Assembly (NCBI GenBank): GCA_046563655.1 | Contig: CM102286.1 | Coordinates: 3,968,001-4,032,000, forward strand | DNA from: Yuukianura sp. NJ FZ-2021 | Lineage: Eukaryota | Direction of reading: 5' to 3' | DNA length: 64,000 nucleotides | Shown: positions 1-64,000 of the stretch, piece by piece | Layout: each line of letters starts with the position of its first letter | How positions within the stretch are numbered: the first letter of the stretch is position 1 | Position numbers and translations under genes: made by a program | The notes under the pieces: generated by a model | Databases searched by the model: none | What the model was told of the DNA's origin: nothing | Seen by the model: the letters and a program-made list of their open reading frames with translations, nothing else

Positions 1-18
1 TTGTGTTTTTTTTTAAAG

Positions 19-789
19 AAATACAATGTGGAAGTGCCGAGATACGCGATTGCCAAAGGTCAATGTGGAAATGGAATTGATTCAAGAATGCTAATAACTT
101 GGGGCAACAGTTTTCGTTTGAATTGGCACTTCCAGAAGGTAAATTTTCAAAAGTTAAATATAACTCCAACAATAAAATAGTGCATTAATATTTTCCATTT
201 TACAAGTCACGCGTCAGTGACGCCTGGTATGTTGACCAAATCATCTTCAGCTATAACACTGCAGAGAAGCTGTTCAATGAAGCTGAAGGTCTGAAAGCAA
301 TACAAACTATTGGTCGACTAGTCTCCAAAAACTGTGAATTTTTATGAAATTTTTAGGCGCTGGGGAAGTTCATGAAATTCGTTCTCCAGACTCATTTACA
401 CTCTGGCTTACACCGACTGGACGGGCGTATAGTTGCAGCATAACGCAGGAAATCAAACTTCTGGACATGAAGAAACATCGACGAGTAACCATCGTGCTCA
501 AACAAATCAAAATCCAACCTTTTGGAACAATCACGCGTCATCAATATGGAGAAGGTAGAGCATTCTTCCACATAAACTCCTAAATTTTTGGAAAAAGTGT
601 AAAGAAATATTGATTTGAAGATTTTATTCCATAGCATTCGTGTGTCCAGAAGAAGCTGGAAGAAGGAATGAAACGGTGCCAATTGCGGTGGGAAGTACTT
701 TAGCAATTGTTGTTCTTCTCACGATCGGAATTTATGCTGGATATCGCTATTTCAAAGTCAAGAAAATTGAATACGATACAATGGAATAG
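19..789 (+). CDS. Lysosome-associated membrane glycoprotein 5-like (LAMP family), 3' exons; 5' part lies outside the window
   Basis: Spliced exons (~19-138, ~207-288, ~358-553, ~635-789) give ...TPTGRAYSCS...IQPFG...FVCPEE...TVPIAVGSTLAIVVLLTIGIYAGYRYFKVKKIEYDTME*. This is a LAMP lumenal domain end, one TM helix and a short tail with a YxxPhi (YDTM) sorting motif. Confidence 0.75.
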
Positions 790-2284
790 TGGCACTTTTA
801 GATTTTGAATGAAGCATTTATGCTCGTGCTTAAATTTAGAATGCGTGTGGATTTCAAAATTAGCTTTACACTTATAGCAACTAGCAAGTTAGCTTAACAA
901 TTTCAAATTATTTCAAAACTTCGTTATTACTCCAATTCCAAGTCTTCCAAATTTTTCAAAGTAACTTTAACTTGATAGTCAGTACAAAACGTGTTAAGCA
1001 TATCTTTAGTGTGATTTACAAAATACATCATGTAAATAAACTGTCTTTGACGTTTGTGTGAATCATGGTTGTTTTTTCCACGTTTTTTTTTTCAGATTTC
1101 GAAATTTTCCAGATTACTAACAATTTGTCATCGCTCGGAGAAGAGCAACAACAAAAACTTAAATTACGTAAGACACAATTAAAACTCAAATCACCACATT
1201 GTTCAGGTTTTATTGAATAAAATTACAAACTGGAACACGGCGGTTGACTGCAGGCGTTTTTATGTTCTTTAAAAAAATCAAAACCAAAATCCGAAAATGA
1301 AGCAGTTGACCTCGAATTTTAAAATTTTCCTTTCTATTTGCCCTATGAAATCACTCCATTTGACACTTTTGTACTTCCACACTTTTACACAGCACATGGC
1401 AACACGAACAGGTTTTTGAAAAAAAAATTTTTTAGGCGTACTAAACTAGTCGGTGAGTTTCTTTTGAAATATAAACGCCGCTTAGTCGTTTATTTTCGAT
1501 TTCTTTAAATGAAAAAAAAAATCTTTTCAACGAAAATTAAGTAAAGTTGTCCAGATTTTAAGTTTTTTTAAACAACAAAAGTCGTAAAATGACTACGTCT
1601 TTTTTAAGTCCGGTTCACCTAAGCTACGTCTTTTGTCAAAAAAAATTACTCGTGGCTAAAAAAAAACTGAAAGCGACATCATTTGCTTTTGCCAACATTT
1701 TCGAAATTTCAATTTGTTAGCTATGCAAAACTTGTTAGTCAAGATTTTATCGATCTCTCTCATTAAGTTGCAATTAAAACTGCAATTTTTGTTGATTCTC
1801 TTTCACTAATTAAAGTTTGACCCACTGTAGGTCAGGGTTAAGATGATTTACCTCAACCTATTGTTCATGTTTCAACGGTTTACCGCTACTAATAGCTTTT
1901 AGCGGTTCGGACGACATCCGTTGAGCGATAACCATCATGATTTGCGGTTTATGTCTAAAGGTAGCTTAAGTTTCCACTGCAAATGCGCTTGTGGTGAGGT
2001 GGGATTTGTTTTAATCACTTGTTTTAGTCGATCATCCCTCAAATCTTCCGTTAAGAGATACAAAGATTTCCTCCCACGAGTGTTAATTACTGCACAAGAT
2101 CAGAGATTAAGCCAAAGTAGTTCGTATTGAATTTCCCTCAGTTGAGCTCAATTAAAAATGCAGGATTCAATTGTTCCAATTAAAACCATTGGTATATAAT
2201 CGGCGCCTCAAACCTTGAGAAGACGTTAGTGCAATTACTACTTCACTGGAAGGAACACTAAAAGTCCAATCGCTAGAACCCATA

Positions 2285-2785
2285 ATGGCATACAAGATTG
2301 TTGCAATTGTCGTCGTTAGCTGTTTCGTCAGCTTCCAAGTAGCGCAAGCAGCCATTGACAAAGTCCAGCAGTTCAAGGCATACGACGCTGACGGAGATGG
2401 AAAATGGAGTCGGAAGGAGGCTGACTACGTTCTGTACATGAAGAACAACGCGGGAATTTTGGAAGGAAAGGGCTTTGACGGATTGGACAAGAACAATGAC
2501 GGCGGAGTTGACGAGGATGAGTACAACCAATCAAAATTGAAGACATTCCTTCAACAACAGGGAGCTCCTAGCAGATTTACGGATGTCGATACAGATGATG
2601 ACGAGTATGTCATGGTCATGGAGTACATCAAGGCTGTATCCAACGCTTCCAAGAAGAAGATGGACACGATCTTTGCCCAGTCCGATACTGACCACGATCG
2701 AGCCATTTCTCAAAGTGAATTTAGTGGTAGCGCTGCGCTGGTTGATTCCGTCTGTCTCTTTCCATGTGACGCGGGTGATGTATAA
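2285..2785 (+). CDS. Secreted EF-hand calcium-binding protein (intronless, 166 aa)
   Basis: Hydrophobic signal peptide (ending AQA-A) and four EF-hand-like loops: DADGDGKWSRKE, DKNNDGGVDEDE, DTDDDEYVMVME, DTDHDRAISQSE. A TATA-like TATATAA lies upstream at ~2193. Confidence 0.8.
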   Translation: MAYKIVAIVVVSCFVSFQVAQAAIDKVQQFKAYDADGDGKWSRKEADYVLYMKNNAGILEGKGFDGLDKNNDGGVDEDEYNQSKLKTFLQQQGAPSRFTDVDTDDDEYVMVMEYIKAVSNASKKKMDTIFAQSDTDHDRAISQSEFSGSAALVDSVCLFPCDAGDV

Positions 2786-3787
2786 ATCAAATTCAATTGA
2801 AACCTTGTTAAAATAAATCAAATTGTTTTTCCAAAATTAATGGAATGGTAATAAAAAAAAAGTTTCTTTTTAAATTCAATTTTGTTTTGAAAAACTGAGG
2901 TAGTAAAATCACTTATTTCGGTAAGCGGGATTCTCTCATCAGTCATCATAACATTCCGGTTTCGTATTTTGTTCAAACAGGAATTCAAAAACTCTCAGAC
3001 AATTGCGAATGACTGATTGCATAATCGTCGCGGTTGCGGTGCAAAATTTCGACCTTTGACTTAAACCTCTATTGCGGCACAGTAATTTTCGATACGTCAT
3101 CATTACTTGTTTTTGTACATAAAAAGTTCATTATGTAATTTAGGGGTAACCTAAACCTACACGATATCAGACCGTTCATTTCAAGTCTATTGAATCCTGT
3201 TGCAAAAATAATATAAAGTTAGATTTCAAACATTTTAAAAATTACGATTTTTAAATTACTGAAGAAAAAAATAACCAGATTTGATTAAACTTATGGTAGA
3301 TTTCATTTAATCGTGTTAAAGTCGAGTCAATTATAATTTCATCATAATTTCTGCAATTTTGGGAACTTTTAAGGAAGAGTAGTACTAAGAATGGAGTGAG
3401 ATCATCGATTACGTTTTCTCTCCTGAGAGATCACTAGGAAGATAAAGCTTATACCAACATTTAGTTTGGTACACTAAATAATTTTTGAATTACGTACTGG
3501 ACAACATTATGTTGTCTACATACCAGACGCTAATAGTAAATAGTAGCAGGAAGAAGATTCTCTAATATGAGCATTAGCCAGCACCTTGGTTATAAGTTTG
3601 GGAAAAAGCAAGGGATGGATTTAAATCGCAAAGGCCAGTGAAGTGGATTACACTTCTGTTCATCCTAGTTAGTTGATTGACTCAGTCAATAATAACAATC
3701 CATCGGCACTATGGGTTAAATGGATCAAAAACGCATGGCCTGAGTTAGAGTTTGAAGATGTCAAATTGACATTGTCAATCCTCACGT

Positions 3788-5969
3788 TTATGAGGAATGA
3801 ACGCAAGAAAAGTGTTGTGGAATATGCCGTGGTTGTGGCGGAACAATGAAGTCATCTACGAATTTGTTTGCCAGCTTCAGTGCTTTAGTGAATCTGTTCA
3901 CTTTACTCACTTTCGCTTGGTATAAGTTCCCACGTAGTGATCCCTTCCCTTCCAGTATTTTGCAAACTTCCTCTCCGAGACACGTAATCAACTCAACGCT
4001 AATAATATTCTCACCGCCGCGCAGAAGTAGGTGGCCCACACTTTGTTCCGTTTTCAAGATCACGAGGATTATGTTATCCTTCTACAAAACCAAAAAGAGA
4101 AATATTTAAACATGCATTCATTTCAAAGTATTTCTGAAGTTTCTAACCGTGTCGCCCAACTCCCTTAGCAGAGCCATCCCAAAGTCCAAGTCGACATCTT
4201 CCCTGGAAAATTCAAATCCCGGTGAATAATTTTTTTTAGGAAACTTCAATTTATTTTTAAGTAGAAGAATTTGCGGGGTTAAAAATCGTTTTTGCATTAT
4301 CTTACCTGTGATAAAAGAACAGAACGCCATTTTTGGACATTCCATTCGTATCCAGAGAATGAAAGCGGTTTGCCTCCAAAGATGCAAGGTCTTTACTGAG
4401 CGTTTGACAACTCTGGGAACATTTTAGCAAAACATTTTATCAAAATATTTCACGGAAGTAGTGTAAGTCGACAGTTCACGTTACCTTCTTGCTTTGCTTT
4501 AGGGCGTTGGAGAGCTTCTCGGCACTAGCAACTAAATCAGCACTGGAGGTCCTGCAATCATTATTTTTTAATTTTTACACCGAGTTTTTAAAGTTCTGAA
4601 CTATTTTAACTTACTGCAATACTTTCAGTAGCTTCTGCTCACGAAGAAATGAATCTGAAATTCTGCGAAGAACACGGTCGCCGCAGATAAAATGAAGCAA
4701 AGCCTTCCCTTTCCGTTTCTCGAAAAACAGAAGTTTGATCATCTTTTGTAACAAACGATTTTGTATAAAAAATAGTTCTTGAATGAAAGTTGGACTTCAC
4801 AAGGATTTGTATGGTTTTAAGAATATTGTAAAGTACCTGGAGCTGAGACAGAGATCCAACGTGCGTACCGCAACAGACGTTAGCATCGATCCCGTCGATC
4901 GAAATGATGCGAATGTCGTTCTGGACGTCGTCAGGCAATCCTCGACTGCGGACCTGCATATAAGCCTCTGATGATGTTGATGTTATTTCAAGTTATGACG
5001 TAATCTTACCATTTTCCAAGACGGCGAATCCAAATTAACCACTTCAACAGTGACAACGTTATTTTTACGAATTTTTTCGTTAACCTTTTCTTCCAAAGCA
5101 TGTATTTGCTCTTGTTGGAACTCTTGAGTATCTGCAAATAATCAGTGTACTTAGACCTTTTATAAAAACAGTTCGCATTTTAAGCAACATTACCTAATTC
5201 AATGTAAGAATCCTCTGACCCAAGCCACCAAGACGTTGTAGAAAATCCATAAAGGCCATCAGCCATGGCAGTAATTAAATGTTGAGCTATTCAGAAATCA
5301 TTTAAATTTATCACAGTGACCGCCAACAACGGGTATCCAGATCTGATTTCTTACCAGAGTGTTGTTGCATATGATCGAATCGACGTTTCCAGTCTACATG
5401 AACTATTGCCGTTTCCCCAGGTTTGAGAGGCAGCGTAGCGGCATTCGATTTTTTATATCTCAGGAAATGTATTGCATTTTTTCCTCTCCGAATCACTCGT
5501 ACAACGGGAACGCCGTTAATCGTACCACGGTCATCTGGCTGTAATTTAAGCATTAATTCTATGTAAACATGATTTTATCCGAATTTGGGTTTACTAAAAT
5601 ACTAAAAACCATGTATCCGGCTTGACATTAAAAATTTACCTGACCACCTCCTTCTGGGAAAAGGACGGTGTCTTCCAGTATAACTTCGACGAGTCCCTCT
5701 TCATCGTTTCGAGGGAAATCGAGAATGCCATGTTTCTTGGCAGCGATGATTGCTTCGTCCTCTTCAAGCCATTTTACTTTGCAGATAACGGTTTCCAACT
5801 AAATTAAAAAAAAACATGAATCTCCAACTCGCAGCGCTTGATCGATATAAGGACAAGGTTTCTTATAAGACGTCTAAGAAGCCGTTTCATTCACCTAAGA
5901 ATTAATTAAATAGGTGCAACCGAATAAACTTACTTGCTGCAGAAACGAATCTCGCTGACATTTGAACAT
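3788..5969 (-). CDS. AARSD1: Alanyl-tRNA editing protein Aarsd1 (AlaX), multi-exon
   Basis: Starts MFKCQRDSFLQQ. Contains LEDTVLFPEGGGQPDDRGTING, VDWKRRFDHMQQHS (HxxxH), and IDANVCCGTHV (CxxxH) zinc editing motifs. GT-AG introns separate the ORF pieces. Confidence 0.93.
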
Positions 5970-7061
5970 AATGGATGACCCAATACAGGAACTTTTGCGT
6001 ACTTCGTTAAAATCAAGTCAATAGTGAAGGGCAAAGTTGCATAGAGTGAAAAAGGTGGCTGTGGCACGACAAGCCCTTGTCCTTGACCTGATTTCCTTCT
6101 TCCTGTACTATCGTATTACGATTACGATTCGTATCGTATCTCCGTGTTCCCCGAATCCAGTAAGGAATAAGGAAACCCGTATCTTATACACGAAGTATAT
6201 ACCCGATTTGCTCCCGTGTCGTGCCCGTCCCGTGTTCCGTGTATTGTTTATTGCAAAAATCAAACATAGTAGACAGGAAGGCGGCTCCTGTGCCATTTGC
6301 AGAGGCGTGCATCAGCAGCGCGGTTTAAAACAAATCGGAACAAAGGAACGGTAAACGGATACCCCGCCCAACTAACGCTTTATTCGTGCTTACGAAATAA
6401 AACCCCACAAATATGTAGTTAGTAATTTACAATTTTGGAAATAATTCTTTGTAAAAAATTAAAGTTACGACTGTTACGCTTAGTGTAGGACTTCTACCTG
6501 CAGATATAGTTTGAAAAACTCGTAGCAGAAAGTTTTGTTAGTGATAAATCTAGTGTCATATTTTGAATCTTGATATCTAATTAAACTTTAAACCTGTAAA
6601 TATGACAGCAAGATAAATATACGACTACGACACAAGATGTTTCGTGTAAATGAAATGTAAGGTTCAAAAGCCTCAACGCATGCCATACAGTCACCAATAG
6701 CCATCCATTCTTGAACCGAAATTTTAAATTTCAATGACAATAACGAAGGGGTTAAAGTTGCGGTGATACCGACCGGACGCGTAGTACCGAGTTTTGGCTT
6801 TGCGCATTTGTGTTCATACAGATTCAAAGTTGAGGGAGGGAATTCAATTGTTTTTAAGGAGCTCATAAAATTTTTTCAGCTGACTGCTGAGTTGCCTCTC
6901 TCTCTCGGTTGCCGAGATATTCAAGTTAAATTAGTTAATCGCTTTAATTCATTGATAGTAGCCAATATTCTTGCTCCTTGCCTTACAATTAGTCGTATTG
7001 AATTTTGTAGTTCGAGCCAGGAAAGTGGTAGTACCAGAGCGGAACAGAAACTTGACGCAAG

Positions 7062-7901
7062 ATGGCTGGAAAGCGGAAACCCGGAACCGAACTTAACCAT
7101 GACAATTGGGATCAAGAAGAGCCGCCTGAAGAGGCAGGAGAATTTCAGAGGGCAGCAAATGACACCTTGCAAGAACGAAAAATTCTTCGTCCCAGACGAC
7201 GACTGGTAAATTTTGAACACAAAACAAGCCAAGTTGGAACTAACCTAGGATTACGTTGATCAAATTTTCATCATGAAAATATTCTGGCTTATCCTGTTCT
7301 TATTAGGCGAAACCTGCTGGTACGACCTCAGCTACACCGTTCTCAGGATTTAGCTTAACTCCGAGCAATTCTACTTCTGCGGCGACCACGACGCCGTCAT
7401 CGACATCCCTCTTCGCTAACTTCAAGTTCTCTGTACCATCAAACACCTCCGCAGCCAGCACTGTACCACTTGCAGAATCAAATCCTCCAACAGAAGGTAA
7501 ACCGCTAATTGGGTTTCAATTTTTAACGTCTCTTCTGTGACATTTGTATTGAAGCTCATGTGCGTTGTTTGTTCACATTTCTTGTTGCAGAACCTGAAAC
7601 CGAACAAGTCAACTCTGAACTTTGTTCCGCTACTCATAAAGACAATGCTGACCTAACCAACTCCGAGGAACACTCATTGAATGAAGCGGTTACGAAGAAT
7701 GGAAAAGAGGTAAAGACGCATCTTAGCGCGACAAACGAAGAGTCTACGGCACTGGAACCAGACCAGGATTCAAATGGCCACGTTGAAGTTAACGTGGCCA
7801 ATACAAGTCCATCTGGTGCCGACACACCCACGGGTCAAAACGGTGCAGGGGATCAACTTCCCGCAAAAACATCAGAGGAAACGGCACCTCCTGAAAATTA
7901 G
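7062..7901 (+). CDS. Nup50-like protein with N-terminal importin-alpha-binding domain and S/T/F-rich linker but no C-terminal Ran-binding domain; 3 exons
   Basis: Exon 1 MAGKRKPGTELNHDNWDQEEPPEEAGEFQRAANDTLQERKILRPRRRL matches the NUP50 N-terminal domain. Exon 2 (~7307-7496) has PFSGFSL and LFANFKF. Exon 3 (~7591-7901) is acidic/low-complexity and ends at TAG 7899-7901. Confidence 0.75.
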
Positions 7902-8106
7902 CGTCAAACTGTACATGAACTGAAGGAGGATACGAATGAAAACGGTGCCGGCACCACGTCGGTTTAGAAATCTATTTGATTGATTTGATTATCCATCTCA
8001 CCTACTTTACATTTACATCACACATAACATAACCTTGGAAAATTCTAAAATTCAATAACAATTTTTTATTTTGTTAAAGGTCTTCATTGTTCATGGAATG
8101 ACTAAT

Positions 8107-9045
8107 TTAGTATCGAATTTGGGGGAAGTCTCGTTTAGCCTTTCTTAGACTCTGTTCATCTTCATCTTCCCATCCTAAGGCGTTTATTGCTGTCTCTTTC
8201 AAATCGGTGCCTGCAGCTCCACTGAAGAAATGAACAAACTGTCCTACATCCATTGACCCTTGATATCTCTTGCCCGATTTCGGCCAGTGGCTGGCAAGCA
8301 ACTTGAAGAATTTGCCAAGAAGAGCTGTACGTCCATGCTCTTCGTAGATTGGCAACCACCAATCACGGAGCCAGTAACTATAACAGCAGAAGGTGAACAA
8401 ACTAAAACTTCAAAACATAAACACAATTTCAGAACTACTTATGACTTACACGATATTTTTGGCTGTAGCAGAATCCACTGGCTCGTTGATCTTGGAGCGT
8501 TTCCACTCTTCCGCATCAGACTCCAGCCCCGAATGCAGGAAAATGTCGTAGATGGCAATTTGTGTCCAGCCTTTGTTACCCCAAACGCTAGAAGCAGGAG
8601 ACCCCTCCATTCCGTTGTTGCCTGCTTCGATAATACTGGAGATGGAGTTGACTTGGAAGTCAAACAACATGTCCTGGTTCGGTCGTTTCTTGTCTGGACG
8701 GTCGTACATGTTGCCAGCTCTGACGCTGCCAGGACTAATGTCCATGTAGATGCTGACATCTTTTGCACTTACGCTTGTGGCCATACCGCCTTCTCCTGCC
8801 GTTGCCTGGAAGGTACCCTCCAGACGACCACCATTACGACCTCCAAATGGACCGAAGTGCTGTCTTGCGTGCTTCCACGACTTTGAATACAGTGAGAAAA
8901 TCCAGTTTGTTCTGCTTCTGTCTATCATTGTATTGAAGCGGATGACGGCATTGTCATCCTTGTACACCTCTCGGACTTCGCGTTGCGCAAAGCAACAGGC
9001 TTCGAATACCGCAACAACAAAAACCAAAATTCGTAACGCAGTCAT
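8107..9045 (-). CDS. Secreted protein of a bacterial/fungal zincin-like family; HExxH apparently lost; 2 exons
   Basis: Signal peptide. ORFs 8446-9045 and 8107-8400 are joined by a short intron. Motifs GSPASSVWGNKGWTQIAIYDI, YWLRDWWLPIYEEHG and GQFVHFFSGAAGTDLK recall a secreted microbial family (from memory, not searched). Confidence 0.7.
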
Positions 9046-9521
9046 TTTCGCTAATTGGTACGTAAAGTTTGTCAGAAATATTCTCCTTTTATATTCAACT
9101 TTTCAATATTTGTTGAATTCGTAGGCAATTATTCTTCGGAAAACATTAATCATTGTAGCTATTTCTGTCGTAGTTGTGTCAATTGTGCTGTTTCATGATG
9201 ATTTACGGAGATCTTTCCTGGAAGCCAAGGTCAATTCATGGCTTGCGCATCTGCAGCATGACGGAAGACCTTGACATTCGGATCCCGCAATGTCATGGAC
9301 GTTTTTCAGGAAGTAACAAGAATTTCGCGGTTGCGCGTAAGCAATTTATCATTTGCTGGAATTGTTTAGAATTTGTGGCTAAAAATGACAAGTTCTAAAT
9401 AATTTTGCAAACAATTATTCAAAAGAATTAAATTTCGTATAAAATTGACAGTCTTTTTCAAATTTTAGTTGTAACAGCTTATTTGAAAACCTTGACTAGT
9501 CACCCACTAGTCCAATTCAAT

Positions 9522-10356
9522 ATGAAGCTATTCCTAGTCTTCGCGTTCGTTTTGTTTTTAGCGGGCGTTAGAGGTAGCAAACTCATTTTGAATGTGGAGG
9601 TTTTTGTTCAAATTTTACCTCTTTTTTTTATATAGCCCAGTCCAGAACGCCAAAATTCGAAATTGACGTGGGAAGGCACAAGTACTTGACAGATTTCGGC
9701 GAGAAAGTAAGGAAAGCCTGTACTGATTGGTACCTTCGGGTGGCACGCTACCTTTCAACGCCAGGTTACCGAGATCCGGCATCCATTTTAATTCGATTTG
9801 ATCCAAATTATGATGGAGTAGCTTACGCTGAATGGGATAAAAACAGGATCACAGGATCAACAAAATACTACCGTGTAAGTAATACAACGAACGAATGTTG
9901 CGCATGCGTGGAACGTAAAATGACGCTTTGTTTTTTCCAAACAGAACAATCAAAATGATGTTGGCTCCATGATCCACGAGATGGCTCATATCATTCAGAA
10001 GTACCCTGGCGGGTGTCCTGGATGGTTTGTGGAGGGCTTAGCTGACTTTGTTCGATACTTCCAGTATGAACCGAATAGGGCTCCCGGTAAACCCGGCAGA
10101 GACCGTAGCTATCGTGATGGTGCGTCATTTTTTTCATAACGCTAATTCTACATGGTTAATGACGTAATGTTGACTTTCAGGATACGGAACTACTGCTTAC
10201 TTTTTGAACTACTTGAGCAGCAAGGTCAACAAAGGCAGGGACGCAGTGTTGGCGGCACATAGGGCGTGTCGCGATGGTCGTTACAGGGACTCTGTCTGGC
10301 AAGAATTAACCGGCAAAAATCTAGATTCTCATTGGAACGATATGCAAAATAGCTAA
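9522..10356 (+). CDS. Basic secretory protein (BSP, PF04450-type) zinc peptidase; 4 exons
   Basis: Signal peptide MKLFLVFAFVLFLAGVR. Spliced product contains YDGVAYA, DVGSMIHEMAHIIQ (HExxH), PGWFVEGLADFVRY, YRDGYGTTAYFLNYL and WQELTGKNLDSHWND*, all typical BSP motifs. Confidence 0.88.
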
Positions 10357-10473
10357 ATTATGCAAAAGTGAAGTACTGATTTGCCGAAATCTTTTATTTT
10401 GCAATAAAGAACGATTTGTCATGGATTTCAGAAATAAAGAATGCAAAAGTGTATCACTCACAGTCTCAGAGCC

Positions 10474-11025
10474 CTAATGCGACTTGGCAGCCTCCAACTC
10501 CAAATCGTTTCTCAATTTTGTAAGTAATTCGCCAAGCAGATTCTTGCCTTGCCATGTCTTCCTTGACAAAGCACGCGGGTCAGTCGAGCGTAAGCCAATT
10601 CCATAAATTTTGTCACCTGGACTCGCTTCAACCAATGTCGTTCCTTGCGTTGCGTTTAGTTTCTCCAGTAGCTCAGGATTCTGCGTAAACTTCAGTTTGT
10701 TCCCTTCATAAACGATTTTTTGATTGTTTTGCTTCCAAACGTCGAGATCAAAATTCTTAACTTCTCGTCCCAACTTCTTCACATATGAAGGATTATAATC
10801 CGCGTTCCGGATTCGTTCGGCAACGGCGTAGTCTTTGAATAGTATGGCTTTATTTAGCATCATCCATTGTTCGGCGCAATTAAAGACATATTCGGTTTTG
10901 TCTTCGGAAAACAACGGAACTCCTTTGAACGTGCATGGATAAAACTGAGAAAACGGAGATTTCGCCGTATAAAAAAATGTAAAACGTTCTGGGACGGAAG
11001 TCTTAGTGCTAGATGAGGAATCCAT
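10474..11025 (-). CDS. NADAR/YbiA-family N-glycosidase (183 aa, intronless CDS)
   Basis: Motifs FSQFY, FNCAEQWMMLNKAILFKD, KKLGREVKNFD, KFTQN, LVEASPGDKIYGIG, WQGKNLLGELLTKLR. Confidence 0.92.
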   Translation of the reverse strand: MDSSSSTKTSVPERFTFFYTAKSPFSQFYPCTFKGVPLFSEDKTEYVFNCAEQWMMLNKAILFKDYAVAERIRNADYNPSYVKKLGREVKNFDLDVWKQNNQKIVYEGNKLKFTQNPELLEKLNATQGTTLVEASPGDKIYGIGLRSTDPRALSRKTWQGKNLLGELLTKLRNDLELEAAKSH

Positions 11026-11386
11026 ACTTAGGTTCTTTGCTTTCCTACCGCTATTATTTGTAATACTCCTGGCGATCCTGTGACATCAGTTGTTTTTTAA
11101 TTGAAGTCGTATTGGTATTTCGGGGAAAAAAATACTACGTAGTTTAATTTCTCACCTGTTCACCTGTAATTTATCCGCAATAACTCACCTTAAACAACAG
11201 TGTCAATGTCATTTGCGTAATTGGAAAGACGACTGTGACCATAACTTCGTTTGAACGTTGACTTTTGTTTCGATTTTATCTGTTCTCTCTCATTACGAAT
11301 GTAAAACGTTTTATTCGCATTGATGAAATCATGCTTCGTTTCGTCACACCCACACAACACACCGGAGAAAAATTAGAGGAGTGGTA

Positions 11387-11601
11387 AGGTTTAACGATAG
11401 CCGTTGTAGCCGCATAGTGTTTCGGCCACCTTGCATGGATTGCATATTACAATAGATGGTGACAGATGAGTGGGAACATCTGTCGCTTTTACCAAACCAA
11501 GCGTAACGTAAAACGCCAACTTAAGCAGCCGGATGGCGCAGCGACCCCATTGTAGCCGCAAGTGGCTACACCGTATGGCTACACTAATGTTCAGTAAACC
11601 T
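11387..11601. mobile_element. MITE-like element (~215 bp), TA-flanked
   Basis: ta|AGGTTTAACG ... CAGTAAACCT|ta with internal TGTAGCC/GGCTACA inverted motifs. It shares termini and motifs with the element at 42555-42776. Confidence 0.5.
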
Positions 11602-12577
11602 TATTTCAACCAAAGAATCTTCGAAATGTCAAATTTTAAACAAAAAAAGACTGCCGCGCAAAACTTTCACCAGACGCTCTGGTAATCTTCTTGCAACCTC
11701 GGTTTTGAAACTTTCTTCTAACAGTTTTTGTAAAAAATTTCCGTCCCATGCTTTCTTGGTCCGCTTAATTACTCTTCGTCGTTGTCTTGTTTGTTTTATA
11801 TGGACCATCAATTTGTCCAATTCGCTAGTAAAATAAGTACCAATTGTTAAGCAAATCAGTCGAAAAAGAAAAACAAAAGTTACCCAGAATTAGGAGGAAC
11901 TGTGACTCTGTCTTCCCAAAAATTAAACCATTGTTGTCGTTACCCAACAAATTATTGTTTTTGTACGACTAACTTGTGCATGTGTATACATTTCTAGTTT
12001 GTTTTAGTTTAGCTAGAATCGGAATAATTTTGAACAATTATTCAACTGCATCTTGTATTTTTGTGTTCAGATCGAGCATCGACGGAGATAATTTTGTACC
12101 TAAACATCATCATAAATTGAAGTAAACATAAAACAGTCCAACTTCATATAAAGTGTGTGAATAAAACGCTAAAATCATAATCAAATCAAATCCATGTACA
12201 ATTCTTTAAATTGCGTTCGTTTGAACATAGTGAGTTAGTTTGAGTTCAAACTTTGAACAGAGTTTAGAGGGTGTCATATCCTGTGACATGACTTTGGAAG
12301 AGATCTCATGTCCTCTGATTGAATTAGATGACTTAATGAGGAAGTATTTTGCCTAATTAGGAAGAGAGCAAGTGGTTCATCCTGGTCCAGCGAGTCTCAA
12401 TGAGGAAGCTGTGAATTAAGGCTGATCTGAGGCCGTGACATGGGAGATTCAGTGGATCTCAGCATCCCTGGTCCATATGCGCATGGCCTGAGTGAGTCGA
12501 GGGATGGTTGGAGAAAGTTCCCGAGAAAAGGAGGTGCTGGACCATTTTGAAGTTGGAGCCTGAGCAGCGGACTTGCA

Positions 12578-15500
12578 ATGAACAAGCGACTCCTGGAAAT
12601 GTTCTGTTACCATTGTCCGGGCCCAGCAACGCTCTCCACGCGCCTACCACCGCTCGACTACCCACACGCACCTACGGCCACGTTTGCTCACCACCCTTGT
12701 AAGTACCGAAACAAATTTTACGTACGTTTTTAAACTGTTTTACAACATTTTTTTAGGTTTTAATTTTATTTTAATTAGATTTTAATTTTATAAAGCTACT
12801 TTTCTTGTTTTATTTGGTCAATAATTATTTATAACGTAGAAAATTAAAGTTAACCCAGATTGAGGAAATTATGAAGCGAAGGTTTCACAAAAATTTGAGC
12901 CACGCTTCAAAATTTAGGCTCAAGGCTGATTTTTGATTGGTTGTATTCCTAAAGTAAACTGCGTAACTGCTCTTATTGTCACTCTTATTTAAAAACAAAA
13001 AATTTTTCAAATGGTTACAAAAAAGAGCTCAATTAAACGAAACTTTTATACCTAAAAGTCAATGGTTTGGGTGGAGAACGTACCCCCCCTCCCCCCCTTT
13101 TCTTTTGCACTTTTGGTTTTTCTTTTTGCACTTTTGTGCAACTTTTTATATTTCGTTTTTTCCCATGTTCACTGTATGTTTAAGAGTTTAATTAGTTTTT
13201 AAAAATAATTTTAAAAAATATTTTGCGGTTTTGTGGTTTGAGTCCCACCTGAAAAATCGTCTCTTCTTTGCACTTTTATGCAACTACTTTTTAGTTTTTT
13301 TTTATAGCTTGGGCTCATTTTAAACTTGGCATTTAATTTGGTTTTTAATTTTTTTTGTGTTTGAAAATACTACTTTCCCGGAAGCTATCTCTCTCGGAAA
13401 CTTTTTAAATAGTAAATTCTCAAAAATATTTCTTTGTAAACATCAGGTTCCTTTCTAAATATCTTTCGAAAATATTTTGAGATGACACAAGACCTAACCT
13501 ACGGTTCGTATTGCACGTTTGCGGTTTTTTAATTGCCAATTACTTCCGTGTCGCGATCGCTAATTAGAATGCACGAAAAAACTTACGACAAGTTCAAGCA
13601 ATGAAAACTTTTGACCTTGTGAATTGATTGACTCGTGTACAAAATACAAACTTATTTGCCATACAAACCTAATTTGCAAACACAAGGGCATTTGTGGGAG
13701 GTCTGCAGTCTAGCTTTTCGCCGAGTGAATAACGTTTCACTCACCGCAAAAGCATTGCGTAACCATTTCAATGCCGCAATTTGACTAGTCAGCGTTTCCG
13801 TCTAGTTGCTTATGATCCGTGGAGTGTTGGTACGCAAGTTTATACGACACCCAATGCTGATTTTGGTATTTTTCAAAATCACAAATTTCACCGACTAATT
13901 TGTGCCGCTAGACGTCAACCTCGGTTACTATTGGTCCGCTAGTCCTTCAAAACTACTAGTCGTTTTGAATGGGCAGGGAAATAGCTTTATCGCAAGTCAA
14001 CTGCCCAAGGACGTTCAAATCCCTCGAGTTTGACGACAAAGTGCGTCAACCTGGCTTCTGATTGGCCGACGTGTCGTTCCCAGAGGGCGTGGCTAGTACA
14101 ATACTGAAATTTGATTGGTCAAAATCCCAGCCCGTGTATCAATTTCAGCCATTTGGCGTCCATCTCGCTTTTGATTGGTCGACTTGTTGTTGCCCCAGAG
14201 GGCTTTGCCAGTAAAATACTGAAATTTGCTTGGTAAAAATCCCAACCTGTAAACCAATTTCAGCCATTTGGCGTCCATCTCGCTTCTGATTGGTCGACGA
14301 GTCGTTGCATCAGTGGGCGTGGCCAGTACATTGCTGCAATTTGATTGGTCAAAATCCCAAGCCCTTTACCAATTTTCAGCCAATGGGCGTGCAGCTCGCT
14401 TCTGATTGGTCGACATGACGTTCAAAAATGGCCTAGTCCCACCAATGGGAGTGGCTGGTCGCAAAATGTTTTAAACTCCTCTGCCATTTTTTTCTAGAAA
14501 GTGCATTAAAATAAACTCGTGGAATCATAAAAAGTGGTCTCGAGACATCATTTGTTGCTGAACCCTGGCGTATATACAGCGTGCTGTGTGCGCCAGAACA
14601 TTATAAACTGGCCAGTTTGGAAAACATTTAATCTTCACTGCTTTACCAAACCATACTCATTTGTAGTTTGACGAGCAACGGGAAAGGACGTGCTGGCAAA
14701 GCAGGAAGCAAAAGTAACCTCAAGGGTGTTTTTGACTGAGAGCGACACTGGTACAATGGATTCTGCACAAGTTACGCCAAAGAATAGCAGGAAAACGAAA
14801 AACGAGGATGGAAATCAGGTAATGGGGTTCCTCTCAAATGAAGAATTGCAAGTTCTGGAATCGGGTAATCGAAGAAACGCGAGAGTTGAGGATGACGATT
14901 CTGACGGACGGTCCAAGTTACCTCGCAAGTTGCAAAAAACGTCGCTGCAACATGGAAGAATGTCGCCATTTGAACAGCATATCCCACACCAAATGTCGCC
15001 AAGTGACACAGAAACACGCAAAACATCGAAAAAATCACGCCGCAAAGGGTCAAAGTCTATGAAATTGACGCGAAAACGAAAAAAAGGCGGAAGAAAAGAG
15101 GAGAGAATCGAATCCCCACGCTGTAGTGGAGCAGAATCTGATACAGATTCAACAAAAAAGAACAAAAAACATCAAAAAGTCACCCAAACTGAGGTTGCAG
15201 GAAAGAAATCAACTAGAAAAACTTCAAAAAGGAAACCAAAAAGGGGGCAAACTGGACTTAAGTATGCTACTTCGTACAAGAATGGTGCAAATGGTAGCCT
15301 GCTTCTGCGGTGAAACCACTTGCCTTTACACATTTGTCATTAAGTATAGTAGAAACTAAAGTCTCCCCACCTTTTGACTACTATAAATTAGCATTATTAG
15401 CCAGTTTGGCGGCCAGTCGGCATGCGAAAGCCGAGGTGACAACACCTCTCCGCCAAAAAATTGTGCAAAATTGTACGTTTAGTGAGCAGAGTTGTCTTCA

Positions 15501-18500
15501 AACGGTCGCCAATCGGTACCAAAAAGCCAAATTTAATACAGTTTTCTGCCAAAAAGTTTGACATTTGCATCCAAACGGTCGCCAGTCGGCATCGGCACCT
15601 CTTATCGACCTCATCTCTCGACGTACTTTAGACAACAATTGGCTCTACATTGTTGAGGTTCAGCGATTTTTAGCAAATTAAAATACCCCAACAATATCTC
15701 ACAGACTTTACCTAAAACGAGGCCAACTAACCACGGAAATGGAGCTTACCGTTCCAATGCACTCGAAGCTGGTGGACACAAATGCCAAATTGGACTTGTT
15801 TTCCATGCCAGATACCGAAGTTTCTTGCTTGCTGGACAATTATCTCAAAGTAGAGTCGTACTATGCAACAAAAGGAAATGAAAATCCGATTCATTTTTCG
15901 TTTTGGCAAATGGCCTACCTGGATTTGTCGGATTCGTTTTTCAGATTTGTAGTTTCCATTCGAAAAAAAGATGGCTCGGCACTCGGTGACACAGACAAGG
16001 TTGCTCCGGAAAATCTGTTCTTTCACACATTTATCGAAGATTTTAAAGTCGTTGTCAACAACACGCAAGTCGTAGCGCAGGGGCCAAGAGCATACCCGTA
16101 CGAGGCTTGGATATTTACTCAACTTCAGCAAGGGATTGGTTCGAAAAGCAGTACATTGTCCAGGGAAATTTATTTTCCCGGCAATGTTATGGACAACTTT
16201 GACGACACAAACCCAAGCTTCAAAGCTCGACTTGAGCTGGCAAAGAAAAGTAATCAATTTGAGATGATTGGACGCCCGATGCTTGGAATTTTCACTTCGC
16301 CGCGACTTTTCCCGCCAGGAACACGGTTCAATTTTCAAATTCAACGGACCAACCCAGAGTTTTGCTTGTGCGGACCATCCTCTACAACTGAATACAAGGT
16401 TGAAGTGGAGTGTGCAGACTTTTACGTTCGCCAATATCGTCTAAATGAAAAGTTGACTACACAACTTCGCACCGCATTTGCAAAAAAGAAAATGGCATTG
16501 TATTCTTTTGACAACGCCGTCAAGTTCTCTACGTATGTACCCGTTGGGGTCACCGAATTTGAAATTCCAAAAATTATGCCTACGGCAATTCGGCCAAAGC
16601 TCCTCTGCATTGCAATTACGACAAGCGAAGTCGTCAATGGTAAACTCGAAAAGTCACCGTTTAATTTCAAACCACATGGAATCAAAAACATGAAGCTCAA
16701 ATTCGAAGGAAAGGGAGTTGTTTTTGAGGAAATGAACTTTGAAAACAAAAATTACATGCTAGCCTACAACAACATGTGCAAGTTAATTTCACATGGAACC
16801 GACGGAAACGATATTACGTATGAGCAATTTGTAAAGGGCAACGCGATTTTTGTGTTTGACACTCAAAACTTGCGATCAGACACGTTCAATCCTGGAAAAA
16901 TTGGACAATTTGCATTGGGCCTTAGCTTTGACGAAAAGACAAAGGAAGAGCTAATGGTTATCACCATTGCCGTGGAAGACGTTACACTTGAAATTGGAGA
17001 AGGCGGACTAACGCGTTTCGCATCTACGAAAAGCATTTTTTTCAAGTAATTTTTTTCAACTTAAAATTTCAAAGCGTTCCTTCATATGTATTCCACTCAC
17101 AATACTTTATACAATTCATAGTCTTGTGTAATATATGGTATGAGCTTGAAAATAAAAACCAGCATCATTAAAGCTAAATAAAACCAATAGTCTAACTTTG
17201 GATTTATTTAAAACTAGTTTTTAAGCGGATCGGTGACGCGGCATGTACTTCTGAACCACATTATGTTGGCTTTTTGTGGACCGGCTGTGGTTTGCATCTC
17301 ATTTTTTTATGATTCCACGAGTTTATTTTATTGCACTTTCTAGAAAAAAATGGCAGAGGAGTTTAAAACATTTTGCGACCAGCTACTCCCATTGGTGGGA
17401 CTAGGCCATTTTTGAACGTCATGTCGACCAATCAGAAGCGAGCTGCACGCCCATTGGCTGAAAATTGGTAAAGGGCTTGGGATTTTGACCAATCAAATTG
17501 CAGCAATGTACTGGCCACGCCCACTGATGCAACGACTCGTCGACCAATCAGAAGCGAGATGGACGCCAAATGGCTGAAATTGGTTTACAGGTTGGGATTT
17601 TTACCAAGCAAATTTCAGTATTTTACTGGCAAAGCCCTCTGGGGCAACAACAAGTCGACCAATCAAAAGCGAGATGGACGCCAAATGGCTGAAATTGATA
17701 CACGGGCTGGGATTTTGACCAATCAAATTTCAGTATTGTACTAGCCACGCCCTCTGGGAACGACACGTCGGCCAATCAGAAGCCAGGTTGACGCACTTTG
17801 TCGTCAAACTCGAGGGATTTGAACGTCCTTGGGCAGTTGACTTGCGATAAAGCTATTTCCCTGCCCATTCAAAACGACTAGTAGTTTTGAAGGACTAGCG
17901 GACCAATAGTAACCGAGGTTGACGTCTAGCGGCACAAATTAGTCGGTGAAATTTGTGATTTTGAAAAATACCAAAATCAGCATTGGGTGTCGTATAAACT
18001 TGCGTACCAACACTCCACGGATCATAAGCAACTAGACGGAAACGCTGACTAGTCAAATTGAAATGGTTACGCAATGCTTTTGCGGTGAGTGAAACGTTAT
18101 TCACTCGGCGAAAAGCTAGACTGCAGACCTCCCACAAATGCCCTTGTGTTTGCAAATTAGGTTTGTATGGCAAATAAGTTTGTATTTTGTACACGAGTCA
18201 ATCAATTCACAAGGTCAAAAGTTTTCATTGCTTGAACTTGTCGTAAGTTTTTTCGTGCATTCTAATTAGCGATCGCGACACGGAAGTAATTGGCAATTAA
18301 AAAACCGCAAACGTGCAATACGAACCGTAGGTTAGGTCTTGTGTCATCTCAAAATATTTTCGAAAGATATTTAGAAAGGAACCTGATGTTTACAAAGAAA
18401 TATTTTTGAGAATTTACTATTTAAAAAGTTTCCGAGAGAGATAGCTTCCGGGAAAGTACTATTTTCAAACACAAAAAAAATTAAAAACCAAATTAAATGC

Positions 18501-21500
18501 CAAGTTTAAAATGAGCCCAAGCTATAAAAAAAAACTAAAAAGTAGTTGCATAAAAGTGCAAAGAAGAGACGATTTTTCAGGTGGGACTCAAACCACAAAA
18601 CCGCAAAATATTTTTTAAAATTATTTTTAAAAACTAATTAAACTCTTAAACATACAGTGAACATGGGAAAAAACGAAATATAAAAAGTTGCACAAAAGTG
18701 CAAAAAGAAAAACCAAAAGTGCAAAAGAAAAGGGGGGGAGGGGGGGTACGTTCTCCACCCAAACCATTGACTCCTAAAGTACGACGCGAAAATATTGTGG
18801 AAAAATGTTGAAATTGTTTATAAAAATATGAATCAAAATTTAAAAATTCATGAATATTTGTAGATCCGTCCTATGGTTATGCCCATGGAGATTCGGTGAC
18901 AGAAGATTCCTTTGTCAGAAGAAAACAACGTAGGAACCGCACGACATTTACACTTCAACAGGTAAGCACTCCAATTGTTTCATACCAAATCTATAAAAAT
19001 TTTATGTAAATGTAAATTTTGAATCTATAAATAATTTTTTAGAATGTTGATGAGCTGCATTAGTTTAAACAATGGTATTGGTCAAGTTTAATACCTGTAC
19101 TTTACAAAATTGGACATTGTAGGCCAGCAGATTAACAATTGTTGAAAAGATGACCTTACTCTGACCATTTACAGCTAAATTTTTTAATTATCAATTGAGT
19201 GTCAACAACCCTAGTTTGAAATTTAGAAATGTTGAAATTAGCAACAGTTAGAAACTCAAAACTGCTGCTTGTGTCATAAAAATTATTTTAAAGTGCCGTT
19301 TACTCTTGTAGCTTGAGGAACTGGAGACTGCCTTCGCGTCAACACACTACCCGGACGTTTTTACCCGGGAGGATCTTGCTCTGAAGATCAATCTCACTGA
19401 AGCACGAGTCCAGGTAAGAGAAAGCATTTTGTAACGTGATTTGCCAATTGGGGGGTGGAATCGCTCCTCCTCCAATGATAGATTCTGAATGTTAAGGGAT
19501 AGGACGTAGAATGAGTCCCAAGGTGACCTCTGGGTTATTTTGCCAAATGAAAAGTAATGACATGGCCTTAAGGACCCTCTCAACCTCTCACCAAATCCAA
19601 TTCAGACCATCCGCTTAAGCCTCTTGATAGACTGACCAAATCCCTCTGACCAAGGCCCCCCTTATTTCATAAATAATTCCAACGCCCTAACCAAACCCGG
19701 TAAATAAATGTGTATCCACGTGCACAAATTCATTACGTGTTGCATTCGCACGTAGTAACTAAGCTTTAGTTCTTAAAAAAGTTGTTTTCAATTTTACTCA
19801 AAAGTTATTTCACTTTTAAACTCATTTTTAATTTTAATTTTAAGCACAGGGCGTATTTTCCGTTGTTTTGAGAGAGTGAAAATGCAAGCGACCGACGTCT
19901 GAATCTTGTAGCCCGGAAGGAATTTCGTGTTCTGCTACTTTTTTTTAGAAAAATTTTTTTGAAGTCAAAAATTTCATTTTTGGAACGAAAACGTCAATAA
20001 ATTTTTCTTTTCTACAAACTGTTCTTTTAACATGAAATAAGTTCTCAGCAAATGCTAATTTTGTCTTGCTTTTGTTGCGCTATTTGATCGGGTATTAAAG
20101 TCGCTACTCTGAAATTGATTTTGTAAAAATTCTTAAACTTCTGAGAAAACGCAAACCTAATTTCAAATTCGCTAACATTGTTTCTAGAATTGAAAAAAAC
20201 GTTAAACTCAAAGTCTTCTTGAATGTCTTGCAAACAAAATGATTCTTGGATAGAGTATACTCGAAGTCTGAAGATTCAGTAAACTTTGAGACTTTTAGTT
20301 CTTAAATGAATTTCAATTACGCTACTACGGATGAAGACTCCAGCTCGAGCCAAAGTTCCAGGTTCCATGCCATTGTGTCAATTGAATTGTATCAACTGCC
20401 ATTGCATCAACTGAATTGTGTCAATTCGAATTGTATCAACGCTCAATTGTATCAACGGCTACTTGTATCAACCAACGTAACCTAACCTAACCTAAGCTAA
20501 ATTAAGCATTACACTCGTTGATACAATTAGTCGTTGATACAATTGGCCAGTTGATACAATTCAAATTGACACAATTCAGTTGATGCAATGGCAGTTGATA
20601 CAATTCAATTGATACAATGGCGTGCTACCAAGTTCCAAGAGAACAGAAAGTTTTCCAAATTGGATTGTAGATCATAATTCGAATTCTGTGGTCAGCCCTA
20701 GGAAAAGGGCCCTCCTCCCCCATATCCTATCAAAAGAATTTCCTGTTCTGTATCGAAGGAAGTGATCGTTCCTAGGGCTGTTGAGAATTCTAGAATTCTA
20801 GCAGGACTTTCACTTTGGCCAAAGTTACTTTCTTCGTCGGCTGACGCGTGCTCCCGGGACGGATCTCTTTGTTTCTGCTGTCGGAAGAAAGTAGAAGCTT
20901 TTTTGGTTGGGGTCCGCAGACAGAGAGACCGGATTGGGATTTCTGCTGATGGGATTAACGTCAGTCAAGGAACCACCGCCGCCGCGGTTCCCAACCTCCT
21001 TTTCAAAAGGAACAGCCGCCGTGGCAGCATTTCAGAGGGATCCGTCCGGGGAAGCGGGATGTTTTGAATACTTGAGTACTCCTAACGTCACTGTCACTCA
21101 CTCTAACTTTTTATTCAATTTGATTGTGAGCACAGGTCTGGTTCCAAAATAGACGAGCCAAGTGGAGGAAGGCGGAGAGGTTGAAGGAGGATCATGCAAA
21201 GGCCAAAGCAAAGGACCTCGGTGACGACCCAGAAGATGACGATGTGGATGTCCTGGACAAGGAGACGGAAGATGAAGAAGATGATGGTCCCAAGACAGAA
21301 CTACTCAAATCTACGCGCCCCAACTCCAATGCCAGCAGTACTAATGACAAAAGAGAGCTAACCAGTTTACCATCACCTTCCCCAGTTGATGGGTTAGTTC
21401 TTCAAATTAAAAAAAAATTGAACTTCTTATGACTGAATTTCCAACTCAGTCGTAAAAATTTTTCAAAATTTTGACAGGTTCCGGCCAACTACGGAAATTA

Positions 21501-22043
21501 GACCAATATTTCCAACACCATTCCACGCCACATCACCAGTATTGAGGCCAAATCCTTCAATCAAAGGTACTACCAAAATTAAATTTTTTTTTAATTATGC
21601 TCTACCTCCTTGCGCTAAAAACTTTTTAAAAAATTGAAAACAAAATGTTTGGAGCTAATTTGTTAGGCTCTTCTGTATGAATATGAATGCTCAAGTGCAA
21701 ATTTAGCCTCAAAACTTTTCAGAATTTTCCTGAACCAACAAAAACTTTCTAAAAAACAACTAGATTAGCTAAAAACAACTGCTGGAGTTTGGATTAGCCA
21801 CAACAAAAAACCGGTTTTAACCTTAGCTCTAACTTTGGTTTAGGCCCCTTTGACTGCTGGACATCCAAGAGCCCGTTTCCATCTCCCATCGGACTCGGGC
21901 GCGGTTTGGATCCACGGTCATCCAGCGTCGCTGAACTTCGTCGAAAAGCGCAAGAACACACCGCTGCCCTCCTCCAGTCCTTCCATGAATCTCTATTCAA
22001 TAGTTCCTTCTTCCTGGAACGCCGACAGCCCAAAGAACAGTAG
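12578..22043 (+). CDS. Drgx: Paired-like homeobox protein DRGX/Prrxl1 with OAR domain; 6 exons
   Basis: Exons 12578-12698 ([14 protein letters not shown]..., like vertebrate MFYFHCP), 18864-18961 ([15 protein letters not shown]), 19312-19413 ([34 protein letters not shown]), 21136-~21392 ([15 protein letters not shown]), ~21478-21566 and ~21844-22043 ([18 protein letters not shown]). Splice phases are consistent. Confidence 0.9.
13057..14533 (+). repeat. Left terminal inverted repeat (1,477 bp)
   Basis: Reverse complement of 17304-18772. Differences noticed: an 8-bp insertion near 13772 and about three substitutions. Confidence 0.95.
14055..14460. repeat. ~115-bp subterminal tandem repeat (about 3.4 copies) rich in CCAAT (ATTGG) and GC-box (GGGCGTGGC) motifs; mirrored at ~17377-17782
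   Basis: Units start TTCTGATTGG(C/T)CGAC or TTTTGATTGGTCGAC at ~14055, ~14169, ~14284 and ~14400. Each has ATTTG(A/C)TTGGT(C/A)AAAATCCCA and TTTCAGCCA..GGCGT. Confidence 0.85.
14756..15313 (+). CDS. Lys/Arg/Ser-rich basic protein (185 aa from first ATG); candidate DNA-condensing core protein of the element
   Basis: Intact ORF in the element's unique core with dense basic runs ([37 protein letters not shown]). TATA-like sequences lie upstream at ~14570-14607. Function is inferred from composition and context only. Confidence 0.6.
   Translation: MDSAQVTPKNSRKTKNEDGNQVMGFLSNEELQVLESGNRRNARVEDDDSDGRSKLPRKLQKTSLQHGRMSPFEQHIPHQMSPSDTETRKTSKKSRRKGSKSMKLTRKRKKGGRKEERIESPRCSGAESDTDSTKKNKKHQKVTQTEVAGKKSTRKTSKRKPKRGQTGLKYATSYKNGANGSLLLR
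15739..17049 (+). CDS. Polinton/Maverick (adintovirus-like) double-jelly-roll major capsid protein (PY / F54H12.2-like), 436 aa, intronless
   Basis: Collinear family motifs: [63 protein letters not shown]...[44 protein letters not shown] at ~17151. Confidence 0.88.
   Translation: MELTVPMHSKLVDTNAKLDLFSMPDTEVSCLLDNYLKVESYYATKGNENPIHFSFWQMAYLDLSDSFFRFVVSIRKKDGSALGDTDKVAPENLFFHTFIEDFKVVVNNTQVVAQGPRAYPYEAWIFTQLQQGIGSKSSTLSREIYFPGNVMDNFDDTNPSFKARLELAKKSNQFEMIGRPMLGIFTSPRLFPPGTRFNFQIQRTNPEFCLCGPSSTTEYKVEVECADFYVRQYRLNEKLTTQLRTAFAKKKMALYSFDNAVKFSTYVPVGVTEFEIPKIMPTAIRPKLLCIAITTSEVVNGKLEKSPFNFKPHGIKNMKLKFEGKGVVFEEMNFENKNYMLAYNNMCKLISHGTDGNDITYEQFVKGNAIFVFDTQNLRSDTFNPGKIGQFALGLSFDEKTKEELMVITIAVEDVTLEIGEGGLTRFASTKSIFFK
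17304..18772 (-). repeat. Right terminal inverted repeat (1,469 bp)
   Basis: Near-identical reverse complement of 13057-14533. Confidence 0.95.
20361..20629. mobile_element. Foldback MITE (269 bp) with ~15-bp subrepeats and an 8-bp TSD, in Drgx intron 3
   Basis: AAGTTCCA|GGTTCCATGCCATTG...CAATGGCGTGCTACC|AAGTTCCA. The arms are built of ATTGTATCAAC / GTTGATACAAT repeats around a central (TAACC)n. Confidence 0.85.
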
Positions 22044-25000
22044 TTTTGTAGCGCTCAATTAATTACATTGTGTACTTTAGAATCCTGTTTTGAGCACTTC
22101 CGAAACGTTTTAGTCCGTTTTAAAAAGCATCTTAGTTTTATTTGTTAAGAACTCCCAATATTTGTTACGGTTGAACAATAAGGAGAATAAAAGGCCAAAG
22201 AAGCGTCGTTTTCCCAAATACGGGAGGTTGGTCTTGTGCTATTCAAGAACATCTTTTAGATCCTCCTCCTTTTTCAATGTAAGAAAGCAAGGTACTTGGA
22301 AGTTAGGTTATTTTATTTGTGTAGGGTGCCATGAATCTGGCTGCCAGGACTCCATTAGAGACCATTAAGTGCTCCATTTCCTCCCCATTTAACTTTCTCC
22401 CGGGCAGCGATTTATGACTTTACTCGGGAGAAAGTAAGCTCTCCTTCCATATTGCAACCTAATGGACCCTCTTAGAGCGGAAGTTCGACCCAAATCAGAT
22501 GAGAGCCTTATTAACACTCGGAGGGACTTAAGGGCCCGCCGTGGTTCAAAGGAGAAACAGGAACTGGGCTCAACTGACTCCACACAAAAGAATGTCCAAA
22601 ATGACTCACTTTGAACCTAACGTTAGTTTAAGCGAAAATGGGCACAATTAAGTACGAGCCATTTGACCTGGAGGGCGGGCTTTTCAAATACGACCAGCAA
22701 CAAACAGTTTTTGAGCAACTGTTTTGGACGGAAGTTGGTTCGTAATTTAAGAGCCTCCGTTTTCACTTCCTTTTCAAATGGAATCAAGCTATTAGGAGTT
22801 GATGTTTATGGGGAGATAAAGGGAAAGTGAGACTCAGGGGGATCACTTTAGGGCCCTACACTATCTTCATACTGTTATCCCAACCTCATCTGTTGTGTTT
22901 GATGTTTATAACTGAAAATCACCACTCAACCTTTCTTTCTGGTCATTGACAGGAAACGTGCTGAAAAAAAAGTTTAAGAACCTCTTTCCGTTCCATTTGA
23001 TTTCACAATTTGAGTGGAGAAAGCATAAGGTAATATCACTTAACTTGGAGTCGACGATAATCACGCGCCATTAACTCCAAAAACAACCAATGAACTCAAA
23101 CCCATTTAGCGCAAAGTACAACAAAAATTACAACGCATAAACCTTTTTTAAAAAATACACAAAAGTACGGCGGTAAATTCAAAAAAAATACTAGATTTTA
23201 TTCGATGAACAGAAACTTGGCCGAAAGTGGTAAAAATTTTCCAACTCCTGACGTTCGCTGATGTCCTCGATTGCTTATGCAATGATTTTGTCCGTAAAAA
23301 TCGATTTTGAAATTTTTTCAAAAGAACGTTAGCATGAAATGTGAATTTTGAAATCAACTTTTTTTTTAAATAAAGTGCGGTTTGCTTCTTTCAAAAATTC
23401 CGCGGTGTATCTTTTTGGTTTGATTTTTTTTTGAATGTGACAACGTGATATTTGTAGCTAAATTGAAAAATTGAGACTGATTGTTTGAGGATGATGATGA
23501 GGGGTTGTTTAGAGGGTAATCATGAAATCATGTCTCTATTTCCCTTGTGTCATCACTTTGAAACTGTTCAAATGAAGTTACCATTTCCCTCCAATTGACA
23601 TCCTCTGCAGTGATCCTGAAGAGGCTTTTAGGCCCTTTGCCGAAGTGCCCCCTCTTTGTTCCTCGGTTGGGTTCATTTGTGGTGTTTGTTATTCAGAGAA
23701 CGCAGAAGCTTTCTTTTCTCCTCTTATTTTTCTGCTCCCTCCGGAAATCCGAAATCGCTGGAAAGAAGGTTGGTGCTGTTGCGTAAATGGGAAAACAAAT
23801 CGAGTCCATTACCCTCCTCATCATTTACGGCAGTACAAAGGAGTCGCTCAAATTGCGTAAACAACCATCTTGATTGTGATCTCCCTCCCTTTCCGGCGGC
23901 TACATCCACTTCCGACCAAGAAGTGGAACTGACTTGAAAAGAAATCCAATTCAGTCCAAAGGGAAAGTAATTGAAAGAAGACGTCCAAGGAGAAAGTCTC
24001 GTCCGGAATTGTTTTTGGTTCAAAAGAACTGAAAAGCGGGAGATCATAAATCTAAATCACTACGACTTCTTCATAGTCCATTCCTCACTGTCGTCTCCAA
24101 CCACTATGGAATTAATTGTGTCTTCATAATGGAAACTTTAACCTGTCAACTTTTAAGACAAATGAGGATCACTAATGGAAATGGGAATTTTGAATCGCAA
24201 CAAGATTGAATTTAAACTTAGGCGCTTCAGGATTTTAGCTTTCTTCGAGTTTTCGTTTTCACGCTTCCAGAAAATTTGAATTTTCGCTTGCAAACAGCAG
24301 CCGAAAATGTTTCAAAAACTTGTCAAACCGTGATTATGAGAGCTCAATCCAGAAATCTGAACGTTAAAAAAGTGCTGCGCAGAATTCCATTACTTTTTTA
24401 GAGTTGTGCGCAACTTCCAGCTCTCCCGACTCAAAATTTCCATTGTTCATTTGTAGTAATTAATGTGCAATTTTGTGAAGTGGGTTCTAATTGAATTCAA
24501 CGGCTGAGACATTCCAATTAGGCAGAATCACATTTCTCAAATCTGAATTAAAGCATACTGCACGTACTGGGCAAGTACACTTCTGTCTCCGATGGAACAC
24601 CCTCCTTGTTTCAAAATTTCCCGCCAAGTCTCAAGAGACACTCCAACTAACAAGGGAGAAACCATATCCGATTTCATGGACGCTCCGATTCGGATACTAC
24701 ACATGTTAGAATGATGATGAAGAGCTTGTCTAATGTAAATATTAGCATAACTTTTATCCATTCTTTTGTTGAATCCCGAATATCATATCTTTTGAATAAG
24801 ATGAAATAATAAATGGAAATGGAAACTACCCCGCAAGGTAATTTCCGAATTTGATGAGATTTTGATTCTTTTTGATTTTGGTCTACGACACAATTTCAGA
24901 CCAGTATTCTCCGAATACTGAATTTTTTTGATTCACTTTCTCCTCACTTTCTCCTTGTTTACCAAAAAGAAATGAAATGGAAATGTAAATTGAAAATCAT

Positions 25001-28000
25001 AACTTGGTTCCAGTTCTCGCCCGCAGAGATCCTGATTTGGTTTCAACTTTTACCACACTTTTGTTCGGAACCTTCCATCAGTAAATACAAAAGTGAATGG
25101 TTACAAAATGCTTGAATTGATTTGAAAATTCCCCTCCAAATTTTTGTATAGCCTTAATTTGTCATCAAAGTATCAACCTAATCCGTCCCTCTTCCATCCC
25201 CTTCCCATTGTGTCAAACTCCTTTTGTGTCAACTTCATTTACAGACAGGGCGTTCAATGCTTTCAATGCACTGCTAATTCCCAAATTGGATGTACTTAAG
25301 TATTAGCATCTTCAGAAGCATTAACTCGGAAAAATGAAACAGCGGGGAGTTACAAACAACTGGTTGACAAAAGTGTGTCAAGTCAGTGATTTCATGTTTG
25401 TTGGACGTTTTTGGTTTAACAAAAACTGGATCAATTGTTCCAAAAACTAGCCGTAGGAAGCTCAATGCAAAAAAAAAAAAAAAAAATTCAGAAATCTTCG
25501 GAAACCAAGAAAAAATGTAGGTAATCTCCGTCGCATAATTTAGAATCACCAAAAACAATTGAGGTAGCGAAAGCAAGTGAAAGTAGCCGGTGTAAAACAT
25601 AATTGGACATGCATTTAATTTAAATTAAATTTTTTTTTTTTTAGAAATTTCGTTTAAAGATGCTCATGATGATAGTGATTTTTTTACAAAAATAATTTTG
25701 GGATTTTCAAAAACCGAATTTCGGAGGCTAACTTGAGTAAGGAGTTTGTTGAGCAATGTGGATGGTGAAGACGAAGATGATCCACTTAAGGGGAAAGTAA
25801 GTTTGGAGAAATGAGATGTCAGGACGTTGGTGGAAGTCCATTATGTTCTTTGGGAAATGGAAGTGAAAGTAGTGGGTAGCGAAAGGGTTCTGGATTCGAA
25901 TCTCCCGGGAAAAGAGATTAGGCATTCAAAACTACCCGCCAAAGCAACTTCGCCACCGCAAATGACCCGAGGAAGGAGGTAATCCTCTGCCACTCCAGAG
26001 ACACAATGGGTTAAGTACACATTTCCAACATTACGAGGGATTACATCCACAACTTCAACTTCAACCACACAACTAACCAAATCCGATTTTCCTACTGGAG
26101 GCTTTAACAGTCGTCCCTTTCCGGATTTTAATGCCAAAATTCAATTCTCTTCAAAATTTAAGCTCTGCTGGAGTAGAGCTCAAGGGCTACTTTGCAGAAC
26201 TCGTCAAAGTCCACCTACGCGTTTACTAAAATTTAATTCTACGCGCGCTTCTTTCATAAAATTTTCCAAACCTAATTTATGCTTTCAATTCAAATTTTAC
26301 TGGCAATTTAAGTAGAATTTCCGCACTTTTTGATGAACAACACGCCAAAAAACGCCCTAAACTAGAAATTACGCAAATTCAAAAAATAATGTTTCGAAGT
26401 TTTTGAAATGGATTCAAAAATTAAAAGGCTTCCCGTTAGGAAAACTTTGACTGGCGTCTATTGGTTCCAAAATCTATTGGTAAATTTTGGTGCAGTAAGT
26501 GCGGAGTGTTGGGATGCTTCCGAATTCGGTTTTTGTTTCAGTTTCCAAGAACAGTTTTTAGAAATTGAGATGCAGGAGGTGCGTTGGATGTCGTAGGTGG
26601 TTAAGGTGTGTTTGAAGAGTCCCGGGAGATTTGGGGAAAGTGAGAAGTGGGTTCGGTGGCAGGCGGGAGTGATTGAAGTCCTTTGATTCTTACTTGGTGG
26701 CGGAGGAAGGATTCCCTCGGGAGTCCCCGCCCCTTCTGGCTCCACCCAAACGAACAGCCGACTAATTCACTCACACAATTACTGTCATCTCCTTCCACAG
26801 GAACCGGGTAGAATCCATCGCCACTGCAGCGCTCTCTTTGCCACATCTACAAAAACAAATATGCGCAGACGCAGAGGTCGTCCATCTGCCCAGCGTATCA
26901 AAATTAGACAAACATTCCATGGAGCCCTTAATTTGAATTACAACGGTAAACCGCCAAACTTCAATTCGACGAATCCGCTTTTCCACAGATTCGAAATGCT
27001 TCATAGTAGTACCGTCATGCGCATGGGCAACTCCTCAGCGCGTTATAAACCTGTCATTTCATAGTGCACACCTTATTATTAGCATTGAAAGTTGATAATT
27101 TTGAAATGCATACACGCAACATTTGAATTCGTAATATCGTCAACCAAAGAGTTGAAGCCAAATTCTGGCGAGGTTTCAATGTAAAGTGCGGGACACTCGG
27201 TACAGCGTGCAAAATTAGCACTGCTAATTAGATATTTCCCGTAATTTGTAAAGAGATTTTGCAGTCTCGAATGCGTCGTTGAAAAAGTTAGTTCCGGTGC
27301 GACATGAACGTTGCCAGCAAAAGCAGCGTCAGAAAATGTCCGGAGTGGATGGTTATTCTGGTGGGAGCGGGAGGGAAGTGGGCCTTTGATCTCGTCTCTG
27401 AATAATTGAAAAGGAAGGGAGTGGGTTCGATTATGGAAATGGAGCCCACTTCGTCCAAGTCCTCAGCTTCCCATCTAATGGAATCCTTGGAGTACCACGG
27501 TGGGGCTGCCGCGGCGCAAGCCTTCAGCTCCTGATCCAATTTCCCCAGTCGTCCTTATTCCATTACGACCCGAGTCCGCTTCCTTCCAAATTGAGCTCCG
27601 AATTCCTTCTTTCTTCCAGGCCCCACTTCTCTCATTATCCACACAAATCCAATTACCCGGCACTCCCGCTTCTTCTAGTACTAGGTTATAGACTCAACCG
27701 ACTCTCCAGTCAACTAATCCCTCCGCCCAGCTACCAAACAGCAACTAACTCAATTACACAAATCATCTCAAAGAGCACACAACGAAGACTCACACGGACA
27801 TGGTTTCCAGGCTCCCTATCTCCCGGTATACGGCTTTCACTTCCGGACAACTTTGTATCTTCGACTCGCAGTCTCTAGAGAACTGTCACGTCCTGAAAAA
27901 ATCTTTAACAGAATACATCATGACATTAGAAACCAATTCACAAAAGTTTATTTGATCTTCACAACTTTCATTTAAAACTCAACTGCTTATCTGATCTGGA

Positions 28001-28102
28001 AAGACGTAAAAGACTGAAAAGTGGGAAACTCCATTATTACAAAACGAATACAACACGATCAAACTTACACTAAAAAGTTTTCAGAAGTTAATGAAATTAT
28101 AT

Positions 28103-28786
28103 TCACTCACTACTGAGCATTTGAAGTATTTGTCTCGCTCTTTCATACCGTAGTGTTGCACCATCTGAAGGATTTTGTGTTATTTCATAAGCCTTCATGG
28201 CGACTGCCATTTCTTTTTCGGTGGCAATCCGAGCTTGGCCACGAACTGATCCCATGTACTCCAACAGAATCGGAAATGAGGTTTCTGGAACCAGTTCTGG
28301 GTTGAGGCAGTGTTGCAGCAGCCAAACTTGTTTTAATTTCTCAAACTTCCATACATCTCGGCAATGTTTCCATTTTTGCAGGAAATCCAGTGCGTCTGAA
28401 CTGTGACGGTCCAGTGATTCTGCGCTTTTGGGGAGTGGGCCTGTCAAGGCTGTCTTGGATTTCTTCTTTTTCTTCTTCTTCTTAGTCTTTTCTGGTGACC
28501 CAGCAGGTTGCTCTGCCACTTCCGGTTTGGGTTTCTTTTCGGTATGGCGTGGTTTTCGTTTCTTTGGCGGTGGTTCGACGGGATCTGGGTTCAGCATTCT
28601 GGACATTTCTTCATCAGTGATTTGCGGAAGGTGTTCGCCGTGGTTAACATCAGCATCGTCTTCGTCGTCATTGTTTTGTTTTTGCCTCATGTGCTTCCTA
28701 GCTTTTGCCAATATTTTATCGTCCACAGCCTTCCGTTTCTTCAAAATCCCCTTGGGCTTGGGGGGTGCTCTGCCCCGATCGTTCAT
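28103..28786 (-). CDS. C7orf50-like / WKF-domain (DUF2373) nucleolar protein, 227 aa
   Basis: Lys-rich N-terminal half followed by ALDFLQKW..WKFEKLKQVWLLQH..F..LLEYMGSVRGQAR..RYERARQILQML. Confidence 0.85.
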   Translation of the reverse strand: MNDRGRAPPKPKGILKKRKAVDDKILAKARKHMRQKQNNDDEDDADVNHGEHLPQITDEEMSRMLNPDPVEPPPKKRKPRHTEKKPKPEVAEQPAGSPEKTKKKKKKKKSKTALTGPLPKSAESLDRHSSDALDFLQKWKHCRDVWKFEKLKQVWLLQHCLNPELVPETSFPILLEYMGSVRGQARIATEKEMAVAMKAYEITQNPSDGATLRYERARQILQMLSSE

Positions 28787-29129
28787 GATGTCTGTCTATG
28801 TCAAGAAATCAGCACACGTTTTGACATCATACCAAAAATGATTTTTTTTAATAAAGTTAAAATAGCAACTAATTCGACTTACATGAATCTGTCCTAATAA
28901 GCCTTATGAATTCAACTGAAGCAGAATGTAGAGTCAAGTGAATGCAAACAAAGGATTACCACTTCGTTAAATCAACAATAGTTCAAGTATTTAATTGAAG
29001 TTTAACTAATAAATGAGAAGCATAAGCACGTGTATTTTTCAACAGCTGATTTTCAAGTTTATACTTTTCGTTCCCGCTCTTTTCAAACTAATTTCCCACT
29101 TTTGACTAATCCTCTGAAATGCAGGAACT

Positions 29130-29510
29130 TCTGATAACCTAACCAACGTCGCAGGCATTAACTCATACACGACAGCGACCAAAGTAATCAGCGATCAGCG
29201 CTTGCATCTCTAGTGTCTTATCGCTTTAGCAACCACACCCCACTTCCATGGCGTCCATGGTACTCTGACCTTGGAGCATGGGACTTCGATGTCTCCGTAA
29301 TCTCCGAAATGCTGAATTGCAATGCATTGGTGTCACTCCTGGCAAGCATCGCTGCATCAAATTCACTTTCGGGCTCCACTTTCTCATTTAAGGAGAACTC
29401 AGTCGTTGTTTAGACGCTGAAAGCGTCAGAGCTAGTGAAGTAATCCGACGAAGAACTGGAATAACACCTTGACCACTCATCACAAGAAAGTTGGAACAAA
29501 AATGGCTGAA
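29130..29510 (+). pseudogene. Possible highly decayed WD40 fragment (WDR3/Utp12 N-terminal half)
   Basis: Broken frames give SYRFSNH, GAWDFDVSVISE, FSFKENSVVV and TLTTHHKKV, which loosely follow WDR3 WD repeats. Many stops. Lies on the same strand and upstream of the clearer WDR3 C-terminal relic. Confidence 0.3.
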
Positions 29511-30170
29511 TTTGTAAGAGCGGCTCATCGGGATAACAGATTTGCTGAAGCCACTGAAGATGCTTGCCTTTCCATTAGTCGTCTTGTAGAGTAAGAGTAA
29601 GTAAGTAAAACTAACCTTCTGTATTTTAGCGAAGTAGAATTATTACATGATCACTGTTCTTTTTACAGATTGAATACAAATCGGGACCTCTAATTAGCTC
29701 TAAAGAATATCACGGGACACAACGACACTTTCGAGACTCCTGCTGTCGATGAGCGCACGTTACAAATCTGTTCCTGTTTGACTTTGAGAAAAGTGGGACC
29801 CATTTGGACAGTCAAAAACGTTCAGAAGACTCTAAATGTCTCCTGCATTAGATGCATACAACATTATTTTCTAATAACTTTATTCAGTACTTCGTACTGA
29901 TTTATTAATAAATATCTTAATTCAAGAATGGCTACTATTGCAACGGTTTCTGACTGCTAGTGTCTCATCAGTACCGAGCAACACGGTAGACCGTTGTGCA
30001 ATGGCCCCTTTGTTTCCGGGGTAAGGTCCCCGCTCCGCTGGAACTGGAGTTACAGCTCAAAAGGGAAACCTAAATAAGATAAGTCAATGGAAGAAAAAAC
30101 CGAAAGTCCCGTTAAAAATACAACAAACGATAAGTTAATGAAAGAAAAAAACCGAAAGTCACGTTAAATA

Positions 30171-33100
30171 TACACGAAGATCCATACGACAGAGGATTAG
30201 TCAATGACTACGCTCGAGATTCCGGCCCCGGTTCACTCGAACTGGCACACTCCGGACTCACCGAGAGAGATTCACATCCCTCCCTGCCCTGTGTCACCTG
30301 AACAGCTACTTGCAAGCCTCGATCCGTCTTCGCGCCCAATCTACTGCAATGCCGTATGTTCTCGCGTATAAGGAAAAACTGAAAGTCCCGTTAAATCAAA
30401 GTTGCCATAGCAACGAAATACTTTTGCTTTAAGAGGTTTGGCAGTAAGTCCTGTTTTAAAAAAAAAATCTCGCCCCAAACAATTTTTTCTACCTATTTTC
30501 TACTTTTTTTTTTGTTTTTTTTTTCTAATGTCAAGTCAAGTCTCGTTAACTCTAATAATAACACTTCTGCTGCGCATTCAAGCAAGAGACACAGGGACTA
30601 AGTTTTTTACCACATCCCCGAACCAATGCGGATTGAGACTTTGAAACGATCTGTGCCTGGACACATTCGCCAAGAAGTGATTCCGTAGGTTTCGGTTGTG
30701 GGATTTAGTATGTGTTCCTAAGTGATGGTGCAGAGAAGGTTTAGTCAAAAATTTAGAAATATTATTTAGAAAGGAGTTGTTTTCCCTTTTTGCGTTTTAA
30801 GAAATTTCGGATACGTTAAGTAAATTTTTTAAGTTGAGATTCGACTTGTGAAAAACTAAATTCGGAATTAGTCTACACGAAGATCCATACGACAGAGGAC
30901 TAGTCAATGACTACGCTCGAGATTCCGGCCCCGGTTCACTCGAACTGGCACACTCCGGACTCACCGAGAGAGATTCACACCCCTCCCTGCCCTGTGTCAC
31001 CTGAACAGCTACTTGCAAGCCTCGATCCGTCTTCGCGCCCAGTCTACTACAATGCCGTATGTTCTAGCGTATAGGAAAAAACCGAAAGTCCCGTTAAATG
31101 TCAAGTCAAGTCTCGTTAACTCTAATAATAACACTTCTGCTGCGCATTCAAGCAAGAGACACAGGGACTAAGTTTTTTACCACATCCCCGAACCAATGCG
31201 GATTGAGACTTTGAAACGATCTGTGCCTGGACACATTCGCCAAGAAGTGATTCCGTAGGTTTCGGTTGTGGGATTTAGTATGTGTTCCTAAGTGATGGTG
31301 CAGAGAAGGTTTAGTCAAAAATTTAGAAATATTATTTAGAAAGGAGTTGTTTTCCCTTTTTGCGTTTTAAGAAATTTCGGATACGTTAAGTAAATTTTTT
31401 AAGTTGAGATTCGACTTGTGAAAAACTAAATTCGGAATTAGTCTACACGAAGATCCATACGACAGAGGACTAGTCAATGACTACGCTCGAGATTCCGGCC
31501 CCGGTTCACTCGAACTGGCACACTCCGGACTCACCGAGAGAGATTCACACCCCTCCCTGCCCTGTGTCACCTGAACAGCTACTTGCAAGCCTCGATCCGT
31601 CTTCGCGCCCAGTCTACTACAATGCCGTATGTTCTAGCGTATAGGAAAAAAACCGAAAGTCCCGTTAAATGTCAAGTCAAGTCTCGTTAACTCTAATAAT
31701 AACACTTCTGCTGCGCATTCAAGCAAGAGACACAGGGACTAAGTTTTTTACCACATCCCCGAACCAATGCGGATTGAGACTTTGAAACGATCTGTGCCTG
31801 GACACATTCGCCAAGAAGTGATTCCGTAGGTTTCGGTTGTGGGATTTAGTATGTGTTCCTAAGTGATGGTGCAGAGAAGGTTTAGTCAAAAATTTAGAAA
31901 TATTATTTAGAAAGGAGTTGTTTTCCCTTTTTGCGTTTTAAGAAATTTCGGATACGTTAAGTAAATTTTTTAAGTTGAGATTCGAGTTGTGAAAAACTAA
32001 ATTCGGAATTAGTCTACACGAAGATCCATACGACAGAGGACTAGTCAATGACTACGCTCGAGATTCCGGCCCCAGTTCACTCGAACTGGCACACTCCGGA
32101 CTCACCGAGAGAGATTCACACCCCTCCCTGCCCTGTGTCACCTGAACAGCTACTTGCAAGCCTCGATCCGTCCTCGCGCCCAATCTACTGCAATGCCGTA
32201 TGTTCTAGCGTATAGGAAAAAAACCGAAAGTCACGTTAAATGTCAAGTCAAGTCTCGTTAACTCTAATAATAACACTTCTGCTGCGCATTCAAGCAAGAG
32301 ACACAGGGACTAAGTTTTTTACCACATCCCCGAACCAATGCGGATTGAGACTTTGAAACGATCTGTGCCTGGACACATTCGCCAAGAAGTGATTCCGTAG
32401 GTTTCGGTTGTGGGATTTAGTATGTGTTCCTAAGTGATGGTGCAGAGAAGGTTTAGTCAAAAATTTAGAAATATTATTTAGAAAGGAGTTGTTTTCCCTT
32501 TTTGCGTTTTAAGAAATTTCGGATACGTTAAGTAAATTTTTTAAGTTGAGATTCGACTTGTGAAAAACTAAATTCGGAATTAGTCTACACGAAGATCCAT
32601 ACGACAGAGGACTAGTCAATGACTACGCTCGAGATTCCGGCCCCGGTTCACTCGAACTGGCACACTCCGGACTCACCGAGAGAGATTCACACCCCTCCCT
32701 GCCCTGTGTCACCTGAACAGCTACTTGCAAGCCTCGATCCGTCTTCGCGCCCAGTCTACTACAATGCCGTATGTTCTAGCGTATAGGAAAAAAACCGAAA
32801 GTCCCGTTAAATGTCAAGTCAAGTCTCGTTAACTCTAATAATAACACTTCTGCTGCGCATTCAAGCAAGAGACACAGGGACTAAGTTTTTTACCACATCC
32901 CCGAACCAATGCGGATTGAGACTTTGAAACGATCTGTGCCTGGACACATTCGCCAAGAAGTGATTCCGTAGGTTTCGGTTGTGGGATTTAGTATGTGTTC
33001 CTAAGTGATGGTGCAGAGAAGGTTTAGTCAAAAATTTAGAAATATTATTTAGAAAGGAGTTGTTTTCCCTTTTTGCGTTTTAAGAAATTTCGGATACGTT

Positions 33101-33723
33101 AAGTAAATTTTTTAAGTTGAGATTCGACTTGTGAAAAACTAAATTCGGCATTAGTCTATACGAAGATCCATACGACAGAGGACTAGTCAATGACTACGCT
33201 CGAGATTCCGGCCCCGGTTCACTCGAACTGGCACACTCCGGACTCACCGAGAGAGATTCACACCCCTCCCTGCCCTGTGTCACCTGAACAGCTACTTGCA
33301 AGCCTCGATCCGTCTTCGCGCCCAGTCTACTACAATGCCGTATGTTCTAGCGTATAGGAAAAAAACCGAAAGTCCCGTTAAATGTCAAGTCAAGTCTCGT
33401 TAACTCTAATAATAACACTTCTGCTGCGCATTCAAGCAAGAGACACAGGGACTAAGTTTTTTACCACATCCCCGAACCAATGCGGATTGAGACTTTGAAA
33501 CGATCTGTGCCTGGACACATTCGCCAAGAAGTGATTCCGTAGGTTTCGGTTGTGGGATTTAGTATGTGTTCCTAAGTGATGGTGCAGAGAAGGTTTAGTC
33601 AAAAATTTAGAAATATTATTTAGAAAGGAGTTGTTTTCCCTTTTGCGTTTTAAGAAATTTCGGATACGTTAAGTAAATTTTTTAAGTTGAGATTCGAGTT
33701 GCCAAAAAGTAAATTCGGAATTA
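30171..33723 (+). repeat. Head-to-tail tandem array, ~570-571-bp unit, 6 near-identical copies (A-X-B-[A-B]x5)
   Basis: ACGAAGATCCATACGACAGAGG recurs at ~30174, 30877, 31447, 32018, 32589 and 33160. The first copy has an extra ~130-bp spacer X (~30396-30526). Confidence 0.97.
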
Positions 33724-34078
33724 ATCCCAAATTTTGAACATCTGAGAAAAGAAATGCCTGGTTGACCTGTTACACAATTGCAAACTGACGTGACTATTCG
33801 CTATTTCAAATTCCTTATTTTTTCAAGTTTTTTTTACCATGATTTCTATAACCCTCCCTATGGATGATAAAACCGGATAAAAATATTATCCACACTCGTA
33901 ACATAATGCCTATAATATAACACTCGTAAAAACCTGCGAATCGGCACAGTCTGAAATATCTGGTTTTCGGAGGAATAGACATACCCGATTTGTTGCTCCA
34001 TGTGCTTTATCATGTTTACTTTCAAATTGTTATTACTAATTCATATTTGTGCATCGGAAACACAAATCACACCTTACA

Positions 34079-34766
34079 GTTAATTCGTGTTTGGAAAAAG
34101 ATGAACGAGAACGAGAGAGGGAAGATGACATGGAGAAAGAAGCCATCACTAAAAATCCAAATCTACCAAGTCTACAAACAGCTGATACTGAAAAAATGGT
34201 AATTTCCAAAAACTAATTCCAAAATTTGCAACTTTTAGAAAAGATTTTTTTTGAAAATTTCGAATTTGGTCTGAACAGGCTGACAAACTCATCGAAGCTC
34301 CTTGATGTATTCAAAGACAGTGCCGACGAACAACCTCTCCTGCAAGCCTACGGTGCTGAGACACTGAATGATTTCATGACCAAAGTGCTAAGTTTAAGTG
34401 CTATCAAGGCAGTAGAGTTGGAACAAAGCATTATGCTAATTCCGGTTTCCTACGTTCATCAAATGATTCCAGCACTGGAAAAAGCACGTCCACTCTCCCC
34501 TTTACGCTGAACTTGCAATCAAATGTCTCTCGGCTGTTGTCAACTTCCACTTGGATTCTCTGCGCCGAGTCGATAAAGAACTGTTGAACAAAGTAGCGGA
34601 TTTGGCAGAGTCCAGAGGCCTTGAACTGAGCGACAGACTTGGAGTGAACATCGCCTCAAATTTTTGCCGGTAACAATGGCAGAAAACTTGGCGTGAAATT
34701 TTGAATCTACCGTGAGAGATGTGAAACGTAAGAGGAAACAGAGCGAAAAACTTATCAAAAGAGCCT
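34079..34766 (+). pseudogene. WDR3: WDR3/Utp12 (Dip2) C-terminal pseudogene fragment
   Basis: EKDERERERE..KEAITK, ADKLIEA (frameshift) LDVFK, PLLQAYG..., IKAVELEQSIMLIPVSYV, ELAIKCL..VNFHL and VKRKRKQSEKLIK are collinear with the Utp12 domain and tail. Frameshifts and stops are present; a residual intron is kept. Confidence 0.7.
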
Positions 34767-34768
34767 TT

Positions 34769-35480
34769 GGTGTCCTAGGTCATCCTTCCTTGTCCGTTGC
34801 AGATTGGTCAAGCAGAGATTGGCGTCACAAAAAGAACGCAAACACATTGCGATTGCGATAGGAAAAGAGAAGCTGACATCAACAGTTGCCAAAAACTTGC
34901 CGACGTCTGGTGGGTTTTCATAGTTTTCGCAAATATCCACATTCCAGTCCTGGCACTTGAGCTCTGTAGGTTGTCCACAGGTAGTACTTAAGGTGTCCTA
35001 GGTCATCCTTCCTTGTCCATTGAAGATTGGTCAAGCAGAGATTGACTTCGCAAAAAGAAGTCAAACATTGCGATTGTGATAGGAAAAGAGAAGCTGAAAT
35101 GAAGTTGCCAAAAACTTGCCGCCGTGTGGTGGTTTTCGCAAATATCCACATTCCAGTCCTGGCACTTGAGCTCTGTAGTATGTCCACGGTGAGTACTGTT
35201 ACTGTTAGGGCATCCCAGGTCGTCCTTCCTTGTCCATTGAAGATTGGTCAAGCAGAGATTGACTTCGCAAAGTTGAAGTCAACCATTACGATAGGAAAGG
35301 ATAAGCTAAACAAAAAAAAATTGGCAACTTACCGACGTCGGGTCTTGAAGTCTTCGGAAATATCCAGGTAACAGTGAGGGCCCTTGAACTTTACAGTTTG
35401 TCCACCGTGAGTATGTCCATGTCATCCGTCGTCCTTGTCCATTGACACTGGTCGCTCACAAATTGTTCCGCACAAACGAA
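34769..35480. repeat. Degenerate ~215-bp tandem repeat, 3-4 copies
   Basis: CCTTCCTTGTCC(G/A)TTG(C/A)AGATTGGTCAAGCAGAGATTG at ~34784, ~35007 and ~35224, with a weaker copy at ~35430. Confidence 0.85.
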
Positions 35481-35613
35481 ATTTGCACGGTGTTGCAAAA
35501 AAAGAGAAACTTTTGCGGTTTTTTTTTGCGAGGAACGTAAAGTACGTCTACCCAGGCCGGGTTTCTAAGAATCACTGCGGGATTTCAAAATGGCGACCGA
35601 CGACATCGCAACG

Positions 35614-35747
35614 AGAACCTTCTAGAAGGTTCTAGAAAGACAGTGAACTTCTACTGCTTCTAAGCAGCGACTGCTATATGGAAAACAATGGAGACTGTTA
35701 CTGGCTATGATCGGTTTTCGATATAGCCGAACCTTCCAGAAAGTTCG
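35614..35747. promoter_or_regulatory. Two canonical heat-shock elements (HSF sites)
   Basis: 35614-35638 aGAAc-cTTCt-aGAAg-gTTCt-aGAAa (5 perfect alternating pentamers). 35728-35747 cGAAc-cTTCc-aGAAa-gTTCg (4 pentamers). Confidence 0.7.
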
Positions 35748-36312
35748 GAGGGGGACGAGGAGGGGGAGGGGGGAAGGGGTTAGGTAACCTGCCTCTGGAC
35801 AGTATAGCAATGCTCATCCATTGTTGTCCAAGTATTTGGTAGTACTTTTGTATGAAGTAAACAGTTATGTATAGTTCCATTCATTTGTTCTAAAAATAGC
35901 GGGAAAAAAACGAAATTACAACATTCCTGATTCACACCCAATCTACACACAACAAAAACGCAAAAATTTTGAAATTTGACAAAGCAGCATGCCATTGGCA
36001 AAATTTCGGTTGACATTTCGACTTAACAGTACACTCTCTGAAGTGAGTCCTTTGATAAATATGACACCAAGACATGACAAATTATCGTGTTCAGTTTGGC
36101 CTTACTTGATATCCGAACCTCTGACCTATTGCCTAATAAATTCTGACTCTGACTGTTTCAGATTCTTCTGCTCCGGCCAAGACGAATTGAATGTCCAGTT
36201 CCATTTTCTGGGGTCTGAAGATTGGTAGCGGAAATCTCAAAGGAACAAGATTTCAGCGTCAACTTTACAGTTTACAATACTCGAATCTGAGAACTTAGAT
36301 ACAAGGCATCTA

Positions 36313-36640
36313 TAGCAGGGAGAACAAAGAGATCGTAGCCATTCTCGGGAGGTAAGTTTCACTGAGTCACTGATGATGCTTTTTAGCGATATTAACTCAT
36401 TGCATTTTGTATTGTTTGATCTTATTATAGCGGTCTTATTGGAAAGTCTTGGGCAATGCTCTTTGCCTCTGGAGGTCATCAGGTCAGACTTTATGACACG
36501 GATCCCGTTGTAGTAAAGGCATTGACAGACATCCGGAACAAACTGGAAAAACTGGAGGAAGATGGGACACTCTGAAGAACTCGAAGGTGCTTTCATCAAA
36601 GATGCAATCCGAGCTCATTTCAAGTGGGGCCCACTTCCTT
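36313..36640 (+). pseudogene. CRYL1: Lambda-crystallin (CRYL1, L-gulonate 3-dehydrogenase) 5' fragment, truncated
   Basis: ENKEIVAILG|intron|SGLIGKSWAMLFASGGHQVRLYDTDP...LEEDGTL* is the CRYL1 Rossmann N-terminus. A premature TGA follows and no downstream exons appear before the UGT 3' end. Confidence 0.8.
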
Positions 36641-36773
36641 AACCCACACCTAACCTTTGGATTTCCCACCTTATTGCAGTGATGTTGGAGGCATTTAGTA
36701 AAAGGTATTATGGGTTTGTTGGATGGAGTTCAAGAGTTTGATTAATTGATGTTGTTAACAATGATTTATTGGT

Positions 36774-38661
36774 TTAGAAAAAGCATTTTCGACATATCCA
36801 AATCAAGGTCACTGGAATCACGATGTTGATAGCAGCAAGTACAACGAAAACGAAGAAGTAGATGTCCACATGCTCTCTCACCCAGTACGACTGGTCAAGG
36901 TCCATTTGCTTCAAAGGTGAAAGGTCATCGTGTCGCAACACAAATTCAACTGCGTCAACTGCAGTATTTACAGGACTTGGCCGGTCCCTGAACAGTTCTG
37001 ATCGCATCATGATGTTCTCTTTGTACCTTCATATAATTGGAAAGATTAGTAACTGTTGTGCGACTAAAATCATAAATTCCTTCGAATCTTACTTCGGGTT
37101 ATTTAAAATTTCAAATACAGCGCCATCAAGATCTGCCTGCGTCATCGTAACGATTTCTAACCGCACACCAATTTCATGTGCTTGAACACGGTAAGCATGG
37201 TAGTCTTGATCGCCGAACAGTGGTACTGCTATAATAGGAATTCCATTGTATGTTGCTTCCAGCATTCCGTTCATCCCGCAGTGCGACATAAACCCTCGAA
37301 CAGATTTTTCGCCTGAAATCGAACACATAAAATCCAGAGACAATTCATATTTTTGAAATTTTCCAAAACAAAAAAAAACGTACGCAGAATCTGTGCCTGG
37401 GGAAGCCACTTTTCGGACAGTAAATTGTTGGGGTTATTCGCTGCGAATAGTTAAAAATACATAAAAATTTTTGAATTGACTAAAATATTGTTTTTAAATT
37501 AATAGCATTTACGATTAAGTGGTCCGTTCCATCTCCAAATGAAGCCGACTTTGTTAAATTTATTCATCATGTTGAAAAACATTTTCAAATACTTCTCAGG
37601 AAGTTCGTTGACCTCAAGTGTGGATCCAAAAGAAATCAGAATCACTCCGTCTTCGAATGAATCCATGAATTTTTTGAAATGCTAGAAACAAATTCAATTA
37701 ACATTTGAATGCTCAAATTAAGGCGCTTCAAAATCGAAATTTACTTTAGGCAAATCTCCTTCAGGCTCCCAGACTTGCATTCCTCCAATCTGTAAAAATC
37801 AAAACTCATAAATTTTTGTGATTACGTTCTTATGTAGTAAACATAAAAAGCACATTTTTTCCAGCTTACGTTCACGAACTGTGGAGGAAGTGCTCGCGCA
37901 TGGTCAAATGAGTAGTGACTGTTGACCAGAACCAGTGAAGCATTTCGATTCAATTCAGTTAAAGTAGGAGCGTCGCTTAATGCAAATCGCTTTTTGTAAA
38001 TTTCCAGTAAACCTTGCTCCAATTTTTTCGAACTGTGGTAAGTCATTGTAGCATAAAAGTGAACTTTCAGACGGTCCCAGAAGTTCATGGGGTAGTGCAC
38101 GTATGAAACAAAGTCTGGAATCCAAGATGTCTGCAACTGAAGTCCGAAGGCGCCATGAAACCATGGCACAACAGTGGTGGAGTCAAAAATTACATACTTG
38201 GATCCAAGATGGTGAGCTATGTAGAAAGAACAGTCTCCGAAAATTGCATCGATGATAATCAAATCAAAATTTCCATTTTCCAGGATATTTGTAAATGCTG
38301 GATCATCCTTGGAGTTCAACAGCACCCGACAGAGGTCAAGTACTGATTGGTCGTAATTTGTAAATATTGTAATCTTCCCTTCTTCTCGGTCCTTGATTTT
38401 ATCGTAGTAGTAGTTCTTACGCATAGATTCTGCTATAAAAGTTGGAGCAAGGTCAACGACCTTTGTACTTGGTTTAGGCTGTTTTGGTGATGATGAGATG
38501 AAGGTCACGTTGTGACCTTTGTCACTTAAAGCCAATGCTAGTGGCCATATTGATAACTTGTGAGAGTAGTTCCCACCACCAAAGAGGAATAAGATGTTGG
38601 CACTGTTTACGTTTTGAAACAAGATTAGTAAAACAACAAACGCGCCAGGTCGGAGTAACAT
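36774..38661 (-). CDS. UDP-glucuronosyl/glucosyltransferase (copy A), 6 exons
   Basis: Signal peptide, ANILFL..NYSH, ISFGS, KWLPQAQIL, FMSHCGMNGMLEATYNGIPIIAVPLFGDQ signature, C-terminal TM helix and RKCFF tail. Confidence 0.93.
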
Positions 38662-39399
38662 ATTCGAAATTTTGAAAGTTTTCTTCACTTATTTGGAATT
38701 TCTCTAATCACTTTTACATTTTACACTTTTTTAGTTTTAATTTGCAACTGGAAGTAGTATAACATTAATGTAGTATTTTATCTATTGATACGAAACTGCA
38801 CTAGCCTTTGTTACATTCTGGATTGGCCAATTTTTTTTTGCTGGAATCAGTGCAATTATACCTCTCCGCTTCAGTGATTACTAGCTAAATTCGATTATAA
38901 AATGCGAGTAGTGTTTCACAGTGTCGACACTATAACTATAGTTAATGGAACACTAAAGGCATTTTTTCATTTAGTTTCAACTGTTTCACTAAATAATTTG
39001 TGAAAAATTTTTAAGCACTTCACAATAACTTGCTTTTTGCCTCACGCGTAAAGTAGTTTTTTTTTTTACAATTATTACTGAAACGTACCACTCTCGATGT
39101 TGAGCTCAATCGTCTATTAGTGTGTATTGACCTCTGATGATAGATTAAAAAATATTTGTCCGACCATGCTTCATATCTACTGTTGTTGCCCACTTTGAGG
39201 CATTAGTGACGCCTCGAGTAAAGGAAGTGGTGAATTCATTGTTTCGACTTTGTAACTTTTAGTCAAGGTTGGCACTTGTTTAAAAAACGATTCGACTGCT
39301 TTGAGAAGATTTTAATACCGCGATTCTCTAAACCAAAAAAGAAAGCTACTTTCTTCTTTATTGAGTCTTGTCACAAAATTATTCAGAATAGTCAATTGT

Positions 39400-41477
39400 T
39401 TAGAAGAAGCATTTTCGACATAGCCATATCAAGGTTGCGGGAATTAAAATGTTGATGGCTGTAAGTACAGCGAAAACAAAGAAGTAAACGTCTACGTGCT
39501 CTCGCACCCAAAATGATTGGTCCAAGTCTATTGGCTTCAGAGGTGATAGGTCATCATGACGTAAAACAAATTCAATTGCTTTTACCGCTGTTTCCACTGC
39601 ATTTGGTCTGAAAATTGCCGAACAAGTTACAGACATGGCCAGAAACGTTAGTGTTATTTCATGAAATGCGCAGGTTTTACATAGGTTCCTAAAATAATAA
39701 AAGTTACCTGTCCTTGAACAATGCGGATCGCGCCATCATGTTCTTCTTGTACCTGTAAACATTATTATATTCATTAGATAAAATTAGGCAAAATTTAATA
39801 AATAAATTAAAATAAAATTATAACTGTTTTGGAACGCATTCGGAACTCACTTCGAATTGTTCAAAATTTCCCAAACGGCTCCATCCAGTTCTCGTTGCGT
39901 CAATGTTGCTACTTCTATTCGCACACCAAGTTCATAAGCTTGAACTCTATAAGCCTGGAAGTCCTGATCTGCAAACAGTGGCATCGAAATGATCGGAACT
40001 CCATTGGACGTCGCCTCCAACATACTGTTAATTCCACCGTGGGACATCAACGCTCGAATGGATTTTTCGCCTGAGCAGAACAAATTTAAGTCATAAAGTT
40101 GTAAGCAAAGTCAGCACTGCGTAAAAATTTTGAAATGCTTACGGAGAATCTCCTTTTGTGGAAGCCATTTTTCGGAAAGTAAGTTTTTGGGGTTATTTGC
40201 TGAAAATTGAAAATGATCAACATTTAACTTTATCTTTTTTTTTTTTGCGAATTTAGTACCAAATTCCCATCACAAGTTAAATAAACCAAGCTTAGAAATT
40301 TAAAATGTTGTGTTTGGTCGTACGGTGAAGCGGTCCATCCCACCTCCAAATGAATCCAACTTTGTCAAATTTGTTCATCATGTTGAAGAACATGTTCAAA
40401 TATTCTTCAGAAATGCTGTTGAATTCAATAGTTGATCCAAAAGATATAAGAATGACTCCATCTTCATATGAATCCATAAATTTTTTGAAGTGCTACAAAA
40501 AGTTAACAACGTTTCAGTATAATCCAGTAAAAGTGAAAAAAAAAAAATCACCGAACTTACTGCTGGCAAAACACCTTCGGGTTCCCATATTTGCATTCCT
40601 CCAACCTAAAATTCAAAAAAAGTTAACAAAGAAGAAAAATGTGATCCCAAGGTCAGGCGAGGTCAAACACGGATTTTCTTAGTACCTCTACAAATAGCGG
40701 TGGGATTGACCGAGCAAAGTCCAACGAGTAGTGACAGTTGACCAGGACCAAGGAAGCATTGCGTTGAATTTCAGATAACGTCGGCGCTTCGGTCAATCCA
40801 AACCGACTTTTGTAAATTTCTTGTAAACGGGATTCGAAGTTTTGTGAATGATCGTAGTGCTTGTACGAGTAGTAGTGGACTTTGACACGATCCCAGAATG
40901 TCATGGGGTAATGTACTTTGGATACTAAGTCTGGAATCCATGACGAGTCCAGTTGGAGGCCAAACCTTCCATACATCCAAGTAAAGACAAAGCTTGAATC
41001 GAAGATGATATACTTGGCTCCAAGATGGTGAGCGACGAAGAAAGCGCAATCTCCATATACAATGTTGACCACAATCAAGTCGAACTTCCCATTTTCAATG
41101 ATGTCATTGAAAGCTGGATCGTCCTGAGAATTCATCATATTCTGACATAAACTGAGCGCTGATTCCTCATAATTCGAGAATATCCGCTCTATGCCGTCTT
41201 TTCTATCCTGGATTCGATCAACCTTGTAGATTTTCTCAGTGACCTTGGACATAAAGGCTGGAGTGATGTCAATGACCTTGGGACTTGGCTTAGGCTGTTT
41301 CGGTGATGACGAGATGAAGGTCACATTGTGACCTTGGTCACTCAAGGCCATAACGAGTGGCCATATGGACATTTTGTGTGAGTAGTTTGCCCCGCCAAAG
41401 AGAAACAAAATGTTGACGCCGTAAGCGCTTTGAAACAAAATCACCGGTAGAATGAGAAAAGACAGTAGACGAAACAT
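39400..41477 (-). CDS. UDP-glucuronosyl/glucosyltransferase (copy B, tandem paralog), 7 exons
   Basis: Same architecture as copy A, with KWLPQKEIL, LMSHGGINSMLEATSNGVPIISMPLFADQ, a TM helix and RKCFF. Confidence 0.93.
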
Positions 41478-42554
41478 CGTGAAAATTTTGCAATTATTTT
41501 ACAATTCTTAACTTGTTAAAACCTATTTTTCTGTTCTAACTTCAGTATATATACCGCAACAACGCGGATTGAGTACCACACTATCCGTTGGCATTCGAGT
41601 GCTTCGATTTTGGAATTAATCTTAGCTTTTTGTTGTTTTAGGCTTAAAATCAGTAAACGCACAATTTGAGTGCATTGTGTACATAGTTAGTATCTACTCC
41701 AGTAACTTTAGTACTTGAGAAATACGTGAGTTTTAGGAAGTATGGAGGCCGTATATGTATGAGCAAACGTTAATATTAAGTGACTAAGGTTTTGGTCAAG
41801 TTATCCTTGTATGTAATCGACGCCAAGCTAATCACACTTTCGATGACATAGCAATTGTAAGGATTCCAAACCAGAAAAATTGAGAACATAAGTGTCATAT
41901 CATTGGATAGGTCAACACAACTTGATATATCAATATTGCTGAAGAAGATGGATTCTTAACTTAGCAAGTGAAAACGATTTTTGGCCATAGAATTTACAGC
42001 ACTCCAGACATCGCGATTTTTGTCCTTTTTTCTTTTACGGAACGCTATGCTTATGCATAGCTTCCGCAAAAAAATGCATCACAAGATATCCGAATGTGTT
42101 GGTGAAACTTACGTTGTCGAAGTCGAGTACAATAATTCAAACCCGGGTAAATCCCAATCATACGAATTTTAACCACAGAAGGCACTTGGAAAAGTATTGG
42201 GTGGCGGAAAAGGAAAGCAGCATTCGTCCATACGGAATATCCATCAAGAAAAATCAGAGCAACGTCGATTCAGTTTCTACTTGCTTTTAGCTGCTGACGG
42301 TCCTTCTAATGCTAGGTTATGCTTAGTATGTGTATTATGCTTTTAGAATAATTTGTCAATTAGAGTAGCATCTTAATTTCCATTCCATTCATTCATTTCA
42401 ATTTATGAATTTACAGTAGTTTGCTAATGATTACTGCTGATAAATGACTTCCTTGAGCGCCATCGCGAGAGTTTTCAAAGTAACTCATCGCTCACGTGCC
42501 CGCTTCAGCGCCACGGTTTTGCATCTTTTGACTCTTGACTATTGGGTTGGTGTA

Positions 42555-42776
42555 AGGTTTAATGACCATAATTGAACCCACAGAGTAGGTAGCTCCACCT
42601 GCCATTTTTAGTGGCTACAATGGGTGGCTACATTGTGCGACAACTTATCTGTTTAGGTTCGTTAAGGTAAAATGATTACTTAAGTTGACATTCAGCTGTA
42701 GCCAGTTATTGTAGCCACTAAAATTGCGGAGTGACTACCACTACACTGTGCGGCTACAATGATGGTCGTTAATCCT
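42555..42776. mobile_element. MITE (222 bp), TA-flanked, same family as 11387-11601
   Basis: ta|AGGTTTAATGACCAT ... ATGGTCGTTAATCCT|ta, with internal inverted blocks TTTTAGTGGCTACAAT / ATTGTAGCCACTAAAA. Confidence 0.7.
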
Positions 42777-45047
42777 TATGTCAGCCGATTCAGGATTGAA
42801 TATTTCCACAGCAGATTATAAAATGTTTTTGTTTACGTTTTTTTAGCACTGCTTTTTAAATGAGGACATTGACACCTTAATCTTCAATGGTCAGGGCAGC
42901 GTTCAACCGAGCGACTACAAAAACACAGTATTGGTTCTTCTAATTGGCATTTTTATTCAATTAAACAATTGTTAACTTTGGTGTTCACGCCTCTTCCGGT
43001 TTCCTGGTTCATTATCAATCGGAAGGGGGATTTGCTTCGTGTTTGATGGTCATTGACTTCTTGCGCCAGCAGCTGAGAGTGGACATCGACACGAAATTTT
43101 ACAATTTCGTTTATGTTAATGTCATTGACAGGTACATCGTACAGCACTGATTCTACTAATTTGTCGTTTGTAAAAGAAAAATACTATCTTATTTGTATCG
43201 TCGTACTCGTAATCACCTAGTGTTGTACCTATGTTTTGGTGCGGAGCTTAATGTGCATTTTTACTGTTTGTATTGTTTTAGGAGCATGAGGTTATTATAA
43301 ACACGATTCAATTGACGACGGAATACACTACAACCCTCCGATGTAAAAGCTGTGGTGACTACTTATCTAAAAGAGTCTCCGGATCTGAACAAATTGTGTT
43401 CAATTTACTGCAAACGCTGTACGGTTGGTTCAGGACCATCAGATTCGAAGCAATTTTTATTAAAGCTACTATTTTGATTATTTCTTTTTCTCTTCTAGGG
43501 CACTTCCCACAAATAGTTGTTTTGTATTGGATTCTGGGATGTAACCATATTCCCGGTGCTGTTTCAAACGATTACAGATTGAAACCGAACAATTTTGCAT
43601 TGAAGTTTGTACAAATCAAATGTATCATGATGTTCAGCGTTACGAAACTAGTCAATCGTTTTCTGATGCCTCAATCGTCCTCAACGGGGTCCTGCAATCC
43701 ATTTGTTCGACTTTACACGAGCAAGCGACAGAGAGGTAAGTGAGTAACAATTTCTATACCCCTGTTTCCACATACACATTTGTTGAGGTAGATAATTTTT
43801 TAAGTAATCGTTACATTTCAGAGTTTTAATGATCATAATTATATTTGTCGTGTCAAGTTTTAGTAGGTTAGAAAAATTGAATAGGTTCAAATTGAACCAA
43901 TAGTGACATCCACAACTGGTCGGACGAGTTTACAACATGAAAATCGAAATCATCTTCCTAGTTGGTTTAAAAGCTTTGTTCCCTGCACTGCAGGGACCCT
44001 GCTGAATGTCGCAAGCTAAATTTGAAGCAAATTGAAGTTGGCGGAGTGATTTTGTAAGGATGCTCTTGTGGAATTTGGTACTTTTTGTCGTTTGAAATCT
44101 AAATTTCGTCAATCTAATCACATTATTCGGCTAGTGAGAGTTTAAGCGAGTGTATGGTATCTTAGGAAATCAATCTACGTTTCTAAGTAACGGTACTGTG
44201 GGAATTCTTTAATATTCTCAGGGTTAGGCTCATTTCTCATGTCCTGTCAGTCCTGTCAAAAGAATTTCGAAATGAAGATTAAGTCACGACATCACCTTGA
44301 CCTTGACTTATCTTTTCTTCCTTGTTTTATAGAGTTACTACAGTTGCCGTTTCAAACGCTACTTTACTTATGCTACCCGGTGTTGAATATTCCTATCTTA
44401 ATTTATATAATATAACATGTAAATGTAAGGCACGAGCGGACGGAAGACCGTGACAATAGATGGATGGACAGGACATTACCAATCTCTGATGCCACTTAAA
44501 TTGAGAGGGGGGTGACACTTGGGTTGTCTGTTTCCTCTTACGCTTGTTCCGATACAAAAATCAGCTACAGAACATTAATATGCACAAGATTCAAGCTATA
44601 TCAGAATCCCCAGAAGTGCCTTTGGCGTTATAACATTGTAAGTAGCCTGTGTAAAAATGTTGATGAACTGTGACTAGATTAGGATATCATCAGTACCGCA
44701 TCGTGGATGGCGGGATGGACCCCACGCTAAATTTTTGGAAGTACTCTGGGCCCAATGTTAGGTTTCTTAGTCAGTGTAACTTTGGGGCTTCGTCCAGACT
44801 CATTGCAAAGAAAGCTGCCAATAATTCAATACTTTGTCGCGTGTGAGTTAAATTGAATAGTTTGGGCGAAAGTTATTGATTACAAATTTTGGAATTGAAC
44901 AAAACTTAATTTTCCGTTTTGATTTTTCCAGAATTCACAGGAGGGTTAGCGGTACAGAGCAAAAATCTTGGAGTTGCTGAGAGTCACTGGACTGAAGAAG
45001 TCGCCATTGTTTCACTTCGACGTGCCGGAGTACATTCGAATCAGAAG

Positions 45048-45916
45048 ATGAGCTACTTTGTTATCGGAGTGAGTGGAGTAACATGTGGAGGAAAGACGAC
45101 AATGTCCAAATTACTTCAACGTTCTTTCCCTTGGTCTCGAATTATTCATCAAGACAAGTATTTCTACCCGGAAGACTATCCAGGCCATCACCGACTTCCT
45201 GAAATTAATAATCACATTAACTTTGACCGATGGTCAGCCATGGACATGGATCAGATGCATAGGGATGTTGAGAAAATATTATGGTCGTCGCCTGAATTGA
45301 ACGGCCATAATCGAATAATTGGAAATGGTGAGATTGCTCCAAATTTTGGTGAGGGTGTGGAACTTCTACGAAATCTTCAAGACATCGGTAAGCTAACCAA
45401 CAGCAGACTTTTACTGTTTATGTGACATTTTAGAAATTTCATTACTGAAGTTTAGTTGTTTTTCATTGCAGAGCTCAATACTTCCAAGTATTCACATATT
45501 CCAATCCTCATCATTGAGGGATTTATCATGTTTGAATCAGAAGATTTGTACGACAAATGTGATGTTCGATTCTTTCTGACTCTCGATGAAGAGACTTGCC
45601 GTCGACGGCGGAGTTTGCGTGTATTTGATCCGCCTGATGGTGAGGGATACTTTGATCACTGGTGAGTCACTTTTTTCATGATTGTGTGTACACCACAAAT
45701 ACAAGATAACGTTTTACAATGTGTATTTTCATTTACAGTATTTGGCCAGAGTATCAAAAACACCACAAGCATTACATTCACAAACGCAAAGGAATCAATG
45801 TTATTAGCGGCAAAAGACACATTGGAAACATCTGGAAGGAAAGCGTTGAACACATCATGCAAAAAATAGACGAAAAATATGCTTATGCATTGGACACTGC
45901 AAAGGAGAAGTTATAG
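45048..45916 (+). CDS. NMRK1: Nicotinamide riboside kinase (NMRK1-like), 3 coding exons
   Basis: VIGVSGVTCGGKTT P-loop, IHQDKYF, ILIIEGF, CRRRRSLRVFDPPDGEGYFD, IWPEY. Confidence 0.88.
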
Positions 45917-46705
45917 ACTCAAGCAATACACGCCGACCTCGTGAATTTTTATTTTTTAATACCAAATCGAAGCCAAATTTCCGTAAATTTAATAGAATGT
46001 ACGTTGGAAATGTATTTACACACCATGAACAATCAAAATCAACAAACGGATAGAAACAAACGTGTTGAAAAATAACGTCTACGTCAGTTGAAGACTTAAA
46101 AGAACAAACTCTTATATTATAATTAGACTCCATTTATTTTCACATAGACAGAAGTCGGTACATGACATAAAATATGACATGATTTCTTTAATAAAAACCA
46201 GGGCTCTCTGATCACAAAAGCGCAGCTAAAGCAAAAAACGCAAATTTTTCAATTAAAATGCATTTCCATACATTCGTTTTTTAGTAGCTGTGTCTAGATG
46301 CGTGAGAAAAAAAAATTGCAATTGAATTTAGCTGACTGTTGAAACTTTTAGTACACAGGTTTATGACTTTTTATGCCATAGTTTACAATTGCAACGTCAA
46401 GATGCACAAAAATTGAATTCCATTGAGTTTTGAGTACACAGCGTCAGTTTAACATGATTTTCTACATGCGTTTTCATCATGGCTTGCTGTGCGTTCTTAC
46501 TGTATGGGTATAAAATGTATTGCTAACGGTCTAAATCTGTTGCATTTACTAGTAAAGCGGAGATTATTAATCTAATCAGTTACGACTATTGTTGTGTGAC
46601 CTTTGGCTTGAGTCAACTAGTAGGTTACTAATTTACCTTAACTAACTTGACTAAAGCAAACAAACCTTTGACCTTGCCCGCGTCTACTTTTGATCACTAG
46701 CCATC

Positions 46706-48582
46706 ATGTTCAAAGCTTTTTATCAACTTGTACATGGAACTCGTCGAACAGCAATTCATGCAAGCCACTTCAGGAAGTCTTTTTCACAGCAAATCCTACC
46801 ACAAGTTGAAAATTCACCTTCATTTCAAAATTTTAGACTTTGCAGCTCACATACTCCGTTTTTTCGAAAGGCTTGGCAGTTGCAACCCACTTTTTGTCAG
46901 TTAGAAAGAAAACTACGCGTTGTTCCATTTAGAACGAAGACAGATTTCAAGATGACTACCAAGGACGACATCGTGAACTTCCCGGAGCATCTTAGCTTTG
47001 GCCCAAATGAAGTAATTGTTGTAACGGGTAAGTCGAAAATGCTGAATAAGCTGAATTTTATGCTGGTTTGGCATTATCTTAATTGTTTCTCATGATTTTT
47101 ATAGGAGGCAGCGGATTCCTAGGTCAGCATATCGTTCGAGTCATCCAGGAAAGAGCAGAGGGCATCAAGGAAATCAGAATTGTGGATGTTGTTGCTTACC
47201 AGAAAAAATTAGGTAAAACATGCAATTAAAACCAATTGAAACTTAAAGCTCGAACTGAAAATAGCAACTTCAGCTAGCAAAAATAGTTTGCAAATGACAC
47301 ATTCGCAACACTGCGAATTATTGCTACTTTTATGGTTTATGAGTGCGTTGCGCTGTAGATTTTTATTGTAAATATTTTTGTTCCTTGGAATTCCTAATCT
47401 ATTTAGAATGAAATCTAACTTTTGATTCGATTTTTTTTGCAGAATTCGAGGAAAAGTTTCCAATTGTGTTCTACCGAGGTGACGTTTGCATTGAAGAGCA
47501 ACTTGACAGTTCATTTGAAGGCGCCACTTGCGTCATTCACACTGCAGGGATTGTTAGCGTCGGACACTATGTCGATCGTGAACACATGAGAAGTGTCAAT
47601 GTCATAGGTACAATCAATTTACAAAAACAACTTGTGACTAATGACAATTTTTGTTAATGTTGACTAAAATTGGTTCCAGGAACATCCAATGTTTTGTTCA
47701 AGTGTCGCCAATGGAACATCTCCACGGTGGTTCTAACCAGCACTGTGGACGCCATTGTTCAAAGAAATTCGGAATTCCACAACGTGACTGAAAGCGTCAC
47801 CGAACTCCCTGTGGATGAAGACAAGTTTTTGATGGGCTACTATGGATATACCAAAGCCCAAGCTGAGGCTCAAGTCATTTCTGCAAGAACTCAGAAACTT
47901 AACAATGGTTCGCATTTGAATTGTTTTCACTTTGTTTTTGAATATTGTGTGACCAACGGATTTTTTTCTTCTAGGAAATCCACTTCGAACTGCAATTTTG
48001 CGACCGACTGTCATGTACGGTGAATTGGATCCATACTGCATTCCAGTTGCAATGAAAGTAGCCAAATCCAGTGGAGGATTCCTTGGTTCTCCAGCAATTT
48101 ATTTCATGGAAGAACCAGAATACCAAGCCACTTATGCTGGAAACGTTGCTTGGGCTCATTTGCTCGTTGCCTGGAACCTATTGCAAGAGCCAAAACAGCC
48201 TGACGCTATTACCAATGGAGAGCTGGATGGAGAAGCATTTTATGTGACGGATGACACCAAACCTGTGTTGATCTACAACTTTCTGAAGCCATTTCTGAAG
48301 TTGAAGGGATACGGAATCCGCTCACTTCCAATTCCACTGTTCGTGATCTCGGGTATGCTCTGGATGATAAACTTTTTCGTCAGAAATCTTTTTCCTGTGG
48401 CCTGGAAGAAACGCCTCAACCAGTATCCAAGTATCCCGACTTACGAAGCATTCCGTATGGGTCATTCACAGATGACCTTCAGCCGAAAGAAGTTGAAGGA
48501 CAGTGTTCACTACAAACCCATTTATACTGAACGGGAAGCCAAGACCAATTGCGCACAATACTACAAAGAAGTCCCAATTTAA
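46706..48582 (+). CDS. 3-beta-hydroxysteroid dehydrogenase/isomerase-like extended SDR; 5 exons
   Basis: VVTG|GSGFLGQHI, VIHTAGIV, VNVIGTSNV, LTST, YGYTKAQAE (YxxxK), LRPTVMYGE, YAGNVAWAH, GEAFYVTDDT. An alternative start MTTKDD lies at ~46952. Confidence 0.9.
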
Positions 48583-49148
48583 ATTTCAACATGTAAATGT
48601 ACATAATTTGTCGCTTCAATTTCCATTTCAAAATCTTTTTTCTTTTACATTTCAAAATTCCAATTTCAATATTTTGCGATACCCTTCAGAAAATTGTGTT
48701 CTACTACATGTCAAAGGCATCTGTTTCCCTCCCGAAGACAAAAAATGCTATCAGGAAGCCTGTGTTAATATGAAATAAACTACAAGCGAATCAGTATTGA
48801 CTAAAATGAGGCAGACTAAACTAATTTTAGTCTTAATTTCTGCATTGATTCGATGGGAATAATTATTTAGCATGATTGAGTTTTCATTCTGTCACAAATG
48901 CCTTCTTTATCATTGACTTTTGTACTGTTAAAAGTGTCTGAAACATTTTTTGTAATGGTATATTAGTTTGGTACTGGTAGTTGTTAGACAGACGCTTCGT
49001 GTTGCATTTAGTTACTAAAATTAGAAGCTAAAACTCTCTGATGAAGTTTCAAGGTCTAGGCAGCTTTTCTAACAGTGTGGTTTTCAAGTCGGTTTAGGAG
49101 ATACATTTTCCATTGTCAAAAGTAAGCACATCACATCTAACAGTAAAA

Positions 49149-50043
49149 ATGGAAAGCCAAGTACAAATTCGTAACGCTGAAAAGCGGGACTGTGCGGCAA
49201 TTATAAAACTGATTAAAGAATTATCTGAATTTGAGAAAATGTCGGACCAAGCTAAACTGACAGTCGAGGGTGATTTTTTACAAAAAAAAAACGTGAAATT
49301 GAGGAAATTATACAAAATCTAATCGTGTCACCTTGTTCTTTTTTTTTTTTGCTAGATTTGGAGAGAGATGGATTTGATTCCAATCCGCCATTTTTTCAAT
49401 GCCTGGTTGCTGAAACTCCGAATCTACCAGAAAATCATACACAATCTGCTGTAAGAACAAAGATCAATGGCACGGGGTGCATCGCGTTAAAATCTGTAGC
49501 AATAGATTTTGTTATGAACTATCGTAGAACACAAAGATACTTGCATGATGCTGTTTACTGACGCAGCTTCCCAGATTTTTTTTGGCGTCGCCATTTCATC
49601 ACGGTGTCTAAATGACTGCTAAATCCTAGGATGACAATTCCGAAGTGATTGGATACGCCCTGTACTTTCCAAAATATTCAACCTGGGATGGAAAAGCGTT
49701 GCATCTGGAAGATTTGTATGTAACTCCGTCGCTCCGTGGGAAAGGAATCGGAACAAAATTTCTGAAGAAATTAGCTAAAGTAAGAAACGAAAATTGTGAA
49801 ACATATTTCCAACACTTATTCTTTAACATCATTTTGCTTCTGTCTTATTTTATTGTGTTTCAGATTGCCGTGGATGGTGGCTACGCTAGATTGTCCTTGG
49901 AATGTTTGGGCTGGAACAAACCTGCTCTTGACTATTACAAAAGTCTAGACGCTAGGGACTTAACGGTCGAAGAAGATTGGCATTCCGTCAGATTTGTACG
50001 GTCGGCGTTAGTAAAAATTGCAGAATCGGACTGTAAAACGTAA
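49149..50043 (+). CDS. Diamine/thialysine N-acetyltransferase (SSAT/SAT2-like GNAT), copy 1
   Basis: IRNAEKRDC..LIKELSEFEKM, DLERDGF, IGYALYFPKYSTWDGKALHLEDLYVTP..RGKGIG, LGWNKPALDYY. Confidence 0.9.
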
Positions 50044-50422
50044 ACCTCCTTTTACAATAACCCGCCCAAAAATTCTTTCAGCACATTGTAAATATCTAGG
50101 AGTCTAAAACGTTTTCAAGTAGTCTTATTTTCGAATAAACTTTGAATGAATCATTTAACTAAAATCACGCGATCCAACGGAAAGCTTCTGAATTGATAAC
50201 CTTAGGATGATTGAATGGTGTCATAAGTGTCTTCTTTATCATTGACTTTTGACCTGTTAAGTTTCTGAGACACTCTTCGTCATGCTATACTTACAGTAGA
50301 CATGCGGTTCGTATTACATTTGCTAAAATTAGAAACTAGTAAAAACTATGATGCAGTTTCAAGTGTTCCGTTTAGCAGGCAACTTTTCTGATAGCAATAG
50401 AGGTATTCAGGTCAAATAGTAA

Positions 50423-51296
50423 ATGTTCAAATTAGAACGACCTCAGCTAACGATGGACTTGGAGCGAGAAGTACGGATTCGCAATGCCGAAAAACGAGAT
50501 TGTACTGCAATTCTGAGGTTGCTTAGGGAGTTATCCGAAGTTGAGAAAATGTCGGATCAGGATATACTTACAGTCGAAGGTGATTTTACAAAGACAAATC
50601 AAAAATTGAATTGAAAACTTAAATCAAATCTAAGCAATTGACCTTCTTAGACTTAGAACGGGATGGATTTGAATCAAATCCGCCATGTTTTCAATGCTTT
50701 GTGGCGGAAACTCCTGATACACAAGGAAGTGATAAAAAATGTGAAGTAAGAACAGGCGCAGAGGCCAATGCCTTAAAATCTGAAATTATTAATTTTTTTT
50801 ACCTAAAATATTAAAATGCTTGGACGATACTGGTTACTGGCGCACCTAAACAGATTTTTTGGCCTCGTCCTTTGTGCCAACAGTGTCAATGCATTAACAG
50901 GATGACCGCTTCGAAGTGATTGGATACGCCATGTACTTTCCAAAATATTCAACTTGGGATGGAAAAGCGTTGCATCTCGAAGATTTATACGTCACACCTT
51001 CGTTTCGCGGGAAAGGAATAGGAACATCCTTCCTTAGGAAAATAGCCAAGGTGAGCAGCGCAAAATTGTTAAGCACTTCCAACAATATTTCCCACTTCAT
51101 TTTACTATTTTTTTTTGTATTTCAGATTGCAGTGGATGGTGGCTATGCGAGATTGTCGTTAGAATGTATGGGCTGGAACAAACCTGCCATGGACTACTAC
51201 AAAAGCTTAGGCGCCAGGGACGTCACAGCGGAAGAAGATTGGCATTCCGTCAAATTTTTCCGACCGGCGTTAATAAAAATCGCGACATCAGAATGA
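50423..51296 (+). CDS. Diamine/thialysine N-acetyltransferase (SSAT/SAT2-like GNAT), copy 2 (tandem duplicate; start 50423 or 50453)
   Basis: Same exon structure and motifs as copy 1. The upstream block CTTCTTTATCATTGACTTTTG is also duplicated (~48902 and ~50231). Confidence 0.9.
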
Positions 51297-54200
51297 ATAA
51301 CTTCAGAAGATGAAAGATTTACGTCGATCCTTTTTCCCACACCTTCTTTATGGCATAATGATTGATTTTCAACATCAATAAATCTATTAAAACGTTAAAC
51401 AATATGTTATTTTAAATGTACTGATTAGTTGACAACTTAAATCCTTTAAATTTTCATTGCCGTTTGCGAAATATTGCATGTGATGAGATGGAGAAAGTTC
51501 GAGAACAGGAGAAAGTCAAGGACGCTCCAGAATATCAGATAGCGGGAGCTTAGCAGTCAGATGACGTGAAACAGCTGATGAAAACAACAAGATTTAGAAA
51601 ATGCGTCGCTTTCAGGATCTTCGAGTGTCTCTGTTCCAATGTTGAGTGTTTGGATCGATTCAAGTTGATTCAGGTCAAGGTCAAATCGCGGAATTTACTT
51701 TAGGTCTGCATTGAATTTCTCCTGTTACTTAAGACACGTCTCTCTTCTAATAAAAGCAGGTTTGTGTGTTCGAGCACTGATGATTTTTAATTGAACTGAT
51801 CATAAATTTTGGTAAGTGACAAAATTCGCAATATTTCATATTTAACATTTCCAGAGAAAATTTCTGACAATTTTGTGATGTGTGAAATTTGTCACGGAGT
51901 ACGTACAATATTTTCATAATGTCAAGGCCAAAGCTAAAAATAACTGTTCTATTGTAACTTGTAATCGAAAATAGAAATCATTCTGCTTATATCTGGTAAT
52001 CAATCTGGTTAATCTGGTTGATATGCTTCGATTTCAATAATGCTATTGATGAATGTTGAATGTTATTGCCAGTCAATAATGACTTTGATATGTTTTGCAA
52101 TTCTATTCACACACTTGTTTTAACAGGTATAGGATTATGTTGGGACGTGATTTGATTACAATAACATGTACTACTATAATTATGTTCTGCCTCTGATTGA
52201 CTTTCTCTTTCTGTTTTTCAGTAGACCTATATACCCAATTGCCTTGGCGGAAGGGAGGAAGGAAGTCTACATCTCTACTGATTTACTACAACTTTTAAGT
52301 ATTTGCCAAAATAACAAAGCAAGCAACAATGAATTGCAATGCAGGAGGGCGAGAAGCATGAATACGAAACGGAACAAGCCGTTTTTACTGCCGCCAATGC
52401 TATTCCACATACATGTAGTAGTCATGCCAATGATCAGGACGATGTTGATGACGGAATTGACCATCAGAAGCAGCTGTTGCGGTAAGGAAAGAAGATAACG
52501 CCTCTCTTACTAAAGTGTTAAAGTTATAGTATTTGTAATATCTGGAGAGAGGCGTATTTTTGTGGCGGATTTAGTTCAATTAAGGCTATAAATCATGTTC
52601 ACACATCATCTTCTCAAAAGATTTGGCTAAACTCGTGGAAAAGTTATTGACCCAAAAGTGTTGACCAGCAGCGGGTTCTATGACAAACAAAGTGTAGTTA
52701 CATCAGTTCTTGACTTTGAACCGTATCGTTTTGTGTGCCATTTGTGTTTATGTCGCGCCGCCAGTCAACTCCTGGCTGTTCAAGAGATTTTAATAGATTT
52801 CGTGGATCTACGATGTATCGTGACTCAGATAGGACGTCACTCCTCGGGTAAAAAAATGAATTTTGATTTCGCTAAAGTGGTAATTCTAGCGCTCATAAAA
52901 GATTTTGATTAGTAGAATTTTATTCAGGAAATGGATTCTACCGTGAGTAATAAAATTGCAATGATTTTCCAATTGCAATTTTTTGGGCAATGAATTTTTA
53001 TTTTGTTTTGTTTGCGCATGCGCGTGTTCATGGATTAAACGATTTCAATTTCCGTAAATTCTAACCTCTTTTTTCTAGTATGTTGCACGTTAAAAAGGTT
53101 CCCGTTTCTAAAATTGGGTCACTATTGGAACATTTGGGGTATCCAAACGATTTGGCTCATTTTAATATGCGAGCCTTCAAGCTAATGGGATTGGTTTGTA
53201 CTTAATCGTCGGCTAAGGAAAGTTTTAGCTAGTTAAAATTAACAATAGGTAATATTAATAATTTCAAATTGCAAAATTGTTCCACTTGCATCAACGATTT
53301 CGTGATCTCTGTTCTAAAAGTAGTGGTTACTTCAGAACTAAAAATTATACTTCTCCAGTATAATCCAGTACAGCGCACATTCAACTTGTATTAGGCCATT
53401 TCCAAGTTCCGCAAATTTAAAATCTTTAAGCCACCGTTACAGAACTTCCAACTTATATAAAATCTAAGCAGTGCCTAGTTGCAGGGTGATCAGTTAATCT
53501 TATTGTTGTTTTCCTTCAAAGAAAACTGGAAATATCCAGATTATTCTACACCAAGCAAGATCAAGTTTACCAGATTTTACTAGATTTGCCTTCATTTTGG
53601 GATTCAAGGCAATCTAGCTCTTCATTGACCTAGTTGTAAATTCGCAGAGTGATCCTTGAACTGTCTTCCACTCAAAAGATTACTAAAAGAATCCATCATC
53701 ATAACTTTGTATCTTGTCGTCCTCAATTAAATTCGGAAGTTGGTCTATGAATTGATTATAAACATTTCAGAATTTTGAAACACTGCCTGATCAGTACTGC
53801 GGAGTTGGTAACTTCAATGAATATGCATTGCAGTTCTTGTTCAAACTACTTCGGAATCCATCTTTAGACTACAAATTCTGGTTTAAATTGGAAAACTGAC
53901 AGGAACAATCCACGTTTTGAAGAGCTTAACTGTCAAACCATGACCAGATTTACTAAATAATTAAAACTGGTCATGTCCTGATGGCTTGTGATTTATTCAG
54001 TTGTTATTTAGAAAAATTTGGCAGTTAAAATCTAAGGATCAACTTCAGTTTCATATAAACTTTGTTGCAATATCCGGTAAACGGATGAATAAATTTTCAT
54101 TTCTTTTTGCTGTTTGATTTTAAATTGTCAAAAATCCAGATCTGTATCAGGATTGTTAAAAACTAAAAAATCGTTTCCTCAATTTTTCCCGCCATTTTTG

Positions 54201-54315
54201 GCTGTCTAACCAAAACGCGAATTTGCAAGGACAAAAAGTGAAGAACTAAGAACAAGACAAGTTTACAACTTTACAAGTTCAGAATTTTGTGCTTCTGAAA
54301 ATTTCCTAAAAGAGA

Positions 54316-57300
54316 ATGACGCTGATGACGCAAGAGAGGTAACGCTATACTTTCACTGTTTAGTTCATAAATGAGTTCAAACTTTTTGTATACTATTTAC
54401 CACGTAAACTCTACTTAAGTCATACAAAATTAGTAAAAACCAGATGTGTATTTGCAGTCAAAAAATGTGCGTAGTACGGAAGATTTTTTAAAATAGTCAA
54501 ACAGTGGCTAAAAATAGCACAAAAATTTTCCTTTTTGGAAATTGCTCAATAACAACGTGCGCCGGAGAATTTATTTATGAACTAGTTTTTCTATAGATTT
54601 TGTATTCTTGAGATGCATTGAACAAAGTCTAGATAAAACTGAACTATTCTTGAATTTGAAGTTGAAACAGGTCATTTCAGGAGTAATCAAATTTAATAGC
54701 GTAGTTCAAGGAAATGTAGTTGACCTGTGATGTCACCGTTCATTTTATAACCTTAGTTGAATTGACAGGAACTTTGTGGGTTTCATTTTCATCTGGTTTA
54801 ACAAGTTTTGTACCTATGTAGAAGCCACAAAGATATTGGAATTGTCCCCTATATTGTGGTTTCAAATATCCAGTTTCAACGTCAAGTGTTTTCTCCAAGT
54901 ACGTCAAAAGACAGAACCACAGCCCACTTTTTCCGTTTCTGTTAAAGTATACTGCCGAATTCAGCTGTTTCCAAGGACGTAAAGTGTTCAACTGCGTACT
55001 TATTTTTCCAATGTATTGCTACAATCAACAAACAGGGATCAGCAAAGTATTTTGAAATTACACTACCTGAACTTTGTTGTTATGTTTCATAAAAAGTGGA
55101 AGTTTTGTTTGTGCCAGGGATTAATCATATTCCACGTAATTTTAATGATGATGACACAATTTTAGTAGTTGATCTTTCTCAAGATGAATTTTGGAAAATC
55201 AGTTGCGCGTCTGATTTGGAGGTAACTCGTCCTACACCTATTTCACAAATCGAAGCATTCCAAAAATTTAAAACTTTTCTAGAAATACTTTACGTTTTTG
55301 ACACGTGAGTTCTACTTCTTACAAATCAGAGTACTTAAGTATTCAGCATTACTGGAAAACTTTTTTTGAGTTCTTGGAACTTAACGGTAAAGCGGAAGAG
55401 AATGATGGCACTCGTTGTCCTTTGGGAAGTGCAAGGCAAGCATTTACGCAATGCTGAATGCTCCAAGATAGGAATTAACTGGCAAATTAGTTAAGGAGAG
55501 AAAGGTTATCTGGTCTGCCTATGTATGATGAAAGGAGAATTATCGACAGTGGGAGACATGGTTACATCTTTGAGGTGATTTTCCAATGACAGTTATAAAA
55601 GCTGTCAATTCCCTTTGTCCCATTTCAGTTTTACGCTGGCACATCGTTCTTAATTAGAAAATTTTCAAAAATTTTCAAAAATAGCAGAGCGTAGTGTTTT
55701 CAAGGTTAAAAAGTCTGCGATTGGGCGTCACTTTGCTCCTTCCAACAGCATTTCCACCTTGAAGTTTCTATCCGCCCTCTGCTGGCAACAACTTTCGATC
55801 ACTTCAAGGTCACATGAATACTAAATTTATGACACTGGACAGTTTAGTGAAAATTTTGAGCGTGCTTTTGCGGGGTTAACTCCAATGGAAAATTTTAAGC
55901 CTTGAAAAATTTTCTAGGTGGAAAAACAAAGGCGGCATAGAATTAAGTTTTGTAATTTTAATTGTTTTTTCCTGGAACTGGTGATTTTTAAATTTAATTT
56001 CGGTTTGCAGCAGCATAAGCTTAATGCGCGTTGAACCTAAGTTATTCTTGGCTCCTACGCTTTATTCTATGGGTGGGCGGAGCTTATCTAATGTTGCGAG
56101 ATGCTTAAGACATCTTAGCTCCGCCCATCCACTGACGTAACTGAGGGCGGGTATTATTTTAAATTCAAATTAAAATGGAGTCCCGTTTAATTGCTATTCT
56201 GCTAGCAACCACTCCTGTCTCCAGTTAGCAATGATTGATTGACAATTGTATGAGATGAGACTGAGGCTGCTAGATCTGGATAGTCACCCGCGTCATTTCG
56301 ACAAACAACAGTTGTTATATAAATGTATGACTAACTTACGTCGTAAGTCCAGTGATGTATCCAAGTAATTCGAAACCGACTATCACTTTCTAGGATCGAA
56401 TTACTTTTTTGTAGTCAGCATTTTTCTTATTGATAGAATTTTTAACAGGATTCTTCAGATTTTGAAAAAATTTAATATCGCCATTTCAAACGTAAGCTGC
56501 GCTCAAATTTCTAAAAGTGATTTTTGTATGATCATTTTTCGGGAATAAATGGTTCGTAAACACGGAAAAGCTTTAGTATTGAAAAAAAGGTGACTGAACT
56601 GATCCAACAAAAGATGATTGGATTGGATTAAGTCTAAATTAACATAGTGTGAAAAAAAAATTGGAGCTGTTACTATTATGGTATCAGTATTACAGGTTGC
56701 ATTATTTGAGTACTGCTTGCACATTTATATACAAAACTAACTCTTGGTAAATTTTCTTGGTTTCTTGAAACTATTGAGCTTTGACAATTTTGTTACTTGA
56801 GCTGTTCTTCTGGATAAAAAAAATGTTGTTTTAAAAAACTTTTTTTGTTTTTTTTTAGATCTCTATCCGGACAAGGGGAGATCGACGAGCAGGAACAGAT
56901 TCGATTGGTGGACAGTCCCGACCTGGATCCCAAAATGAATGCATTTCCACCTCTTGGTGGTGACATGACGAACTCACCGTGGGTTCATGTTGACCGTCCA
57001 GTAGTAAACCAAATGGTGCTATATCCCAAATATGATCCTCATACTGGATTCTATGGCGGCGCTGGTTCGGAAGACAATGATTCCGGTAAGCCACGACAAA
57101 TAAGCTGAATTGTTGTTTTCAGAAACATTTTTCATCAAATGTTAATTTTTTCATTCTAGGATGCATGGCTGGTTTAAAGAAATTGAAATTTTCGCCACTG
57201 AAGATGCTCTATAGCCTTGTGCCAATTCTAACCTGGTTGCCAAAATACGAGTGGAAAAAGGATTTAAGTTTTGATCTTGTGGCTGGATTTACAATTGCCG

Positions 57301-59926
57301 TTATGCACATTCCGCAAGGTATGCTTTTCAATATGCCGAAAATACAGTGACAACGTTGTCTCATTTTCTTGCATTTCAACTTTTTTAAAAAATTATATTT
57401 AGGAATGGCTTACGCTCTCCTGGGAAATCTTCCACCGATCATTGGAATTTACATGGCATTTTTCCCTGTGATTATTTACACATGTCTTGGAACGTCTCGT
57501 CAAGTGTCAATGGGTACATTTGCAGTAATTTGTCTCATGACGGGAAAAACTGCAATGGAACGCTTGGTTTTCGAAGTTAAAAATAATATTACTATTCCTT
57601 CGACGCCATATTCAATGGACTCCAAGAACGATATTGATCTCCTTCTTCAAGATGATGTAATCAAAGAACGCATGATCGAAATCGCTACTGCTATTAGCTT
57701 GGCAGTGGGTCTTTCTCAGGTACATAAAGTAGCTTTCGCTACTTAATAACTGCGTTTTAGGAACTTTTGAAATTAGAAACTCATTTTTGAAAATTAATGT
57801 GAATTTTTTTAAACTTTTAGTTTGTGATGGGCGTCCTTCGACTGGGTTCCTTGAGTCAGCTATTGTCCGGTGAACTAGTAAGTGGATTCACAACTGCTGC
57901 TGCCGTCCATGTCTTTACTTCGCAAATCAAAAGTCTTCTAGGAATTGCACTTCCTCGACGCACTGGAATTTTCAAAATTCTTTTGGTACGGTTTTAATTT
58001 TTAAGATGCTTTTCAGACTTCTCTGAGACTGGTCAAAATTAAGATCAAAATTTTTAAAAATTTAATTAATTTTTTTTAAATTAATTTTTACAATTTTAAT
58101 TTTTAGACTTACAGCGACGTTGTGCGTGGCATTGCTGATGGGAAAATGAACATTGCAGCTTTCATTTTATCATTCATAACAGTTGGACTGCTTGTGCTTT
58201 ACAATGAACTTGTAAAACCCTACGTCAGTTCCAAGACATCCCTTCCTGTTCCAGTGGAACTTTTGACAATCATTGTCGGAACGCTTATTTCATTCTACTG
58301 GAATCTAGAAGGCAGATACAACGTTTCCATCGTTAGCACAATTCCGACAGGGTGAGTTTTTAGTTGCCTTGAAATTATGATAAAACAAAATTTCTTTTGA
58401 GTCTGTATTTTGCTGAATTTTTTGCTTTAGATTTCCTGTTCCGAAAGCCCCCCCATTGGATGTATTCACTGGCGTGTTTTTGGATGGTTTGATAATCGGA
58501 ATTGTCGCTTACGCAATTTCCATTTCAATGTGCAAAATTTTTGCAACGAAGCATCACTATAGAATTGATCCAAACCAAGAGCTTATTGCTGAGGTATGCT
58601 CAAAATAAACTAAACTTGACATTTGGAAAAGTTTGAGACATTAGTGTTACTCTTTTTGTTTCGCAGGGCACGAGTAACGTCGTTGGCAGTTTCTTCAGTT
58701 GCGCCCCAATCGCTGCATCGCTGTCTCGAAGTGCCATTCAAGATGCAGTCGGAGGTAAAACGCAGTTGGTTGGCGTCTTTTCCGCTTCGATCCTCGTCTT
58801 TGTTTTGCTTTGGATTGGCCCATTTTTTGAAGCACTTCCGAACGTAAGGCACTTCAATTTTTGAGCAGCTCAAAATATTTGTTCAATGATAATTTATATT
58901 TCGTTTTTTTGAATATTTTCAGTGCGTATTGTCCGGAATTATAGTGGTGGCCTTGAAAGGAATGTTTCTCCAGTTCCATGACCTACCAGAAGCATGGAAG
59001 TCGAGCAAACTTAATGGACTGGTTTGGGCCATCACTTTCTTAGCAACAGTTATTCTGGACATTGAATACGGACTTGTCGCCGGTGTTTTACTAGCAGTAT
59101 TTCTCCTAGTTTGGTCGTCTACGCATGGATACCTATCAGTTCTAGGCGTCTACTCTAATTTTGAACTTTACGTTGAGCTTAGTACAAATCCACAGGTACG
59201 TTTTCAAGAAATTTTTTTTTTTCATAATTTAACAATTTCCTATGAGGTGAATATTTTTTTTTTAAATTTTATTAATTTTCAAATTTGGATCTGCTTAGGC
59301 CAGAGAAATCTCGGGTGTCAAAATTTTGAAGTATACTGGCAGCCTCAACTTTGTCAATGCAGAACGCTTTGTCAAAGATGTAGAAAATATTCTTATAGTG
59401 GACGATGACGCTGACGAACCTGAAATTATACACGATAACATGCTCATCAATTCCATTTCTCATAGTCGTAGAAATTCTAAAGCCGCTGAACATGCGGAAC
59501 GTATTGGTCGAATTCATTATCCAAGTCCTCTTCCTGTAAGTGTTTCAAAAATAGTTTCATAAAATTGTTTCGAACTCTTTATTTCACTGTAATTTGAGCG
59601 GAGCAATTCAATATTCAATGCGTTTTTTCTCATTTCAGATTTATGCTGTCATTTTCGATTTTTCGAGCTTGAGTTCCGTTGACACAGCAGCACTCCGTCT
59701 GCTCACGGGTCTTCATAATCAGTTTTTAAAAGACGATGTTCAAGTACTTTTTGCAGCCTCTCCAGCCACAGTTCTTCATATCATGGATACGTCCTCCTTC
59801 CTCAAAGAAATCGGAGTTACCCGGTTCTTTCCTTCTGTCCAAGATGCCGTAACGCATGTATTGAGTCTCAGTCACAATTTGAAGCAGCAGGACCTTTCAA
59901 ACATTAACTTTCCCATGGACCCTTAA
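54316..59926 (+). CDS. SLC26 sulfate/anion transporter (prestin-like) with STAS domain
   Basis: Probable first coding exon 54316-54338 (MTLMTQE-R) splices in phase to 56859. Motifs PILTWLPKYEWK..DLVAGFTIAVMHIPQGMAYALL, GTSRQVSMG, SGFTTAAAVHV, DPNQELIA, LNFVN, IFDFSSLSSVDTAAL, FFPSVQDAV. Confidence 0.92.
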
Positions 59927-60312
59927 GATTTAAATTTAAATGTTAATAGAACTTATTTAATTTAAATATAAAACTGTTTTTGAACTTCCCCCAGTCCAAT
60001 TCGTTAGTATGTGAACTTGTGATTGTCATGACCTTTTGTTATCTAGTCTAGAGAAAAAATTGTCTATTTAACTTTGAATTTGCTAAACGTCTAAACTTCT
60101 AGTGATAGCTTTGTGGTATTGCAACTTGCAAAGTCCCCAAATGTGATAATTGTTGCAAATTAAAGTCTAATTTACCGTAACCGGTTGACCCCTGGATTTT
60201 ATTCTTACTTTTGAAAACCAAAGTGTAAGTTCCAAATGCAGCAATTACTAACAAAAGTTAAGGTTTGGCACAAAATGACACCGGGATCTGATTAATTGAT
60301 TTTTGAATTCAA

Positions 60313-63300
60313 TTAATTCATGCTGGCTTCAGTTCCGGACGATTGTCTTTTCTTCCTCTTCGAGGGAGGGGGTGAAGCCAAGGGTGGGGCGACTGAGCGC
60401 GATGGTCTCCCATTTGGCGACGTGCTGCGTTCAAACGCTGTCTGTGCAACGGACATGGTTGGACTAAAGATGTGCATGTCCACATGCTAAAGTGAGAGAA
60501 AAGAAATTTCATTTTTTTCTGAAATTTTCGAAAACTTACAATTTTTTAGTTGAATTTATTGTCTTACCTGAGAAGCGTTGAAATCTTCTACATGGCCTTT
60601 CACTGCTTGCCAAATTTTCTCTTCCTGCAAAAGCTCTGTGACGGCATCAATGTCCGGTGACATGAACCGATCTTTGTCCCACGGTCTACAGAGAAGTCAA
60701 ATGTCAGATAAGATTTTTTTTTTCGAAAACTTTTGCGTTTTAATGTTTCCAACACACCTAACGACACTTCGGACCACTCGATACACTTCTTCCAGCGGAG
60801 TCGTTGTTTTAAGAGGTCGCAAGAATTCAATCGCTTGACAAGCAGCCAACAGTTCAATTGCAATCACTCGTTCCACATTTTGGACGACCTGCATGTTGTA
60901 TAAAAATTGCATTTTGCTAATAATTTTAAAACATTTGTGCCAAACACAAGAGTATTCATGTATGTCGTGTATACCTGCAAAGCTTTTCTTGCAGCAAAGC
61001 CACCCATTGAAACATGATCTTCAGTTCCAGCACTTGTAGACAACGAATCCACCGAAGCAGGGTGACAAAGGACTTTGTTTTCAGAAACTGAAATTTGAAA
61101 TGGCGCCAAAGTTTGAAAAGAGTTGCATGCAAATTGCGAATTTAATGGTGTCATACCAAGTGCCGCTGCCGTGCAATGAGCCAGCATGAACCCTGAATTT
61201 AGACCGCCTTCTTTTACCAAAAAAGCTGGTAGCTCACTCAGCGCTAAAAATTTAAAGTCAAAATTGGATTTTTTTTAAAACACAAAACACTTCCAGTACC
61301 GTCGTAGAATGTTGTGTTGTTGTACCTGGATTGACCAACCGTTCTGTTCTACGTTCACTCATGGAAGCCAGTTCATGAACTCCAATTGCCAAGTAGTCCA
61401 ACACTTTTGCCGGGTACTCACCATGGAAGTTACCAGCAGAAATGATTTCGTTACGGTCGGCAAAGACGATCTAAGAAAAATACGAAATTTTTAGGTTCAT
61501 TTCCTTTTGACTTCAACGTGTCTGCTTGCCAATACTTACCGGGTTATCAGTGGCGCTGTTCATTTCAGTAGTGATGACTCCGCGGACAAAGTCAATCGTG
61601 TCGTGCACAATTCCGTGGACTTGGGGACAACATCGAAGTGTGTAGGCATCCTGAACTCGGTTGCAGAAACGGTGACTTTCTATTTCCAATAAAAAAAACA
61701 CTTTAAAATTTTTTTTCGGAAGGTTAATTTTTTAAACATTTACCAGCAATTTGTGACGGGTACATGTTCGAATGAAGTAATGCTCGAAGCCGACGCGCTA
61801 CAAGGCTCTGTCCTTTATGAGGTCGAATGTCTTGCACACCTTCAAATTTCAACAATAATTTAAAAACTTAAAACTTATATGAAAAAATTTTAGCGGAAAG
61901 CCTCTAACCTGCGTCGAAAGCTCTAGAAGTTCCTTTTAGAACTTCCAAGGTAAGTGCTGCAACGACATCTGCCTGTCTTGCCATTATTCCTGCTCTCTCA
62001 ACTGCTTCTGCGCCCAACGAAGTAATCAGTTGCGTTCCATTAATCAGAGCCAAACCTTCCTTGGCTTCCAATTTAATTGGAGTTAGGTTATGGGCTTCCA
62101 GGACCTACGTTTTCCAAAATATTTTAAAATCCTAAAATTGTAAAATGTTTAAAAATAATATGTAAAAAATGGTCAAGTTTTCTAACATATTTTGCTTCTC
62201 CCCATCCTGTTTCGGGACTCCACATTTTTCCTTCGCCCATTAATCCCAATGCCAAATGGGCCAACGGCGCCAAGTCACCACTGGCACCTACTGTGCCTTG
62301 TGCTGGCACCCATGGGAGACAAGACGCTACGAAAAATAGGCAAATCAAAATAGTAATACTTGCAAGTATATTGATTCACAGTGTATCTTTGATAATGCAA
62401 ATAATGTTTGTTTAAAATAAATTAATGAAGAACCATTGAAAGCGTCAATTAGTTGATGTAGAGTCTTGAGTTGAATTCCACTGTAACCCTTGGCGAGAAC
62501 ATTAATGCGAAGAGCCAGGAGCATGCGCGTCTTCTTGGGAGACAATGGTGGTCCAACGCCAGCAGAATGAGAACGAATTAAGTTAACCTGCAGTTCACTA
62601 GAAAAAGTTTTAAAAAAAATTACAGACCAGAAAAGAAACTCAACATTTTCTAACGTTTGAAATTTGTGAGATGCTTACACAAGCTTTTCCTTTTCAATTA
62701 CTGTTCGTGCGAATTTTCCAAAACCGGTTGTAATTCCATAAACAACTGAAAGTAATCAAAATGTACTAAATTTCATATGCGGTACCTTTTGTTTGTGCAT
62801 CAAATTTACATGTAAATATAACTAATGTTTTTGGACAAATTTTACCTTTGCTTTCAGTCAAAATTTTTTCGACTAAATTTCTGGAGGCCGTTACAAGGCT
62901 TTCGGATTCTGTGCTTAGCTTTGGTTTGCCAAAAATATCTTAATTAGAATATTAATTTCAATAAACTGAAATTTATTATATACCAGTCACCTTAATTTTA
63001 TATCGGCCTTTTCCTAGTTGCCTTAAATCATCTGTTGAAAGACTGTTGCCGTCCATTTTCAAGTACTGACACATGGGAAACACAATTATTTGTATTCGTT
63101 GCTGACTTATGTGGTACAAATTAGAAAAAAAAGTTACCTCAGTCGGCTGCTGGAAATTCTTCACTCTGTGGAAGCCACTTTTTAAAATATAGTTTTGGGC
63201 CTAACTTCGTTTTAGTAGAAAGTTAACTTTGCTTACACTTGTTCCGGTACAAACATAATTTCTGTTGAAGCCAACCCTGGATCTGGCCAATCACTTTCCA

Positions 63301-64000
63301 GAACTGTAATAAGCAATAAAACGACACAAAATGTCAAATTTTTCAAGCCGCGAAAACATAATGTAAACGTCGTTATACTTAACGAGCAACACATATATTT
63401 CGTTCTATTCAAACACAAAGAATAACGCGAGTTCAATTAGCCGCCTTCATATTTTTTCGTTCATTTTTCGCGGAAAATTTAAACACTCCACTCCCACTTG
63501 CTCATATTGTACATATTGACTACGTTTCTCACATTCCCCCAACTCAAACGCCATTCTCTTAATGCCAATTTTAAATATGGTGGTTGGAGGACAAAATACG
63601 TAATACCGAAAACTAATGCGCGGCATAATCACTGTTAGTAAAAACTTTATACAACCGAAAATATATAATATGTTAATGTTAATGCTCACCAACGGAGACA
63701 AAGTCATTGTCATCGAGCACTTCGTTGATGATGTCCTGTGGATCCAAAATGGCCCCGCCGCGCGTTTTCCGAATTTCCGAAACAACTTCCTTCCGACTCG
63801 GCGCATGCTTGCTTGTCTTTAGCTTAAGGTATCGCTTCAGCGCCTCTTCGCCCAACCACCGGATGACCCCCTTTCCTAATGACAAAAAAAAATATTTTGA
63901 TGCTAAATACTAACAAAATCACTAAATTTTTTAATTACAGGAAAGGAAATAAGTACCAACCATCTTTGCATGGAATCTGAAGCCATTCATCACGTACCTA
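60313..64000 (-). CDS. HAL: Histidine ammonia-lyase (histidase); 5' end just beyond the window
   Basis: [11 protein letters not shown]-terminal domain, [28 protein letters not shown] (MIO Ala-Ser-Gly), [31 protein letters not shown]. The last exon ends ...GTEASMN* at 60313. Confidence 0.96.

Follow-up and report, generated by a model that had tools for sequence, protein, structure and literature searches.

The window analysed here, a 64-kb stretch of DNA, carries a 5,716-bp element (13057-18772, delimited by direct reading and by comparison of its inverted repeats). On balance, and with modest confidence, we take it to be a non-autonomous member of the Maverick/Polinton family, a 'mini-Maverick', which has kept the genes for a core protein and a capsid protein and uses them in the manner of a satellite, the enzymes being supplied in trans. 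The proposed mechanism has four parts. The mini-Maverick would have kept the ends that a Maverick-type integrase and, by extension, a protein-primed polymerase recognize. Of the viral genes it would have kept one contiguous slice of the virion block, which encodes a basic protein in the place of PW and a major capsid protein (MCP) of the double jelly-roll (DJR) type. Integration and replication would be provided by a full-length Maverick of the same host. Finally, the kept genes would be in use, the element supplying shell and core protein of its own, or co-assembling them, to enclose its small genome.

Structure and insertion of the element

The features of the element are collected in Table 1. 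The target-site duplication is perfect and abuts both ends of the element; by simple arithmetic, two 6-nt strings at set positions would agree by chance about once in 4,096 cases. The first and last letters of the element give AGT...ACT ends, hence 5'-AG...CT-3' termini are present. The tandem end motif, (AGT)2//(ACT)2 or (AG)3//(CT)3, is absent, there being a single AGT and a single ACT; this motif is known from vertebrate elements and may differ elsewhere in animals. Aligned as a single pair, the TIR arms are 99.26% identical over 1,477 columns, the sole difference being one 8-nt indel. The segments to its two sides, 13057-13772/18057-18772 (716 nt) and 13777-14533/17304-18060 (757 nt), match at 100%. 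The TIRs account for 51.5% of the element and enclose a core of 2,770 bp (14534-17303). Direct reading and arm alignment thus confirm what the sequence-only reading had described: a 5,716-bp element with a CCTAAA duplication, AG...CT ends and TIRs of ~1.47 kb that make up about half of its length. Its 2.77-kb core with two intact ORFs on the same strand was also found as described (185 aa and 436 aa, both on the plus strand).

Table 1. Features of the element, in positions of the window
Feature	Position	Strand	Remarks
Left target-site duplication copy, CCTAAA, 6 bp	13051..13056		Read directly; identical to 18773-18778
Left TIR, 1,477 nt	13057..14533		Opens AGTCAATGG; 8 extra nt at ~13773-13780 relative to right arm
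Tandem repeat, 115 bp x 3.3 copies, inner left TIR	14043..14422		81% matches, score 497
TATATA motif just inside core, ~180 nt 5' of ORF1 start	14572..14577	+	Read; putative function
ORF1, 185-aa basic protein	14756..15313	+	Intact; pI 10.6, K+R 26%; RKRKK and KRKPKR stretches
TATAAAT motif, ~350 nt 5' of MCP start	15382..15388	+	Pattern scan; putative function
436-aa DJR MCP, Maverick/Polinton PY ('F54H12.2-like') family (predicted)	15739..17049	+	Intact ORF; AF2, Foldseek, VIA
Two AATAAA polyadenylation-signal motifs (17151, 17177), 100-130 nt past MCP stop	17151..17182	+	Putative function
Right TIR, 1,469 nt	17304..18772		Closes CCATTGACT; mirrored 115-bp tandem repeat at 17415-17794
Right target-site duplication copy, CCTAAA, 6 bp	18773..18778		Read directly

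Each unit of the 115-bp tandem repeat has two GATTGGTC motifs, which by eye we take to be CCAAT-box-like. The repeat is a candidate promoter or enhancer facing the core.

The insertion is polymorphic or lineage-specific, since the two flanks are joined without the element in X1 record 1, a public-run contig of 12.6 kb. This contig aligns to 11864-13023 and then to 18856-20352, with 100 letters between the two alignments against ~110 expected for an empty site. Together with the perfect CCTAAA duplication and the near-identical TIRs, the element-free contig supports the earlier claim that the unit integrated whole and recently. There is more than one copy, and diverged copies are present in two organisms. 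The contigs of organism A are 1-2.5% diverged from the window copy. Organism B has two variant contigs over 14961-15229, and its core contig depth is 80-142 against 6.5-8.5 for flank contigs (rough values).

Genes kept and genes missing

On its modelled structure, the 436-aa protein is a DJR MCP. The AF2 model is of high quality (pLDDT 90.7, pTM 0.90), and Foldseek matches it to the MCPs of iridovirus, PBCV-1, Sputnik and mavirus with E values of 1e-15 to 1e-12. The VIA Z scores are 28.1 for PBCV-1 (363 aligned, rmsd 3.2), 24.3 for Sputnik and 22.2 for mavirus. Sequence searches of Pfam, PHROGs and PDB gave nothing significant. The label 'capsid-like', originally a guess from sequence alone, is borne out by this predicted fold, the proposed AlphaFold-Foldseek check having returned a double jelly-roll.

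Family membership is indicated by homologues named F54H12.2(-like) and by the PX neighbours of the MCP genes in two related loci (L002 and L003, below), which point to Maverick/Polinton. A phmmer search found 2,994 related clusters, of which the two named members are F54H12.2(-like). The DJR-like_dom family PF21738 does not match the window protein at E up to 1; it matches 6 of 97 aligned relatives (best E 2.2e-05) and is found on 15% of the members of one ESM Atlas neighbour cluster. In BFVD, the top match is a protein of Cotesia sesamiae Mombasa bracovirus (E 3.6e-22); the record of this virus is listed in PMC4028283 (Table S1) as containing a Polinton whose MCP is fragmented. In the tree, the window MCP belongs to a 7-row clade that has a long stem (SH-aLRT 100%). 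The gene appears to be under purifying selection between lineages, judging from pN of 0.30-0.34 against saturated pS of 0.76-0.81 in all three pairs compared. This signal could date from autonomous ancestors rather than from mini-elements.

ORF1 occupies the position where Mavericks carry PW. Its C-terminal 101 aa are still more basic than the whole (pI 11.2, K+R 35%). The protein has no Pfam or PHROG family, and no sequence similarity to any named core protein. Basic ORFs are found at the equivalent place in L001, L002 and L003; ORF1 does not align with any of the three, and the equivalence rests on position and composition. The product of ORF1 is a candidate DNA-condensing core protein. The earlier label 'capsid-only' is right about the MCP, but is slightly inexact in that a basic-protein gene at the PW position has also been kept.

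The rest of the Maverick gene set was not found. Pfam matches to pPolB, the rve integrase, the FtsK-type ATPase and adenain are absent from 66 of the 80 element frames and from the 72 ORFs of the window. The 66 are frames of at least 35 aa in the left TIR and core (14 frames within the MCP ORF were omitted), and none has a match at the curated cut-off. For the penton, the scanned frames of the element likewise have no Pfam match, and the PX proteins of L002 and L003 have no tblastn match within the element. At the Pfam level, and for these 66 of 80 frames, the earlier statement that no debris of other Maverick genes is visible holds. As the element has no replication or integration gene, any mobility needs functions supplied in trans. 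It thus combines a capsid gene with a lack of replication machinery, as a satellite virus does.

Relatives and competing explanations

Two of the relatives bear on what Maverick-like loci keep. L002 shares 71% identity with P0001 over 129 aa, and belongs to the same tight clade as the window MCP. Upstream of its MCP it has a shortened penton (PX) gene, with a basic ORF. Cargo therefore varies among relatives, and there may have been several separate losses of the penton. L003 is a decayed Maverick fragment with the order 252-aa ORF, 148-aa basic ORF (pI 11.6), MCP-family gene, the last being 54% identical in its best segment to F54H12.2-like proteins. The order agrees with mCP-PW-MCP, the order described for vertebrate Mavericks, and the 252-aa ORF resembles by eye the Polinton PX penton alignment in supplement 3 of PMC4028283.

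The most serious competitor of the satellite view is an ordinary deletion derivative without function. Here, a full-length Maverick would have lost its enzymes and its other virion genes, the copy would be too young for its ORFs to have decayed, and the capsid gene would be idle. Any spread would then be that of a common non-autonomous DNA transposon. We regard this as a real, if lesser, possibility. The near-identical TIRs and the perfect duplication mean youth, so that intact ORFs prove nothing alone. The differing cargo of relatives, such as the penton gene of L002, also favours it. Defective copies are the rule in vertebrates, where 96% of Maverick loci are of this kind (PMC8097293), and non-autonomous Polintons, some with capsid genes, are already in Repbase (PMC4028283, Table S1).

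A deletion origin is nevertheless demanding: to leave an internal PW-MCP slice, free of debris, between complete TIRs takes either a pair of clean deletions or some special event. The metagenome contig L001 makes chance harder to invoke, since it repeats the slice between inverted repeats although its MCP, also of 436 aa, is only 50% identical to that of the window. The layout is the same in the two (inverted repeats, basic ORF, 436-aa MCP). The arms of L001 (~3-454 and 3365-3795) are just 84-94% complementary, and yet its 132-aa ORF (pI 10.5; 1272-1670) and its MCP gene (1828-3138) are both intact. The spacing from the MCP stop to the right arm is also similar, 226 nt in L001 against 254 nt in the window. 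The argument from a conserved layout draws on the window and one whole relative, L001, whose termini are cut by the contig ends. The mini-Maverick lineage is thus plausibly a satellite rather than a chance deletion. The preference that the sequence-only reading had voiced over random internal deletion has in this respect gained real support; its multipartite half has not, as explained below.

Alternatively, the element could serve as a decoy or in defence. The MCP, alone or together with the basic protein, would poison or compete with Maverick assembly, and would be kept for this interference, to the benefit of the host or of the element itself. Such a role could account for purifying selection on the MCP while ATPase, protease and penton are absent from the element. 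There is a parallel in the proposal that integrated small DJR viruses serve protists as an antiviral defence that can be induced (preprint 10.64898/2026.10.13.758929). We consider this explanation unlikely, because an element with full transposon ends that is polymorphic and multi-copy looks selfish rather than domesticated.

Less likely still is the option, raised earlier, that the element is one segment of a multipartite virus, whose polymerase, integrase, ATPase, protease or penton genes reside on other segments with the same TIRs. TIRs that take up half of the element would suit a segment, as would the different neighbours of related MCP genes seen in L002. However, the 64-kb window contains neither a further TIR copy nor any different cargo, and no other cargo between these TIRs was found there or among the listed contigs of four public runs. 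By rough contig depths, the TIR bins of the four runs show no clear excess over the core bins (X1, ~48-65 against 25-58; X2, ~513-1,219 against 615; X3, outer left arm, 3-53 against 140-250), and they are lower in organism B. Of the 24 loose ends listed (200 more exist), none is at a TIR/core boundary. The depths and loose ends are weak evidence, and we take this option to be unsupported and very unlikely; the DJR MCP, the recent integration as a whole, the lack of enzyme genes and the preference for a non-random origin are retained from the earlier interpretation.

Finally, a collapsed longer Maverick or a fold-back join introduced during assembly is hardly credible: inverted repeats of 1.47 kb that match perfectly do pose an assembly problem, but X2 contigs span the junction between left TIR and core and extend from ORF1 to the MCP gene (record 7, 14435-16662, continued by record 8, 16633-17152; the public runs possibly include the sample behind the window assembly), the target-site duplication is perfect, and L001 shows the same layout independently with imperfect arms.

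Known systems and the biology of Mavericks

Intact vertebrate Mavericks have 6-bp target-site duplications, TIRs of 46-1,447 bp, end motifs of the AGT/ACT or AG/CT type and lengths of 12,723-24,620 bp, and the supposed role of their tandem end motif is in jumping-back during protein-primed replication (PMC8097293). The element shares with autonomous Mavericks/Polintons the 6-bp duplication, long TIRs, AG(T)...(A)CT termini and a DJR MCP of the same family (PMC8097293, PMC4028283), as well as a basic ORF directly 5' of the MCP (cf. mCP-PW-MCP). It differs in being 5,716 bp rather than 12.7-24.6 kb long, in having TIRs that are half of its length (1,477/1,469 nt, the top of the vertebrate range), in lacking matches to pPolB, integrase, ATPase, protease and penton, and in having a single AGT instead of the tandem motif.

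In Repbase, the suffix 'N' marks a non-autonomous family. Polinton-N1, -N1A and -N1B_NV from Nematostella are 14.4-15.0 kb long and have MCP genes (PMC4028283, Table S1); elements <10 kb were discarded as incomplete in the survey as described, and nothing of 5.7-kb size is analysed there. Compared from the table only, the Nematostella set is ~3x longer than our element and has also kept penton and ATPase genes.

Satellite tobacco necrosis virus, capsid-forming PICIs and the virophages Sputnik and mavirus all encode a capsid protein of their own and need a helper to replicate. The MCP folds of the two virophages match that of the window protein (Z 24.3 and 22.2). Virophages, however, keep their own ATPase, protease and penton, and usually replication genes, whereas the element has no ATPase, protease or penton matches, and its dependence on a helper is putative.

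The adenovirus late block has the order penton, basic core protein, hexon, adenain. The same order is found in LO5-LO8 of adomavirus, where the core protein is small and basic (PMC13696692). In L002 and L003 the order is likewise penton-like gene, basic ORF, DJR MCP, of which the window keeps the last two; unlike in the viral block, no protease gene follows the MCP, and ORF1 resembles no named core protein. Transpovirons have long TIRs and are not known to encode a capsid protein. The mini-Maverick would resemble them in small size, long TIRs and, presumably, reliance on a larger virus-like element, but it encodes little other than what they lack. Transpovirons are ~7-kb linear DNAs that ride giant viruses (PMC5499653).

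More broadly, and tentatively, animal Mavericks may have satellites of their own. These would form a long-lived lineage of 4-6 kb that has discarded its enzymes, in which the shell and the basic core protein (in some, a shortened penton also) are selected, and which uses the polymerase, integrase, packaging and maturation functions of a helper. Genome surveys have detected Mavericks through polymerase plus integrase, or have dropped elements <10 kb (PMC8097293, PMC4028283), and a capsid-only element would therefore be invisible to them. Maverick/Polinton virions have never been observed, according to PMC8097293. There is no obvious reason for an intact capsid gene in a non-autonomous element unless capsids are really made, and a conserved, recently mobile mini-element with just an MCP and a core-like protein would thereby offer a testable handle on particle formation by animal Mavericks and on helper/satellite dynamics among them. 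If the element instead arose by a recent deletion, it would simply illustrate, in clean form, what a non-autonomous Polinton is. If the satellites are true, the persistence of their lineage would be indirect evidence that animal Mavericks are still making particles.

Architecture of the element

The element is delimited by a single pair of inverted arms, made up of two perfect blocks (window 13057-13772 with 18057-18772, and 13777-14533 with 17304-18060). The arms, of 1,477 and 1,469 nt, show 99.26% identity across 1,477 aligned columns; nothing distinguishes them except an 8-nt excess of the left arm near 13773-13780. The hexamer CCTAAA directly flanks both outer ends, and the element itself begins with AGTCAATGG and ends with CCATTGACT. 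Of its 5,716 bp, 51.5% are arms and 2,770 bp are core. The element with a target-site duplication and long terminal inverted repeats (TIRs) described in the sequence-only reading is thus real, and its boundaries, given by the inverted-repeat blocks and the flanking CCTAAA, are sharp.

The genes are those of a basic protein (ORF1) and a major capsid protein (MCP), with ORF1 in front of the MCP gene, the place of PW in Mavericks. The TATA-like motifs and the CCAAT-box-like repeats may serve as promoter elements. If the right-hand repeat is a promoter, it would transcribe the MCP gene antisense, which could feed small-RNA silencing. Rfam finds no RNA family within 12800-19000.

Features of the element and of two related contigs (L001, a metagenome contig; L003, a contig with a decayed Maverick fragment)
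Sequence	Feature	Position	Strand	Remarks
Window	ORF1	14756-15313	same as MCP	intact, 185 aa, pI 10.6, K+R 26%
Window	MCP ORF	15739-17049	same as ORF1	intact, 436 aa
Window	TATA-like motif 5′ of ORF1	14572		by eye / pattern scan
Window	TATA-like motif 5′ of MCP ORF	15382		by eye / pattern scan
Window	Two AATAAA motifs 3′ of MCP ORF	17151, 17177		by eye / pattern scan
Window	115-bp tandem repeat, 3.3 copies	14043-14422, mirrored 17415-17794		inner part of each arm; CCAAT-box-like GATTGGTC motifs
L001	Basic ORF	1272-1670		132 aa, pI 10.5
L001	MCP	1828-3138		436 aa
L003	PX-like ORF	272-1030		252 aa
L003	Basic ORF	1032-1478		148 aa, pI 11.6
L003	MCP gene	from 1486		frameshifted; 54% identical (best segment) to F54H12.2-like proteins

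A double jelly-roll capsid protein of the Maverick family

Against Pfam the MCP gives sub-threshold chance matches only (DUF7159; Enterotoxin_b, E 0.21), and phmmer against the PDB gives only cholera-toxin-B-like chance matches (E 0.13 or worse). The profile of its family has no significant PDB match (Melbournevirus MCP, E 0.75), and neither PHROGs nor tblastn against phages yields any. Among 1.84 billion representatives, phmmer places its relatives in 2,994 clusters at E ≤0.001, 1,207 at 1e-10 and 49 at 1e-30, mostly 420-450 aa in length. An AlphaFold2 model from a 97-row alignment (pLDDT 90.7, pTM 0.90) has as its top Foldseek matches in the PDB the MCPs of iridovirus, PBCV-1, Sputnik and mavirus (E 1e-15 to 1e-12). 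In VIA-align the model scores Z 28.1 with PBCV-1 (363 residues, rmsd 3.2), 24.3 with Sputnik, 22.2 with mavirus and 16-19 with adenovirus hexons. The capsid-like ORF of the sequence-only reading is, by these predicted-structure comparisons, a double jelly-roll capsid protein. In BFVD, an uncharacterised protein encoded by Cotesia sesamiae Mombasa bracovirus ranks first (E 3.6e-22), ahead of adomavirus LO7 hexons and the MCPs of giant viruses.

Profile searches with the MCP family bring up members named "uncharacterized protein F54H12.2(-like)" in Ciona and a spider. The literature searched has no paper naming F54H12.2, and PF21738 occurs there in one paper, as an adomavirus hexon match. According to Table S1 of PMC4028283, the Cotesia sesamiae Mombasa bracovirus record contains a Polinton whose MCP is fragmented, and C. 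elegans has a Polinton that includes an MCP. Both entries are consistent with the BFVD match and the F54H12.2 name, as leads rather than tests; a motif search in supplements of PMC4028283 gave no match.

Among prokaryote genome contigs, profile searches with the MCP family found a single contaminant contig, L003 (1-8358), and another family profile found no related locus. L003 is filed under a Breoghania sp. bacterial MAG, yet it is plainly eukaryotic and almost certainly represents contamination of the bacterial bin by host DNA. The start of its 252-aa ORF resembles, by eye, the Polinton penton (PX) sequences of the alignment in PMC4028283 supplement 3. Its gene order, PX-like ORF, basic ORF and MCP, agrees with the order minor capsid, PW (the basic protein position) and major capsid that PMC8097293 gives for vertebrate Mavericks. 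As L003 has no inverted repeat able to be a TIR and no Pfam match in its remaining ORFs, it shows this order but not a complete Maverick.

Genes absent and relatives with the same layout

The MCP family profile matches only the MCP ORF among the 303 window frames of at least 60 aa. In the 72 window ORFs of at least 95 aa, Pfam detects no Maverick gene and host-type families only (EF-hand, NADAR, WKF, UDP-glycosyltransferases, 3-beta-HSD, GNAT, SLC26/STAS and aromatic amino-acid lyase). In 66 of the 80 frames of at least 35 aa in the left arm and core (the other 14 lie inside the MCP ORF and were omitted), the matches are sub-threshold and due to chance, and the penton proteins of L003 and of the metagenome contig L002 do not match the element. 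The lack of debris from other Maverick genes, remarked on earlier, therefore holds at Pfam level. By the definition in the abstract of PMC5499653, which asks for polymerase and integrase, the element is not a Polinton proper, although its ends and its capsid gene are those of a Maverick.

The surroundings of the insertion are ordinary animal gene space. They include a single-exon NADAR ORF at 10477-11085 (-), tandem UDP-glycosyltransferase exons or genes with two GNAT acetyltransferase ORFs at 37092-41498 (-) and 49630-51293 (+), an SLC26/STAS transporter at 57351-59923 (+) and aromatic amino-acid lyase exons at 60700-62674 (-).

Non-autonomous Polintons, some with capsid genes, are already known: the N1 elements of Nematostella, of 14-15 kb, carry MCP, penton and ATPase (PMC4028283 Table S1). 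PMC4028283 left out elements below 10 kb and PMC8097293 required integrase and polymerase, so small elements were excluded by design in both surveys. The titles, abstracts and passages covered by the literature searches contain no description of a capsid-only mini-Polinton of ~5 kb with an MCP and a basic protein; Repbase or further supplements of PMC4028283 could hold such an entry.

In a tree made by a quick method, with a midpoint root for drawing only, the window MCP falls in a 7-row clade (100% SH-aLRT) that has a long stem and is nested in a large family. The clade's sisters are the related proteins P0006 and P0007, and the named F54H12.2-like proteins occupy the other half of the tree. 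One member of the clade, P0004 (541 aa), has a ~100-aa acidic, internally repeated insertion in mid-MCP, between two matched stretches; either a decorated surface loop or an error in the gene model may account for it. The clusters of P0001-P0007 have singletons only as members, on contigs of 2.6-6 kb. Scans of IMG/VR with the MCP family found no related locus, and the scan of metagenome contigs found L001 and L002 only, both of the window MCP clade.

L001 (3,944 nt) has inverted arms at ~3-454 and 3365-3795, 84-94% complementary, truncated by the contig ends and carrying tandem repeats of their own. From the MCP stop to the right arm there are 226 nt in L001 vs. 254 nt in the window element. 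The two-gene layout, a basic ORF and an MCP between inverted repeats, is common to both in spite of their deep divergence. In the three MCPs compared, synonymous sites are saturated (pS 0.76-0.81) with pN at 0.30-0.34, so the MCP evolved under purifying selection over a long divergence; this selection may date from autonomous ancestors as well as from the time after miniaturisation.

L002 (1,218 nt) carries, in order, the C-terminal end of the 147-aa protein P0166 (3-209), a 92-aa basic ORF and the start of an MCP that shares 71% identity with P0001 across 129 aa. By BLASTP, P0166 matches the two ends, N- and C-terminal, of the PX ORF of L003 (E 5e-04 and 0.008) and is missing its middle. P0166 also resembles the published PX alignment by eye, with which an ESM Atlas lead agrees; its single-sequence fold (pLDDT 32) gives no usable model. 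From the matches to both ends, P0166 is a shortened penton-like protein, and the clade of the mini-element thus includes a shortened vertex protein. ORF1 has no Pfam or PHROGs family, and no alignment is obtained between it and the basic ORF of L001, L002 or L003; the basic ORFs of L001 and L002 resemble each other weakly at the C-terminus (E 0.008; 1e-05 without composition correction).

Copies, recency and origin

Five public sequencing runs from two studies, none recorded as RNA, match part of the window, and four were aligned at 90% likeness. A 12.6-kb contig of run X1 (record 1) covers 11864-13023 and resumes at 18856-20352, with 100 letters between vs. ~110 for an empty site. The contig runs from flank to flank and represents a haplotype, or a close relative, that lacks the element. 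Together with the near-identical arms and the flanking CCTAAA, this contig bears out the proposal that integration was recent, and the insertion is polymorphic or lineage-specific. The contig is ~4-9% diverged, gaps counted, from the window flanks (11144-13023, 18856-20772), a very high polymorphism for the population or pair of species. In the same record, 140 letters stand in place of the 149 nt at 11427-11575.

The element is present in more than one copy, and probably in many copies in organism B, one of the two sources of the runs. Record 7 of run X2 (14435-16662, 31 differences) crosses the junction of left arm and core and runs through ORF1 into the MCP gene. In organism A, the other source, the element contigs listed differ from the window copy by ~1-2.5%. 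Organism B has two different contigs over 14961-15229, and its contig depth is 80-142 in the core vs. 6.5-8.5 in the flanks, such depths not being copy numbers. Since depth in organism B is lower in the outer-arm bins than in the core, most of its copies lack outer arms like these at 90% likeness.

A separate MITE-like element of 269 bp lies nearby at 20361-20629 (region 20353-20637), flanked by the 8-bp TSD AAGTTCCA. Its 80-nt TIRs are 94% complementary, and it contains many TTGTATCAAC subrepeats. Contigs of X1, X2 and X3 lack exactly the 277 nt of this insertion, which is therefore polymorphic, and bin depths of several hundred to ~20,000 over it indicate a high-copy family.

How the capsid-only element arose can be read in more than one way. 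We lean, by a little, towards a persistent non-autonomous lineage that keeps its structural genes. The alternative of an ordinary deletion derivative would suffice for the window copy alone, as a one-off event, and it keeps weight because there are just two whole examples of the layout. L001 is where it does poorly: a PW-MCP slice between inverted arms recurs there, and such a slice would have to have been kept cleanly between complete arms twice, or once long ago with persistence since. The earlier preference over random deletion thus stands for the layout shared with L001 and not for the window copy by itself, and we regard a simple deletion as rather unlikely overall. A segment of a multipartite virus, the other option raised from the sequence, is very improbable, as nothing speaks for it positively and the 64-kb window holds no second copy of the element.

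Satellite viruses and capsid-encoding satellites would be the closest functional resemblance of the element. That it behaves like a satellite virus is the bolder part of the proposal, and we advance it only tentatively. As a persistent non-autonomous lineage, the element would depend on a full-length Maverick for mobilisation in trans, and the structural genes that it has retained would be used.
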